Positions 1-64,000 of a DNA stretch of 64,000 nucleotides are shown in pieces. The notes below the pieces were generated by a model, which ran no database searches, had not been told where the DNA came from, and saw nothing but the letters and a program-made list of their open reading frames with translations. Source of the DNA: Macrostomum lignano (lineage: Eukaryota); NCBI GenBank assembly GCA_002269645.1, contig NIVC01000708.1, forward strand, positions 401,453 to 465,452. Direction: 5' to 3'. Made by a program: the position numbers and the translations under genes. Within the stretch, counting starts at the first letter, position 1, and each line of letters starts with the position of its first letter.

Positions 1-2779
1 TGCTGCATCTCAACGCCGCGCACCTTGCACAGAGTGAGCAGAGTGTAGAATTTGGCGGCTGCCGCCTTTCGCCCATTGCCGATAGTGAGCTCGGACACGG
101 TGCACGGCTCGGCCGCTGACCGGCCTTCCAGACGCAGCTGTAGAACCTTCAGCATGGCCGCGCCGCGTCGTTCGGTGCGCGCCTCCTCGGTGGCCTCTTC
201 AACATCCTCGCAAGTGATCTGGCGGTCGAGATCCTCTTCGGCAGACAGGCCGGTGGGGTTGAAGACGCTAGGCGGGCCGCCAACTTGGTCAACAATGTCG
301 GTGTCGCCGTGGTGGAAGGGGAACGGCGTGTGGACGCTGCCGTGCAGCGGCACGGAGGCCGGGATGAGCGGCTGGTCAGCCGGAGCGGAGGAGGCGATCA
401 GCGGGTCCGTGTTGGTGCTGATGAGGCCGTGGCTAAGCTCCTCGCGGATCGGTGTCATGGCGACGCTCTCGTGATGCTGATGATGGTGATGATGCGGCGT
501 CTCGCTAGTGATGAGCTCTTGAAGGTCGCGCATGTCAGCGTCCTCGTCTTCGGCGGCGGCGGCGGCAGCAGCAGCCGCAGCGTCGGCACCACTGGCGGCC
601 GGGCGGGTGCGCGCGTTCTGAGCAAAGAGGCGCAGTAGGCGGTCGCTGAGATGGAGGCGGGCCGTGTGCGACAGAAGCCGGTCAACGCTGCCGGTCTCCT
701 TCCACTGCATGAGCTTCTTAGTTGGCGGGGCCAAGTCCAGCACGGTGACGATCTCGGACGTGTCCTGCATGTGAGCCTTCATCAGCTCGGACGGGATCGA
801 TTTCTGGTCGTCAATAATGAGGCGACGCCGGCGTGCCCGACGAGCGGTCACGTGGCTGCGCACGCTGGGCTCGGACGGGCCGCTGGCTCCTTGCTGGTGA
901 TGCTGACCGGCCTGCTGGTGCTGCTGGTGCTGATGGCTGCCGACAGCCGACGCAGATGAAATGTCCGGCAGCGGCGGCAGGGCGTACCGGGACTCCTGCT
1001 CGCCAACGACGCTACTGGGAGCCGTTGGCTGAGGCTGAGGCTGCAGGTCGATTTCGGACAGCACGTTTTCGAAGTGCCGCTTAGTGGTCAGATCGTCGAA
1101 TAGGTCGGTTGGCTCGAAGTCGCCGCCGAAGCCGTCCTCGTCGTCGTCATCGTCTCCGGCGGGGCCGGCCAGCAGGCCGATTTCGTCGGCGGCGTTCTCC
1201 ATGTCCACCAGGGTGCTGTCCTGGTGCTGCTGGTTAGAGTGCCGGCCGCGGCCGATGCTGCCGATGTCGTCAGCCTGGCCGGTGCTGTTGGCGCCCTGCC
1301 AGATTTTTAAGGGCGGTGCGGATTAGCGAATAGAGACATGGATAAGTCAGGATTATGGGGAACTCCTGGAGACTGATTGCTAAGGCTTATAGCAGAGGCC
1401 ACGTCTTCTTTCCAGGCGTCAGATGGGGATCAAAGGATAATTATTTTCAGGGGTAAGAGGGAGGTTCGCAATGGGGCCAGAGGGCAATTTCTAATGAGGT
1501 CAGAGGGCGATTTCTAATGAGGTCAGAGGGCGATTTCTAATGAGGTCAGAAGGCGGTTCCTAATTGGGTCAGAGGACGGTTCCTAATTGGGTCAGAGGGC
1601 GGTTCCTAATGGGGTCAGAGGACGGTTCCTAATTTGGTCAGAGGGCGGTTCCTAATGGGGTCAGAGGGCGATTCCTAATGGGATCAGAGGGCGGTTCCTA
1701 ATGGGATCAGAGGACAGTTTCTAATGGGATCAGATGACAGTTTCTAATGGGATCAGAGGACAGTTTCTAATGGGATCAGAGGACTGTTCCTAATGGGGCA
1801 GAGGGCGGTTCCTAATGGGATCAGAGGACTGTTCCTAATGGGGCAGAGGGCGATTCCTAATGGGGCAGAGGGTGATTCCTAATGGAGTCAGAGGGTGATT
1901 CCTAATGGGGTCAGAGGGCGGTTCCTAATGAGGTCAGAGGGGGGTTCCTAATGGGGTCAGAGGGCGGTTCCTGATGAGGTCAGAGGGCGGTTCCTAATGA
2001 GGTCAGAGGGCGGTTCCTAATAGGATCAGAGGACGGTTCCTAATGTGGCAGAGGGTGATTCCTAATGGAGTCAGAGGACGGTTCCTAATGGGGTCAGAGG
2101 GCGGGGGTTCATGCTATAGAAGATAGGAGTAATGAAGAAGCCAATCGGCGATAATGAGGCAGAACTGTCAAACTGAGTGCCAAAACAGTTACTAATTAGT
2201 GCTCTGGCCCCATCATAGCTACAAATAAAGTACCTGAGAGTACAGGCTCTCTGCGCCGGCGTCTCGCATAGTTTCCAGGGCCGCCTCGCCGAAATCGTCG
2301 TCAGGCCGGCCCAGATTGATCTCGGCCTCGCCGGCGTCCAGCTCCTTCATGGTGATGTCCTCGGGCCGGCTGGTGTGCACCACCGGCACGCTGAGCTGGT
2401 CGGCAATGTGGGTCAGATCCTCGGACTCGAAGTCCTGCAGATTGTCTGGCAGGGTGATGGCGGCGGCGGCAGCCTCTCGACTCTTCTCTGGCAGGTCGAC
2501 GGCGCCCGGCCGGAAGGCCATCTTGATCTTGACGTAGGCCTCGTTACAGTCGGCCAGGAGGTACTTGGCCTTGCGATTGTAGATTTTCACAACGCCAAGC
2601 AGCAGATGGCCGGATGTGCGCAGAGCCATTTTCACCTTGGGCTCGAGGATGGCCTCAACGCTAGACGAGATGTTAGTCTCAAACACGTGAGCCTTGGTGA
2701 GCTTTTTGTCCCAGTGGGCGGCCAGCCAGATTTTGGCCAGCGGGCCCTTCTTAGTCAGCACGAAATGCGCGTAGAACAT
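1..2779 (-). CDS. RAD21: Cohesin kleisin subunit Rad21/Scc1; exons 2779-2234 and 1295-<1 (3' end just outside window)
   Basis: N-terminus [37 protein letters not shown] is the Rad21/Rec8 N-terminal domain. Donor CAG|GTACTT at 2234/2233, acceptor ctggcag|GGC at 1296/1295. Exon 2 reads open to the window edge, with the central [12 protein letters not shown]...[15 protein letters not shown] motif and the C-terminal winged helix [12 protein letters not shown]. Confidence 0.96.
1485..2098. repeat. 23-bp minisatellite (GGTCAGAGGGCGGTTCCTAATGG variants) in RAD21 intron 1
   Basis: About 26 degenerate tandem units read directly from the sequence. Confidence 0.95.
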
Positions 2780-5718
2780 GGCGGCGCCGACTCAATGAAG
2801 CTGCAAGTGGGCCATTTTTAAAGGCGTTTCAGAGCTGCCATTAGTGATGAAACAATTAATAAATGAAAGAAATAATCAAGTTCCTAAGCTAGTTTTTTGC
2901 TAGAACCATGGTTACAGTATTGCAAGCACACTCCTAAGTGTCAGCGCAATTAATAATGAATGAGCAGTCTGGGGTCCAACTTCAGGGTATCAAAATTAAA
3001 GTTAACGAGTCATGGCAAAAACTAGCAGAAAAACCTATTATTAGCTAAACATAGGATAGGGATGCCCCTAGTGCTGATGTGCAGCTTTAATCTACCCAGG
3101 TGCTGCCTGGAAAAATCTAGCTCTCAAAATAGTTCATAATTAGCCCAAAACATGTCATCTACATGTAGCATGTATTATTAATGACATTATTGATATACAT
3201 TTTACAAGATAATAATATATATATGCAAATTAGTAATGTTTTAGTAAATTAAAGAAATACTTAAAATTCAAAAGGCACTTTTTTCCTAAAAAGTTTTGAC
3301 TGATACAATGGAAAGTGGCAACACAATGGTTGGCTATGGTCAACTTCTTGTGTGTAAAAAGGGAATGTGTGAACTGGAAAATGTGACCAAGGGATAAAGG
3401 CTCATTAGATTGATTACCTTGTTGGGTTAAATAATAATCTTAGAGAAAAAATGCTATTTTTACAAAAAGAAATATTTATCATCACTGTTATATGAAAGTT
3501 TTTATTATAATTATTCCATATAGAACTTTAAAGAGAATATTTAGGGAAATTTTCTGCCATAGCCTTGTTGACCATATGCAGTGGGGATTGCCCAAAGATG
3601 TTATTACCTATGCCACTCTCAATGCCACAAATGTGATTATCATGCTGGCCTTTGGCAATGTCATTTACCAGGTTGGGATAAAAACACAATGGCAGAATCT
3701 AGCAAGGAGCTTATAATTGGCTAGCAGCTTTGACCATCTGCGGGACCCCTAGACCTAGCTTTGCTGCAGGTCTACATTGCATCAAGATTAATGGTAGTGG
3801 TAGGATTACTTTATGACAATCTATAAGGTAGCTTGAATTTGAGTTTAACAAATCTGTATTTATATAGGAACATAACATTTTACCTATCAAAGGTCATGCT
3901 AATAGGCAATAGCTAGACTAGCTAGCTTAAGCTAGAGGTTGCCAGAAAGATTACTAGCCTGAAGTTGGTTTCATTGTCCAAGCTAGCTAATCTCATGCTA
4001 TATATATGTTATGACCAACCCTGGAAACCAATTTGTTGCCACTATCAATGAGGTTGCAATTTACTAGTCATTTTATTATTACCCTAGGTTTATAACCTAG
4101 TAGGAAAGGAGACCTATGCCTTTTTTATATTGCTTTACAATACAGTGTTATAGGTATAAGGATGCATATATAGCTTTTGCATATATAGCTTATGTTTCCA
4201 TAGGGTACTACTATTTTTACCCTCAGTCTAAGGCAATGTAGTATACTATTAGTAAGGTAGTTAATAAGTTAGTTTACAAATTAGGTAGTAAGTTAGAACA
4301 AAGGAAAAACACCAGTAAACTTCATATCTCATATTTTATACTCTAAATCTAATACACTGATATGCCATTGTATTGGCAATGCCATTCAGAATCAGACCAG
4401 CAAGAGACAAGCACTGAGATGTTGATCTTGACAATAATAACAATGTTGAGCCACAAGCAATGAATGAAGCAAGTACCATTACAAAGAAAACTTTTAAAGA
4501 AAAAGTCTTCTCAATAACTTTCTAGAAAAAATAAACCTTTCATTTTTAATAAGACATTGAGGCCAAGATCAAGGAGCTAGCAGCTTCCCTACATTGCTCT
4601 TTTGTTATCCAGATCAGGTGGTGAATATACCCATGCCTTGTTGACTACTGTCTGGATGCTAAGCATGATGTAGGTCTTCTGTCAGTCTTATTAGGCACAC
4701 ATAGGTTGGATGTGGCATAGTTTGAGCAAGAGGCCCTAAATCTGACATAAACAGCTGCTAAGCAAAAGCATCTATAAACTTGATCTAATTATGTCAAGTA
4801 AGCTTGTCTAGGGCTTTGTCAAGACTCAAAGTTTAAACACCAAGTGAATAGAATTTCTTTGGGAAGGAGAGGGATAAATTCTTTATAGTCTTATTGTTAA
4901 AAGTCAATTCACTAAATAAGCTAAGGTGCTAACTACTTTCACATACCCAAAACTAAATATCTTAGAAACTTCAAAGTCTAAAAACTTTATATCTATTATA
5001 TTTTGGGATTGTAAAAGCAGTTTCTTTCCATATAAATATAAAGGTATATTAGACACTTTTTTGGAGATATAAAAGCTATTTATTTGTTGTGCCAATTATG
5101 TGACTCTTTCTTAGCCCCATTGTTTGTTATAACATTTAAAAAACAACACAAATGTAACCATTTCTAGGTGCTTCTTTTGAGCAAAGGGTGCCAAACCTGG
5201 CTGCAACTGCCTATCATTAGCTGCATTGTGCATATTTTGATTGCAATACCATAATATCTTGCTAACCTGACACTATGGGTTACAGGCACCATATATCTAG
5301 CATCAATTTCATAGCAACAATAGACAAGACAACACTTTACTAGTTGTTCTATATGGAACCTGCCATTTAATAGCATGCTTTCTTAATTAGATAATTAAAT
5401 TTAATTGTATGGATTATTTTAGAGGCTGAATATACATTAGTTAAAAAGTCTATCAATGCTTGACCAGTGCTCTTAGAAAGTATTAACAATCAGAAATAAA
5501 CTTCTAATGAGATTAGAAAGAATATCATCTCTATCACAGCAGCAGGAAATCAATTCCATAGGGACAAAAATTCTAGTGATGGACATGGATGGCTTTATAT
5601 AAAATTGTTTTTGAAGTTTGTATGAAGTTTGTATGACTATGAAATGTCTATAAAATTAAAAAAATATCCTTTATAAACTGCTATTTGTACTGTTTTTAGA
5701 GCTGCTTTATTATATACT

Positions 5719-8345
5719 ACAAGCTATTGAAACCCGTGGATTTTGAACCCAAGGAACTCCAATTCCCAGAAATATTTGTGCATGTGCTCTAAGATCTGAG
5801 GCCATACTCAAACAAAAACTTTTTAATAGTAGGATAGAGGTAAACAAAATGGAGTACATTTGTGTAAAATAAGGATTTGAGGCAAACATTGATATTGTTG
5901 GCTGGGGTGCTTTTTACTTTAAATAGGCAATTGTCTGTCTGACTCTAAAACATGTATTGGCAAACTCTGGCCTCTGCCTCTGACTCTCCCTATGTCCCTT
6001 GGATCCTTTGAAACTTCTATCTTCTCTTCTGTTTCCTCTTCTCTCTTGTCCCTTGTCTCTCCTCTCTGCTCTCTCTCCTCTCCTCTTTTCTCTCTTTCCT
6101 CTCTCTCCTTTCTCTTGTATCTTCCCTCATTTCTCTTCTTTTTCATCTCTCTTATCTCATCTCTTTTCTCTTCTTTTCTCTTTCCTCTCCTCCTACTCTT
6201 CTCTTATCTTTTCCTTCACCTCTCTTCTTTTGTCTTTATTTGCTCTCTGATCTCTCTTTTCTCTTCTTTCTCTTCTCTTTTATCTCTTTTCATTTCTCTC
6301 TGCTTCCCCCCCTCTCTCTCTGCTTCCCCCCCCTTTTTCTCTGCTTCACCCTCTCTCTTATCTCTCCTCTCCCATCTTTCTTCTCCTCTCTACTCTCTCC
6401 CCTCCATTCTCCTCTTTTCTCTCCTCTTGCCTCACTCACTTCTCTTTCCCCTTGTCTCTCCTCTTGTCTTTGTAATCTCTTTTCTCTCCTCTGTTCTCTC
6501 AACTCTCCCATCTCTTGTCTATTCATTTTTGTCTCTGCTCTCAGCTCATCCCCTTCTTTTATCCGTCATCTTAACTGTCTTATATGTTCTTTCATTCTGT
6601 CATCTGTACTCTTTTCTTTCAACTCTTTTGTCTCCTCACTTTCCTTTCTCCTTTCTTCTCTTCTCCTCTCTTCCCTTATCTATATACTCTTTCCCTCTCT
6701 TGTCTCGTCTCTTCTCTCTCCACTCTCCTTTATCTCTCATCTCTCATTTCTCATCTCTCCTTACACCTCTCTCATATGTACAACCTTATCTATTCTCTCT
6801 TCCATTTACTCTCTCATCTCTCCTTTCTCTTCTTTACTAATTCCTCTCTGCTCTCCCCTCATCTGCAGCTCTCTGCTCTCTCTTCTCTCTCTTCTCCACT
6901 TGCTACTCTACCCTCTCCTCTCTACTTGCTCCTCTACTCTCTCCTCTCTACTTGCTCCTCTCTACTCTCTCCTCGACTCTCTTCTTTACTCGCTCCTCTA
7001 CTCTCTCCTCTCTACTCTCTCCTATCATTATCCTCACTCTTTTATCTCTCCTATTATCCTTTATCTTTTCTCTTATTCCCTTTCTCACCTTTCCTCTCTT
7101 TTCGAATAGTCTATTCCTTATTCTCTCCACTCCGAACTGCCCCTCAGCCATGAGCTGGATTCTTTATCTGGCCTTTGAGGTAAAAGTCTGTCTTTTCCTG
7201 CTTGGAAATCCAGTTTGTAGGATGTAGTACTCTCATGGCTATTCTCATGATTTGATCATGTTATCTTTCTTGCCAATTTGCAAGCCCTGAAAAGAATTTG
7301 TGTATCTTCAACTCAACTGCAGTCTGCATTAGTCTAACAACCAAGGAAATATGCATTTCTTAGGAGGCCATTTAAATTTTAAAGTACCTTTAGGAGAAAC
7401 CTTGAATTTCCATAGTGACTAATTTAATAGGGTTGTATATTGTATTGCTTTGCATTGTTTTTTCATAAACCTTTTGCTTTTACAAAGGATGCTAGATTGT
7501 CTTGTTTGCCAATTGCCATCCACCATTAAACTGCTGCAGAATTTGCCTATACAAAGGACAGTGGTTAGAATTTCTCACTAAACTGTTATTCATGGCTAAA
7601 CGTAGCCTCTTTACTCTCAGGGTGCAAAGAAGGCTTTAAAAAAGTTATTCTAAAACACTGTACATTGCCATGTACATTCAGCCTTATCGCCTGACCCTTG
7701 GTCTGGCTCTGGGGGAATGAGTGAGTTGAGTGGCACAAACCACAGAAAAAGCAGACAAAATTCACTTGCTTATAGTTTCTGTTCTAATTTGTTACAGAGT
7801 TAAAACTTTATATTTTGATAGAGAATGAGTAAATAAAGAACTGTGTCAAGTTTAAAGTCAATTGCTTCATGTGGAGCAAACTTATGGCAGCAGAAAGTTA
7901 GTCAATTTTGAAACCCCTTTTACATATCTGGGCCCAGATCGGGAAAGAGAGGCAGGCAGGGAGTTTGGGGTGGCTGCCTTGCTGAAAAAAACAGCCTAAC
8001 TTTAAAAGTGCACAGCACCATTTAGGATTAACTTTGAGACTCAAAATGATTGTGCCAAAATAGTTGAAGATTGTCTGTGTCAAATTTGAAGAGAATTGGT
8101 AGAAATGGAGTGGCACTATGGAGGATTTAATGAAAAAATTGTGCATTTTGAGCAGTTTTTTATACTATTAGGTAGAAAGACTTGAGTCTAGGAAATTTAA
8201 AGGTAGCCTAAGACATTCTCTGTAGTAAGTTTAGGGTAGGTGTAAAGTTCGGTGTAATTTGGTTTAGCAGTTTGGGAGTCCATAGCAATCAAAATTGTAT
8301 ATACACAGACACATAGACAGATTTTTGATTTTTATATATAGAGAT
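5719..8345 (+). mobile_element. Non-autonomous Helentron/DINE-1-like (HINE-type) element with CT-rich core, copy 1
   Basis: Collinear with 26261-29373. Starts ACAAGCTATTGAAACCCGTGG and ends (ACAG)n-like ...TTTTATATATAGAGAT. No TSD seen; internal polypyrimidine tract at 5990-7140. Family assignment is inferred from the terminal style. Confidence 0.65.
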
Positions 8346-11300
8346 AAGGCACAATTGCTAACAAGCCTTAGGTTCTAAATGATTTATTTAGTTTTTATAA
8401 TAGTATAGTACATTCATAACACTTTAGCTATTTTAAAAGGGACTGACTACATGCTAATATAAATGCTAATCCTAAATTATTGAATTTCTTATTATTCTCA
8501 AAAAGGATTTTTCTAAAACGTTTTAAAGGATATAAATGAAAAACAAATGGATAAAAAGGCAAGATCTTTTGCCAGTAGTATAATATGTGTATATACCAAT
8601 AGCAGTTCTACTAATCCTATATTTATAAAATAAAAACTTTGCACAATAAGCTCATTATAAATAGAGCTTTGCTACATTTTGGAGAAAAAAAATTTTTTTG
8701 CTTACTTGCAATTTTATTATATCCTCAAATATATGATTCTCATAAACTTTTATTATTATTATTTTATCCTTTTTAGTAAATTCTCTATCTAATGAAGATA
8801 AAAGAATATGGAAAAAGGTGATTTTATAGATTCTATTATTCAAGTCAATTCTAAAATGAAATAAAAAATATATAACATATCAAGAGTCTGTCATATCTTA
8901 AATATGTTAAGAATAAATCAAAAAAAAATTATTCTAAATATTTGAGGTAAGAAATATTATGTCAAATAAGGCTAAAACCTTGTTTATAGTTGTATTATAT
9001 AATAAAAAGATGATATATGCTAGCAAAAACTAGCAAAAGCAATGGATAAATAGTTGTATTTACCAGACAATTCTTATATATTATAAGTACTAGGCCTAAT
9101 TGTTTGTTTTACATTGTTTAATTATTTGATATTGTTATAAATAAATTGTTTAAAATATATACATCTAATGTGTATATAAATAGTTTAATAAGTTTAATAT
9201 GGAAAATTTCATATTGACTCCCATATTAAATTTCATATTGAAATGTGCAATGTATATTAATGTGGAACTTAATATAGTTTTATCTTGTAGAACCAAAGTT
9301 ATAACATGTATACTATAGAAGTGGTTAATAGTTTCTAGGAATGTAATAGTTTGAATCTGTGCTATTAATTTGTTTTACTCTACAAAATATTCTATATATT
9401 CTGTATATTCTTAATATTTGATATTTGTTAAAAATACACACATTTGGACAATATAAATAGGAGCAGGCTAAGAGAGAGAAGAGACAACTTGTGCACTTGT
9501 ATAACTTGTAAGTTCACTTGTTTGAAAGCTATAACTTATAACTTATAGTATAAGCTTAAACCTTGTTTAAATACTTATTCTCAGATCATAGCTTATTTTA
9601 TTCTAAGAAGTATTGAGTGTTAGAATTAGAAATCAGGGATTCATATAAAGAGAGTACTAAGAATAATTGCTATGACCCTATAATCTTGGTAATGCCCAGA
9701 CTGGAGAAAGAAAGTACATATACCAGTAAGACCACTCAGGCCACATACTAAGAACATATACTAAGAATGCTATCAGAATGCTACCAAGAATGCTAGGCCT
9801 ACCTAGAAATATATAAGATTCTAAGAAATGGTTAGAAACATTAAATCAAGATTTATTGTTAGCAGTAAAAGTTTAATAGAGGGAAATTAAAGCCTTGTTA
9901 CAACTTTGGTAGGATAATTGGAGGACAGAAGTAAGCCCTACGACAACTTTGGTGGCTAATTAGTAAGATATTAATAGAGAAGCTCACCCCTAGCACAATA
10001 CTAATAATGCAAAATTAAAAAAAATAATTATCATTCTAGAATATGCTTACTATGGTCTACTTAGACTAGCATTTGATTGCTTTAGATTATAAAAAATCTA
10101 AATAAATAGGCCTAATTAATTAGAAAATTGCAATATTAGGCCTACCTATTTTAGTATGATCTAAGTAGGCCTAACTAAAAAACATTTACATAAATAGCTT
10201 ATACCATGCACCTAGCTATAGTATAGAAAGATAGATATACAACTGAAATTTCTATTGTATACTGAGACTGAGACTAGCTATTGTACATATTATTAATACA
10301 TCATTCATTTTTGCAAGGGCCCTTTGTTGTAGGCCTAAGCTAATATTTATGACAATACAGTATGAGAAAAAATAAAATAACATACTTAACAAAAGCTATT
10401 TTACTAGGCTTATTAACAATATCAATCTAAGTAAAAATCTAACCAAGGCCTAACATTTCGTTATTTGTATTTCTGGGCCTGTGCTGTGAAGTATTTTTAC
10501 CACGTAAAAAATAGAACTAAATCATTTTGATGAAAACACCCTTGATGATGTGTCACACAGCTGCATAATGTTGCGTGTAAAAAATAGTTCGATTAGTTTT
10601 TGGCCCGTCGAAGACAAACTAGACAAAGTCGTCAAAAATCAAAATAATCGATAATTTTTCTTTTTCAAAATATATATATTTCGTTTTCTAAAAAATTGTG
10701 AACTGAAAATACTCTGGTCAAAAACGTTTCAAGGTACGCACTTAAACACACACTAAGAATTTTAATCGTATTTTTTAGTACTATTAACATTGTTGAAAAT
10801 ATTTAAAGCATAAAAAATATGATTGCAGTTAGACAGATGTAAAACATGACAAAAAAATTGTGGCTTGGGCAACTTTTTTTAAATACAAGGAAATGCGTAG
10901 CATTTTTTTCCGAGTTCGAGTCTCAAAGTAGAGGATAATATATAAATTAACTATCTTAATCTCACTGTCACTGGCTTACTGCCCAGTGATAAAAAAACTG
11001 GAATGAAATTACAAATTCTTTTTTTGGCAATATAATTTTAAGTATTAGGCCCTACTCACAGTATCGCTTTAAATTCGTCAGTTTATTAGTTATTTTATTT
11101 ATGATAGACTGATAGTTAAAATTGAAATGATGGATGGATCGGATGCGGGATGTCGAATTACTGAATTTTTGCTTTGAACTTTGACCCTTTTAGATTAAGA
11201 TCAAAATGTTAGTAGTTTTGTTTCTTTTACATTTAATTAAAATATTTTCATTGTATTTTTTAACTAGTTAAAACATTATAATATTTTTTAAACTTTAGTC

Positions 11301-12414
11301 TCTAGTGGTAGTAGTACTAGCAGTACAGTAGTAGTAGCAGTAGTTAGGCCTAGGATTGGCTTAGTAAAAACACAAAACAGCCTGGTTAGCCAATATAAAA
11401 ATTATATTTAAGTATTTTTAGAAGTAATAAAAGTTAGTAATACAAATGGATATTTTCTATAAATTGTTATTGCATTTGCAATTGTTTTATAATTGCATTT
11501 ATATAAAAATTTAGATTTTGAGACAAATAAGTATGATTATGATTAGCAGTAAAAAATGAAATTTAGTATAATAAAATCTATCAATATCAATTTGGTTTTC
11601 ATTTATAGTTAAAAAATAAAAAAGGTAAATTAATATTTTGAGACTATCAAGATAATATTAAAAAGACAACTTATACAATATAAATTTTTATAAAATCATA
11701 TATATATATATAACTTTTTAATAGTAGCACAAATTAATAATACATGGAAATAATGCTAATTTTATATTAATATATCAATGCCTTATGAAATTTGGATGTT
11801 TGCATCAAATAAAAATATGAATTAATAAAATTGTAATTATAAGTATAAATTAATATTATATGTATATTGAATATAAAAAGCAACATAAGCCAAAAATAGC
11901 ACAAAATTTAATGGGTTGCAGAATATAAGAAAAAATACAAAATTGTATAGCCAATAGTAGTTATAAGCAACAAATAAAAAAGAAAAAAGAAGAAGTCTAT
12001 ATTAGAGGTCAATAGTTTAAAATATTTAGCTTTGAGCATATTGCAAACTATTAAGAAGTTTAAACACTTGAAGTTCAAACTTTTAAACTATGAATAGCAG
12101 TTGTATTGATTATAGTATTCTGTTATTCTAGATTAAGTCAATTGCTCCTAAGCTCAAAGTGACTAAAAAATCTATATATATATATTGTATATTTATAGTG
12201 ACCTATTCCTAGTATGAGAAATAAAAATAATGCAAAAACCAAATATTTTATAGCTAGTGCAAAAAGTTCTGCATTGTTGTAAGATAAATATAAGTCGATT
12301 GTCTTGGATCTTAGCAAGGTCCTAGTTTAGTGGGTATAGAAAAGCTTTATTCTTTATCCTCTGTGTAGTCCAGTACCCATAGACTGCCAGGCCGCCACAA
12401 CCTTTGCATGTCTA

Positions 12415-15400
12415 ATGGCCGAAGTCGCGGTCGGCATTGACATTTCCTCCGGTGGCGAGGCTCGCAAGAAGAAGCGCTCATCAAGACGGGCCGAGGCTGG
12501 CGATGAGGCCGGCGAGAGGCGGCACCGGCGGAAGAAGTCCACCCAGCAGCCCGGCGACGCCGATGGAGGCGGCGATGGCGATGGTGAGCGGCGCAAGAAG
12601 AAGAAGAAAAACAGAGAGGACGAGACGCCCGAGGAAAAAGAAGAGCGAAGGCGTCGACGAAGGGAGAAGAAGCAGGCGAAGGCGGAGGCGGAGGCGGCTG
12701 CTGCCGCCACTGCTGCTGCGGCCGCGGCTGGCGTGGCGCCGACTGCAGACGAAAGCGATGAAGATGGGGAGGCCAATTTTCTACCTGCCGCTCGCCCACC
12801 GCCCCCGCCTGTGCCGCAGCAGCGGGCTCCGGCGGCTGCCTCCGACACTGCATCGGACGAGGATGCCAGAGGATTCGGCGAGGAGCCACCGAGGCGTCAG
12901 CAGCCGCCGCCGCCTGCACCGAAGCCGAAACCAAAGCCGAAGCCGGCAGCCAGGCCGCAAGTTCCGCCGCCGGCGTCCCCCTCGCCGCCGCCGCCCCCTC
13001 CGCCGCCGCCGCCGCAACCCCAGCAGCAGTTCTACCCGGCTGAGAGCGACGAGGACGATGTTGAAGCTCACGATGCCAGGGTGGCAACTCCGCCGCCGCC
13101 GACGCCTCCGCCGCCCCCGCCTACGTCGGACCCGCGAGCGCAGCAAGCCGACAGCGAGGCGGATGAGGACGACCAGGATGACGACCAGTTCCGACCGCCG
13201 CAGTGGAACCGGCCGAGCACTCCGACGCCCCCGACCACGCCTCCGCCACCGCCGACAACGACGAAACCGGCGCTGCCGAATCCGGCCAACCCAACCGACC
13301 TGCATCGCTATCTTGCCGCTACCCTGGATGACGAGGGCAGCGACGTCGGCGGGATGGAGCCGGAACCGCCAGCACGCCAGCAGCAGCCGCAGCACCAGCA
13401 GCAGCCACCATACCAGCAGCAACCATACCAGCAGCAGCCGCAGCAGCCACCGTACCAGCAGCAGCCGCCGTACCAGCAGCAGCCTCCAGTATCTCCCGAT
13501 GCTGAGTTCGATCGGCCCGACCGGCCGATATCGGCGTTTGGCGGCGGCGGCGTGCCCGGCGACCGCCAATCGGCTGCGCTGTCGTTATCGCGCGGCGAGG
13601 ATCCGAACATGGAGCAGCCGCCGATTCCGGAGGGCAAAAAGCCGGGTGGCGGCCTCCTGGGCCGACTGTTTGCCTCGTTTCGTCGGGGCGGCTCCACGAA
13701 GCGCAAAGGCTCCACCGCCTCAGCTAAGAAGGCTCCGGGCACGGCGATGGCATCACCGGGGGCTGGCGGAGCTCCTTCTACGTCGGCGGAATCGGCCGGT
13801 CTAGGCGAGCACGACAGGTGGAATTCGAACCCGGGACTATTCAACGCCAACGACACGCCGGGCAATACGTTTGACCAGAGACTGCAGCAGCCGCCTCAGC
13901 AGCCCGTGGCGCTCAGACAGCCAGTGCCAGGTGTGAGACCCCTGGCTGACACCGAGGTTCGTGTCATTCTGCTGGACGGCGAAGAAATTGGCGTGCCAAT
14001 ACCGCGCAAAGCTACTGGCAGCGAGCTGATGGCTCGCGTCTGTGAGCACATCGACCTACAGGAGATTGATTACTTTGGTCTAACCTACGTCGACGGAAAA
14101 GAACGCATGTGGTTCTGGTTGGACTGCGAGAAGCGAGTTCTGAAACAACTGAAGCACTGCGAGAATCGAATGCTCAATTTCCAGGTAAGTCATAACTGCT
14201 GATTTTTAATTTAACTATGTTTCTGTTTCTACTTATGTAAGTAGGCTACCGCGAACATGAGTTTAAAAATCTACCACGTAGAGTTGTGGTAGTGAGGCTC
14301 TCTACGTGCTCTCTAGTAAAAATTTCTTTAAATTCGGCTCTGGGTTTTGTCCGGAAAAGCGCATTTTCATTAAAAGACAACATTTGCCTCTTTCAACCTT
14401 AATATATGATACACTCACTTATTCAAAAGACATTTTTTACAAAAAAATAATGAAATTGTAGCAATTTTTCTTTTGCGTCTTCAATTTCTACACAGTCGTG
14501 CTTTAGTTTTTTGCTCATGTCTCTTGAATCCACTTGACATGCGTGTATTGGTAATCACTCGAAATTTTCCAGTAAAAATGCAGTTTAACTTGGCTTTAAA
14601 ATTGTTATTATACTTCAAATTTTCCCATGCGATTGCCAACTTGATTGTTCCTGTGTTGATTTGTTCGGTTTTTCCAGCTTGATAAAAAATACTTGCTGCT
14701 AAAAGTATTAAGAGTGCGAGAGTGGCACGTTGCTGCTGTAAAAGCTGAAGAATGTTGTGGTCGTGAGCCTTCGAGGCTCTTTAAACAGAAACCTTTAGTT
14801 AGACTGTCTCTCCTAGTCCTATTCCTACATCTTCGCTTGTACTCAACACCCACTAGGTGAAGTTCTACCCACCGGAGCCCAACATGCTAATGGCTGACGT
14901 GACACGCTATCAGCTGTGTCTACAGGTTAGACAGGACATCTACACAGGCAAGCTGCCCTGCACCTGGGTAACTCAAGCCCTGCTCGGCTCGTTCCAAGTT
15001 CAATCGGAGCTCGGTGACTTTGACCAAGCTGAGCACGGTGACATCGGCACACTTGACTATCTGCAGAACTTCGAATTCGTGCACAACCAGACTCCGGAGC
15101 TTGTGAATAAGATTGCCGAGCTGCACCGCGGGCACAAGGGCATCACGCCCGAGGTCGCCGACCTGCGCTACTTGGAGACTGCCCGCCGGCTGGAGTTCTA
15201 CGGAGTCGACCTACACCCGGCCCGGGATCTGGACGATGTTGACATCACCATCGGGGTGTGCTTCGGCGGCGTGCTGGTGTACAAAGATCGCATGCGAATT
15301 TCGCGCTTCGCTTGGCCAAAAATTTTGCGCATCTCCTACAGGAAGAACCTCTTCTACTTGAAGATCCGATCCGACCTGTATGAGAATGTCGAGGCTGTGG

Positions 15401-16702
15401 TCGGCTTCAAGATGATGAACCACCGGTGGGTTTTCCTTACAGCTTCCTAATTTAGATTCTCTATGGTTTCAAATGAGCATCAATAGCAGCCCTCGAGTTT
15501 TAGCTCTCACAGATCCTCGCATTCCGAATATCGAATCCCTAAATATCCATAAAAAGTCCTTAAAAGCCACAAGCTGAATCACAGATTTATCTCGCAGAGA
15601 GCCACAATGCCAAGCTCCAGTCACTATCAATCGATAAGCTTGTCAATTCGTGTCTCCCACCCCGCAGCTGGGCCAAGCGCCTATGGAAGATCGCCATCGA
15701 GAACCACTCGTTCTTCCGCCTAAAAGAGGTGCAGATGGAGAAGTCCAGCAGCAAGCTGTCGCTGAACTTTATCCGCGGTAGCAGCAGCCACCGCTTCTCG
15801 GGCCGCACAATGCACCAGTACCGCGCCGAGGGCGGCACCATGCGCCAGTCGGGGACCTTCGATCGGTCGCTCAGCAAGCGAATGTCGGCCAGCCTGCCCA
15901 GCCTGAAGGGCTCGCAGTACGGCTCCTTTCACAGCCTCAACCGGCTGCACCCAAGAGACATGCGACCGCAGGCTAGCGGTGGCGGCGGCGGCGGCGGCGG
16001 CCGCGCCAGCATGCAGGGACCGCCGAGAACAGCCGGCCGGACCGCCAGCGTCAGCGTGCTTCCAACGGCTGCATTTAGTCGCGACAGGCCGTCTGTGAGT
16101 TGCTTGAGAACTGCTAATTCACCTATTGGGGATCATCGACTCCCTGAGGGTTTTTATTCCATAGCTTAGGCTTTCATATTCATATTAATAGAGATTTTAT
16201 GCCCATGTGATTTTTATCCCTGTTGGGATTTATCCCTACTGGGATTTATCCCTACTGGGATTTATCCCTACTGGGATTTATCCCTACTGGGATTTATCCC
16301 TACTGGGATTTATCCCTACTGGGATTTATCCCTACTGGGATTTATCCCTACTGGGATTTATCCCTACTGGGATTTATCCCTACTGGGATTTATCCCTACT
16401 GGGATTTATCCCTACTGGGATTCACCCGGTTGGGATTCACCCGGTTGGGATTCACCCTGTTGGGATTTATCCCTATTGGGATTCACCCGGTTGGGATTCA
16501 CCCTATTGGGATTCATCCCTTAATGGAACTTATCCATTAATGTATACATTAACTTATACATACATTAGGTTGCCAGCTATCGAAGTATAGCTACAGAAAA
16601 ATGCACTTTTAAGAGATTTTAATTTATTACTAATTAACAAATCATTCTTGCCTGGCCTTGCAGACTCGCTCTTCATCTACAGCCAATGACGACATTCTGT
16701 GA
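12415..16702 (+). CDS. EPB41: Band 4.1/coracle-family FERM protein with long Pro/Gln/charged N-terminus; exons 12415-14184, 14857-15425, 15668-16094 and a tentative last exon 16664-16702
   Basis: FERM N-lobe (VILLDG...DYFGLTY), NFQ|VKFYPPEP junction, YGVDLHPA, FAWPKILRISY, R|WAKRLWKIAIENHSFFRL and FERM-adjacent RFSGRT...FDRSLSKR. GT-AG junctions keep frame. The true 5' start and the last exon are uncertain. Confidence 0.92.
16223..16520. repeat. 16-bp minisatellite CTGGGATTTATCCCTA
   Basis: About 12 perfect units, then degenerate units; each unit contains GGGAT-TT-ATCCC. Confidence 0.95.
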
Positions 16703-17010
16703 GCGCTGAACTTCATTGTTTCCTATAGTTTTCTTTAAGTAGGTACGCTGGAACTGGGAGGCCTGCTACGATTCAGCCCCGTTCACTGTGTAAAGCTGAG
16801 CAAATTTCGAACAAACTAACGATTCATTAAACTTGTGAGCCAATCGCCAATCATTTTTACACATTTTTCCCAGGTGCCCTTTTTTGCTTGCTCGTTTGCC
16901 AAACAGTTATTAATACTATGCAAATAATAGTTTTAGCCCCATTGTCAATACAAAGTATATCACAACCTTTGACTGAATCGATTGATGATCTAGCTGCCTC
17001 ACTTATAATA

Positions 17011-18225
17011 TTGCAGTGGAAAATTCCATTGATAAGTTGCAGTGGAAAATTCCATTGATAAGTTGCAGTGGAAAATTCCATTGATAAGTTGCAGTGGAAA
17101 ATTCCATTGATAAGTTGCAGTGGAAAATTCCATTGATAAGTTGCAGTGGAAAATTCCATTGATAAGTTGCAGTGGAAAATTCCATTGATAAGTTGCAGTG
17201 GAAAATTCCATTGATAAGTTGCAGTGGAAAATTCCATTGATAAGTTGCAGTGGAAAATTCCATTGATAAGTTGCAGTGGAAAATTCCATTGATAAGTTGC
17301 AGTGGAAAATTCCATTGATAAGTTGCAGTGGAAAATTCCATTGATAAGTTGCAGTGGAAAATTCCATTGATAAGTTGCAGTGGAAAATTCCATTGATAAG
17401 TTGCAGTGGAAAATTCCATTGATAAGTTGCAGTGGAAAATTCCATTGATAAGTTGCAGTGGAAAATTCCATTGATAAGTTGCAGTGGAAAATTCCATTGA
17501 TAAGTTGCAGTGGAAAATTCCATTGATAAGTTGCAGTGGAAAATTCCATTGATAAGTTGCAGTGGAAAATTCCATTGATAAGTTGCAGTGGAAAATTCCA
17601 TTGATAAGTTGCAGTGGAAAATTCCATTGATAAGTTGCAGTGGAAAATTCCATTGATAAGTTGCAGTGGAAAATTCCATTGATAAGTTGCAGTGGAAAAT
17701 TCCATTGATAAGTTGCAGTGGAAAATTCCATTGATAAGTTGCAGTGGAAAATTCCATTGATAAGTTGCAGTGGAAAATTCCATTGATAAGTTGCAGTGGA
17801 AAATTCCATTGATAAGTTGCAGTGGAAAATTCCATTGATAAGTTGCAGTGGAAAATTCCATTGATAAGTTGCAGTGGAAAATTCCATTGATAAGTTGCAG
17901 TGGAAAATTCCATTGATAAGTTGCAGTGGAAAATTCCATTGATAAGTTGCAGTGGAAAATTCCATTGATAAGTTGCAGTGGAAAATTCCATTGATAAGTT
18001 GCAGTGGAAAATTCCATTGATAAGTTGCAGTGGAAAATTCCATTGATAAGTTGCAGTGGAAAATTCCATTGATAAGTTGCAGTGGAAAATTCCATTGATA
18101 AGTTGCAGTGGAAAATTCCATTGATAAGTTGCAGTGGAAAATTCCATTGATAAGTTGCAGTGGAAAATTCCATTGATAAGTTGCAGTGGAAAATTCCATT
18201 GATAAGTTGCAGTGGAAAATTCCAT
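17011..18225. repeat. Perfect 26-bp tandem array TTGCAGTGGAAAATTCCATTGATAAG, 46.7 copies
   Basis: 17011-18180 is exactly 45 x 26 bp. No variant unit seen and no spacers. Confidence 0.98.
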
Positions 18226-18599
18226 CGGCGGCTAGATTAGCAATCGATTCTCATTTCGAAATTGCTGTTGCCTTAAAGTGGTTGCTACGCCCAATTTCCT
18301 AAAGTTTTTTAGCATGTTCGATCTGCTCAATCGTTTTGTTGCGTCCCACTTTTTCCTCTCAACCCAGCTGGCTGTTCAGAGGTTTTTGTCGTCAGAATAG
18401 TTTTGTTTTACTTACGAGCTCGTTTCAACGTGTTTTTTGTCCAAAGATACCATTTGAAAAGTGTCTTATAATAACCTTTTGTCTTCCACCAAACATTCCG
18501 GAATGGCCTCATTTTTTACTGTTACGAGCTACGTGTAGTTCTGTTTACTTCAGATGCTGTGTCGGTAAAGTTTGCTCATTGGCATCAAATCACAATTTG

Positions 18600-19190
18600 T
18601 GTGTGAGTGGGTGAGGGAGAGTGGGTGAGGGAGAGTGACTGAGGGAGAGTGAGAGAGGGAGAATGACTGAGGGAGAATGACTGAGGGAGAGTGACTGAGG
18701 GAGAGTGAGAGAGGGAGAATGACTGAGGGAGAATGACTGAGGGAGAGTGACTGAGGGAGAGTGAGAGAGGGAGAATGACTGAGGGAGAATGACTGAGGGA
18801 GAGTGACTGAGGGAGAGTGAGAGAGGGAGAATGACTGAGGGAGAGTGACTGAGGGAGAGTGACTGAGGGAGAGTGACTGAGGGAGAGTGAGAGAGGGAGA
18901 ATGACTGAGGGAGAATGACTGAGGGAGAGTGACTGAGGGAGAGTGAGAGAGGGAGAATGACTGAGGGAGAATGACTGAGGGAGAGTGACTGAGGGAGAGT
19001 GAGAGAGGGAGAATGACTGAGGGAGAATGACTGAGGGAGAGTGACTGAGGGAGAGTGAGAGAGGGAGAATGACTGAGGGAGAATGACTGAGGGAGAGTGA
19101 CTGAGGGAGATTGGATTGGGGAGAGTTGGTGAGGGAGAGTGGGTAGGAGAGGGTGGGTGAGGAAGAGTGACTGAGGGAGAGAGAAGGGAT
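18600..19190. repeat. 14-bp purine-rich minisatellite (GAGGGAGAGTGACT variants) with a 56-bp higher-order period
   Basis: Units GTGACT/GTGAGA/ATGACT/ATGACT recur in a roughly 4-unit cycle. Confidence 0.9.
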
Positions 19191-19940
19191 GCTACAGAAT
19201 CAATCATTTACAGACTTAACCAGCATCGCCCACATATCCTCGAATGTGTTTTCCCAGTTTTTATAAAACCTCTCGCTAATAACGCGCCCATATCTACGTG
19301 TGATGTACTTTTACCAAACGTGTGATAACTGATATAGGCTTATATACATATTTATTTATATTTTTACCTTTGATTTTAGTACACTAGCCAGCTATCTGCT
19401 GTGATGTCCCTGCATTCTCCTTTCATTTTGTTTGACAGTTTGACCACCAACTGAATCGAGCTGGACCTCTGCCCGCTGATGGAACCAAATTTCCATATTT
19501 CATATTTTTGCAGTTTTGATTGCTGTTCCTTCTGCTTCGCAACGTTTTTTCATTTAAATTTTCTCCATTAATAAATAAACATTCCTAATGCTACTGGCTA
19601 AGCTCTGTTTGCTGCTGTGATCACCTGTTTATCAACACCTGTGCTGCTGCTGCGTCGCGCACTCGAATTCCTGAGCCCCTCCTATACGCCTTACTCAACT
19701 GTAATCAATCCCATTTATTTGGCAGATCAACGAACGAACTGTCTGCAAATTTACACTAAACAGGTAGTTCAATCAGTAAATAAGCGAGTGAACTTTGCGG
19801 GAATAAAAAATGATTGTATTCAAATCGCCAAAACACTGCTGGCTGATGTTTGAGATTTAATCGCACTCCACTAACCGCAGGTGATGCTTTCTTGTTCATT
19901 GTTTTTTAACGCTTCCACAGCTTGCAAGACATGAAGCTGT

Positions 19941-20456
19941 CGAGATCAAAGGGACCGCCGTCATTCCTACCGCTTCCTCTCATCGAGATCAAAGGGACCG
20001 CCGTCATTCCTACCGCATCCTCTCATCGAGATCGAAGGGACCACCGTCATTCCTACCGCTTCCTCTCATCGAGATCGAAGGGACCACCGTCATTCCTACC
20101 GCTTCCTCTCATCGAGATCAAAGGGACCGCCGTCATTCCTACCGCTTCCTCTGATCCAGATCAAAGGGACCGCAGTCATTCCTACCGCTTCCTCTTATCC
20201 AGATCAAAGGGACCGCAGTCATTCCTACCGCTTCCTCTTATCCAGATCAAAGGGACCGCAGTCATTCCTACCGCTTCCTCTTATCCAGATCAAAGGGACC
20301 GCAGTCATTCCTACCGCTTCCTCTTATCCAGATCAAAGGGACCGCAGTCATTCCTACCGCTTCCTCTTATCCAGATCAAAGGGACCGCAGTCATTCCTAC
20401 CGCTTCCTCTTATCCAGATCAAATGGACCGCCGTCATTCCTACCGCTTCCTCTTAG
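19941..20456. repeat. 43-bp tandem repeat, about 12 copies
   Basis: Unit CGAGATCAAAGGGACCGCCGTCATTCCTACCGCTTCCTCTCAT; successive starts at 19941 and 19984. Confidence 0.95.
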
Positions 20457-21330
20457 AGATCAAAGGAAGCCTTCTCTCATACTCGTAGACATCAAAGAGT
20501 CCGCATTCCTAAAAATCTTCGCCAAAAGCAAGACAAAAACGGAATAATTTTTGCTTTGAAGCCATGATTCTTATATTTTTAATTAGAACTCAATAAATGC
20601 TGGTTTATAGCTGCAGCATACATGTCGCAGTGACAAAATTAGTACTTGAACCTAAAGCATAAGCCAGCTTTTGTCTGCGTTGTAAAGCCCAGACTGAAAA
20701 TTACGGTCTGCAACAACAATTGCGTATAAAATAAGTTCCCTGCGGCTCGAAAGAGCAACTCTTACCAGTACAGACACTATAAAACCATATGCAAACACTC
20801 GCGGTAAAAAACTTGTCGAACTCAATGCGAGGGGATAAAAGTGTGGCTGCTCACCTCCCGCAGAAGCCACGGGAGGCGGTGGCGCAGTAAAACTTTCTAG
20901 GAAATAAAACTCAAAACAAGACAATAGCGGACATTGATCACCATTGAATTATTAAAACAAAATAATTTTTGCTCTATACAGTGATGGTCACAAAGATGCG
21001 ACACAAGGCTAAAAATACCTGCTTGGACTTGTAATGAGAACAGGGAAATCTTTGATTACCTATTTCGGGTGTTGGTTTAGCACTGTACGTTGGATCCCCT
21101 GTTCTCGTTATTATTATTATTTTAAACAAAAACAATTCCACAAATTTGTGCAGTCTATTAAAATTTGTGCTTGGCTATAACAATGAATTTGTGCTGCACT
21201 CAGGCGAAGCTCACAGACAGCCAAATATCGCACCATTTAACTGAATTTCACTGTCAATTTGCTTTTTGCAAAAATTTGCTTTTCTGACAGTATCGGAAAT
21301 TCTATGTAAATTTAAACAAAACGATTCGTA

Positions 21331-21659
21331 TTACGGCATGCGCGACTGCATCATCGGCGTGCTGCTGTTGTTCTCGGCGATGAAGTCGGCGATGTAGCGA
21401 ACTCTTGGCTGATGCTGCTGCTGCTGCTGAGACTGCGAAGACTGGTGCGGCAGCGGCCACTCGCCGGAAGCCAGACACGCGGAATTCTGGTTGCTGAAAG
21501 GCGCTAAAAACGATGCAGCTGGCGCCAAATTGGAAGGACTCGCTGTGGGAAATTCCGGCGTTGGCGGACTGGCAAACATTCCTGGTTGCTGGTGCAGATA
21601 GCTGCTGCCGGGAGGCTGAGGATTCTGGAACGATGTCGAACCGTAGTAGGAAAAATACG

Positions 21660-21690
<31 letters not shown>

Positions 21691-22760
21691 ATGTTGATGT
21701 TGTTGCTGGTAGTGCTGCTGCAGTTGCATTGGACTTTTAGGACTCTGGAAGTACGATGGCCCTGAAGCTGCTGCGGCAGCGGCTGCGGCAGCGGCGGAAG
21801 CAGCGGAGCTGGCAATGAAATCGTGGGGCCCGTAGTCCACCTTGCGCACGCGGCGGTCCTTGGCCCGTCGGTTTTTAAACCAGATCTGGAGATTGCATGG
21901 TGATTGGTTTGATGATTGAACATTGCTTTCATGGAAATCCTTCTGATTCCTGATCACTCAAAACGTCTTTATTGAAGGTCTTGAATCTGACATCCCAATC
22001 AGACTCCATGGCAAGCACTGGATTCACAAGGTAGACATTGATCCTGATCACTTGCTGAGCTCAACTCTCTAATCTCCTCTGATCTCCCCTTTCATTACTC
22101 CCTCTCTCTGACCTCTCATATCTGACCTTAGCTTTGGTTTCCAACTAACCCTTGTTTGATTGAACCCTCTACCTCTTTTGCAAGCTAGCTACTCTTTTTC
22201 ACTTTTCCTTCTAATCAAATAAAATATCAGACTCAAACTCCCATCTCGCAGAATTTAAATTTACCGTCAATCCTGAGCTTTAAACATTTAAACTGATTGC
22301 TTCGATCGGCTTACCCTCTCTGAACATTCCCACTTTTCCGGCCTCTCCTTGTCTGATAACTTCTACTTTGTCGCAAAACCGCCATTCAACCCACATCTGT
22401 CTTGCCCCCGATTCCAATGCTAAGAGCAAGACGTAATAATTAAACTACAGTTCTATCAAGGTGGCACGAATAGTCACGTACCAACACCTTCCTGTAGGGA
22501 ATGCCAATCGTTCTGCTAAGCAACTCCAGTTCTCGATAATCGGGGTACTTTTGCAACTCAAACATGCGCTCAAGTTCACGCCTCTGTACAGCCGTGAGAT
22601 TGGCCCTTCGTCTCGGTAGCGTTGCCTTTGGCGTCTCTTGCAGTGCCAGTACAGGCGCAGACGCAGTGGCAGATGTTGATGCAATCGAACTAGAAGCTGG
22701 TGCAGCATCAGCATAGTGGAATGGACGGTTGAATTGCACAAAACTTGGAGTGCCTTCCAT
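21331..22760 (-). CDS. Divergent PRD-class K50 homeobox transcription factor; exons 22760-22482 and 21885-21331 (about 277 aa; an upstream exon is possible)
   Basis: Spliced homeodomain PRRRANLTAVQRRELERMFELQKYPDYRELELLSRTIGIPYRKVL|IWFKNRRAKDRR. Donor TTG|GTACGT, acceptor ctccag|ATC; phase-0 intron between homeodomain positions 46 and 47; Ala/Gln/Ser-rich C-terminus. Confidence 0.9.
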
Positions 22761-23114
22761 CACTGATTTTATCGGAAATAGAGTCTCTTTTCTGATTTGA
22801 TATTTGTATTTGTTGCAGCCAACTCAGTCCAAGGAGTCCATTTCTGCCTAGCCTCCAATGCAGTCAGTTCATTTTATATTACTGGACAAAACTATTGTCG
22901 ATCGCTATCGACCTCGCTATCGTTGCATCAGTCCATCAGCCAATCAGGGGAGCGGTTGGGGGGTAGAAAATATAATTGCTACGATTGCCCACCCCACCTC
23001 CGCGGCCACTGTATTATTCAGTACGCGTGTATAAGTACATTGCAAAATGGGGGGGTGGCAAATTAATAGGCTCGCGCAATACCACAAAATGTACATGCAC
23101 GATTGAGTTCAAAG

Positions 23115-23319
23115 GGCCTGTCAACTTAAGCTCATAAAGTGGAGCCCGAGTAACCTATGTACACAAATGCTACGTCATTCTGCTCACGGTGACACTAGGA
23201 AGCTGGGTTTGGCAAAAAAACGACGAATACGAGCATATTGGACTTGGGATAGCCGGATAGGGGAGGAGAAGCATGGGAATAATTATGGACTCGACTTTAT
23301 GAGCTTAAGTTGACAGGCC
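23115..23319. mobile_element. MITE-like element with about 30-bp terminal inverted repeats
   Basis: GGCCTGTCAACTTAAGCTCATAAAGT at 23115 and its exact reverse complement ending at 23319. No clear TSD. Confidence 0.7.
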
Positions 23320-23386
23320 TTTTAAAACTGAGCCTTCAAGTGTAACTCGATGGGTGGGTGATGCGTTTTCATTGTTGGGTGACAAT

Positions 23387-23541
23387 GCGCAACCAGAAAT
23401 TTTTTGAGGATGGGGGGGCGGATTCTGGAGGGTAAAGACCCAAGGGAAACGGAGGGGGTGGCTCTGTATTTTGGCTAAAATTTGCTTGGTCTCCGCCTAA
23501 GATGGGGGCGACCGCCCTCCCCCCTCCTGGTTGCGCCACTG
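23387..23541. mobile_element. Small hAT-like MITE (TIR CAGTGGCGCAACCAG; left end partly deleted)
   Basis: Right end CTGGTTGCGCCACTG is followed by GACAATAG. The left end reads GACAAT-GCGCAACCAG, consistent with an 8-bp TSD plus a 7-bp deletion. Confidence 0.5.
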
Positions 23542-24568
23542 GACAATAGCTACATCAATGAGTTGTGTGGTCTCTGAACTACTCGTAACTTTTCTTGTGC
23601 CCTTGATGAGCACCAGAAATTGGGGATTCAACTGCATTATTGGCTGGAGAACCGAACAAAGATTTCTTACAGTGGTGACCGACGTCAAGTCAGGTGGGGC
23701 ACCAAAGGCCAAAGCTGAGAGATTCTTGCCTCCTCCTAGCTTAACTGTAAAAGATTTGCACCATGGAGGTCCCACTCCGTAAGGTAAAAATCTCTAAAGA
23801 GATCTTATATTATCAGGTCTTGCAGGACAAAAATACGGGGGCTGGAATTTTTCGCTGGCCTTCTTGACATGGACGGATCGAGAAAATTTTTGCATGGCAT
23901 GCAAGAGGGGGGCCATGCCCCCCCCCTCGGGTCCGCCCCTGCTTCTTGATTTCTGATTGAATAGCTAATATACTCGTACATCGACTTTTAGCTTCTAGGT
24001 CAATTTGAAATCATTTTAATCATTGCATTCAAGCGAAATCATACGCGATATCGATGAGTTCTCGCAATTTCCATGTAGAATTTGTGGAACTATTACTATC
24101 CCAAATTCTAAATGCAAAATGGTTTGCTTTCCAATCCGATCTCGCAAATAACGTTACCTTTTGAGATTCAATACATTTCTTTCAATAGAGACGATAATGA
24201 TTCGATTCTTGATTTATTAGAGTGATTACAAGTAGCATATATGTAAGTAGCCGAAAGCGGGGTGGTTCAAAAAATAATGCTCGCTAATCTTGTCCACCAC
24301 CAAGAATTCAGCGAGTAGTAGTGAACTTTAGCTTGATAAAAGCCTTTTTAATAGACAAAATAAATTTGAAGAAGCAAATTCTTAAATGGTACTGATTTTT
24401 TAACTAATTTGTCAATATTGGTATCAACTAAATCTTTGTTGTGGGGCTAAGTTTGGCCCACCCCTCTTGTGTAGGTTGGCGTTACTTTAAGTCAGACTCT
24501 AGTATAAAACAGCCTCATTACTAGAGGGACAGAATTGAAAACTATTGCTATATCCGAGGAACAGTCTG

Positions 24569-24578
24569 GTCACGTGAC
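24569..24578. promoter_or_regulatory. Palindromic extended E-box GTCACGTGAC upstream of the MTA start codon
   Basis: Perfect 10-bp palindrome about 160 bp 5' of ATG 24734. Function not shown. Confidence 0.3.
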
Positions 24579-24733
24579 TTCGAGGAAGACCGGCCAAAGG
24601 AGTCTGAATTTTCTCAAAAAGACGATATATGAGAACTTCTGGTCATCAATTGGATAGTTGACTATTATATTTTACATTTTTTCTTGCATTTTTAGTAAAT
24701 ATCAGCAATAAAAAGAGTTAATTCATCATCAGG

Positions 24734-26773
24734 ATGGCCGCTAACATGTACCGCGTCGGAGGTAAGAGCCTCATTTCTTTATGCACGCTTACTAACCCAT
24801 GTTTTTGCGTTCTATTGAATCTGCTAGCACAATTTCATATTAGTAAAGTTTCAAGCACAAGTTTAAGAGTTTCCTGCTCTTCTTTCTAATAGATATTCTA
24901 TAATCTACTTTTTATTTAAAAAATACACTTCAAATCATTGGATTTTTCTCATCTGATGAGCGCACGTAGAGAGCCTCAAAGTCTACCCTTGCAGCTTTTT
25001 CTGCCCTGCTTCAGCGCTACGACGGAGCAAAACGAGTGCGAGGGCTAGATAGAATAGGCTTAATGCTGCAAGGTGTTAGTTGAGAATGAGAAAGAATGTG
25101 TTAGACTAACATTAAGAACTCTTGGCAGATAATAAGATTTATTTATTCACCATAGGCTAAACATTTTAAAAAATAAGTCTCACTCACAAAATGATTTAGG
25201 AATCAAAGGCATATCATATCTCTAGAACCTATGGCCTATGCCTATGGGCTATGGCTATGCCTTAGATAAATAGAACCTGCTGTATATGATAGCTAAATTC
25301 TAAAGTGTTAAAAAATACAATTTATATTAAACCTATACATTATTATAAAAATTAGAAAAAATAAAAATTAAAGTAGTATTAAAAATATAATATGCCTATC
25401 TATCAGACCTTATAAAGTTATATACAATTTTGTAACCTAACCTATTATAGCTAGGCCTATTAGGCCTTAAGCTAAGGCTAAATTTGAAAAAATATATATA
25501 GATATGATATTTCAACAAATTATAAATTAGGTCTAAAAGTAAGGCAAATACTGAAATAGGTAATTTAAAAGTAACTTTTTCCTTTTTAATAAATATAAAT
25601 CTTAATTGAAGTCTGTTTTTATAATATATTCCTTTTTCTTTCCTAAGGATAGCTTATACCTTTCAACCCTCTAGGAATATAAGTGCATATTAGGATTAAT
25701 ATTGTGGGGGGAGATATTAATCTATATCCAATGTTAGCAATAGAAGCAAAATACAGAAGCAAAAAAAATTGTCCCCATTTTAAGGGCCAAGGGGGGCATG
25801 TCTTTAGTGTCCCCCTATGGCTATATGTATAAATAAAGACTATCTTAAACGAAAGCTATAATCAAAGATTTATATACTATAAATTAGGCTAAAAAGAATC
25901 ATTTTTTATAAACATTTCAAATTCTATTGGCTGCTTTCTATAGTTATTTATCACTTTTTTAAATTGCTTTTTGATGTAAAAATAATCAATAAAGGCTTTT
26001 TGTATTTTTTAGAAATCATAAACCAATGCAATTTTGGCTGAAATTGTACATAACTCTTTACCTTCAACTCTTTATCCTCTTTATAATACCAAATCCCAAA
26101 GGCCACAATCTTTGCTTTTTATATACCTAACAAAAAAATGGTTTCTTATAACCTAGCTCATGATAAGCCTATCACAGTCTACAAAACTTCCTTGAAATAA
26201 ATCTTTAGCTCCATATTTTATATAATCCATATAGATTTAAAGTAATTCTTTTATATTGGGACAAGCTGTTGAAACCTGCGGATTTTGAACCTGGGGAATT
26301 CCAATACCTGGAACTACTTTTGCATGTATTCTGAAATCTAAGGCCATACACAAACAAATTAATGATAGTAGGATAGAGGTAGAAATAAAATGGAGCACAT
26401 TCGTGTAAAATTAGGGTTTGAGGCAAATGTTGATATTGTTTGCTGGGGTACTCCACAGAATGCCAGGCAATGTCTGTCTGACTCTAAAACATGTATTGGC
26501 AAACTCTGGCCTCTCCCTGACTCTCCCTACGTCCCTTGGATCCTTTAAAATTTCTATCGTCTCTCTGTTTCCTTTCTTCTCTCTCATCCCTCGTCTCTCC
26601 TCTCTCTTCTCTCTTCTCTTCTCTCGTATCTTCCCTCATCTCTCTTCTCTTTCATCTCTCTTATCTCATCTCTTCCCTATTCTTTTCTCTCTCCTCTCCT
26701 CTCTCCTTTCTACTTTTCGTTTTCTCTCTGCTCTCCTCTCTCCTATCTACTCTTTCGTTTTCTCTCTCCTCTC

Positions 26774-26823
<50 letters not shown>

Positions 26824-29800
26824 GTCTTTCTCTCTTATCTCTCCTCCTCTCTCTACTCTCTCCCCTCTCAATTCTCCTCTTTCCTCTCCTCTCTCCTCAC
26901 TCACTTCTCTACCTTTGTCTCTCCTCTCTCCTCTCGTCTCTGTAACCTCTCCTCTGTTCTCTCTACTCTCCCATCTCATCTCTGCTCTCTCCTCTCTACT
27001 CGCTCCTCTACTCTCTCCTCTTTACTCGCTCTTCTACTCTCTCCTCTTTACTTGCTCCTCTCTACTCTCTCCTCTCATAGTCCTCTCTCCCTCATCTCTC
27101 CTATTATCTTTTATCTTTTCTTTTATCCCCTCTGTCGCTTCTCCTCTCTTCGAATCGTCTATTCCTTCTTTCCACTCTCATCTGCCCCTCAGCTATGAGC
27201 TGGATTCTTTATCTGGCCTTTGAGGTAAAAGTCTGCCCATCCCTGCTTGGAAAGCCAGTTTGTGGAACGTAGTACTCTCATGGTTGTTCTCATGCTTTGA
27301 TCACGTCATCTTTCTTGCCAATTTGCAGCCCTGAAAGGAATTTGTGTATCTTCAGCTCCACTGCAGTCTGCATCAGTCTAACAACCAAGGAAATACGCAT
27401 TTCTTAGAAGGCCATTTAATATTTACACAGTACCTTTAAAAGAAACCTAAAATTTCCATGGTGTGCCTAATTTAGTAGGGTTGTATTGCATTGCATCGCA
27501 TCGCCTTTTCATAAATCTTTCGCTTTTACAAACCATGCTGGATAGTGGATTCCCTCGATTTGCCAATTGCCAATTGCCATCCACTGTTAAACTGCTGCAG
27601 AGTTTGCCAATACAGAGGGGAGGGTAGGGATTCCAATCCCGGGATCCCGGGATCCCGGGATCCCGGGATTGGGGCCAAAAATCCGGGATTTGAATCCCGG
27701 GATTTTTTTGGGAATCGAATCCCGGGATTTTTAATCCCGGGATTGCAAAAGACCGGGATCGGGATCCCGGGATTTCAAGGCCTTAATCCCGGGATTGGTC
27801 CGGGATTAGAACGACCTTTCAATGCCTAAATTAGATAATTTAAAGTCTAAACGTTTATTTGAATAATAAAACATTTATTTGTTTTTGCTGTTTCTCAATG
27901 AAACGTTAAACATTTGCAAAGCTCCTGTCCTAATTGAGCTAAAAATTGTTAATGTGAACTGTAAATTATAGATAATTTTAACTTTTTTTTCGTTTTCTAC
28001 CACGAGACGAGACTGAGGGCCTTTTCATATTGCTTGCTCTGGTTCCATAACAAGAACCAATTTGTGAAGTATAAACTTTTTGTCTCCATAACTAGAGGGA
28101 GATACGTGCTATAAAGTTTTTATTATTGAATGACAGTCGCCAAGAAGAAAGTGAAAAATTGTGCTAAGTGAGGCTGTTAAGGCAGTCAAATATTAACAGA
28201 GTTTAATAGTTATACTGCTGTTTTTCTTCGAATTCCGAACCGATTCTGGTTCTGGAATTGGTAATATGAAAAGGCCCTGAGACTCTGAGAGTCGCGAGAC
28301 CATGACTACTGCACGCGGCACGCCGCACAGTCCGTCTAGCAATTTAGGGATTCCAATCCCGGGATCCCGGGATCCCGGGATTGGGGCCAAAAATCCGGGA
28401 TTTGAATCCCGGGATTTTTTTGGGAATCGAATCCCGGGATTTTTAATCCCGGGATTGCAAAAGCACCGGGATTCCGGGATTTTGAATCCCGGGATTTCAA
28501 CAGCATCGGGATTTCGGGACTATTCAATCCCGGGATTGTAAAATGTCGGGATTTTGGAATCCCTAGGGGAGGGCAGTGGTTAGAATTTCTCACTAAACTG
28601 TTATGGCTAAACGTAGCCTCTCCACTCTCGGGGTGCAGAGAAGGTTATAAATAAAGTTATTCCAAAACACTGTACATTCGCTATGTACATTCAGTCCTAT
28701 CGCCTGACCCTTCGTCTGGCTCTGGGGGAATGAGTGAGTGAGTGGCACAAACAACAGAAAAAGCAGACAAACTTCACATGCTTACAGTTTCTTTTTTGGT
28801 TGAGTTACAGAGTTGAAACTTTACATTTAGACAGAGAATGAGTCAATGAAGAATTGTGTCAAGTTTGAAGTCAATCGCTTTACGTGGAGCAAACTTATGG
28901 CAGTCGAAAGTTAGTCAATTTTGAAACCCATTTTGCACATCTGGGCCCAGATCGGTATCGGGAAAGAGAGGCAGGCGGGCGGAGGTTGGGGTGGTTGCTA
29001 CGCTGAAAAAAACAGCCTAACTTTAAAAGTGCACAGCACCGCTCAGGATTAACTTTGATACTCGAAATTTTACATGATTGTGCCAAAATAGTTAAAGATT
29101 ATCTGTGTCAAATTTGAAGAGAATCGGTAGAAGTGGAGCGGCGCTATGGAGGATTAAGTGAAAAAATCGCGCATTTTGAGCAGTTTTTTGTACTTTTAGG
29201 TAGGAAGACTCAAATTTAGGAAATTTTAAGGTAGCCTAAGACATTCTCCGTAGTAAGTTTAGGGTGGGTGTAAAGTTTGGTGTCATTTGGTTGAGCGGTT
29301 TGGGAGTCCATAGCGAAGTAATTTGTCCACAGACAGACAGACAGACAGAGTTTTGATTTTTATATGTAGAGATTCTTGGGATTTCAAGACTTATATCCAT
29401 GGTAAATTAATAAATTTTGAGTAATCTGTAAATATGGAGTCTGCAAAGGCTTAGATTTGACTAAGATTAAGAACTCTTGAGAAGTCAAAGGCCCAACCAT
29501 GTAAAGGGTATGGTTAGTATTTTATTTGGTTATAAACTTTTGACTAATGCTAGCTGGCATCCCAAATTTTGATTTGGCTTGTTAGCCAACTTTAGAATTT
29601 GGACCTAGGATGCCAAATGGCACTGCGACTCTGATTATTGAATAAAATATCCAAGTTGTCACTGCTTCCTGAATTTTAAATATAGCATTTTTAAATACAA
29701 GCAATCCATGCAATGCGCAGTCACCAATTGATACAGAAGCAACGCCATTCAATTGCAGACTATGTGTACTTCGAGACCTCAGCCTCCGGACCATATCAGA

Positions 29801-32800
29801 TTCGGCGTATTGAGGAGCTTACAAAGACCCCAACTGGCAATGTGGAAGCCAAGGTTATGTGCTTCTTTAGGCGGCGCGACATTTCTAATAATCTCATTAG
29901 CCAAGCTGACAAGCATCTGAGTAAGCGGCGTTGCTTTTCATTTTTTTTCGACTATCCTATCATTTCATTTAGATCAGAAAATGTAGACAAACTGCAACAG
30001 GAATAGTAGAGAGCCTCATTTTGCCTATTTTAACCCTCTTGGGTCTATCTGAATGCTGTGTACTCCGGAATAAAGGTAGTAAACGTAGAGAGCCTCATCG
30101 TAGCGCCCGAGTGCGTGTGTTAGAGAAAAATTCGCATTAGACGAGATTTCGATTTTCGTCCAGCGCTGATGGGAAACTCCGATTGAATGGGAAAGTTTCA
30201 GCAGCTAGCGAAAGCAATTATTCCTGCTCCAAAAAAAGAACTGGCTTGTCAAAAGATGAGACAGACTGCTCCAAAGAAAGAACTGGCTTGTCAAGAGATA
30301 CAGACAGCCTGTCATAGACAAACTGTGAGAAGAGACAGACGATCCACAGCCGACTTGTTTATTTTATCGTAATTTCGCACGGTTCAAAATCCAGCTTAAG
30401 GCTGGTTAATCTCGCTGGACCCTGTCAGTGAGACTGGCAAACAGACAAGGTGAGACTGGCAAATAGACAGTGAGACTGGCAAACACACAGTGACACTGGC
30501 AAACACACAGTGAGACTGGAAAATAGACAGTGAGACTGGCAAATAGACAGTGTGAGACTGGCAAACACACAGTGAGACTGGCAAATAGGCAGTGTGAGAC
30601 TGGCAAATAGGCAGTGTGAGACTGGCAAATAGACAGTGTGAGACTGGCAAACACACAGTGAGACTGGCAAATAGGCAGTGTGAGACTGGCAAATAGACAG
30701 TGTGAGACTGGCAGGCATCACATTAAACCTCGACCGACCGACTGACAGCAGACGAAAGCACCTCTCGGGGAGCATCTCTCCGCCAGAAAAGCTTCCTACA
30801 GACGAGCCGTGCCTAATAGAGTCTTCCCTCCTCCCCTAGGCCTGGACGATGAGCCATCGGCAGCTGGCGAAGCCGAGGCGGCCAGCTCCGAGCCCAGCGG
30901 CGGAGGCCTCACGGAAGTTCAGCGGCACCAGCTGCGCCATCGAGAGCTGTTCCTATCCCGCCAGGTGGAGACCCTACCGGCCACAACCATCCGGGGAAAG
31001 TGCGCCGTGACCCTGCTGAACGAGACCGAGGCCCTGACCTCCTATCTGGCCAGGGACGACGCCTTTTATTACACCCTGACCTACGACACCGCGCAGAAGA
31101 GTTTACTGGCCGATCGCGGCGAAATCCGGGTCGGCGGCCGCTACCAGGCCGAGGTTCAACCGTTGCTAGGCGACGGAGAATCCGACGGCCGCGACCTGGC
31201 CCAGCTGGAGGAGCTGGTCTGGCGGCCAGATCACGGCCTGTCCGATGCCGACATTGACAAGTACCTGCTGGTGGCTCGGTCGGTAGGCTGCCTGGCCCGA
31301 GCTGTGGACGCCTGCAGCTCGGTGCGTCAGCCCGGACTGGCGGCTGCTGCGGCCGCGGCTAGTCGCGACTACACCCAGGTTTGTGGCAGGCTTACTTGGG
31401 CTTCCGGCGCTCTAGAGATATGAAATTCAATAAATAGGGATTTGGGTCCTCGGGACATTAATAATTCGGGATATAGGATGCGAGGAATCACTGGGATTCG
31501 GAAATTAAGATTCAATAGGGGATTCCGGGATTAGAATTCGAGATCTGGGGTTCGGGGATTAGGATTCGGAACCTGGGATTCGGGATCTGGGATTTGGGAT
31601 TAGGATTCGGAACCTGGGATTAGGGGATTTTGATTCGGGATCTGGGATTTGGGATTAGGATTCGGAACCTGGGATTCGGGATCTGGGATTTGGGATTAGA
31701 ATTCGGAACCTGGGATTCGGGATCTGAGATTTGGGATTAGGATTCGGAACCTGGGATTCGGGATCTGAGATTTGGGATTAGGATTCGGGATTAGGATTCG
31801 GAACCTGGGATCCCGGATCTGAGATTTGGGATTAGGATTCGGAACCTGGGATCCCGGATCTGAGATTTGGGATTAGGATTCGGGATTATGGATTAAAATT
31901 CGGGATTTGGGATTAGGATTCGGAACCTGGGATCCCGGATCTGAGATTTGGGATTAGGATTCGGGATTTGGGATTAGGATTCGGAACCTGGGATTTGGGA
32001 TTAGGATTTGGAACCTGGGATTTGGGATTAGGATTCGGAACCTGGGATTCGGGATCTGAGATTTTGAATTAGGATTCGGGATTTGGGATTAGGATTCGGA
32101 ACCTGGGATTCCGGATCTGAGATTTGGGATTAGGATTCGGGATTTGAGATTAGGATTCGGAACCTGGGATTTGGGATTAGGATTCGGAACCTGGGATTCG
32201 GGGATTTGGATTCGGGATTTGGGATTAGGATTCGGAACCTGGGATTTGGGATTAGGATTCGGAACCTGGGATTCGGGGATTTGGATTCGGGATTTGGGAT
32301 TAGGATTCGGAACCTGGGATTTGGGATTATGATTCGGAACCTGGGATTCGGGGATTTGGATTCGGGATTTGGGATTAGGATTTGGGATTAGGATTTGGGA
32401 TTAGGATTCGGATTCTGGGATTTGGGATTAGGATTCGGGATCTGGGATTAAGGGATTGGGATTCGGAATCTGGGGTTCGGGATTTTGATTCGGGATCTGG
32501 GATTAGGGAATTAGGATTCGGAATCCGAGACTTGAAGAAGAGGCTTGGTGAGTTCGTAGTTTTAGATTAGCATCCCTGTATTTGTTAGTGACTTTATGAC
32601 TTCTACAGCACAAAAGCATCAAACCGCCTCAAACTCGGCATTTCCAGGCCCACGCCTACCGAATGCTGCACTCGTCCAAGTACGATCTGGGCCGGGCCTT
32701 CTGCCGGCTGGTGACCGACTCTGGGCCCGTGCTGTGCCGCGACCAGCTGGAGGACTGGTCAGCTAGCGAGTGCAACCTGTTCGAGGAGGCCATGAACAAG

Positions 32801-34852
32801 TTCGGAAAGGACTTTAACGAAATTCGGCGCGACTATCTTTCTTGGAAATCTATGCGCTCGATAGTGGAGTACTTCTACATGTGGAAGACCACGGATAGAT
32901 ACGTGCAGCAGAAGCGCTTGAAGGCCTCGGAAGCTGAGAAGAAACTGAAGCAGGTTTGTTTGTTTACTTTTAGTTTTTTGGCATTAAAATGCTTCAATTA
33001 TTCAGTCGGCGCCAATTCTATTTATCTTTTGGCGTGAATTCTACCCAGCAAGAACCCCAATGCCCATCCCCAGGTGTACATTCCCAACTACACGAAGCCC
33101 AACTCCCATCCCCAGGTGTACATTCCCAACTACACGAAGCCCAACTCCCATCCCCAGGTGTACATTCCCAACTGCACAAAGCTTAACTCCCATCCCCAGG
33201 TGTACATTCCCAACTGCACAAAGCCAACTCCCATCCTCAGGTGTACATTCCCAACTGCACGAAGCCCAACCCCATCCCCAGGTGTACATTCCCAACTATA
33301 CGAAGCGCAACCCCATCCCCAGGTGTACATTCCCAACTATACGAAGCCCAGGTGAAAATTCCCAACTGCACGAAGCCAACCCCCCTTCTCCTGGTGTACA
33401 TTCCCAACTATACAAAGCCCAGATGAAAATTCCCAACTGCACGAAGCCAACCCCCTTTCTCCAGGTGTACATTCCCAACTATACGAAGCCCAGATGTAAA
33501 TTCCCAACTGCACGAAGCCCAACCCCATCCCCAGGTGTACATTCCCAACTATACGAAGCCCAGATGTAAATTCCCAACTGCACGAAGCCCAACCCCATCC
33601 CCAGGTGTACATTCCCAACTATACGAAGCCAAATCCCGGCGTGCTGTACAATCGGCCGGAGCTGCCGGGCTCCAGCCGCTGCTGCGAGAGCTGCTCAGGT
33701 ACTGCCACCTCCAACGGTCAGTGGTTCGCCTGGGGCCCCCCGCACCTGTCCTGCCGCCTGTGCTCATCCTGCTGGAACTATTGGAAACGGTACGGCGGAT
33801 TGAAGAATCCAACACGAGCGGAGAAGTCGCCCAGCCCGGCCCCGTCAGCTGCTAGCGGCGCCGGCAGCTCCGGCCGGGTGTTCCGCTGCCCGGTGGTGGA
33901 CTGCGACAAAGAGTTCCGCCTGCGGCCGCAGCTGGTGCGGCACGCGGCATCGGCGCACGGCCTTGACGAGGCCAGCCTGCAGAGCATGCAGGCGGGCAAG
34001 GTGAAGGCGGTGAAGAGCATGCTGATGCGGGCCAATGCCACCGCCCAGCTGGCCAGTCTGCTCTGCTCCGACCTGCTGCGCGTTCGCCGACTCGCCCGCC
34101 GCCCGTTCAACGCGGCCTTCGACGCCAAGCCGGCGCTGCTGGATCTGCCGAAGCGCTGCCAGGCCGACGGTCGGGGTGTTCAACAGCTGCTCGACGCGGC
34201 GGCCGCCAGGCGGGCCGAGCTGAGACGGCGCCGATGCAGCCGGCTGCCGCCTGGGCAGCTCGATGCCCGACTGCGCATCGCCTGTCCCTCGTTGGACACG
34301 GACGCGAAGCCGGACATCCTGCTCGAGCCCAGGTCGAGAGCCGCCGGGGAGGACGCGGCAACAAAGCACCGCGCGTTTGCTCCGGTCAGCTCGGCTCAGC
34401 TGGCCGAGTTCTTTCTGCAGCTGGACGAGCGCAGGGCCGCCGCCGCCGCAGCCCCGTCACCGGCTGCTCCGGCCGCCAACGGCAACTCGCTGATGCCTTC
34501 AGCGGCAACCGCCCGCAAGCGCAGCCAGCCGGAGCCGCAGCAGAACTGCGGCTTCTCGTCCGCCGCCAAAGTGCAGCGCCTGGACGCCAACGGCAACGGA
34601 AACGGCGAGGCCAGGCCGGTGAAGCTCGACTCGGCCGGAGCTGCAGCCGCCGCCGCCGAGGAGATTCTGCTGTTCGATACGAAGCGATTCCGGGCGCATC
34701 TGACCGGCGCCCAGCTGAAGCGGGCCGGCCGCCGGCCGTTCAAACTGCTGCCGGGCGCCAAGAAGCCGCCGCAGCCGGTCATCGGCGAGGAGCCACCCGT
34801 AGCGCGAGCCGCCCACGCTAACAGCAACGGCATCGCCGTGAAGTCTGCCTGA
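24734..34852 (+). CDS. MTA1: Metastasis-associated protein MTA (NuRD subunit: BAH-ELM2-SANT-GATA ZnF plus C2H2 finger), 760 aa; exons 24734-24761, 29759-29920, 30840-31378, 32648-32953, 33605-34852
   Basis: MAANMYRVG|[52 protein letters not shown]...[18 protein letters not shown]|VYIPNY and CESC...[17 protein letters not shown]. The exons sum to 2283 nt, in frame. Confidence 0.97.
26261..29373 (+). mobile_element. HINE/DINE-like element, copy 2, in MTA intron 1, interrupted by a hAT-type insertion
   Basis: Starts ACAAGCTGTTGAAACCTGCGG and ends ACAGACAGACAGACAGAG...TATATGTAGAGAT; homologous end to end with 5719-8345. Confidence 0.7.
27625..28565. mobile_element. Non-autonomous hAT-superfamily element, 941 bp, with an internal duplicated left end
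   Basis: 12-bp TIR TAGGGATTCCAA / TTGGAATCCCTA; 8-bp TSD GGGGAGGG at 27617-27624 and 28566-28573; subterminal ATCCCGGGAT motifs; absent from the homologous site in copy 1 (near 7555). Confidence 0.9.
30427..30712. repeat. 21-23-bp minisatellite (GTGAGACTGGCAAATAGACAG variants) in MTA intron 2
   Basis: About 13 tandem units. Confidence 0.93.
31520..32520. repeat. Degenerate ~41-bp GGGATT-based array in MTA intron 3
   Basis: GGGATTAGGATTCGGAACCTGGGATTCGGGATCTGAGATTT units and sub-units. Confidence 0.93.
33063..33604 (+). repeat. Tandem array of the MTA intron4/exon5 junction (29-42-bp units)
   Basis: Unit CCCATCCCCAG|GTGTACATTCCCAACTACACGAAGCCCAACT. CAG|GTGTAC occurs at 33074, 33116, 33158, 33200, 33241, 33282, 33323, 33465, 33535 and 33605. 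Confidence 0.97.
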
Positions 34853-35070
34853 GGCGGCTATGATTGAGGCTCTGCGAGATGCGAGTAGCTCGAGTGTAAC
34901 TATGAATTGACTGCAGCTGTGCTTGTTTAACACCTGCAGTGTAGCAATTGACTATTTCAATTTCGCCAGGTGTGATTTGTGCTGTTTTAATTTTCCGTTG
35001 CTTAATCTTATCGAAAAAAATCGCTAAAAATATCCGCAATCTGATAAAATCCGAACGGTCCCCATCGCTC

Positions 35071-35337
35071 CCCCATGACCTTGAGAATCACCCCAATGAC
35101 CTTGAGAATCACCCCAATGACCTTGAGAATCGCCCCAATGGCCTTGAGAATCGCCTAGCAAATGACCTTGAGAATTTCCCAAATGGCCTTGAGAATCACC
35201 CTAATGGTATTGAGAGTCGCCCCTAACGGCCTTAAAATCACATCGCCCCCTATAGCTTTGAGAATCGCCTCCAATGACCTTGAGAATCGCTCCCAATGGC
35301 CTTGAGAATCGCTCCAATGACCTTGAGAATCGCCCCA
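35071..35337. repeat. 21-bp minisatellite (CCCAATGACCTTGAGAATCAC) 3' of MTA
   Basis: About 11 degenerate units. Confidence 0.9.
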
Positions 35338-35892
35338 GCTCAACTCACCAATTATGATTACTAGTATAGCGCGGTCGTGTTTCGCAATTCGCCTGTGACC
35401 GGCAGTAACTTGGTGTCGGCTTAATATGTTTGTGACATTCTGCTTTTTTAAATAATAGAAACAGCGTCCGTTGTCTCAGTAGAATCGTTTTCAAACACTT
35501 CGCCCAATGAACTTGGCTATAAACAATACAAAATGTGTGAATGAATTTTGCATTTGTCTTCTGTTTCGCTTCATCTGCGTGTTTCCTGCGTTTGCCCCCG
35601 CTTACTGAATGTATCTCTGCGATGTTCTACTAATAGTAATAATAATGCAATTTTATCCTTGTCGTTTTAACATCCTTATGGCCTCGTAATCCAAGTTAAT
35701 TGCTACGAGTACCACCTGATCCGCTGCAAATAATTAATTCAAATTATCACTTGATCCTGTCCTGAGTGTTGTGTCTCAATAAACAGTTTGCTGTGAGCGC
35801 ACAGGCTTTGCGCTTGCTTTTAAACGTTTTAACAAAAATTGTCTCTGTGAGTAAAAACTGATTGACTTTCTACTTGTATTTCATTCTTCTCA

Positions 35893-37160
35893 GCAACAGC
35901 ATCATGCCTTTCAGCTACAGCATAATGTCACTTCAGCTACAGCATCATGCATTTCAGCTACAGCATCATGTCACTTCAGCTACAGCCTCATGTATTTCAG
36001 CTATAGCCTCATGTATTTCAGCTACAGCATCATGTATTTCAGCTGCAGCATCATGTCACTTCAGCTACAGCATCATGCATTTCAGCTACAGCATCATGTC
36101 ACTTCAGCTACAGCCTCATGTATTTCAGCTATAGCATCATGTCATTTCAGCAACAGCATCATGTATTTCAGCAACAGAATCATGTATTTCAGCAACAGCA
36201 TCATGTTTTTCAGCTACAGCCTACAGCATCATGTATTTCAGCTACAGCATCATGTATTTCAGCTACAGCATCATGTATTTCAGCTGCAGCATCATGTCAC
36301 TTCAGCTACAGCATCATGTATTTCAGCTACAGCATCATGTCACTTCAGCTACAGCATCATGTCACTTCAGCTACAGCATCATGTCATTTCAGCTACAGCA
36401 TCATGTATTTTAGCTGCAGCATCATGTATTTCAGCTGCAGCATCATGTATTTCAGCTGCAGCATCATGTATTTCAGCTGCAGCATCATGTATTTCAGCTA
36501 CAGCATCATGTATTTCAGCTGCAGCTTCATGTCATTTCAGCTACAGCATCATGTATTTCAGCTGCAGCTTCATGTCATTTCAGCTACAGCATCATGTATT
36601 TCAGCAGCAGCATCATGTCATTTCAGCTACAGCATCATGTATTTCAGCTACAGCATCATGTATTTCAGCAGCAGCATCATGTCATTTCAGCTACAGCATC
36701 ATGTATTTCAGCTACAGCATCATGTATTTCAGCTGCAGCATCATGTACTTCAGCTGCAGCATCATGTATTTCAGCTACAGCATCATGTATTTCAGCTACA
36801 GCATCATGTATTTCAGCTGCAGCATCATGTCATTTCAGCTACAGCATCGTGCATTTCAGCTACAGCATCATGTCTTTTTCGCTACAGCATCATGTCACTT
36901 CAGCTACAGCATGTATTTCAGCAACAGCATCATGTCATTTTAGTTAAAGCATCATGCATTTCAGCTGCAGTATCTCATCTTTTCAGCTATAGCATCATGT
37001 ATTTCAGATGCAGCATCATGTCATTTCAGCTACAGCATCATGTCATTTCAGCTATAGCATCATGTCATTTCTGCTACAGCATTATGCATTTCAGCTAAAG
37101 CATCATGTCATTTCAGCTACAGCATCATTTCATTTCAGCTACAGCATCATGTCATTTCAG
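35893..37160. repeat. 21/22-bp minisatellite (TTCAGCTACAGCATCATGTAT / ...GTCAT)
   Basis: Dozens of tandem units over about 1.27 kb. Confidence 0.95.
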
Positions 37161-40100
37161 ACAGCACATTTAACTATTGTAGAAATCTATTTTGCATTTC
37201 CGACCGCGTAAAAAGATATAAACATTTTAAGCGAGTTTCTAAAACCTGTAATTTAGAGTTTTGAAAAACTGGACGATTAACAGGTCAGTTTATTATTGAT
37301 GGAAACAGCTTGGCTTGCTTAAGGATATGAATCATGATACAATTCGCAAAAAGGTCGTAGGATGATTACTTGTAAGTAATTATTCAACTACTCAATACTA
37401 TATAAAGACTACTACAAATGGTTAGAGCCACTCGAATAGGGCTAAAGGGTGGAAGTCAGCCACAGATACTAAAATAACTAGATGCGGCCATTCAGGCCTA
37501 CAATACTTAGTAAAACAGATTTCTTTTAGATTAGCCTTGTCTTCAACAACCAACGCCCTTGTTTAACTTACTACTGAACTGGCAGTAGCTTGAACGCAAA
37601 TGTGCTGAGTAGCTTTTCCAGTATCTGTGGTCTGACCTGAATTCCGAATTTAAAATAATGCAATTACGAGCCACATGCAACAAACTCTGAAAAAGACATA
37701 CGGATGCTTGCGAGAATGCGAGATATTATTACATTATCAATAGCAGAACTTCCCACTGGAAAGTGGTAGATTTTTAGATTGAAACAGACTTAAAAAATGA
37801 CCTATTTTAATAGCATTTTTTGACATTATTTAACGACTTTACACACTTCAGATTTTAACAGGAAAAAAGTCAAAAAGTTACAATTAGCTAGGTAGAACTA
37901 GGGCTAGTCGGATGATGAAAAAATTCAATTATTAGACACGCCAGGAAATTAGCTGATTAGGCAGGCGATTGGATTAGGTGACCAGGTGATTAGGCAGCAG
38001 GTTCAACAGAGATTCCAGCCTTCCCAAATGCAGTCCCTACTGAAACCGGATGGCGAACACCGAGTCGTAGTCGGCACCATTGACGGCACTCAGGTTCAGG
38101 TGGTTCTGCGGCTTGTCGCACACCATCGTTCTCCCAAGTAGGACGTCGCAGAGCAGAAGCGACATTGTTCCGGACTCGCGACAGTACTGAATACTCTTCG
38201 TGGTGTCCGTGGCAAAGTAGATCCCTGCACCGTACATTCCACTTGAGCCCACCTTGAATCCTTCTTTGATGATGAGCTCGGCGATTGCGTTTCTAGTTCC
38301 ATGGAAGAACAGCTCTGGAACGGCGTCCTTCTTGACCAGCTCGCTGCTCACATCCAGAAGACGTCGGTCTAGAGCTGGGTTCTCAATCTTCTCGATGCTC
38401 AGAATTGCTCTCACCGTGACTGAGTGCTCACTCTTGATGTACCGCATCACCCGATCGTGCACCTTGAAGTATTCGACTGCCGTGTTCTCGTCGGTCTCCG
38501 TCAGCATTATTCGCTTGACTTCGCTTCCATGAGCTGACTGCAGCTGGCGAAGCCTCATCTGCTTATCCAGACCCCAACAGGCAGAGCAAGACTGACCTTC
38601 AAGCAGTCTGGCAAGAGCGCAGCAAGCAACTGTCTCTTCGTGACCGCACTGAAACTTCTTGGTCACATCGGTGAGACATTCTTCAGAAAGCTCCCAGCAC
38701 TGACACTCATGTCGACAGAGTTCCCTAAATGCCTTCTCCGGACATGGAGGACAGGGCGAGGTTGAGCACGCAGACTGGCATTTGTGTCCACACGGCAGCG
38801 TCTTCTCGCATGGTCTCTTACACGCAGCCAGCGACGCTGTGGAAGATTGGCTGCATGGAGTTCTGAGCGCGTGATCACACGAGAGCTTCACAGTCCTAAT
38901 TCGGTCACAATGAGTTTGATTCTTCCCACACGGACTCCCAAATTGCTCTTTGCATGTGAGGCACCGTTTGGAAACATTCACGATGCACAGCTGAGGAGAG
39001 CAAGTCTCGAAACACTTCTGTGTGCATTGGTGGCCACACGGCAGCTTCTTGGAGCACGTTTCTGTGCACTTTACGATTTCGTATTTCAGTTTCTTCCACT
39101 CAAAGCACAGCATTTGCTTCACGTGTCCACACGGCAGAGTCTTTGCAACAGATTCTTGGCATGTTCCAAACGGCTGGTTGCACAGCTTGGATTGGACGTG
39201 GCCGCAGCTCAGCTGAGCTTCGATATTCTGGGTGCAGTGCTTCGAATCACATCTTTCTGAGCACTTGAGCGGACAAGGATGACCACAACTCAGCATGCGA
39301 ATGCACTTTTCTTCGCATTTCAAGTGCCTAGGGTCTGATGACAAGAAGCACTGGATTTTTGTGGTGTGTGAGCACGGCAGCTTCACAATGACCATTTTGT
39401 CGCACCGATCATGCTCATGCCAAGGCTGGCACAGCTTCGGACAGTCGTGTTCACCACATGGCATGGTTTCCACGCACTTGCTTCTGCAGAAGACTCCCTT
39501 CATTCTAGACAATTCGGCTGCACTTCTCCAGCTGTGCTCTGTTCCGTGCTTCCGGCACACCACCTGAAAGTCGGATCGCAGAACGCCGTCCTCCTCAAAA
39601 GCGGTCAGCAGCTGGCTCCACTCGGCGCACTTTCTCAGCAAAGAAGCTTTGCCGATGAAGATCAGACCGCAGTGCGACCTCGACTGCGCTACACATCGGC
39701 GGTTGAGCGACGCAAGGAATCCGGGCTTCTCGCTGCGAACCAGGGACACAAGGACAATGTCGTTCTCGTCGCCTTGGTACACATCGATGCTGTGCACTTT
39801 GATGAAGCCTTCGTTAGCCTCATCCGCAAGTGCAGCTGAACGATTTGAAACGTCTCTCTCCCAATCCTCCAAACGTGGTCGCAGTTTCCGTCGGATGAGC
39901 CGCACCTGGCCCTGATACGGAGTGAGGATGGTGAGCTGGCTTGGCTTGTACCCGAACCTCAGGAACGTCATCGCTACTTCAACGATCAGCTCTGCCTCGC
40001 CGTCGTTAACGTAGCTTCGCTCGCCTGACTCCGACATGTTCTCTACGTCCCAGAATGCAACGGCCTTCGGCATGAACGATGGAATGTCGTGACCCTTCAC

Positions 40101-43100
40101 GCTGTCTATGTTGTCCTGCAGGTCCGGATAGACGTCGAGTTTCAGGTACTTGGAAATGTCAGGTCGCATTCGGTTCTGGAACTGAAGACAGTCAAACGGA
40201 AAACCGCAGTTGATCAGTCTCTCCATCATCGAGACATCCAGGTGGCAGTGCTTCACCAGCTCATAGTTCTCGACGGTCGGCCGAAGCTGCTTGTGATCAC
40301 CGATCAGGTAGAGTCGCTCCGTCCAGTCGCCAAGACAGCCAAGAAGCATTGGCTCCATGATCTCCGCCGCTTCCTCCACAATAACTGTGTTCGGTCTGAG
40401 CTTCTTCAGCAACTCGTTATTGATTGAAGCACCCGTGATGGTCATCGCAATCACGTCGACGTCTTGACAGATCTTGACATCTCTGTTCAGGTTAGCTTCC
40501 TTGTACTCGTCTCGATGTCGTTCATACTGTCTGAACAAAAAGTTCAGTTTGGAGCTGTGTCTCGTCCAAGCTTTGTCAAAGTGGTCCAACAAGCATCCCT
40601 GCATGAACAGAAATCGGTCTTCGGGCTTGAGCTCCCACAGGTTTTGGGTGTAGCGCAACGTATGCCACTTCTCTGAGACGATTCGAATCAGTCGTTGGTC
40701 CAGTCTCACGGGCTGGGTTCTTGCTGACTCAAGTTCAGGCTGAAGGTGGTTCGACTGTCTCCTCCTGAAGCCAGAAGCCGCTCTGTCTTTATCTGTTCCT
40801 GTTCGTCGTTGAGTTCATCCTCTTCTGCCTCTTCCTCAGTCTTGTTTGTTGTGTTACTCTTTGGGGTAGCATCTTTCGTCTGTAGCGCCTGAAGCAAAGT
40901 CGGCATAAATTTATCTATCACAGGTTGCTGTGGAATCCACTGCCGCACAGCAACTCGCAGTTTATCCAACTGATTTGTGCGCCCTACCTGCGAATGTCGA
41001 TGCCTGGCAGCAGCTGATTGCTGAAGAAATTGCTTCCAGAATCTACTTTGCAAGTCTTCAGTCCAGTATACAAGCAGGAGATTCTCATTGAATACCGTGT
41101 TTTCATTGCCAAATAATGAGTTAAGGTGTTTCAACAGAGCTTCTTTGGCTTCTTCAACCAGACGCCACTGCTCCCTGGAGTCCCTGTCCTGCACGGCGTC
41201 TCTCCTGGAGCGGATGTCTAAATCTTTGGTTAGCTCAGTCTTCTTTGAACGACCACCAAAGCGAATCAAATCGATTTTCGAACTTTGCTGCGTGAGAATC
41301 TTACGAATGAACTCGTCTAAAGCGTTGTTCTTGTAGGTGACCAACAGAATGGGACCATTCCTGTGTCTTTTGGTCTCATGCGCTGTTAGGTACCTCACGA
41401 GGTGTGTACCAACGTAGGTCTTTCCACAGCCTGGTGGTCCCTGGATGACGGAGATTTTTCGCTGAGTACAGTTTCTAAACGCTTGCGTTTGCGACTCATC
41501 CAACCGACTGCAGATCTCGTCTTGAAATAATTTAATCGCACTTTTCTCACATTGAACGTATGAAAGCCTCGATCGTAGAATACCTGAGTGAGGCCATCTA
41601 GAGGTAAAAGATTCTCCCGAATAAGCCATCATATCTGACTCTGCTGGCTCATCTTCACTGTCTGATTCTTCCAGTTGTATTGAATCGAAAGTGCACGACA
41701 CCAGCTCCTTCTCCAGTGGCAGCGTCTTGCCGTTCAGAGCCTGCACGTTTGCCAGCACGTGCCGGTAAGCTTGGAAGTAGGTCGGAGACTCGGCCAACCA
41801 CAGACTCGACTTCTGAAGTCGAAGCCGTCGTAGCAGATCACACAGCTCAATGCTGCCCGATTCGAATATCGGCTCGACAAAGATCAGACCTAACTGGTTC
41901 AGCAGACCGGAGTCCCTGTTACTCACCGTCACGCAAACAAACTAACCATCTCGCAGAACGTCTTGAGTGTACTCACTTTGTCTGCTGAGTAACTTCTGCT
42001 CGCTGCTTCTGTGAACAGCTGGCGACAGGCGCCTCGATCGAGCTGGAAGTTCTTCTCGTGCATGAGATGCTGGATGCTCAGGCCGATGTCGCGCTGCTGG
42101 TATGCACTCGCTTTACTGTTGACTCGCACGAAGAACTCCAACACAGTGTACAGCGAGTCAGCACTCAGTCGAGGCCACTGACCGACGATCGACCAGCCAG
42201 GAGGAACCTCCAGCAACTGCTGAATGTCTCTGTTGCTCGTCTTGCTACTCAGCGACTCAATGAAGCTGCTGACTTGTTGGTCGCTTCGTTGGACGGGCTT
42301 CTCCAGCCGCATGTCCATTGTCGGCTTCTGGCCAGGCTTCGCCTCGCGCGGTGTGCAGGTGACCTGGTCTCCATGCTCGGGGTCCCAGCCGCTAAAGTAC
42401 AGCTTCCGAGGCAGAACTGTTTTCTTACCGGTGTCGGTCGTCACGTGGTATATTTTCGATTGGCAAGTCTTAAGTGTGTGCGTCCCAGTTATTGTGCCCT
42501 TGATAGTGGGGCTTGCAGCTGGCAGAGCTGCTACTTTCAAGTCCTGTTTTACGAGTATATGTGGCGGTTTGCTGATGTCTCTCGCTACATCTTTTGTGCC
42601 ATTTTTTCGATTCTGTACTGCAGCCTGTCGCCGAGCTTCAGGTCGAGCTGCTGGACCCAGTGGTGACCAAAAATGACTCCGTGTTTGGCTGACGGACTGT
42701 CCTCGTAGGTAACGTAGCCGCACCTGCCGGGGCTGATATGAACCACATAGCCTGGATTGAGTGCGGTGGGGAACGTAAAGTAAGTAAAGGAGAACGCTTT
42801 TAACGGCTGATCAAGCCTGGATTTGTCTAATTGGTATCGAATCTTTTTACATGCTTCCTATGGTTGGAACGTCTGGGATGGGCATAAAGTTTGGGATGGG
42901 CATGAATCGTCTGAGAAGCTCTAGACTAATTTTTGTGCATAAGCCTCAATTAAATGTGGCCACGTACAGAATCGCATTCAAACCGTTGAATGAGCTTACA
43001 GAGTTGTGATTTCGAGACACAAACTCACCAAATCGGAACTCACTGCCGTCTTGACTACTCGTAGCTGGCGCTGCAGTCGGAGGCGCATCGACAGCAGGGC

Positions 43101-43339
43101 GAGGAAACTCTGCTGAATGCGTGCAGTTAGAAATAGGATGTCAGGCAGTGCTGAGTACTGCTTTGATCAAGCTAACGACTCAACGTGTATCAGAGAACTG
43201 TTTAGAAGGAACGAAACTCTGAGATCGGACGAGAGATCATGGTAGACACTTAAAGCTAACCTGTCAACGCTGCATCTGAGAACTGCTTGTGATGAAATAA
43301 TTTCTTGATAAAAAATGAGCTTACATAAAAAAGAGAAAA

Positions 43340-43622
43340 AAATTGATTGCGCCCGCCCCAATTGGGCCAGATGTGCAACCGACAGCTCAGCCGCAGCTAT
43401 TGCGCGGCGCATCTGAAGGCTGCGTACGGCTGTTCAGTCCAAGGACTGGAGGGTGGCCACACACAGCCTCAATTACACCAGCTAATGCTGGCACCCATTT
43501 TACAGCTGGGTGAACTGCAGAAATACGGAGTTAAGTGTCTTACTCAAGGTCAAGGATACAAACTGTTCCAGTAGGATCGGGAATCGAACCCCCGACGTTT
43601 CAGTCTAACCACTATAGGCTAC
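43340..43622 (-). mobile_element. tRNA-derived SINE in intron 2 of paralog A
   Basis: Reverse strand reads GTAGCCTATAGTGGTTAG (A box) ... GGTTCGATTCCC (B box) ... CCTTGAGTAAGACACTTAAC. The 3' end is approximate. Confidence 0.6.
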
Positions 43623-44050
43623 AAACCCTTGTAAAAAAATAAAAAGAAGTCTAAGTTAACTCTTAAACAGTAAAATTGCTTTAAGGTGTCCTCAATGAGC
43701 TTAAGGCATCTCCTAATACGTACTTAGTACCTCAATAGTACGAAGTATTACTGCGGAATCTACTTAATCTACCAGTGGATTCAAACTATACGAGACCATA
43801 TTTGCTATTCTCGCTATTACTAAACTTTATACTGGCTGTTTGAGCCACGTGATTGAGTCAGCTTACCTGGAACTTCGCCACCACCCAGGTTCAATCCGTC
43901 GCTTCGCCCTCCGCCGCCTCCGCCGCGGCCTCTTCTAGCTCTTATTTTGCTTCCTCTGTGAATTTTAAATTGCTTTTGCGCGCCTGGAAAGTTAAGCAGA
44001 ATTTCAGAAGGGTTAGAAAAGCATTAGTTGTGGCTGATATTGATTATAAT

Positions 44051-44730
44051 AAGGGGCACTGCGCTCTGATTTGCCAGAGGCCCAGGCTTGATTTCAAGTG
44101 CAGTCACGTTTATTTGGAGCTGAATTGGAATCTCGACTTGGCTCTGCTCGTGCTATTAACGCCCTTGAAGGCCAACCCACCAAAGACAGAATGAAGTGTT
44201 TTATTTTTTTTATTAGAGGCAGGGGGTTGTATGCACCCTGGCGCACTTTAAGCGACATAGGCACAACAACCGGCGAGAGGCATTACTGCCCATTCCACCG
44301 ACTCCCCTGAGCAGGCACACAAGCGCGCGGATACGTACGCAGGCACACACTCACACAGGAGTGTACAGCGGCCCTGACTTTATATTATCGTTAGGCATGT
44401 ACACTTCACTGCGCCTTGGGGGGGTTGGCTCTCAAGGCCGTTAATTGCACGAGCAGAGCCAAGCCGAGATTCCAATTCAGCCCCAAATTAATGTGACTGC
44501 ACTTGGAATCGAGCCTGGGTCGCTGGCACACCAGAGCAGCTGCGCTACCGCTGGGCTACGGCCCCCCTTAGAATGAAGTGTACATGCCTAATGATAAATA
44601 AAGTTAGGGCCACTGTACACTCCTGTGTGAGTGTGTGCCTGTGCGTATGACTGCTTACGTATCCGCGCGCTTGTGTGCCTGCTCAGGGGAGTCGGCGGAA
44701 TGGGCAGCAATGCCTCTCGCCGGTTGTGCA
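44051..44730 (+). mobile_element. tRNA-derived SINE (5'-degenerate) split by an antisense copy of the same family
   Basis: 44088-44199 and 44570-44727 are reverse complements of parts of 44200-44569. Confidence 0.75.
44200..44569 (-). mobile_element. Full-length tRNA-derived SINE nested in its own family, 12-bp TSD
   Basis: Head GGGGCCGTAGCCCAGCGGTAG...GGCTCGATTCC on the minus strand; A-rich tail at 44200-44215; TSD AGAATGAAGTGT at 44188-44199 and 44570-44581. Confidence 0.85.
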
Positions 44731-45241
44731 AGGCATTATCACGCTGCTAATACTACCAACAGTATCGAGAAAATGAATCTAATGTTTTACTGCGTGCATA
44801 AAAATTGCATTCTGATAAAGTTAAACGTGTTCACTTTCGGGTGAGGTTCTTAGAAAGGTGCAACAGAGGCAAAACTGTTAAGGAGCGTTAAGGAGGCTGG
44901 CTCAAAGGAGCTTTTCTATATACATGTAGGTTTATATTTGTACTTTTATACGCTCAACGCTCGTATTTATCGTGATTGTTGAAAAAGTTCAAATAGATTC
45001 TAGGCAATAAATTGATTATAATTCAACCAAGCAACAACTGCTCACCATTGTCCTGAGCAGACGCGCAGACATAGTCAAAGCCTTCATCGAATACCTGTTG
45101 CCGAGACTGGTCACTGTGAGCCATGGTGACTCAAAAGCTCGGTACCTGCAGCCTCTCAGTGACTCGGGAAGTTTTGACCTGAGAAATTTGATTCATTTTT
45201 ATTAGAGGTCGCACAGAATAACAGGCAAATTCTACCTAGAG

Positions 45242-46215
45242 CATGCGTTTGCAAACTCTGGCCTCTGCCTCTCTCTCTCTGTCCCTCGGGTCCTTTGAAA
45301 TTTGTCTCCTTTCTTCCCTCTCCTCACTTTTCTCTTCTGTCTCCTTTCTCCCCTCTTCTCTTCTCTCTCCTCACTTTTCTCTTCTGTCTCCTTTCTCCCC
45401 TCTTCTCTTCTCTCTCCTCACTTTTCTCTTCTGTCTCCTTTCTCCCCTCTTCTCTTCTCTCTCCTCAGTTTTCTCATCTGTCTCCTTTCTCCCCTCCTCT
45501 CTTCTCTCTCTTCACTTCTGTGAAGAGAATTCACTCTTCTCTTCTGTCTTCTTTCTCCCCTCCTCTCTTCTCTCTCCTCACTCTTCTTTTCTGTCTCCTT
45601 TCTCCCTTCCTCTCCTTTCTTTTCTCATCTCATCCATCATCTTCTCTCCTCTCTCCCATCTTTTCTTGCTTCTCTCTCTCCTCGTCTCTCCTCTTTTATC
45701 TTTTCCATCATCCCATCTCTCGCCTCTACTCTGTTCTCCCATGCATCTTTAATCTTTCCAGTTCCTCTCCTTTCCACTCTCATCTTCCTTAAAATGAGAG
45801 AGGGGAGAGAGAAGTGAGGGGAGAGGAGAGAGGAGAAATGAATAATAAAGAATAGAGAAAAAAGATGGAAAGAGGATGGAAAGAGTCGAGAGAAAAGAGG
45901 AGAGATAAGATTGTAGAGATAAGAGGAAAAAAGTGAGAGGAAAGATAAGAGTGAGGAGAGAAGTTTAAAAGGCATCAAATCTTAATTTAACACGAATTTA
46001 ATTCAATTTTGTTTGAGCATGAGAAGAAAAGACCGATTAGAGAGGATAGAAAAGAAAGGAGAGAAGAGAGAGCAGAGAGGAGAGAGGACAGAAGAGATTA
46101 GAAATGAGAGAGTAGAGAGAAAAGAGGAGATATTAGAGAGAAGAGGAGAGAGGGGAGAGAGGGGAGGATTGGAATTCAGCGAGTTCGAAATCTGCGGGCT
46201 TTAACAGCGTGTAGA
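45242..46215. mobile_element. Two oppositely oriented fragments of the HINE-like CT-rich family
   Basis: 45242-45300 matches 5951-6012. A CT-rich arm runs to ~45790 and a GA-rich arm to ~46170; 46160-46215 is the reverse complement of the family 5' end. Confidence 0.6.
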
Positions 46216-46849
46216 TTATATATCACAAGCTTTTGCTTACCTTGTGTTGCAGTGATTTACCAAAATTGCAGATGCAGAATTCAATTTGAATCAGGAAAAC
46301 GAAAGTTACACTCAGCTTATCACCAAGTATCAAGTCACATATAGCTCGTATTTAAATACGCTTCGGTCTGGCAATTTAAATTGGAGTTGGAAACCCAAAA
46401 ATTTCTTGGAAATAATCGCATATTCCCCCGAATGAGTGTACATACAGCGTATGTACATTTATAGCCAAGCCATCAATGCACGCATTCGAGCTGAGGGGTT
46501 GGGGGTGCACACAAATTGACAGACCTCAGAAGGCCCTGGCCCCTGGCTCGGTAGTCGGTATGTATATTGAAAGACAAAAAATCCAAGGTCTAAAGGTAAT
46601 AGAGGTAATAGGTCTAAGGTCTAAGGTCTAAAGGTAAATGTAATAGTCTTCTTCTCTGTACTCCATGATAGTCTGCTCTCTCGGACTGTTTTCTCTGTTT
46701 TCTCTGTAAAAAAGCTTTGCGATCTTTATACGCCTTCAGAACTATTGAAAACTAGTATAAATGCGCTTAATTAGGAGTCAAGTCAGTTTGTTTTCCACCT
46801 CAACTTTTGTTTTATTTCAAGACGCTCAAGAGTACCACCAAGTTTCCTC

Positions 46850-47225
46850 TCGATGAGAGAGATTTCCTCCCTAAATTCCCCAATAGATTCCCTCCCGAAT
46901 TCCATAAGAGATTCCGTTCCGAATCCCCCAAGAGATTCCCTCCCGAGTTCTCTTAGAGATTCTCTCCTGAAATTCCCATGAGATTCCCCCACAAATTTTC
47001 CAAGAGATTCCCTCACGAATTCCCCAAGAGATTCCCTCTTGAATTCCCTAAGATATTTCCTCCTGAATTCCCCAAGATATTTCCTCCTGAATTCCCCAAG
47101 ATATTTCCTCCTGAATTCCCCAAGATATTTCCTCCTGAATTCCCCAAGATATTTCCTCCTGAATTCCCCAAGATATTCCCTCCTGAATTCCCCAAGATAT
47201 TCCCTCCTGAATTCCCCAAGATATT
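46850..47225. repeat. 24-bp minisatellite (TTTCCTCCTGAATTCCCCAAGATA)
   Basis: About 7-8 near-perfect units at 47040-47222, with degenerate units upstream. Confidence 0.92.
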
Positions 47226-48026
47226 CCATTTCCCTCCAAAAATCCTCCAGATTTTGCCTCTAAATATCCCATACAGTTTTCATTCCAAATTCCTTATGAT
47301 TGCCTTCCCAGGACAAGATCATCAGAAAATGCTTCCCAGTCCTGAGTTCTGAGTCCCAGCCCTGGACCAAACCTCAACAAGTGAAGTGAACAGAAAGAAG
47401 ATTCAGTAGCAATTAACACTCTTATAGAGTGATTGAGAGGACACAGAACACTGTGACTGAGAGCAGACTGGGCTGTTCTGCTGCTGCATTTATTACGACC
47501 TACCAGGGTAGGTAAGTACTACTCTCTCTGCTACTGCACAAGAAAGTACATATTTTCTAAAAATAGACGCATGTACACACCATGCAATGTTTTCTCAGTC
47601 CAAATGAAAGCATTGTGATAGTGTAAAAATTGGACAATGTACATTGAGAATGAATTGGATGAAAATTTCCTGGAAAGTCGACACGTCTCGCCTCAACTGG
47701 GCCTGCCGCTTCTCAAGGCTACAAAATACAAATGCTCAGACAGTCCGTTTGATATTAAGCAGCTTATTGTAGCACAGACAGACTCTGAAGACTACGAAAA
47801 AGACGGATAATTAGTGTTAAATATTTACAAAAAAAAATAAGCCAAACGGTCTTTCAGAATCGTGTAGGTTCAGTGCATAGGTAGGTGCAGCCATCGAGTT
47901 CCTTTGTGAGTTCTTTCAGTAGATTAAAGACATCCTAGTATTGCAGGATTTAAAAGTACACAAAATTTAACCAATATTGCGCCCGTACAAATAAAGGTGC
48001 TACTATTCCAGGTTCCGCAGAACAGC

Positions 48027-51000
48027 ATGAGCGAAGGTAGAGGAGCGGCAAGAGGCCGAGGCGGCTTCAGAGCCGGCTTCAGAGGCGGCTTCGGAGGTCG
48101 CGCAGGAAGAGGCGACGCTTGGCGAGGCGGTGGAAGGGGCTTCAGCAGAAGCGGAAGTTCCGGTTAGTAGCTCCAACTTCAGACTTTTGATTCCCGAATC
48201 CCGTCCTGTCTCTGTCAGAGACGCTCGTCTCTGTGCACTGGTTGTTGTCCTTAGCGATGATGCTTTTCCTGCTTAACTTTCAGCGGACATCTCCAACATG
48301 CCAGCATCTTCAACTAGGGACACCAATGAAGCTGCGAGTGCGGATCAAGAAAGCAGTGAATTTCGATTTGGTGAGCTGATTTGTAGGGCTTGCTTAGAGA
48401 CAGTTTTCTATATTAAATACAAGCTCGAATCTAGGGTCAACAGCTTTCATGGGGTTGAGTTGCAGACATGTACATGTAGATGCACAGCCTTTGAATTCAC
48501 CTGGCTGTTTCTGTTGGTAACAAATGTGTAACTCGCTACCGGCTGAAACGGTGTCTCCTGACTCCTCCTCTGAGCCGACATTGATTTTCATGCGCGTGAT
48601 GTCTGTAGATATGACTAGGTGATTCCAAAAGTTGCGCCTTATTTTAATTTGTTACAAGTTGTGTCTCCAAGAATAGTTACCGTTGTAACGGTAACTTCTA
48701 GTGGTCCTTGTGTGCCTCATTTTCGATTTCTTTAAGAATCCTTAATCTACTATCCACTGAAGTGTGCTTGCATTGTGTGCTGCTATCCACTGAAGTGTGC
48801 TTGCATTGTGTGCTACTATCCACTGAAGTGTGCTTGCATTGTGTGCTACTATCCACTGAAGTGTGCTTGCATTTTGTGCTACTATCCACTGAAGTGTGCT
48901 TGCATTGTGTGCTGCTATCCACTAAAGTGTGCTTGCATTGTGTGCTACTATCCACTGAAGTGTGCTTGCATTGTATGCTACTATCCACTGAAGTGTGCTT
49001 GCATTGTATGCTACTATCCACTGAAGTTGATGTGGATCAAGCTGAGAAATGAATGAAACTTTTTGAAATGAAGTTACTCAGATAAGTAGAAAAAACTAAT
49101 GTTATGTGCGGGAAACTGAACAGGCAGGTTGCTTCTCATCAGAGGGAAGGGAAGATGGCATATCAGTCTACTTTTAGTACTCCATGAGAAACTTTTAAAC
49201 ACCTTTCGCCCAACTCAGACATTAGAAATCAACAGTGCCTCTTTTGCCACCTGCCTCTCTAGGTTACGTCAGCAGCATCACACTGGGCAAGCACGGATTT
49301 GTATCGTTTGAGGACAACCCGTCAGCCCGCCACGGGGTCATCTTCTGGTACTACTGGGTTCAGCAGCTCAACCTGCAGGTTGGAGACAGGCTGCGGTACC
49401 GAATCGAGCACAAAGGAAACAAAACATCTGCGGTCGACATCAGCCGGGCTCCATTGGGCAGCTCGCGACCTGAAGCCTCAGCCCAAGTAGCTGACTTGCC
49501 TTCAAACACTTCACAAGAAGCGGCTCAACTGCAGGCACAAAAGCAACAAGTGGCTACACAACTAATGGTTCGTCCGATCATCGCAGGAACTATTACAAAC
49601 AGCCACGTGCTTGACGATAGGCCATTGAAAATATACCACGTGACGACCGACACCGGTAAGAAAACAGTTCTACCTCGGAAGCTGTACTTCAGCGGCTGGG
49701 ACCCCGAGCATGGAGATCAGGTCACCTGCACACCGCGCGAGGCGAAGCCTGGCCAGAAGCCGACAATGGACATGCGGCTGGAGAAGCCCGTCCAACGAAG
49801 CGATCAACAAGTCAGCAGCTTCATTGAGTCGCTGAGTAGCAAGACGAGTAACAGAGACATTCAGCAGTTACTGGAGGTTCCTCCTGGCTGGTCGATCGTC
49901 GGTCAGTGGCCTCGACTGAGTGCTGACTCGCTGTACACTGTGTTGGAGTTCTTTGTGCGAGTCAACAGTAGAGCGAGTGCATACCAGCAGCGCGACATCG
50001 GCCTGAGCATCCAGCATCTCATGCACGAGAAGAACTTCCAGCTCGATCGAGGCGCCTGTCGCCAGCTGTTCACGGAAGCAGCGAGCAGAAGTTACTCAGC
50101 AGACAAATTGAGCACGCTCAAGACGTTCTGCGAGATGGTTGGTCAGCTGGTTCCAGACAGATGCTACCTCATCATGCAGCTGTGCCAGCAGTTCTACGAC
50201 ACTCACTTTTCTGGCAAAGATGCTTTCGAGCTGGCCAAGCTGATGTGCCGGAGGTTCCTGCCAGTGAGAAACTCCGACCTGAGCTGGCACGAGCTATCAG
50301 CCACCTTGAGTAAGGAGGAGGTGTTGAGCTCGACCGACATGGGAGAGACGATCCGGCTGCTTCCGCCAGTGCGAACTCATGCTCCGTACGACTCGGTGGC
50401 CGATTATCTCGAGACGAACCTGAAGCTGCTGCGTGCGGACTGCTTCGAGAAGCTGAGATCCGGCATCCGGCAGTTCATTGGCGGCAAGTTGAATCGCCGA
50501 GACATGACAGTCTACCATCAAGTCGAGCTCAGAGGCATCGATATTACTCACAAAGAGTTGTCCTTAGTGCTCAAGATCAGGCCGTTCAACAGAGTAGTGA
50601 AGGACTGGGAGAAGTCTCCGTTGCTGATGTTCGGAAATTTGCTCTGCTTGTCGTTTGACGAAACTTTCACAGAGTTTGTTTGCGTGACGGTGAGTAACAG
50701 GGACTCCGGTCTGCTGAACCAGTTCGGTCTGATCTTTGTCGAGCCGATATTCGAATCGGGCAGCATCGAGCTGTGTGATCTGCTGCGACGGCTCCGACTT
50801 CAGAAGTCGAGTCTGTGGTTGGCCGAGTCTCCGACCTACTTCCAAGCTTACCGGCACGTGCTGGCAAACGTGCAGGCTCTGAACGGCAAGACGCTGCCAC
50901 TGGAGAAGGAGCTGGTGTCGTGCACTTTCGATTCAATACAAGTGGAAGAATCAGACAGTGAAGATGAGCCAGCAGAGTCAGATGTGCTGGCTTATTCGCG

Positions 51001-54000
51001 AGACTCTTTAACCTCTAGATGGCCTCACTCAGGTATTCTACGATCGAGGCTTTCATCTGCTCAACGTGATAAATGCGATATTAAATCATTTAAAGACGAG
51101 ATCTGCAGTCAGTTGGATGAGTCGCAAACGCAAGCGTTTAGAAACTGTACTCAGCGAAGAATCTCCGTCATCCAGGGACCACCAGGCTGTGGAAAGACCT
51201 ACGTTGGTACACACCTCGTGAGGTACCTAACAGCGCATGAGACCAAGAGACACAGGAATGGCCCCGTTCTGTTGGTCACCTACAAGAACAACGCTTTAGA
51301 CGAGTTCATTCGTAAGATTCTCACGCAGCAAAGTTCGAAAATCGATTTGATTCGCTTTGGTGGTCGTTCAAAGAAGACTGAGCTAACCAAAGATTTAGAC
51401 ATCCGCTCCAGGAGAGACGCCGTGCAGGACAGGGACTCCAGGGAGCAGTGGCGTCTGGTTGAAGAAGCGAAGGAAGCTCTGTTGGAACACCTAGAAAATG
51501 TTTGTCTTCAGGAAAAAATAGTTTTTGATGAGCTTTTCCTGTCCAAATTTTGGAGTGAAGAGAACCAAAACCGATTCTGCAAACAATTTCTTTATCACCC
51601 GGCCGGAATCAAATATCGAACCCAACTCGCAGGACTGCCTAATCTTATCGATAGGCTGAGGTTTGCTGTGCGGCAGTGGATTCCGCCACAGTATGTAATT
51701 GATAAGTTCATGCCGAATCTGCTTCAGACATTGCAGACAGGCTCTTGCACTGCGAGCAGCGACACAACAAATAAGACTGAGGAAGAGGCAGAAGAGGATG
51801 AACTCAACGACGAACAGGAACAGATAAAGACAGAGCGGCTTCTGGCTTCAGGAGGAGACAGTCGAACCACCTTCAGCCTGAACTTGAGTCAGCAAGAACC
51901 CAGCCCCGTGAGACTGGACCAACGACTGATTCGAATCGTCTCAGAGAAGTGGCATACGTTGCGCTACACCCAAAACCTGTGGGAACTCAGGCCCGAAGAC
52001 CGATTCCTGTTCATGCAGGGATGCTTGTTGGACCACTTTGACAAAGCTTGGACGAGACACAGCTCCAAACTGAACTTTTTGTTCAGACAGTATGAACGAC
52101 ATCGAGACGAGTACAAGGAAGCTAACCTGAACAGAGATGTCAAGATCTGTCAAGACGTCGACGTAATTGCGATGACCATCACGGGTGCTTCAATCAATAA
52201 CGAGTTGCTGAAGAGGCTCAGACCGAACACAGTTATTGTGGAGGAAGCGGCGGAGATCATGGAGCCAATGCTTCTTGGATGTCTTGGCGACTGGACGGAG
52301 CGACTCTTCCTGATCGGTGATCACAAGCAGCTTCGGCCGACCGTCGAGAACTATGAGCTGGTGAAGCACTGCCACCTGGACGTGTCGATGATGGAAAGAC
52401 TGATCAACTGCGGTTTTCCGTTTGACTGTCTTCAGTTCCAGAACCGAATGCGACCTGACATTTCCAAGTACCTGAAACTCGACGTCTATCCGGACCTGCA
52501 GGACAATATAGACAGCGTGAAGGGTCACGACATTCCATCGTTCATGCCGAAGGCCGTTGCATTCTGGGACGTAGAGAACATGTCGGAGTCAGGCGAGCGA
52601 AGCTACGTTAACAACGGCGAGGCAGAGTTGATCGTTGAAGTAGCGATGACGTTCCTGAGGTTCGGGTACAAGCCAAGCCAGCTCACCATCCTCACTCCGT
52701 ATCAGGGCCAGGTGCGGCTCATACGACGGGAACTGCGACCACGTTTGGAGGATTGGGAGAGAGACGTTTCAAATCGTTCAGCACTCGCGAGTGAGGCTAA
52801 AGAAGGCTTCATCAAAGTGCACAGCATCGATGTGTACCAAGGCGACGAGAACGACATTGTCCTTGTGTCGCTGGTTCGCAGCGAGAAGCCCGGATTTCTC
52901 GCATCGCTCAACCGCCGATGCGTTGCACAATCGCGGTCGCGCTGCGGTCTGATCTTCATCGGCAAAGCTTCTTTGCTGAGAAAGTGCGCCGAGTGGAGCC
53001 AGTTGCTGACCGCTTTTGAGGAGGACGGCGTTCTGCGATCCGACTTTCCGGTGGTGTGCCGGAAGCACGGAACAGAGCACAGCTGGAGAAGTGCAGCCGA
53101 ATTGTCTAGAATGAAGGGAGTCTTCTGCAGAAGCAAGTGCGTGGAACCATGCCATGTGGTGAACACGTCTGTCCGAAGCTGTGCCAGCCTTGGCATGAGC
53201 ATGATCGGTGCGACAAAATGGTCATTGTGAAGTTGCCGTGCTCACACACCACAAAAATCCAGTGCTTCTTGTCGTCAGACCCTAGGCAGCTTAAATGCGA
53301 AGAAAAGTGCATTCGCATGCTGAGTTGTGGTCATCCTTGTCCGCTCAAGTGCTCAGAAAGATGTGATTCGAAGCACTGCACCCAGAATGTTGAAGCTCAG
53401 CTGAGCTGCGGCCACGTCCAATCCAAGCTGTGCAACCAGCCGATTAAACCATGCCAAGAATCTGTTGCAAAGACTCTGCCGTGTGGACACGTGAAGCAAA
53501 TGCTGTGCTTTGAGTGGAAGAAACTGAAATACGAAATCGTAAAGTGCACAGAAACGTGCTCCAAGAAGCTGCCGTGTGGCCACCAATGCACACAGAAGTG
53601 TTTCGAGACTTGCTCTCCTCAGCTGTGCATCGTGAATGTTTCCAAACGGTGCCTCACATGCAAAGAGCAATTTGGGAGTCCGTGTGGGAAGAATCAAACT
53701 CATTGTGACCGAATTAGGACTGTGAAGCTCTCGTGTGGTCACGCGCTCAGAACTCCATGCAGCCAATCTTCCACAGCGTCGCTGGCTGCGTGTAAGAGAC
53801 CATGCGAGAAGACGCTGCCGTGTGGACACAAATGCCAGTCTGTGTGCTCAACCTCACCCTGTCCTCCATGTCCGAAGAAGGCATTTAGGGAACTCTGTCG
53901 ACATGAGTGTCAGTGCTGGGAGCTTTCTGAAGAATGTCTCACCGATGTGACCAAGAAGTTCCAGTGCGGTCACGAAGAGACAGTTGCTTGCTGCGCTCTT

Positions 54001-54659
54001 GCCAGACTGCTTGAAGGTCAGTCTTGCTCTGCCTGTTGGGTCTGGATAAGCAGATGAGGCTTCGCCAGCTGCAGTCAGCTCATGGAAGCGAAGTCAAGCG
54101 AATAATGCTGACGGAGACCGACGAGAACACGGCAGTCGAATACTTCAAGGTGCACGATCGGGTGATGAGGTACATCAAGAGTGAGCACTCAGTCACGGTG
54201 AGAGCAATTCTGAGCATCGAGAAGATTGAGAACCCAGCTCTAGACCGACGTCTTCTGGATGTGAGCAGCCAGCTGGTCAAGAAGGACGCCGTTCCAGAGC
54301 TGTTCTTTCATGGAACTAGAAACGCAATCGCCGAGCTCATCATCAAAGAAGGATTCAAGGTGGGCTCACGTGGAATGTACGGTGCAGGGATCTACTTTGC
54401 CACGGACACCACGAAGAGTATTCAGTACTGTTGCGAGTCCGGAACAATGTCGCTTCTGCTCTGCGACGTCCTACTTGGGAGAACGATGGTGTGCGACAAG
54501 CCGCAGAACCACCTGAACCTGAGTGCCGTCAATGGTGCCGACTACGACTCGGTGTTCGCCAGACGGAACACGAAGGGCACAGGAGGAGTGCTGAACGATG
54601 AGTACATTGTGTACCGTCCGGAGCAGGCGGCGCCGAGGTACCTCATCCGGTTTCAGTAG
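48027..54659 (+). CDS. ZNFX1: ZNFX1-like SF1 RNA helicase with N-terminal RGG and cold-shock/OB-like domains, NF-X1 zinc-finger array and C-terminal PARP catalytic domain (paralog B, ~1873 aa once two 1-bp frameshifts are corrected); exons 48027-48162, 48284-48370, 49263-54659
   Basis: DYLETNLKLLRADC (ZNFX1 stalk), GPPGCGKT, VIVEEAAE, GDHKQLRP, QNRMRPDI, ILTPYQGQV, DVYQGDEND, LNRRCVAQSR; repeated LPCGHxCxxxC fingers; FFHGT / GMYGAGIYFA / NDEYIVY. The frameshifts at 53145-53146 (AA) and 54038-54040 (GGG) are AAA and GGGG in paralog A. Confidence 0.92.
48745..49025. repeat. 33-bp minisatellite in intron 2 of paralog B
   Basis: CTATCCACTGAAGTGTGCTTGCATTGTGTGCTA, about 8.5 copies. Confidence 0.95.
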
Positions 54660-55381
54660 GGACTGCGTTAGGAAAGGCTGGCATCTCTACGAGTAACTGG
54701 TGAAATTGCTGCTGAGCAGGTTGTCCTGACCAAAATTAACTGTTTCTTCTGTATTTACGCTCCTATTAAATTTGGTAGCTTATTACGAGCTATGATAAGA
54801 TTTTGTACGTAATTTTTCTTTGATTAAAAGTGGTAACTTCAGCACCTCGATCAATGGACCCCAAAGCCCAAACTAAGACAAGTGATACTTTATTCTAGGA
54901 TTGGTTTAGAGCCACCTAGCTTCTAGAATTCCAATCTAAGTGCTTCCTATTCGGTCCTACGCTCGTAAGGTCTAAAAGGAAACAGATGAACATTTTGTTG
55001 ATATTTGAACTTAAGCTCGTAGAATGGATCCCTGAGACCGGATGCTGACAAAACCGCTGAATCAAACCAATTGATATGCTTGTTTTTCACCTTCAAGTGC
55101 CATTCATAAGGTCGTTTTACTATTGAATGATCCATTGTAGCATTGCTTAAATTTAAAAAATGATGACCAAAAAATGGCCTCATTTGATGGCCTTCATTCG
55201 TTAATCGTTGGAACCCGAGATGAGAAAGAGTTCGATTCAGAATTCAGTCAGCATTCTAAAGATACCATTTCTCCCTGCTGAGCATGCTACTATATATTTT
55301 TGCTTGCACCATCCTGTATCAGCACACAAAAACCACTATAAATTCGAATAACCTTCTAGTATCCTCTTATAATATACTTAA

Positions 55382-56032
55382 CAGTAGAACTACCAAGAGG
55401 GGGAATCCCCCCTGACAATTTTTTTGCTGCGCCGTATTGGAGCAACGCAGGCACACGAAATTCAATTGCGCACCTTCTCAAACAAGAATCAAGTCGCCGG
55501 CCCTCCAGACCGTCGAGATGTTCGACGGTTCTGCCGGAGGGTCGGATTTTTCCCATGAGCGCCAGTGTATTCAGTACACCCCTGTGCGCCAATCAGCACT
55601 GCGCCTCAGTGCAGCCTTGCCAAGCCTCCAAATTTCATCAGCACGTCGACCACATGTGTCTGCATCAGCTGTAACTTCGTTGGTTACTAGCCTTCACCCA
55701 GGCGGAGCTTCTGGACCTTCAACAGGTGGCACCAGGTGACTATGGGCACCCTGATGCGAATTTCTCAAGTTTCGCCTATCAAGCCTCGACAGTGGGCAAG
55801 CCTGAATACACTACTGAATACACTGGCACTTGTGGGAGGGATCCGACCTTCTGGCAGAATCGTTGAATGTCTCGACGGTCTGGAGGGCTGGCGACTTGAT
55901 TCTTTTTTGAAAAGGTGCGCAACAGAAAGTTGGCCCGTGTTCTTGAATTTCGTGTGCCTGCGTTGCTCCAATAAGGCGCAGCAAAAAAATTGTTGGGGGG
56001 GGGGGGAATTCCCCCTCTTGGTAGTTCGACGG
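55382..56032. mobile_element. Foldback/MITE-like element with ~200-bp imperfect inverted arms
   Basis: 55385-55578 is the reverse complement of ~55810-56028 (e.g. GAACTACCAAGAGGGGGAAT, TTGGAGCAACGCAGGCACACGAAATTCAA). No TSD seen. Confidence 0.75.
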
Positions 56033-56745
56033 GCCGAAAAATGGCTTATTATTCCTACTGTTAAAGACTCTTCAGAATTTCCTGCAGAATGGTCAATCTT
56101 TGATATTTTAGTCAAGATCTTTGTTTTTGGCTTGCTTTTGAGACACATTTTACGAGTATTTTCCAGGACTATTAAATTTTTATTTTATCGTAAATCATTT
56201 ATTCAGCATTAAATTAATATTTATAATTAACTAATTACCAGTAATAAACTTAAAATTGTTATTTCAGGTACACATTGTTCTTTCTATTTAATATTTAAAT
56301 ATATAAATATTACAATAATCAAATCTTATTTTAATTACCTCTGTGAATTATTTTTTTCTTTAAAAGCAACCTTCCTGCTGTTTAAAGATTTTTGTTGGCC
56401 AGTTATGCGAGGCAAGCAGATAGATGATTGATTTTGGTTTAATTTGTCTGTTTGCAGAAGGCTTTGAGCACTTGCGGGTCACAGCTGACGCGGCCCCCAG
56501 CCAGCCAGCAATTGAATTGGATCAAGCAAGCAGTTACAGTACAGTTTATCATTTTTGCTGCATGGTCTCCGAGCAGCCACACAGACGCATTAGTACATGT
56601 ACAGTACGCGGGTGCATTAAATGTATGTTCTCATATTCAGGCTACTCGATCGTACATGTACATGTATATGTGTATTTATACATCTCTGGGCCAAGTGCTA
56701 CTAAAAAGTAGAAGGACGCAACACTCGAAATCCATGGAAAATGTT

Positions 56746-56918
56746 TGTAGTAACTGAGTCAGAGGCCGTGTTTGCTGTGTAGCCAAACTCTTACAAATCT
56801 CGCCGCGCTGGGCACGCGTCTATATATTATGGAGTTAGAATTGGGGTGGCGGCACCCACCCCACTCCGCAGCCAATCAGACTGCCCGGGCGTACCATACT
56901 GTGCGTACGCACACTACA
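56746..56918 (-). repeat. 3' LTR
   Basis: Matches 61181-61353. Confidence 0.97.
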
Positions 56919-57120
56919 TCTCTCCCCTTTCGAATAGAGACTGAGAGAGAAGAAAATCGATTTAAACGTAACTCGAAAATACAAAGTTCGAAAGATTCAC
57001 CGATGATGCGCATTGAAAATGGAGATTAAAATATTGAGGAAATAAAATATTTGAATTGAATGCAGCAAAAACGTAAAAAAACTTCAGTCCGCATATTACG
57101 GAAAAGAAAGTCAGTTAATT

Positions 57121-60100
57121 TCAGTCATTGCAGGATTTCAAATTCAGTCCTTGTAGATTTTCACGCCCGCCCGAGCAGCGCGGGGGTGCGGGCGCAGCGC
57201 CACGGGGGAGGCGGGTGGATCTCGGGCCGCCTCGCCCGAAGCTCTCGTGTGTAGCGGTCTGCGTCTGGGCGCCGGCGTCGGCCAAGTCGGGGCTGACGAC
57301 TTTGACCGCCGTGCAGTGCCGCCAGCAGGTCGTGCCGTCCCGGCGTAGCAGCAGCGAGTTGCCGGCCACCCGCTGGACTGTCCAGGCACCGCTCTCGAAT
57401 GGCGTCTGCGTCTTGCTGGCACCGACCCGCCGTCGTAGCACCGAGTCGCCGACCTGGACGTCGTGCCGCCGTGGTCGCCTTTTTGCGTCCGCGTGCTGCT
57501 TCATCGCCGCCTTGGCGCCAGCGTCGGCTTCTCTCAGCCGCTGCTCGTTGATGCGGACTCGCTGGGACGGCCGGGCGGCGGGGATGATGTCGTTTGGCCG
57601 CCGGCCCATCAGCAGCTCGGCTGGTGCGCGCCCGGTGGCCGTGTGCGGCGTGTTCCTGTAGGCCAGCAGCCACTCGTCCAGAGCGGCCCTCCAGTCCCGC
57701 CGCTCCTCGATGGCTGCTCGCACGACTTTGTTGATGGAGCGGTTCAGTCGCTCTGTCATGCCGTTGGCCGCTGGGTAGTAGGGCGTGATGAGGCGGTGCT
57801 TGATCCCGTAGCTCGCCAGGAACCGGCCGAACTCCTTGGACGAGAAAGGTGGTCCATTATCTGTCACGAGCTCCTGTGGGATCCCGAAGCGGGCGAACAT
57901 CTCTCGCAGGCGGGGAATCAATGCCTCGGCCGTCGTCGTCTGCATGAGCTGCACCTCCGGAAACCTTGAGTGGCGGTCCACGCACACCAGCAGCATGTTG
58001 TTGTTGATGGGTCCCACGAAATCGGCGCCGATCGACAGCCAGGCGCCCGCGGGGATCGGCGTCGGCTGCAGAGGCGTGGCCCGGACGGCTGGCGTGTGCG
58101 ACGTGACGGCGCAGCTGCGGCATCGACTGACGAATTCCTCCGCTTGAGTTGCCATCCTCGGCCACCAGACCTTCGTGCAGTGTCTGGCGATCGTCTTCTG
58201 CGAGCACTGGTGCCCTTGATGCGCTAATTCGAGCATCTGCTGCGCAGATCAGCTGGCACGACGATTCGGTGGTGTCGAAGGAGGACCCCGTCAACCGCAG
58301 ACAGCTCCTCTCGCAGCGCGTGGAGCGAGCGCATCTCGGGGTTGGAGCGATCCCACCGACCGCCTTGCGTCGCCGCTATCGCCGCCCGGATGACTGGGTC
58401 GCTGGCAGAGCTCTTGCGGATGTCTTGGAGTGTCAGCGCCATCGGCACAGCCGCCTGCGCTACCTCGTTGATGTAGGCCTCCCTCCGCTGCTCGCCAAAA
58501 CTTCCGTCGTGCTCACTTAGGGGCTGCCTGTTGAGTACATCTGCAGCATTGGAGGCTCCCGGCTGATACTCGACCTTGAACACTAGGTGCTGGATCCTCA
58601 GCGCCATTCGCTCGACTCGTGGAGGCGGCCGCGACCCAGGCGCGAACATGGCCGTCAGCGGCTTGTGATCAGAGACCACTGTGAACTGGGGCGATCCATG
58701 CAGGTAGTACTCAAACTTCAGGCAGCCGAACTTCACGGCGAGTGCTTCTTTCTCGGTCTGCGAATATCGCCGCTCGACATCGGAGAGGGTCCGGCTGGCG
58801 TATGCGACCGGCCTCGAGCTGCCGTCGCGCTGCACCTGCGCCAGGATGGCGCCCAGTCCGGTCGGCCCCGCGTCCACAATCAGCTGCGTGTGTAGCCGCT
58901 TGTCGTAAAAAGCCAGCGTTGTCGGCTCCGCGATGCTGCGCTTCAGCTGCTCAAAGGCGCTGGCCTGGTCGGCGCCCCACTGCCAGTCGACGGTCTTCCT
59001 GGTCAGGCGCCGCAGCGGCTCCGCCACCTTGGCCAGCTGTGGCGTGAACACGGCGAGGTAGTTCACGAGGCCCAGGAATGAGCGAAGCTGCCCAATCGAC
59101 TCGGGCTCCTTGAAGTCTTGAACGGCGGCGACCTTGCTCTCCGTGGCCTGGACCCCTTCCGCCGTGAGCCGCATTCCATGAACTCGATGCTGCTGCGCGC
59201 CAGTCGGCATTTCCGAGCGTTCAGCGTGATGCCATGCTGCGCCAGGCGGGCCAGACATGCCTCGAGGCTGCTGTTGTGCTCCGCCATCGTGCGGCCGAAC
59301 ACGACCACGTCGTCGTGGATCCATTTGACGTTGGGCAGACCAGCCAGCACTCGACTCATCACATTCTGCAGGATCTCCTGGGAGGTGGACAGGCCCATGC
59401 ACAGCCGGGTGAGACGGCGAAGCCCGCGAGGCGTCGAGAATGTTAGCAGGTTGCGGCATTTCTCGGCGACAGGCACCTGGTAGAACGCCTTCGCGATGTC
59501 CAGCTCTGAGAACACAGTGCTGCCAGCCATGTCCCCGGTCACCTCCTCGAAAGTCGGAATCTGGTGTCGCTCGCGGATGACAAAGCGGTTGACATCGCGG
59601 AGGTCCTGCGTGATGCGCACCTCTCCCGGCTCCTTCTTGGGCACGACGACCATCCGCGCGACCCACGGCGCCGGGCCGTCGACGGGCTCAATGATCCCGA
59701 GCTGCTCTAACAACTGCAGTTCCTTGTCCACCGCGTCTGCCAGGTGGATCGGCACCTTCGAAGGCGCATGGCAGACCGGGCGGGCGCTGTCGGTGAGGTG
59801 GATGTCGGCAGGCGGCCCGGTGAAGCAGCCGATTCCGCTGAACACGCTGGCGTGCTTGCGCAGCACCCTGCCGATGTCCTTGACGTGTCCTTGAGGCACT
59901 CCGCTGGATCTCGTGCGCCGCTGAGAAGGCCATCGACCGCCGCCTCCGCTTCAGCGACCTGCAGCACCTGCTGTCCGGCTGTCGGTGGTGGCCCGACCCG
60001 CAGGATGTCCATCTGAGTGGCCGTCTGCCTGCCGATGATGGTGATGCCTCTCCCTTCGACGACGTGGAACGTGGCGACTGCCTGCCGGCCGAAAATGCGG

Positions 60101-61148
60101 ACGTCCATCGCCGCCTTGCCCAGCAGCTGCATCGGCCTGTCCGACCCGTACGCGAACAGCCTGTCCGAGGTGGTCTGCAGGTGCGGCCGCTGTCTCAGAC
60201 TCTCGAACGTGGCCCGTTGATCACATTTCGAGCCGCACCGCTGTCGATCAACACCGACAGTCTGGAGCCGTTGATCTCGGCTATTGTGTGGGCCGACTGC
60301 TCACCCTGATCGACCTCGAACACGCCGGAGTCCGGGTGGTCCACCTTCTGGTAGCTGGTCTCGCCTTGCAGCGTTGCGACGGCGTCGGCGCCGCTCTGCG
60401 GGGCGCCCTGCTTGGACCTGCAGGCTCGCGCGAAGTGGCCCGGCTTCCCGCACTTTCTGCAGCTCTTGCCCTGCGCTGCGGTGCACGTGGGGTGCCCTGG
60501 CCTGCCGCAGCGATCGCACGATACGTGCTGCGTTGGTGTCTGCGGCATCTGTGGCTTCTGGTCTCTTCTGACTGCTGCGAGCTGCTGCGGTTCCCCTGGC
60601 CTGTCGCTCTCCATCGCGGTGGCCTGCTGCTCCGCGGCTTCTTTCGCCCTCGCCTTTTTGAGCACATCTGCCAGGGAGATATTGTTGGTCTGCAAGAAGT
60701 CTCTCCTGAGTCTCTCAGATTCGCAGTAGGCGACGATTTTGTCACGGATCAGCGAGTCTCTGAGGGTCCCGAACTCACACTGCTCCGCCGCCTTGCGCAG
60801 ACGCTGATACCACTGGTCGATCTGCTCGCCAGGCTGCTGTCTGCAGGTCTCAAACTTGAAACGCAGGAACAAAATGTTATTCTTCCCGTCCCAGAACGTC
60901 TGGATGTTTTTCGCGAGGCTGCTGTAGTCCTATCCAGAGGCGATCTCGTTCTCTTCGACTACAGCCTGCAGCTCCTCTCCTGCGGCGTACAGCAGCAGCT
61001 GCTGCCCTCGAGTCTTGTCGGTGATTCCAGCTGCATTGATGTACGTGGCGAAGCGACGAGTCCATGCAGTCCAGCGCTGTGCTGTGGAGTGGCAGTCGCT
61101 ATCGATTGTAAACGGCCCGGGTGGCGCGAGTGAAATTTGCTGAGTCAT
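57121..61148 (-). CDS. Gag-Pol polyprotein, interrupted (in-frame TAG at 60932-60930; frameshifts near 60205, 59900, 59177, 58235)
   Basis: CCHC knuckle CRKCGKPGHFARAC, protease LIDSGA, RT WIHDD, RNase H DAGPTGLGA...YSQTEKEALA, integrase HQGH...CRSC / ADFVGP / TDNGPPF / NGMTER. Confidence 0.9.
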
Positions 61149-61180
61149 GATTTTTAAAGGTTCAGTTCTTGCGACGCCAT

Positions 61181-61353
61181 TGTAGTAACTGAGTCAGAGG
61201 CCGTGTTTGCTGTGTAGCCAAACTCTTACAAATCTCGCCGCGCTGGGCACGCGTCTATATATTATGGAGTTAGAATTGGGGTGGCGGCACCCACCCCACT
61301 CCGCAGCCAATCAGACTGCCCGGGCGTACCATACTGTGCGTACGCACACTACA
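61181..61353 (-). repeat. 5' LTR
   Basis: Contains TATATA and an ATTGG box on the element strand; followed by the PBS. Confidence 0.97.
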
Positions 61354-61972
61354 ATGTTTTGAAGGATTCTTTTCGCCGAAAAATACACTACGAAGATAGG
61401 AAGCTTTCATTTTTCAGCAAAAATTATTATTGCTTTAGATAGGAGGCAGACCCAATGTTCGTCTTTTGATATGTACGTTGTGCCTTTCTTATAGCTCTAT
61501 TGATATTCAAAAATCTTTTCCGTCAGAAAATTAAGGATTCTGTGTCAATTTTTAAGTCTATATACATTTCCTGCACCTAAAAATCATAAAAATGCATGAA
61601 ATTTGCATGAAAAATGAAAAATGAAAAATGCGTGAAAATGAAAAATGCATGAAATTTATTCAAAGATTAAAACAAAAATCACAGAAGCAAGTTCAGAAGC
61701 GCGAGTTGATTCTGTAATTATTACAATTATAGATTCTAGTAAAAGTATAAATTAAATTTGGTATATTTTATTTGCTTAATAACTAATAATTTAGACAAAA
61801 AGTGGATTTCTTTTTAAATTTTAATCTTTCCATGAACCCTCAATATAGCGCGTGAGCTCGCCCACTGCACCTGCTTTACTTCAAAAAAGCTCAGCCTGCG
61901 TGATACTTAGCTAATGTTTTTCTGTGTCGGAAAATTGAACTTTTTGTAATTTAATCACCCGAAGCCTTCATT

Positions 61973-63066
61973 ATGGAAGGGCAGAGCAACGAAGATAGAG
62001 TTGGAATATCTGATTTTATTTTATACGACTCTCTTACCAACGAGGACATTGTCGAAAACCTTCAAGAACGGTGAGTCCACAACCGCCATCCTGGCACAAT
62101 ATAAGTGCCGTTTTACGCATATTTTTTCCGCTGTTTTCTTGATAAAAACGTGAAGCAAAGACTTACTTTAACCAGTTGAAATGTAGCTAATAATTTTTAG
62201 TTCTCTTTATTATGAAAGGCTGTATTTTGTTCATTTAATTTTTTGTAGTGTTGAAGATTTGTAGTGTTGAAGATTAAAGAAATATGTATGGAAGATGTTT
62301 TGGACTATACCTAATTTAGTTACCAAAAAATTAGGCTGCAATTCTTTGATAAAAGAGGATATTTATTATCAGTATTTACTTAGCAGTAGATTTAAAAAAG
62401 TTGCTCTATTTAAATGGTTTATTGAATTTTAGATTTTAGCTTTTAAAACTTACTTATTCGATTTGTTAACTTTATACTTACTTGATGTAATTTTAGTTCA
62501 TTTTAAGACAAAAAATGTAAAATTTTGTTATAAATTTCGTTAATTTTGATTGAAATAAATATTTTTTATGCATACTTGCATTTTAGTCAAAAGAAGTAAT
62601 TCAGCCTTTGGGTTTGGCTTTTACTTAAATGTGAATTGAAAAATTGATATCTGCTATTTTAGCAAACTTGGTCCCATAACTGTACTTTGAACATTAAAAC
62701 CATCATAGATTCGCTAAGAACAAGATCTACACCTATATTGGCGAGATTCTGGTCTCCGTGAACCCCTATCGAGACCTGCAGCTCTACACTGAAAAGTACA
62801 TTGCGGACTATCGAAACCGAGAGCGCTACGAGCGGCCGCCGCACATCTACTGGGTGGCGGACACGGCGCACAAAACTCTGGCCAGATTCGGGCAGGACAC
62901 CTGCATTCTGATCTCCGGTGAGAGCGGCTCTGGCAAGACAGAGGCCAGCAAAGTCATTCTGCAGTATTTAGCCCACAATGCCGCCTTCGGTGCTGGCGGC
63001 CGCACCCGCCGGTCTCCGGCAGAGTCGATCGATCGATCGGCAGCGAGTTCGAGCTCAGGTGGATCG
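61973..63066 (+). CDS. Class I myosin heavy chain, exons 1-2 (61973-62070, 62709-~63066); gene continues beyond the window
   Basis: MEGQSNEDRVGISDFILYDSLTNEDIVENLQER|FAKNKIYTYIGEILVSVNPY and P-loop GESGSGKTEASK. No N-terminal SH3-like extension; CG|gtgagt and catag|A keep frame. The exon 2 donor is tentative. Confidence 0.9.
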
Positions 63067-63737
63067 GTTAGTACTGCTGTGTACTTTTAGACAAAAAGTA
63101 CATGTGTACTAATATTTGCTCGATGAAAAGTCTCTAAGCCTTTTTAATGCAATATTATTCAGACTTTGACTTTTCTCCGACAAAAAGTGCACATGTACTT
63201 AAAAAATGAAACAAAAATCTAACACGAAGTACAATGATACGAGAGTTGTCTTATTGATGTGTACTTTTGTTATAGCTTTATGATTAAATGCGTATTTAAT
63301 TTTTATTAACTGTAGTAGTTTCATTTTTCTTCCACTATACTAAACAACAATCGCGACGAAAACTAAAACAAAACAATCTGAAAAGTAAAACTAAAAGATG
63401 AAGAAAATGAGGTGTGCGGCCCAAGGCGCTCATTCATTTCTCGGACTCGAATGCAGCAAATTGAAATGTAGCGAAAATGTTGCAATTTTTATGCCCCAGG
63501 TTTTCCGGTCTCCGTCTATTAGCTGAGGGAAGGTGGTTGCAGTTTTGCGCAATCTGCACGCCCTGACCCGGCTATGGGACTGGCAGCTCACGGCTTGTGA
63601 CTCAGGCCTTGTGAGGAAGTCTGCACTTATTCAAACTCACTGACCAAGTTCTGTGCTTTTATTTTCTATATAATGCGACTGTCGATATTGGCTTTCATTT
63701 CTGTATTAGAAATCTTCTTGTGACTCGCAACGCTCTC

Positions 63738-64000
63738 CGATTCTATGACCCACAATGCCTCCCGATTCTATGACCCAAAATGCTCCAGATTATACATGTA
63801 TGACCCACAATGCTCCCGATTCTATGACCCACAATGCCCCCGATTCTATGACCCAAATTCGATGACTCACAATGATCCCAGCCACTCGATGACTCACACA
63901 ATGATCCCAGCACTCCGATGACTCACACAATGATCCCAGCACTCCGATGACACACAATGATCCCAGCACTCCGATGACTCACACAATGATCCCAGCACTC
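63738..64000. repeat. Compound minisatellite (~23-bp, then 29-bp units) in myosin intron 2
   Basis: CCGATTCTATGACCCACAATGCT units, then CTCCGATGACTCACACAATGATCCCAGCA units. Confidence 0.9.

Follow-up and report, generated by a model that had tools for sequence, protein, structure and literature searches.

At a locus on contig NIVC01000708.1 of the Macrostomum lignano assembly Mlig_3_7 (GCA_002269645.1), two ancient paralogs, here copy A and copy B, are transcribed away from each other, and gene conversion between the inverted copies homogenises all but two islands of their main exon. The explanation that we consider probable is that of an old pair kept alike by conversion in which copy A is a degenerating redundant copy rather than a catalytically dead partner maintained for copy B. 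The process is ordinary gene decay following polyploidy, occurring in an uncharacterised but widespread family.

The window analysed was a stretch of 64,000 nucleotides of this contig. An earlier note, made from the sequence letters, had described a divergent paralog pair with start codons at 45124 and 48027, approximately 2.9 kb apart, and this was confirmed by inverted-repeat alignment and by gene models. The arms of the inverted repeat extend over 38046–42464 on the minus strand (A) and 49621–54566 on the plus strand (B), and are 95–97% identical, identity over most of the main exon being 95–99%. Their similarity continues for about 30 nt beyond the stop codons of both copies and, at a lower level (70–85%), reaches out to position 42713 in A and 49301 in B. 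Between the arms lies 7 kb of unique sequence, and no alignment was possible between the 3′ flanks, introns or upstream exons of the two copies. The spacer between the start codons (45125–48026, 2.9 kb) comprises CT-rich, AG-rich and 24-mer tandem arrays, and an Rfam scan of 36–57 kb of the window, the spacer included, gave no match.

Copy B is an intact-type gene with three exons on the plus strand. Exon 1 (48027–48162) carries the ATG and is RGG-rich, exon 2 lies at 48284–48370, and the main exon (49263–54659; 5397 nt) encodes a CSD-like region, a ZNFX1 domain, an SF1 helicase, four putative NFX1-type fingers and a PARP domain with an H-Y-E triad. The ATG at 48027 and the three exons agree with P0127 and P0001, two independent protein models of M. 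lignano. Copy A, on the minus strand, has a main exon at 38037–42751 (4715 nt) encoding a CSD-like region, the helicase, four putative NFX1-type fingers and a PARP domain that is truncated. Its exon 3 (43029–43112) is homologous to exon 2 of copy B, both finishing in SEFRFG followed by a GT donor, and its RGG-rich exon 2 (43867–43983) is the homologue of exon 1 of copy B but lacks an ATG. A putative exon 1 (45046–45124) would supply the ATG at 45124; its splice phase fits and its sequence is identical in the homeolog (L002). The clean splice sites on four exons that had been reported for copy A are borne out in this predicted model by GT/AG borders and consistent phases from the ATG onwards. 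The GenBank annotation of copy A consists solely of an 855-aa CDS (ATG 40604 to stop 38037), which indicates that some transcript model is present there.

Pfam matches to the helicase of copy B were found with AAA_11 (5.5e-30) and AAA_12 (1.7e-32), and the Walker A (GPPGCGKT) and Walker B (VIVEEAAE) motifs are found in both copies, the EEAA of the latter matching the description for human ZNFX1. The ZNFX1 domain itself (PF25396) was matched in copy B at 3.5e-13, at residues 422–507 of the 49235 ORF. The NFX1-type Cys/His pattern occurs four times in each copy, and Pfam zf-NF-X1 gave no match at E < 0.01. There was also no match to PF20173, the RZ-finger/Miz-like E3 ubiquitin ligase module, the C-terminus being occupied by the PARP domain. 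Given this lack of an E3 module and the presence of a C-terminal PARP domain, the genes are ZNFX1-like with a swapped effector and are not strict ZNFX1 orthologues. The PARP profile PF00644 is matched by copy B at 1.7e-22 over profile positions 3–197 of 199 and by copy A over positions 3–122 only. A structural model of the copy B PARP domain (pLDDT 88.9) resembles tankyrase most closely, with a TM-score of 0.70–0.75. By analogy with human ZNFX1, the intact protein would be predicted to have an RNA-coupled ADP-ribosylation activity. A search with the 890-aa frame of copy A (C-terminal half of the helicase, zinc fingers and PARP) identified 543 relatives, and in most of the 120 listed among these the helicase and PARP domains occur together.

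The same head-to-head pair, beside the same MTA-like neighbour, is present on the homeologous contig NIVC01000666.1 with 91–98% identity, and its members are designated A′ and B′. B′ is one unbroken ORF of 1812 codons with a C-terminal H-Y-E PARP domain, although the GenBank model of it is truncated at 1555 aa. The B′ product was reached only through the cluster listing of P0127; homology searches with the helicase ORF of copy B and with its N-terminus did not return it, and contig look-ups for P0001 and P0127 found nothing on record. Because the homeologous contig has the same arrangement, the pair is older than the recent genome duplication of the species. This second contig also bears on the possibility that the pair is an artefact of assembly, produced by an inverted join of two haplotypes or homeologs or by a chimeric, palindromic read; the earlier note had raised the case of two haplotypes, and the concern can be set aside. 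It is true that scaffolds chimeric between subgenomes make up 36% of the length of Mlig_3_7 (PMC10733133). However, the inverted order recurs with the same spacer and neighbours on an independent contig of this assembly, the unique 7 kb separates the arms, and the arms differ in islands with dS of at least 1, which shows that they are not alleles or homeologs of one gene. An artefact is therefore extremely unlikely.

The divergence between copies A and B is highly uneven along the main exon. In codons 0–120 and 720–840 dS is approximately 1–2 and dN approximately 0.3, whereas elsewhere in the exon dS is 0.0–0.16. The first of these islands corresponds to 49263–49620 on the plus strand (A counterpart 42465–42751) and covers the CSD-like N-terminal region; the second, at 51493–51748 on the plus strand (A counterpart 40868–41123), lies in the helicase 1C insertion, directly upstream of an acidic stretch. 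The identity over most of the exon could suggest instead that the duplication was recent and that the islands are fast-evolving, diversifying segments in place of relics of ancient paralogy. Such an origin is very improbable, as the islands are synonymously saturated between A and B (dS ~1–3, dN/dS ~0.3) while being near-identical between homeologs (dS 0.00–0.02 for A vs A′), so that they cannot be regarded as fast-evolving, and the introns, upstream exons and 3′ flanks cannot be aligned. Ancient paralogy with conversion also agrees with the mosaic of site patterns observed across the four copies, in which 26 biallelic sites group the copies by locus and 24 by paralog, and with a 42-bp insert common to A′ and B′ only. 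Together these patterns indicate that conversion went on after the homeologs had split.

Two large deletions distinguish copy A. The first, of 532 bp, has its junction at 41943–41944 on the minus strand and shifts the frame. The corresponding segment of copy B (50141–50672, plus strand), present also in A′ and B′, codes for B1 residues 303–479, including the first two-thirds or so of the ZNFX1 domain match, and copy A accordingly has no PF25396 match. The second, of 84 bp, is in frame and has its junction at 38045–38046 on the minus strand, with a 2-nt CA microhomology. The segment lost, again present in B, A′ and B′ (54562–54645 of copy B, plus strand), codes for RRNTKGTGGVLNDEYIVYRPEQAAPRYL, including the catalytic Glu. 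The C-termini are those given in the earlier note, DSVFAIRFQ* in copy A and DSVFARRNTKGTGGVLNDEYIVYRPEQAAPRYLIRFQ* in copy B, and the loss does remove the catalytic-Glu strand while leaving H and Y: in the alignment with tankyrase-2, the Glu of NDEYIVY falls on the catalytic Glu, and H and Y are found in both copies. The description of the Glu as cleanly deleted is right in that its strand is gone in frame, but the domain itself is truncated, having lost 28 aa and two core beta-strands. According to the structural model, the deletion would take strand 193–196 along with six of the nine residues of strand 202–210, the last strand of the fold. Since both segments are retained by A′ (P0008) as well as by P0130, a third gene model of the A type, the 532-bp and 84-bp deletions are private to copy A of NIVC01000708.1. 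Judging from their size and clean junctions, both are likely to be real and not errors of assembly. A mini-intron at the 532-bp junction was considered as a means of rescuing the frame of copy A; a 31-nt GT..AG unit exists there, but by-hand sequence checking showed that the frame would still not be restored.

The earlier note offered two readings of these losses. One, a decaying duplicate, fits copy A, which has retained its introns and has both private losses, the frame-shifting 532 bp and the 84 bp, although the duplication has to be corrected from recent to ancient. Retained introns combined with frame-disrupting lesions that have no counterpart in functional relatives are what is expected of an unprocessed pseudogene, and copy A has presumably lost its function. 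The other reading was that of a co-regulated enzyme/pseudo-enzyme pair, with copy A as the maintained dead partner of copy B under a shared bidirectional promoter, comparable to sensor/helper pairs or to ZAP. The head-to-head order conserved in two homeologs would be consistent with this, as would the clean splice sites in A and the purifying selection that long kept both lineages open (dN/dS ~0.3 in the islands at dS ~1), and the two conversion-resistant islands could mark functional specialisation. However, the loss of the Glu strand is not a trait of the A lineage, being confined to one homeolog copy and absent from A′, P0130 and the aligned relatives: the 84-bp region is present in all 30 family members in which it could be aligned, 27 of which have the catalytic Glu (H-Y-E), as do B, A′ and B′. 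The same copy is also frame-shifted by the 532-bp deletion, and the supposed enzyme, copy B, is itself frame-broken as assembled. With two core strands gone, the fold is not retained, in contrast to known inactive PARP domains (PARP13), so the likeness to ZAP breaks down on conservation as well as on structure. A sensor/helper arrangement falters on intactness, given the frameshift in A, a nonsense codon (GAG to TAG) in A′ and the broken frame of B. The spacer, moreover, consists of 2.9–3.9 kb of variable tandem repeats, being about 1 kb longer in the homeolog, and offers no compact bidirectional promoter. Three other M. lignano family members that were checked are solitary within 10 kb or as far as the contig end. 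A maintained pseudo-enzyme is thus highly unlikely. For one of the closest relatives outside the M. lignano records (L006, from an ENA metagenome contig), no inverted partner was found.

Single-base deletions are also present, and those of copies A and B do not feature in the earlier note. Copy A has one at 42606–42607 (A7 to A6) and one at 40712–40713 (C4 to C3), both on the minus strand, and the former causes a stop after 148 aa from the ATG at 45124 in the gene as assembled. In copy B they lie at 53144–53145 (AAA to AA) and 54037–54038 (GGGG to GGG) on the plus strand, and they leave the zinc fingers and the PARP domain in frames other than that of the helicase. As assembled, the copy B product would end out of frame at 53230, giving 1396 aa without fingers or PARP. 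All five single-base lesions found across A, A′ and B, the one in A′ being at position 7690 of L002, are deletions within homopolymers of 3–7 nt. Each of them, those of copy B included, is either an error of the long-read consensus or a mutation of very young age. Mlig_3_7 is a Canu assembly of PacBio CLR reads polished by Pilon only, and 93% of read pairs are multi-mapping in this genome (PMC5730564; PMC10733133). Other genes were tried as a yardstick for such lesions (P0002 and P0018, whose exons of 3.9–5 kb are intact, and the MTA-like neighbour, which has 745 aa on either contig); this yardstick is unfair, because annotated intact genes are selected for intactness.

If the single-base deletions are real, both copies on NIVC01000708.1 may be dead, the locus of this subgenome being lost after polyploidisation while the intact B′ carries the function. 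Every damaged copy has private lesions of its own, including the nonsense substitution in A′ and the large deletions in A, and a private LTR retroelement lies 2.1 kb downstream of B on NIVC01000708.1. The source annotation has no gene on record at copy B, which would fit B being dead too. Differences between the M. lignano subgenomes are mainly indels (PMC10733133), and the ratio of indels to substitutions between A and A′, 6 to ~79, is near neutral. Against this, the private substitutions of B (26.5 synonymous to 14.5 nonsynonymous) are constrained like those of the intact B′ (28 to 16), no in-frame stop is met in A or B once the shifted frame is followed, and deletions in homopolymers of this length are typical of the residual consensus error of PacBio CLR data polished with multi-mapping short reads. 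We regard the death of both copies as a real possibility, albeit one that we would not favour. For copy A the substitutions give no clear sign of relaxation, its 12 private changes (5 synonymous, 7 nonsynonymous) deviating significantly neither from neutrality nor from constraint. A′ has 10 and 12, respectively, the contrast between the A and B lineages has p = 0.06, and dN/dS is 0.19 for B vs B′ and 0.26 for A vs A′.

In the explanation that we favour, a divergently transcribed paralog pair would already have been in place in M. lignano before the genome duplication. Each gene would have encoded an N-terminus of RGG and cold-shock-like character, followed by a ZNFX1 domain, a UPF1-like SF1 RNA helicase (long 1C insertion, EEAA Walker B of the ZNFX1 type), four putative NFX1-type zinc fingers and, C-terminally, a tankyrase-like H-Y-E PARP domain. 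Conversion between the inverted copies within the locus keeps most of the main exon alike, with the CSD-like N-terminus and part of the 1C insertion escaping and keeping the old divergence. Copy A would only recently have undergone its two losses: 532 bp, which shifts the frame and takes away most of the ZNFX1 domain, and 84 bp, with two PARP core strands and the catalytic Glu. A bolder proposal, which we hold to be rather doubtful, is that proteins joining CSD, ZNFX1 helicase, zinc fingers and PARP are widespread invertebrate RNA-activated ADP-ribosyl-transferases, in which the E3 effector was swapped for PARP. The Macrostomum pair would then be two specialised sensors, with selection shielding the RNA-binding N-terminus and the 1C regulatory insertion from conversion, and copy A would be a mere casualty of polyploidy.

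As originally posed, the finding carries little weight, amounting to a redundant copy that decays after a recent duplication in an assembly that is hard to polish. The locus is nevertheless a clean case of gene conversion between inverted paralogs that persists after polyploidisation and is quantified by site patterns. It also brings out an unnamed, broad family in which an H-Y-E PARP domain takes the place of the E3 ligase on the RNA-helicase chassis of ZNFX1, and which could be of interest to those who study the part of RNA sensing and of ADP-ribosylation in innate immunity. The GenBank models misdescribe these genes, with a fragment for A and a truncated B′. In the literature searched, which did not include the study of ZNFX1 helicases in metazoans by Blasi et al. 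(2022; cited in PMC9334734), no ZNFX1–PARP fusion is described and the locus tag does not occur.

Among known systems, human ZNFX1, along with fish ZNFX1 and C. elegans ZNFX-1, shares with the flatworm proteins PF25396, the AAA_11/AAA_12 SF1 helicase, the EEAA Walker B, the long 1C insertion with an acidic stretch and, putatively, the run of NFX1-type fingers after the helicase. The flatworm N-terminus, however, is RGG and cold-shock-like where ZNFX1 has an armadillo domain, the Miz-like/RZ-finger E3 ubiquitin ligase gives way to the H-Y-E PARP domain, and a quarter of the protein matches vertebrate ZNFX1 at 37% identity. Among solved structures, the closest in sequence are the catalytic domains of tankyrase-1/2 and PARP4, which also give the best match in fold; H, Y and E align, but identity is only ~25% and the flatworm proteins lack ankyrin/SAM or vault-protein modules. 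ZAP (PARP13) is an RNA-binding antiviral protein whose PARP-like domain lacks the catalytic Glu; it has the full PARP fold with substituted triad residues, conserved among orthologues. The sequence similarity to this domain (PDB 4x52) is weak, and copy A differs from it in missing 28 residues (two strands), a loss not shared by its homeolog. The head-to-head NLR pairs of plants (RGA4/RGA5, RRS1/RPS4) are likewise divergent related genes, possibly of an immune type here, with an order that is conserved in the two homeologs; unlike them, the flatworm pair has no integrated decoy, its partners are homogenised by conversion in place of being kept distinct, and one is frame-broken. The human Y-chromosome palindromes share arm-to-arm conversion that holds the arms ~95–99% identical while the flanks diverge, with mosaic site patterns, but in M. 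lignano the tracts are limited to the coding exon of an ancient paralog pair, within which two unhomogenised islands are left.

The reading frames of copies A and B, the head-to-head paralogs, encode four modules, namely a ZNFX1 domain, an SF1 helicase (AAA_11/AAA_12), four NFX1-type Cys/His fingers and a C-terminal PARP catalytic domain. A large inverted repeat is found in the window, with arm A (38046-42464, - strand) and arm B (49621-54566, + strand) sharing 95-97% identity; on gapped alignment, weaker similarity of 70-85% reaches A 42713 and B 49301, and extends ~30 nt past both stop codons. The exons of copy B (48027-48162, 48284-48370 and 49263-54659, + strand) have canonical splice sites, and its N-terminus is identical to that of the independent M. 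lignano protein model P0127 and close to that of a further model, P0001. For copy A, the four-exon model of the earlier note (45124-45046, 43983-43867, 43112-43029 and 42751-38037, - strand) fits, with GT/AG sites and consistent phases. Its exon 2 is homologous to exon 1 of copy B but without the ATG, and together these features make a start at 45124 plausible. The annotation of Mlig_3_7 (GCA_002269645.1, contig NIVC01000708.1) includes the 855-aa ORF of copy A as a product; copy B has no gene on record there, which is an ambiguous sign.

The contrast previously drawn between the protein ends is exact, copy A ending in ...DSVFAIRFQ* and copy B in ...DSVFARRNTKGTGGVLNDEYIVYRPEQAAPRYLIRFQ*. The two copies differ here by 84 bp (B 54562-54645), the junction showing 2-nt microhomology. 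A 532-bp segment of B (50141-50672) is also absent from copy A, at 41943/41944. It reads G followed by GTCAGC...CACAG; dropping the leading G leaves a 531-nt GT...AG unit in frame, a form that could be chance or a hint of deletion via a cryptically spliced intermediate. In alignment, the NDEYIVY Glu falls on the tankyrase-2 catalytic Glu; the triad His and Tyr are found in both copies. A confident model was obtained for the PARP domain of copy B (pLDDT 88.9), its nearest structures being tankyrase catalytic domains. The 28 residues lost from A correspond to positions 180-207 of this predicted model, spanning all of the Glu-bearing strand (193-196) and, in the last strand (202-210), six of nine residues. 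With the Pfam match restricted to profile positions 3-122, the PARP domain of copy A is structurally truncated.

It is the homeologous locus that decides the interpretation of the pair. Contig NIVC01000666.1 (L002, L007) follows the window collinearly, with 91-98% identity, and has the same head-to-head pair (A' and B'), spacer, and MTA-like and myosin-side neighbours, so the inverted pair is real and predates the homeolog split. Four-way alignment of A, A', B and B' showed both large deletions to be private to copy A of the window. Both segments are retained in A' (product P0008) and in P0130, a third A-type model from an older assembly, and all 30 family members aligned across this region have the 28 residues (Glu in 27/30). 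A' has lesions of its own, a C4-to-C3 deletion (L002 7690) and, within the acidic linker, a GAG-to-TAG nonsense codon private to it (L002 9782-9784), so the A lineage has been damaged independently in both homeologs. B' is one ORF of 1812 codons, unbroken through the H-Y-E PARP domain to the stop. Its GenBank product (P0131, BOX15_Mlig021124g1; L007 13664-19102) has 1555 aa and no PARP, the frame being lost after CFEWKK; this break falls at a 42-bp tandem insert common to A' and B' and has the look of a small intron mis-called in transcript-based annotation. P0130 (UniProt A0A1I8JMK6, 3641 aa) is a chimera of retroelement Gag-Pol, some antisense translation and an A-type helicase-PARP copy, and is usable solely as a witness of a third A-type copy with both segments.

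Copy B carries two single-base deletions absent from the earlier note (53145, AAA to AA; 54038, GGGG to GGG), which shift the zinc-finger and PARP parts into two other frames. Its conceptual product as assembled is 1396 aa, stopping at 53230 without fingers or PARP, and copy B in this form is not an intact enzyme gene. Two more such deletions occur in copy A (42606, A7 to A6; 40712, C4 to C3), which read from the ATG at 45124 would stop after 148 aa. All five single-base lesions in A, A' and B are deletions in homopolymers of 3-7 nt, each private to one copy; B' has none, and its homopolymers are full-length at both B frameshift sites. With the frame followed through, no in-frame stop occurs in either window copy. 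Residual long-read consensus error, in a region of four to six copies that short reads were unable to polish, fits these lesions. Mlig_3_7 was assembled with Canu from PacBio CLR data and polished with Pilon only (PMC5730564), and the genome has three homeologous subgenomes with ~2% SNP difference and many indels, 93% of read pairs mapping to several places (PMC10733133). Very young slippage mutations in redundant copies also fit; for the two sites of copy B, we lean towards assembly error.

The dN/dS was 0.19 for B vs B' and 0.26 for A vs A'. Private changes (synonymous/nonsynonymous) numbered 26.5/14.5 in B and 28/16 in B', and copy B is constrained to the same degree as the intact B'. The counts for A (5/7) and A' (10/12) suggest a somewhat more relaxed A lineage, at the level of a trend (Fisher p = 0.06). 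The large deletions of copy A are thus recent, and its decay cannot be shown from substitutions by themselves.

Two islands of the main exon, codons 0-120 (the cold-shock-like N-terminus) and 720-840, separate A from B with dS ~1-2 and dN ~0.3, and A and A' are nearly identical within both. Outside the islands the A-B dS is 0.0-0.16; none of the introns, upstream exons or 3' flanks of A and B align. At biallelic sites outside the islands, 26 group the four copies by locus (A+B vs A'+B'), 24 by paralog (A+A' vs B+B') and 12 as A+B' vs A'+B. These groupings, with the 42-bp insert confined to A' and B', are the mark of conversion within the inverted pair that went on after the homeologs separated. 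The proposal of a decaying duplicate holds for copy A with one correction, the duplication being ancient and homogenised by conversion.

An LTR retroelement (56745-61353, - strand; gag zinc knuckle 60195-60872, RNase H 58224-59666, integrase 57121-58236) lies 2.1 kb downstream of copy B. Identity between its LTR segments (56745-56918 and 61180-61353) is 100%, and the homeologous contig lacks the element, with an empty site at L007 ~21193-21199, so it inserted very recently and is confined to the window homeolog. The MTA-like gene (BAH, ELM2, MTA_R1; 30809-34852, + strand), annotated as 745 aa in both homeologs, holds GGGATT-type and 42/70-bp arrays within its span (31519-32525, 33052-33630). 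Between it and copy A is a 21/43/64-bp minisatellite (35881-37160, ~60 copies of the 21-mer), present at another length in the homeolog (L002 ~13580-15240). Further away are an ORF ending in a FERM N-terminal domain (12415-14202, + strand), the N-terminus of a Rad21/Rec8-like gene (2219-2779, - strand) and a perfectly homogeneous tandem array (17011-18225; 26-bp unit, 46.7 copies, 100% matches), whose three overlapping ~400-aa ORFs were rejected as artefacts of the repeat. Composition is strongly skewed at 6001-8000 (GC skew -0.47, AT skew -0.41) and 26001-28000 (GC skew -0.34, AT skew -0.27), and a repeat family is common to both stretches and another M. lignano contig (L001 3776-3964).

In the family, an H-Y-E PARP effector takes the place of the E3 ligase on a ZNFX1-type helicase, and the N-terminus is often cold-shock-like. 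Searching with the 890-aa reading frame of copy A returned 543 relatives, cnidarians and an annelid included, and the family is widespread in invertebrates; no description of it was found in the searchable literature. It represents a more interesting lead than the pair itself. Within the helicase 1C insertion, the second island sits after Walker A and before the EEAA Walker B motif, immediately upstream of an acidic stretch, and may be shielded by selection or may just have been passed over by conversion; the corresponding 1C insertion of human ZNFX1 is regulatory and bears an acidic plug helix. The suggestion of an enzyme/pseudo-enzyme pair of the sensor/helper kind is not supported, as loss of the Glu strand is private to copy A, the strand being kept in A', P0130 and the 30 aligned relatives, and the PARP fold is truncated. 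Inactive PARP domains such as that of ZAP retain their fold, whereas that of copy A is cut short.
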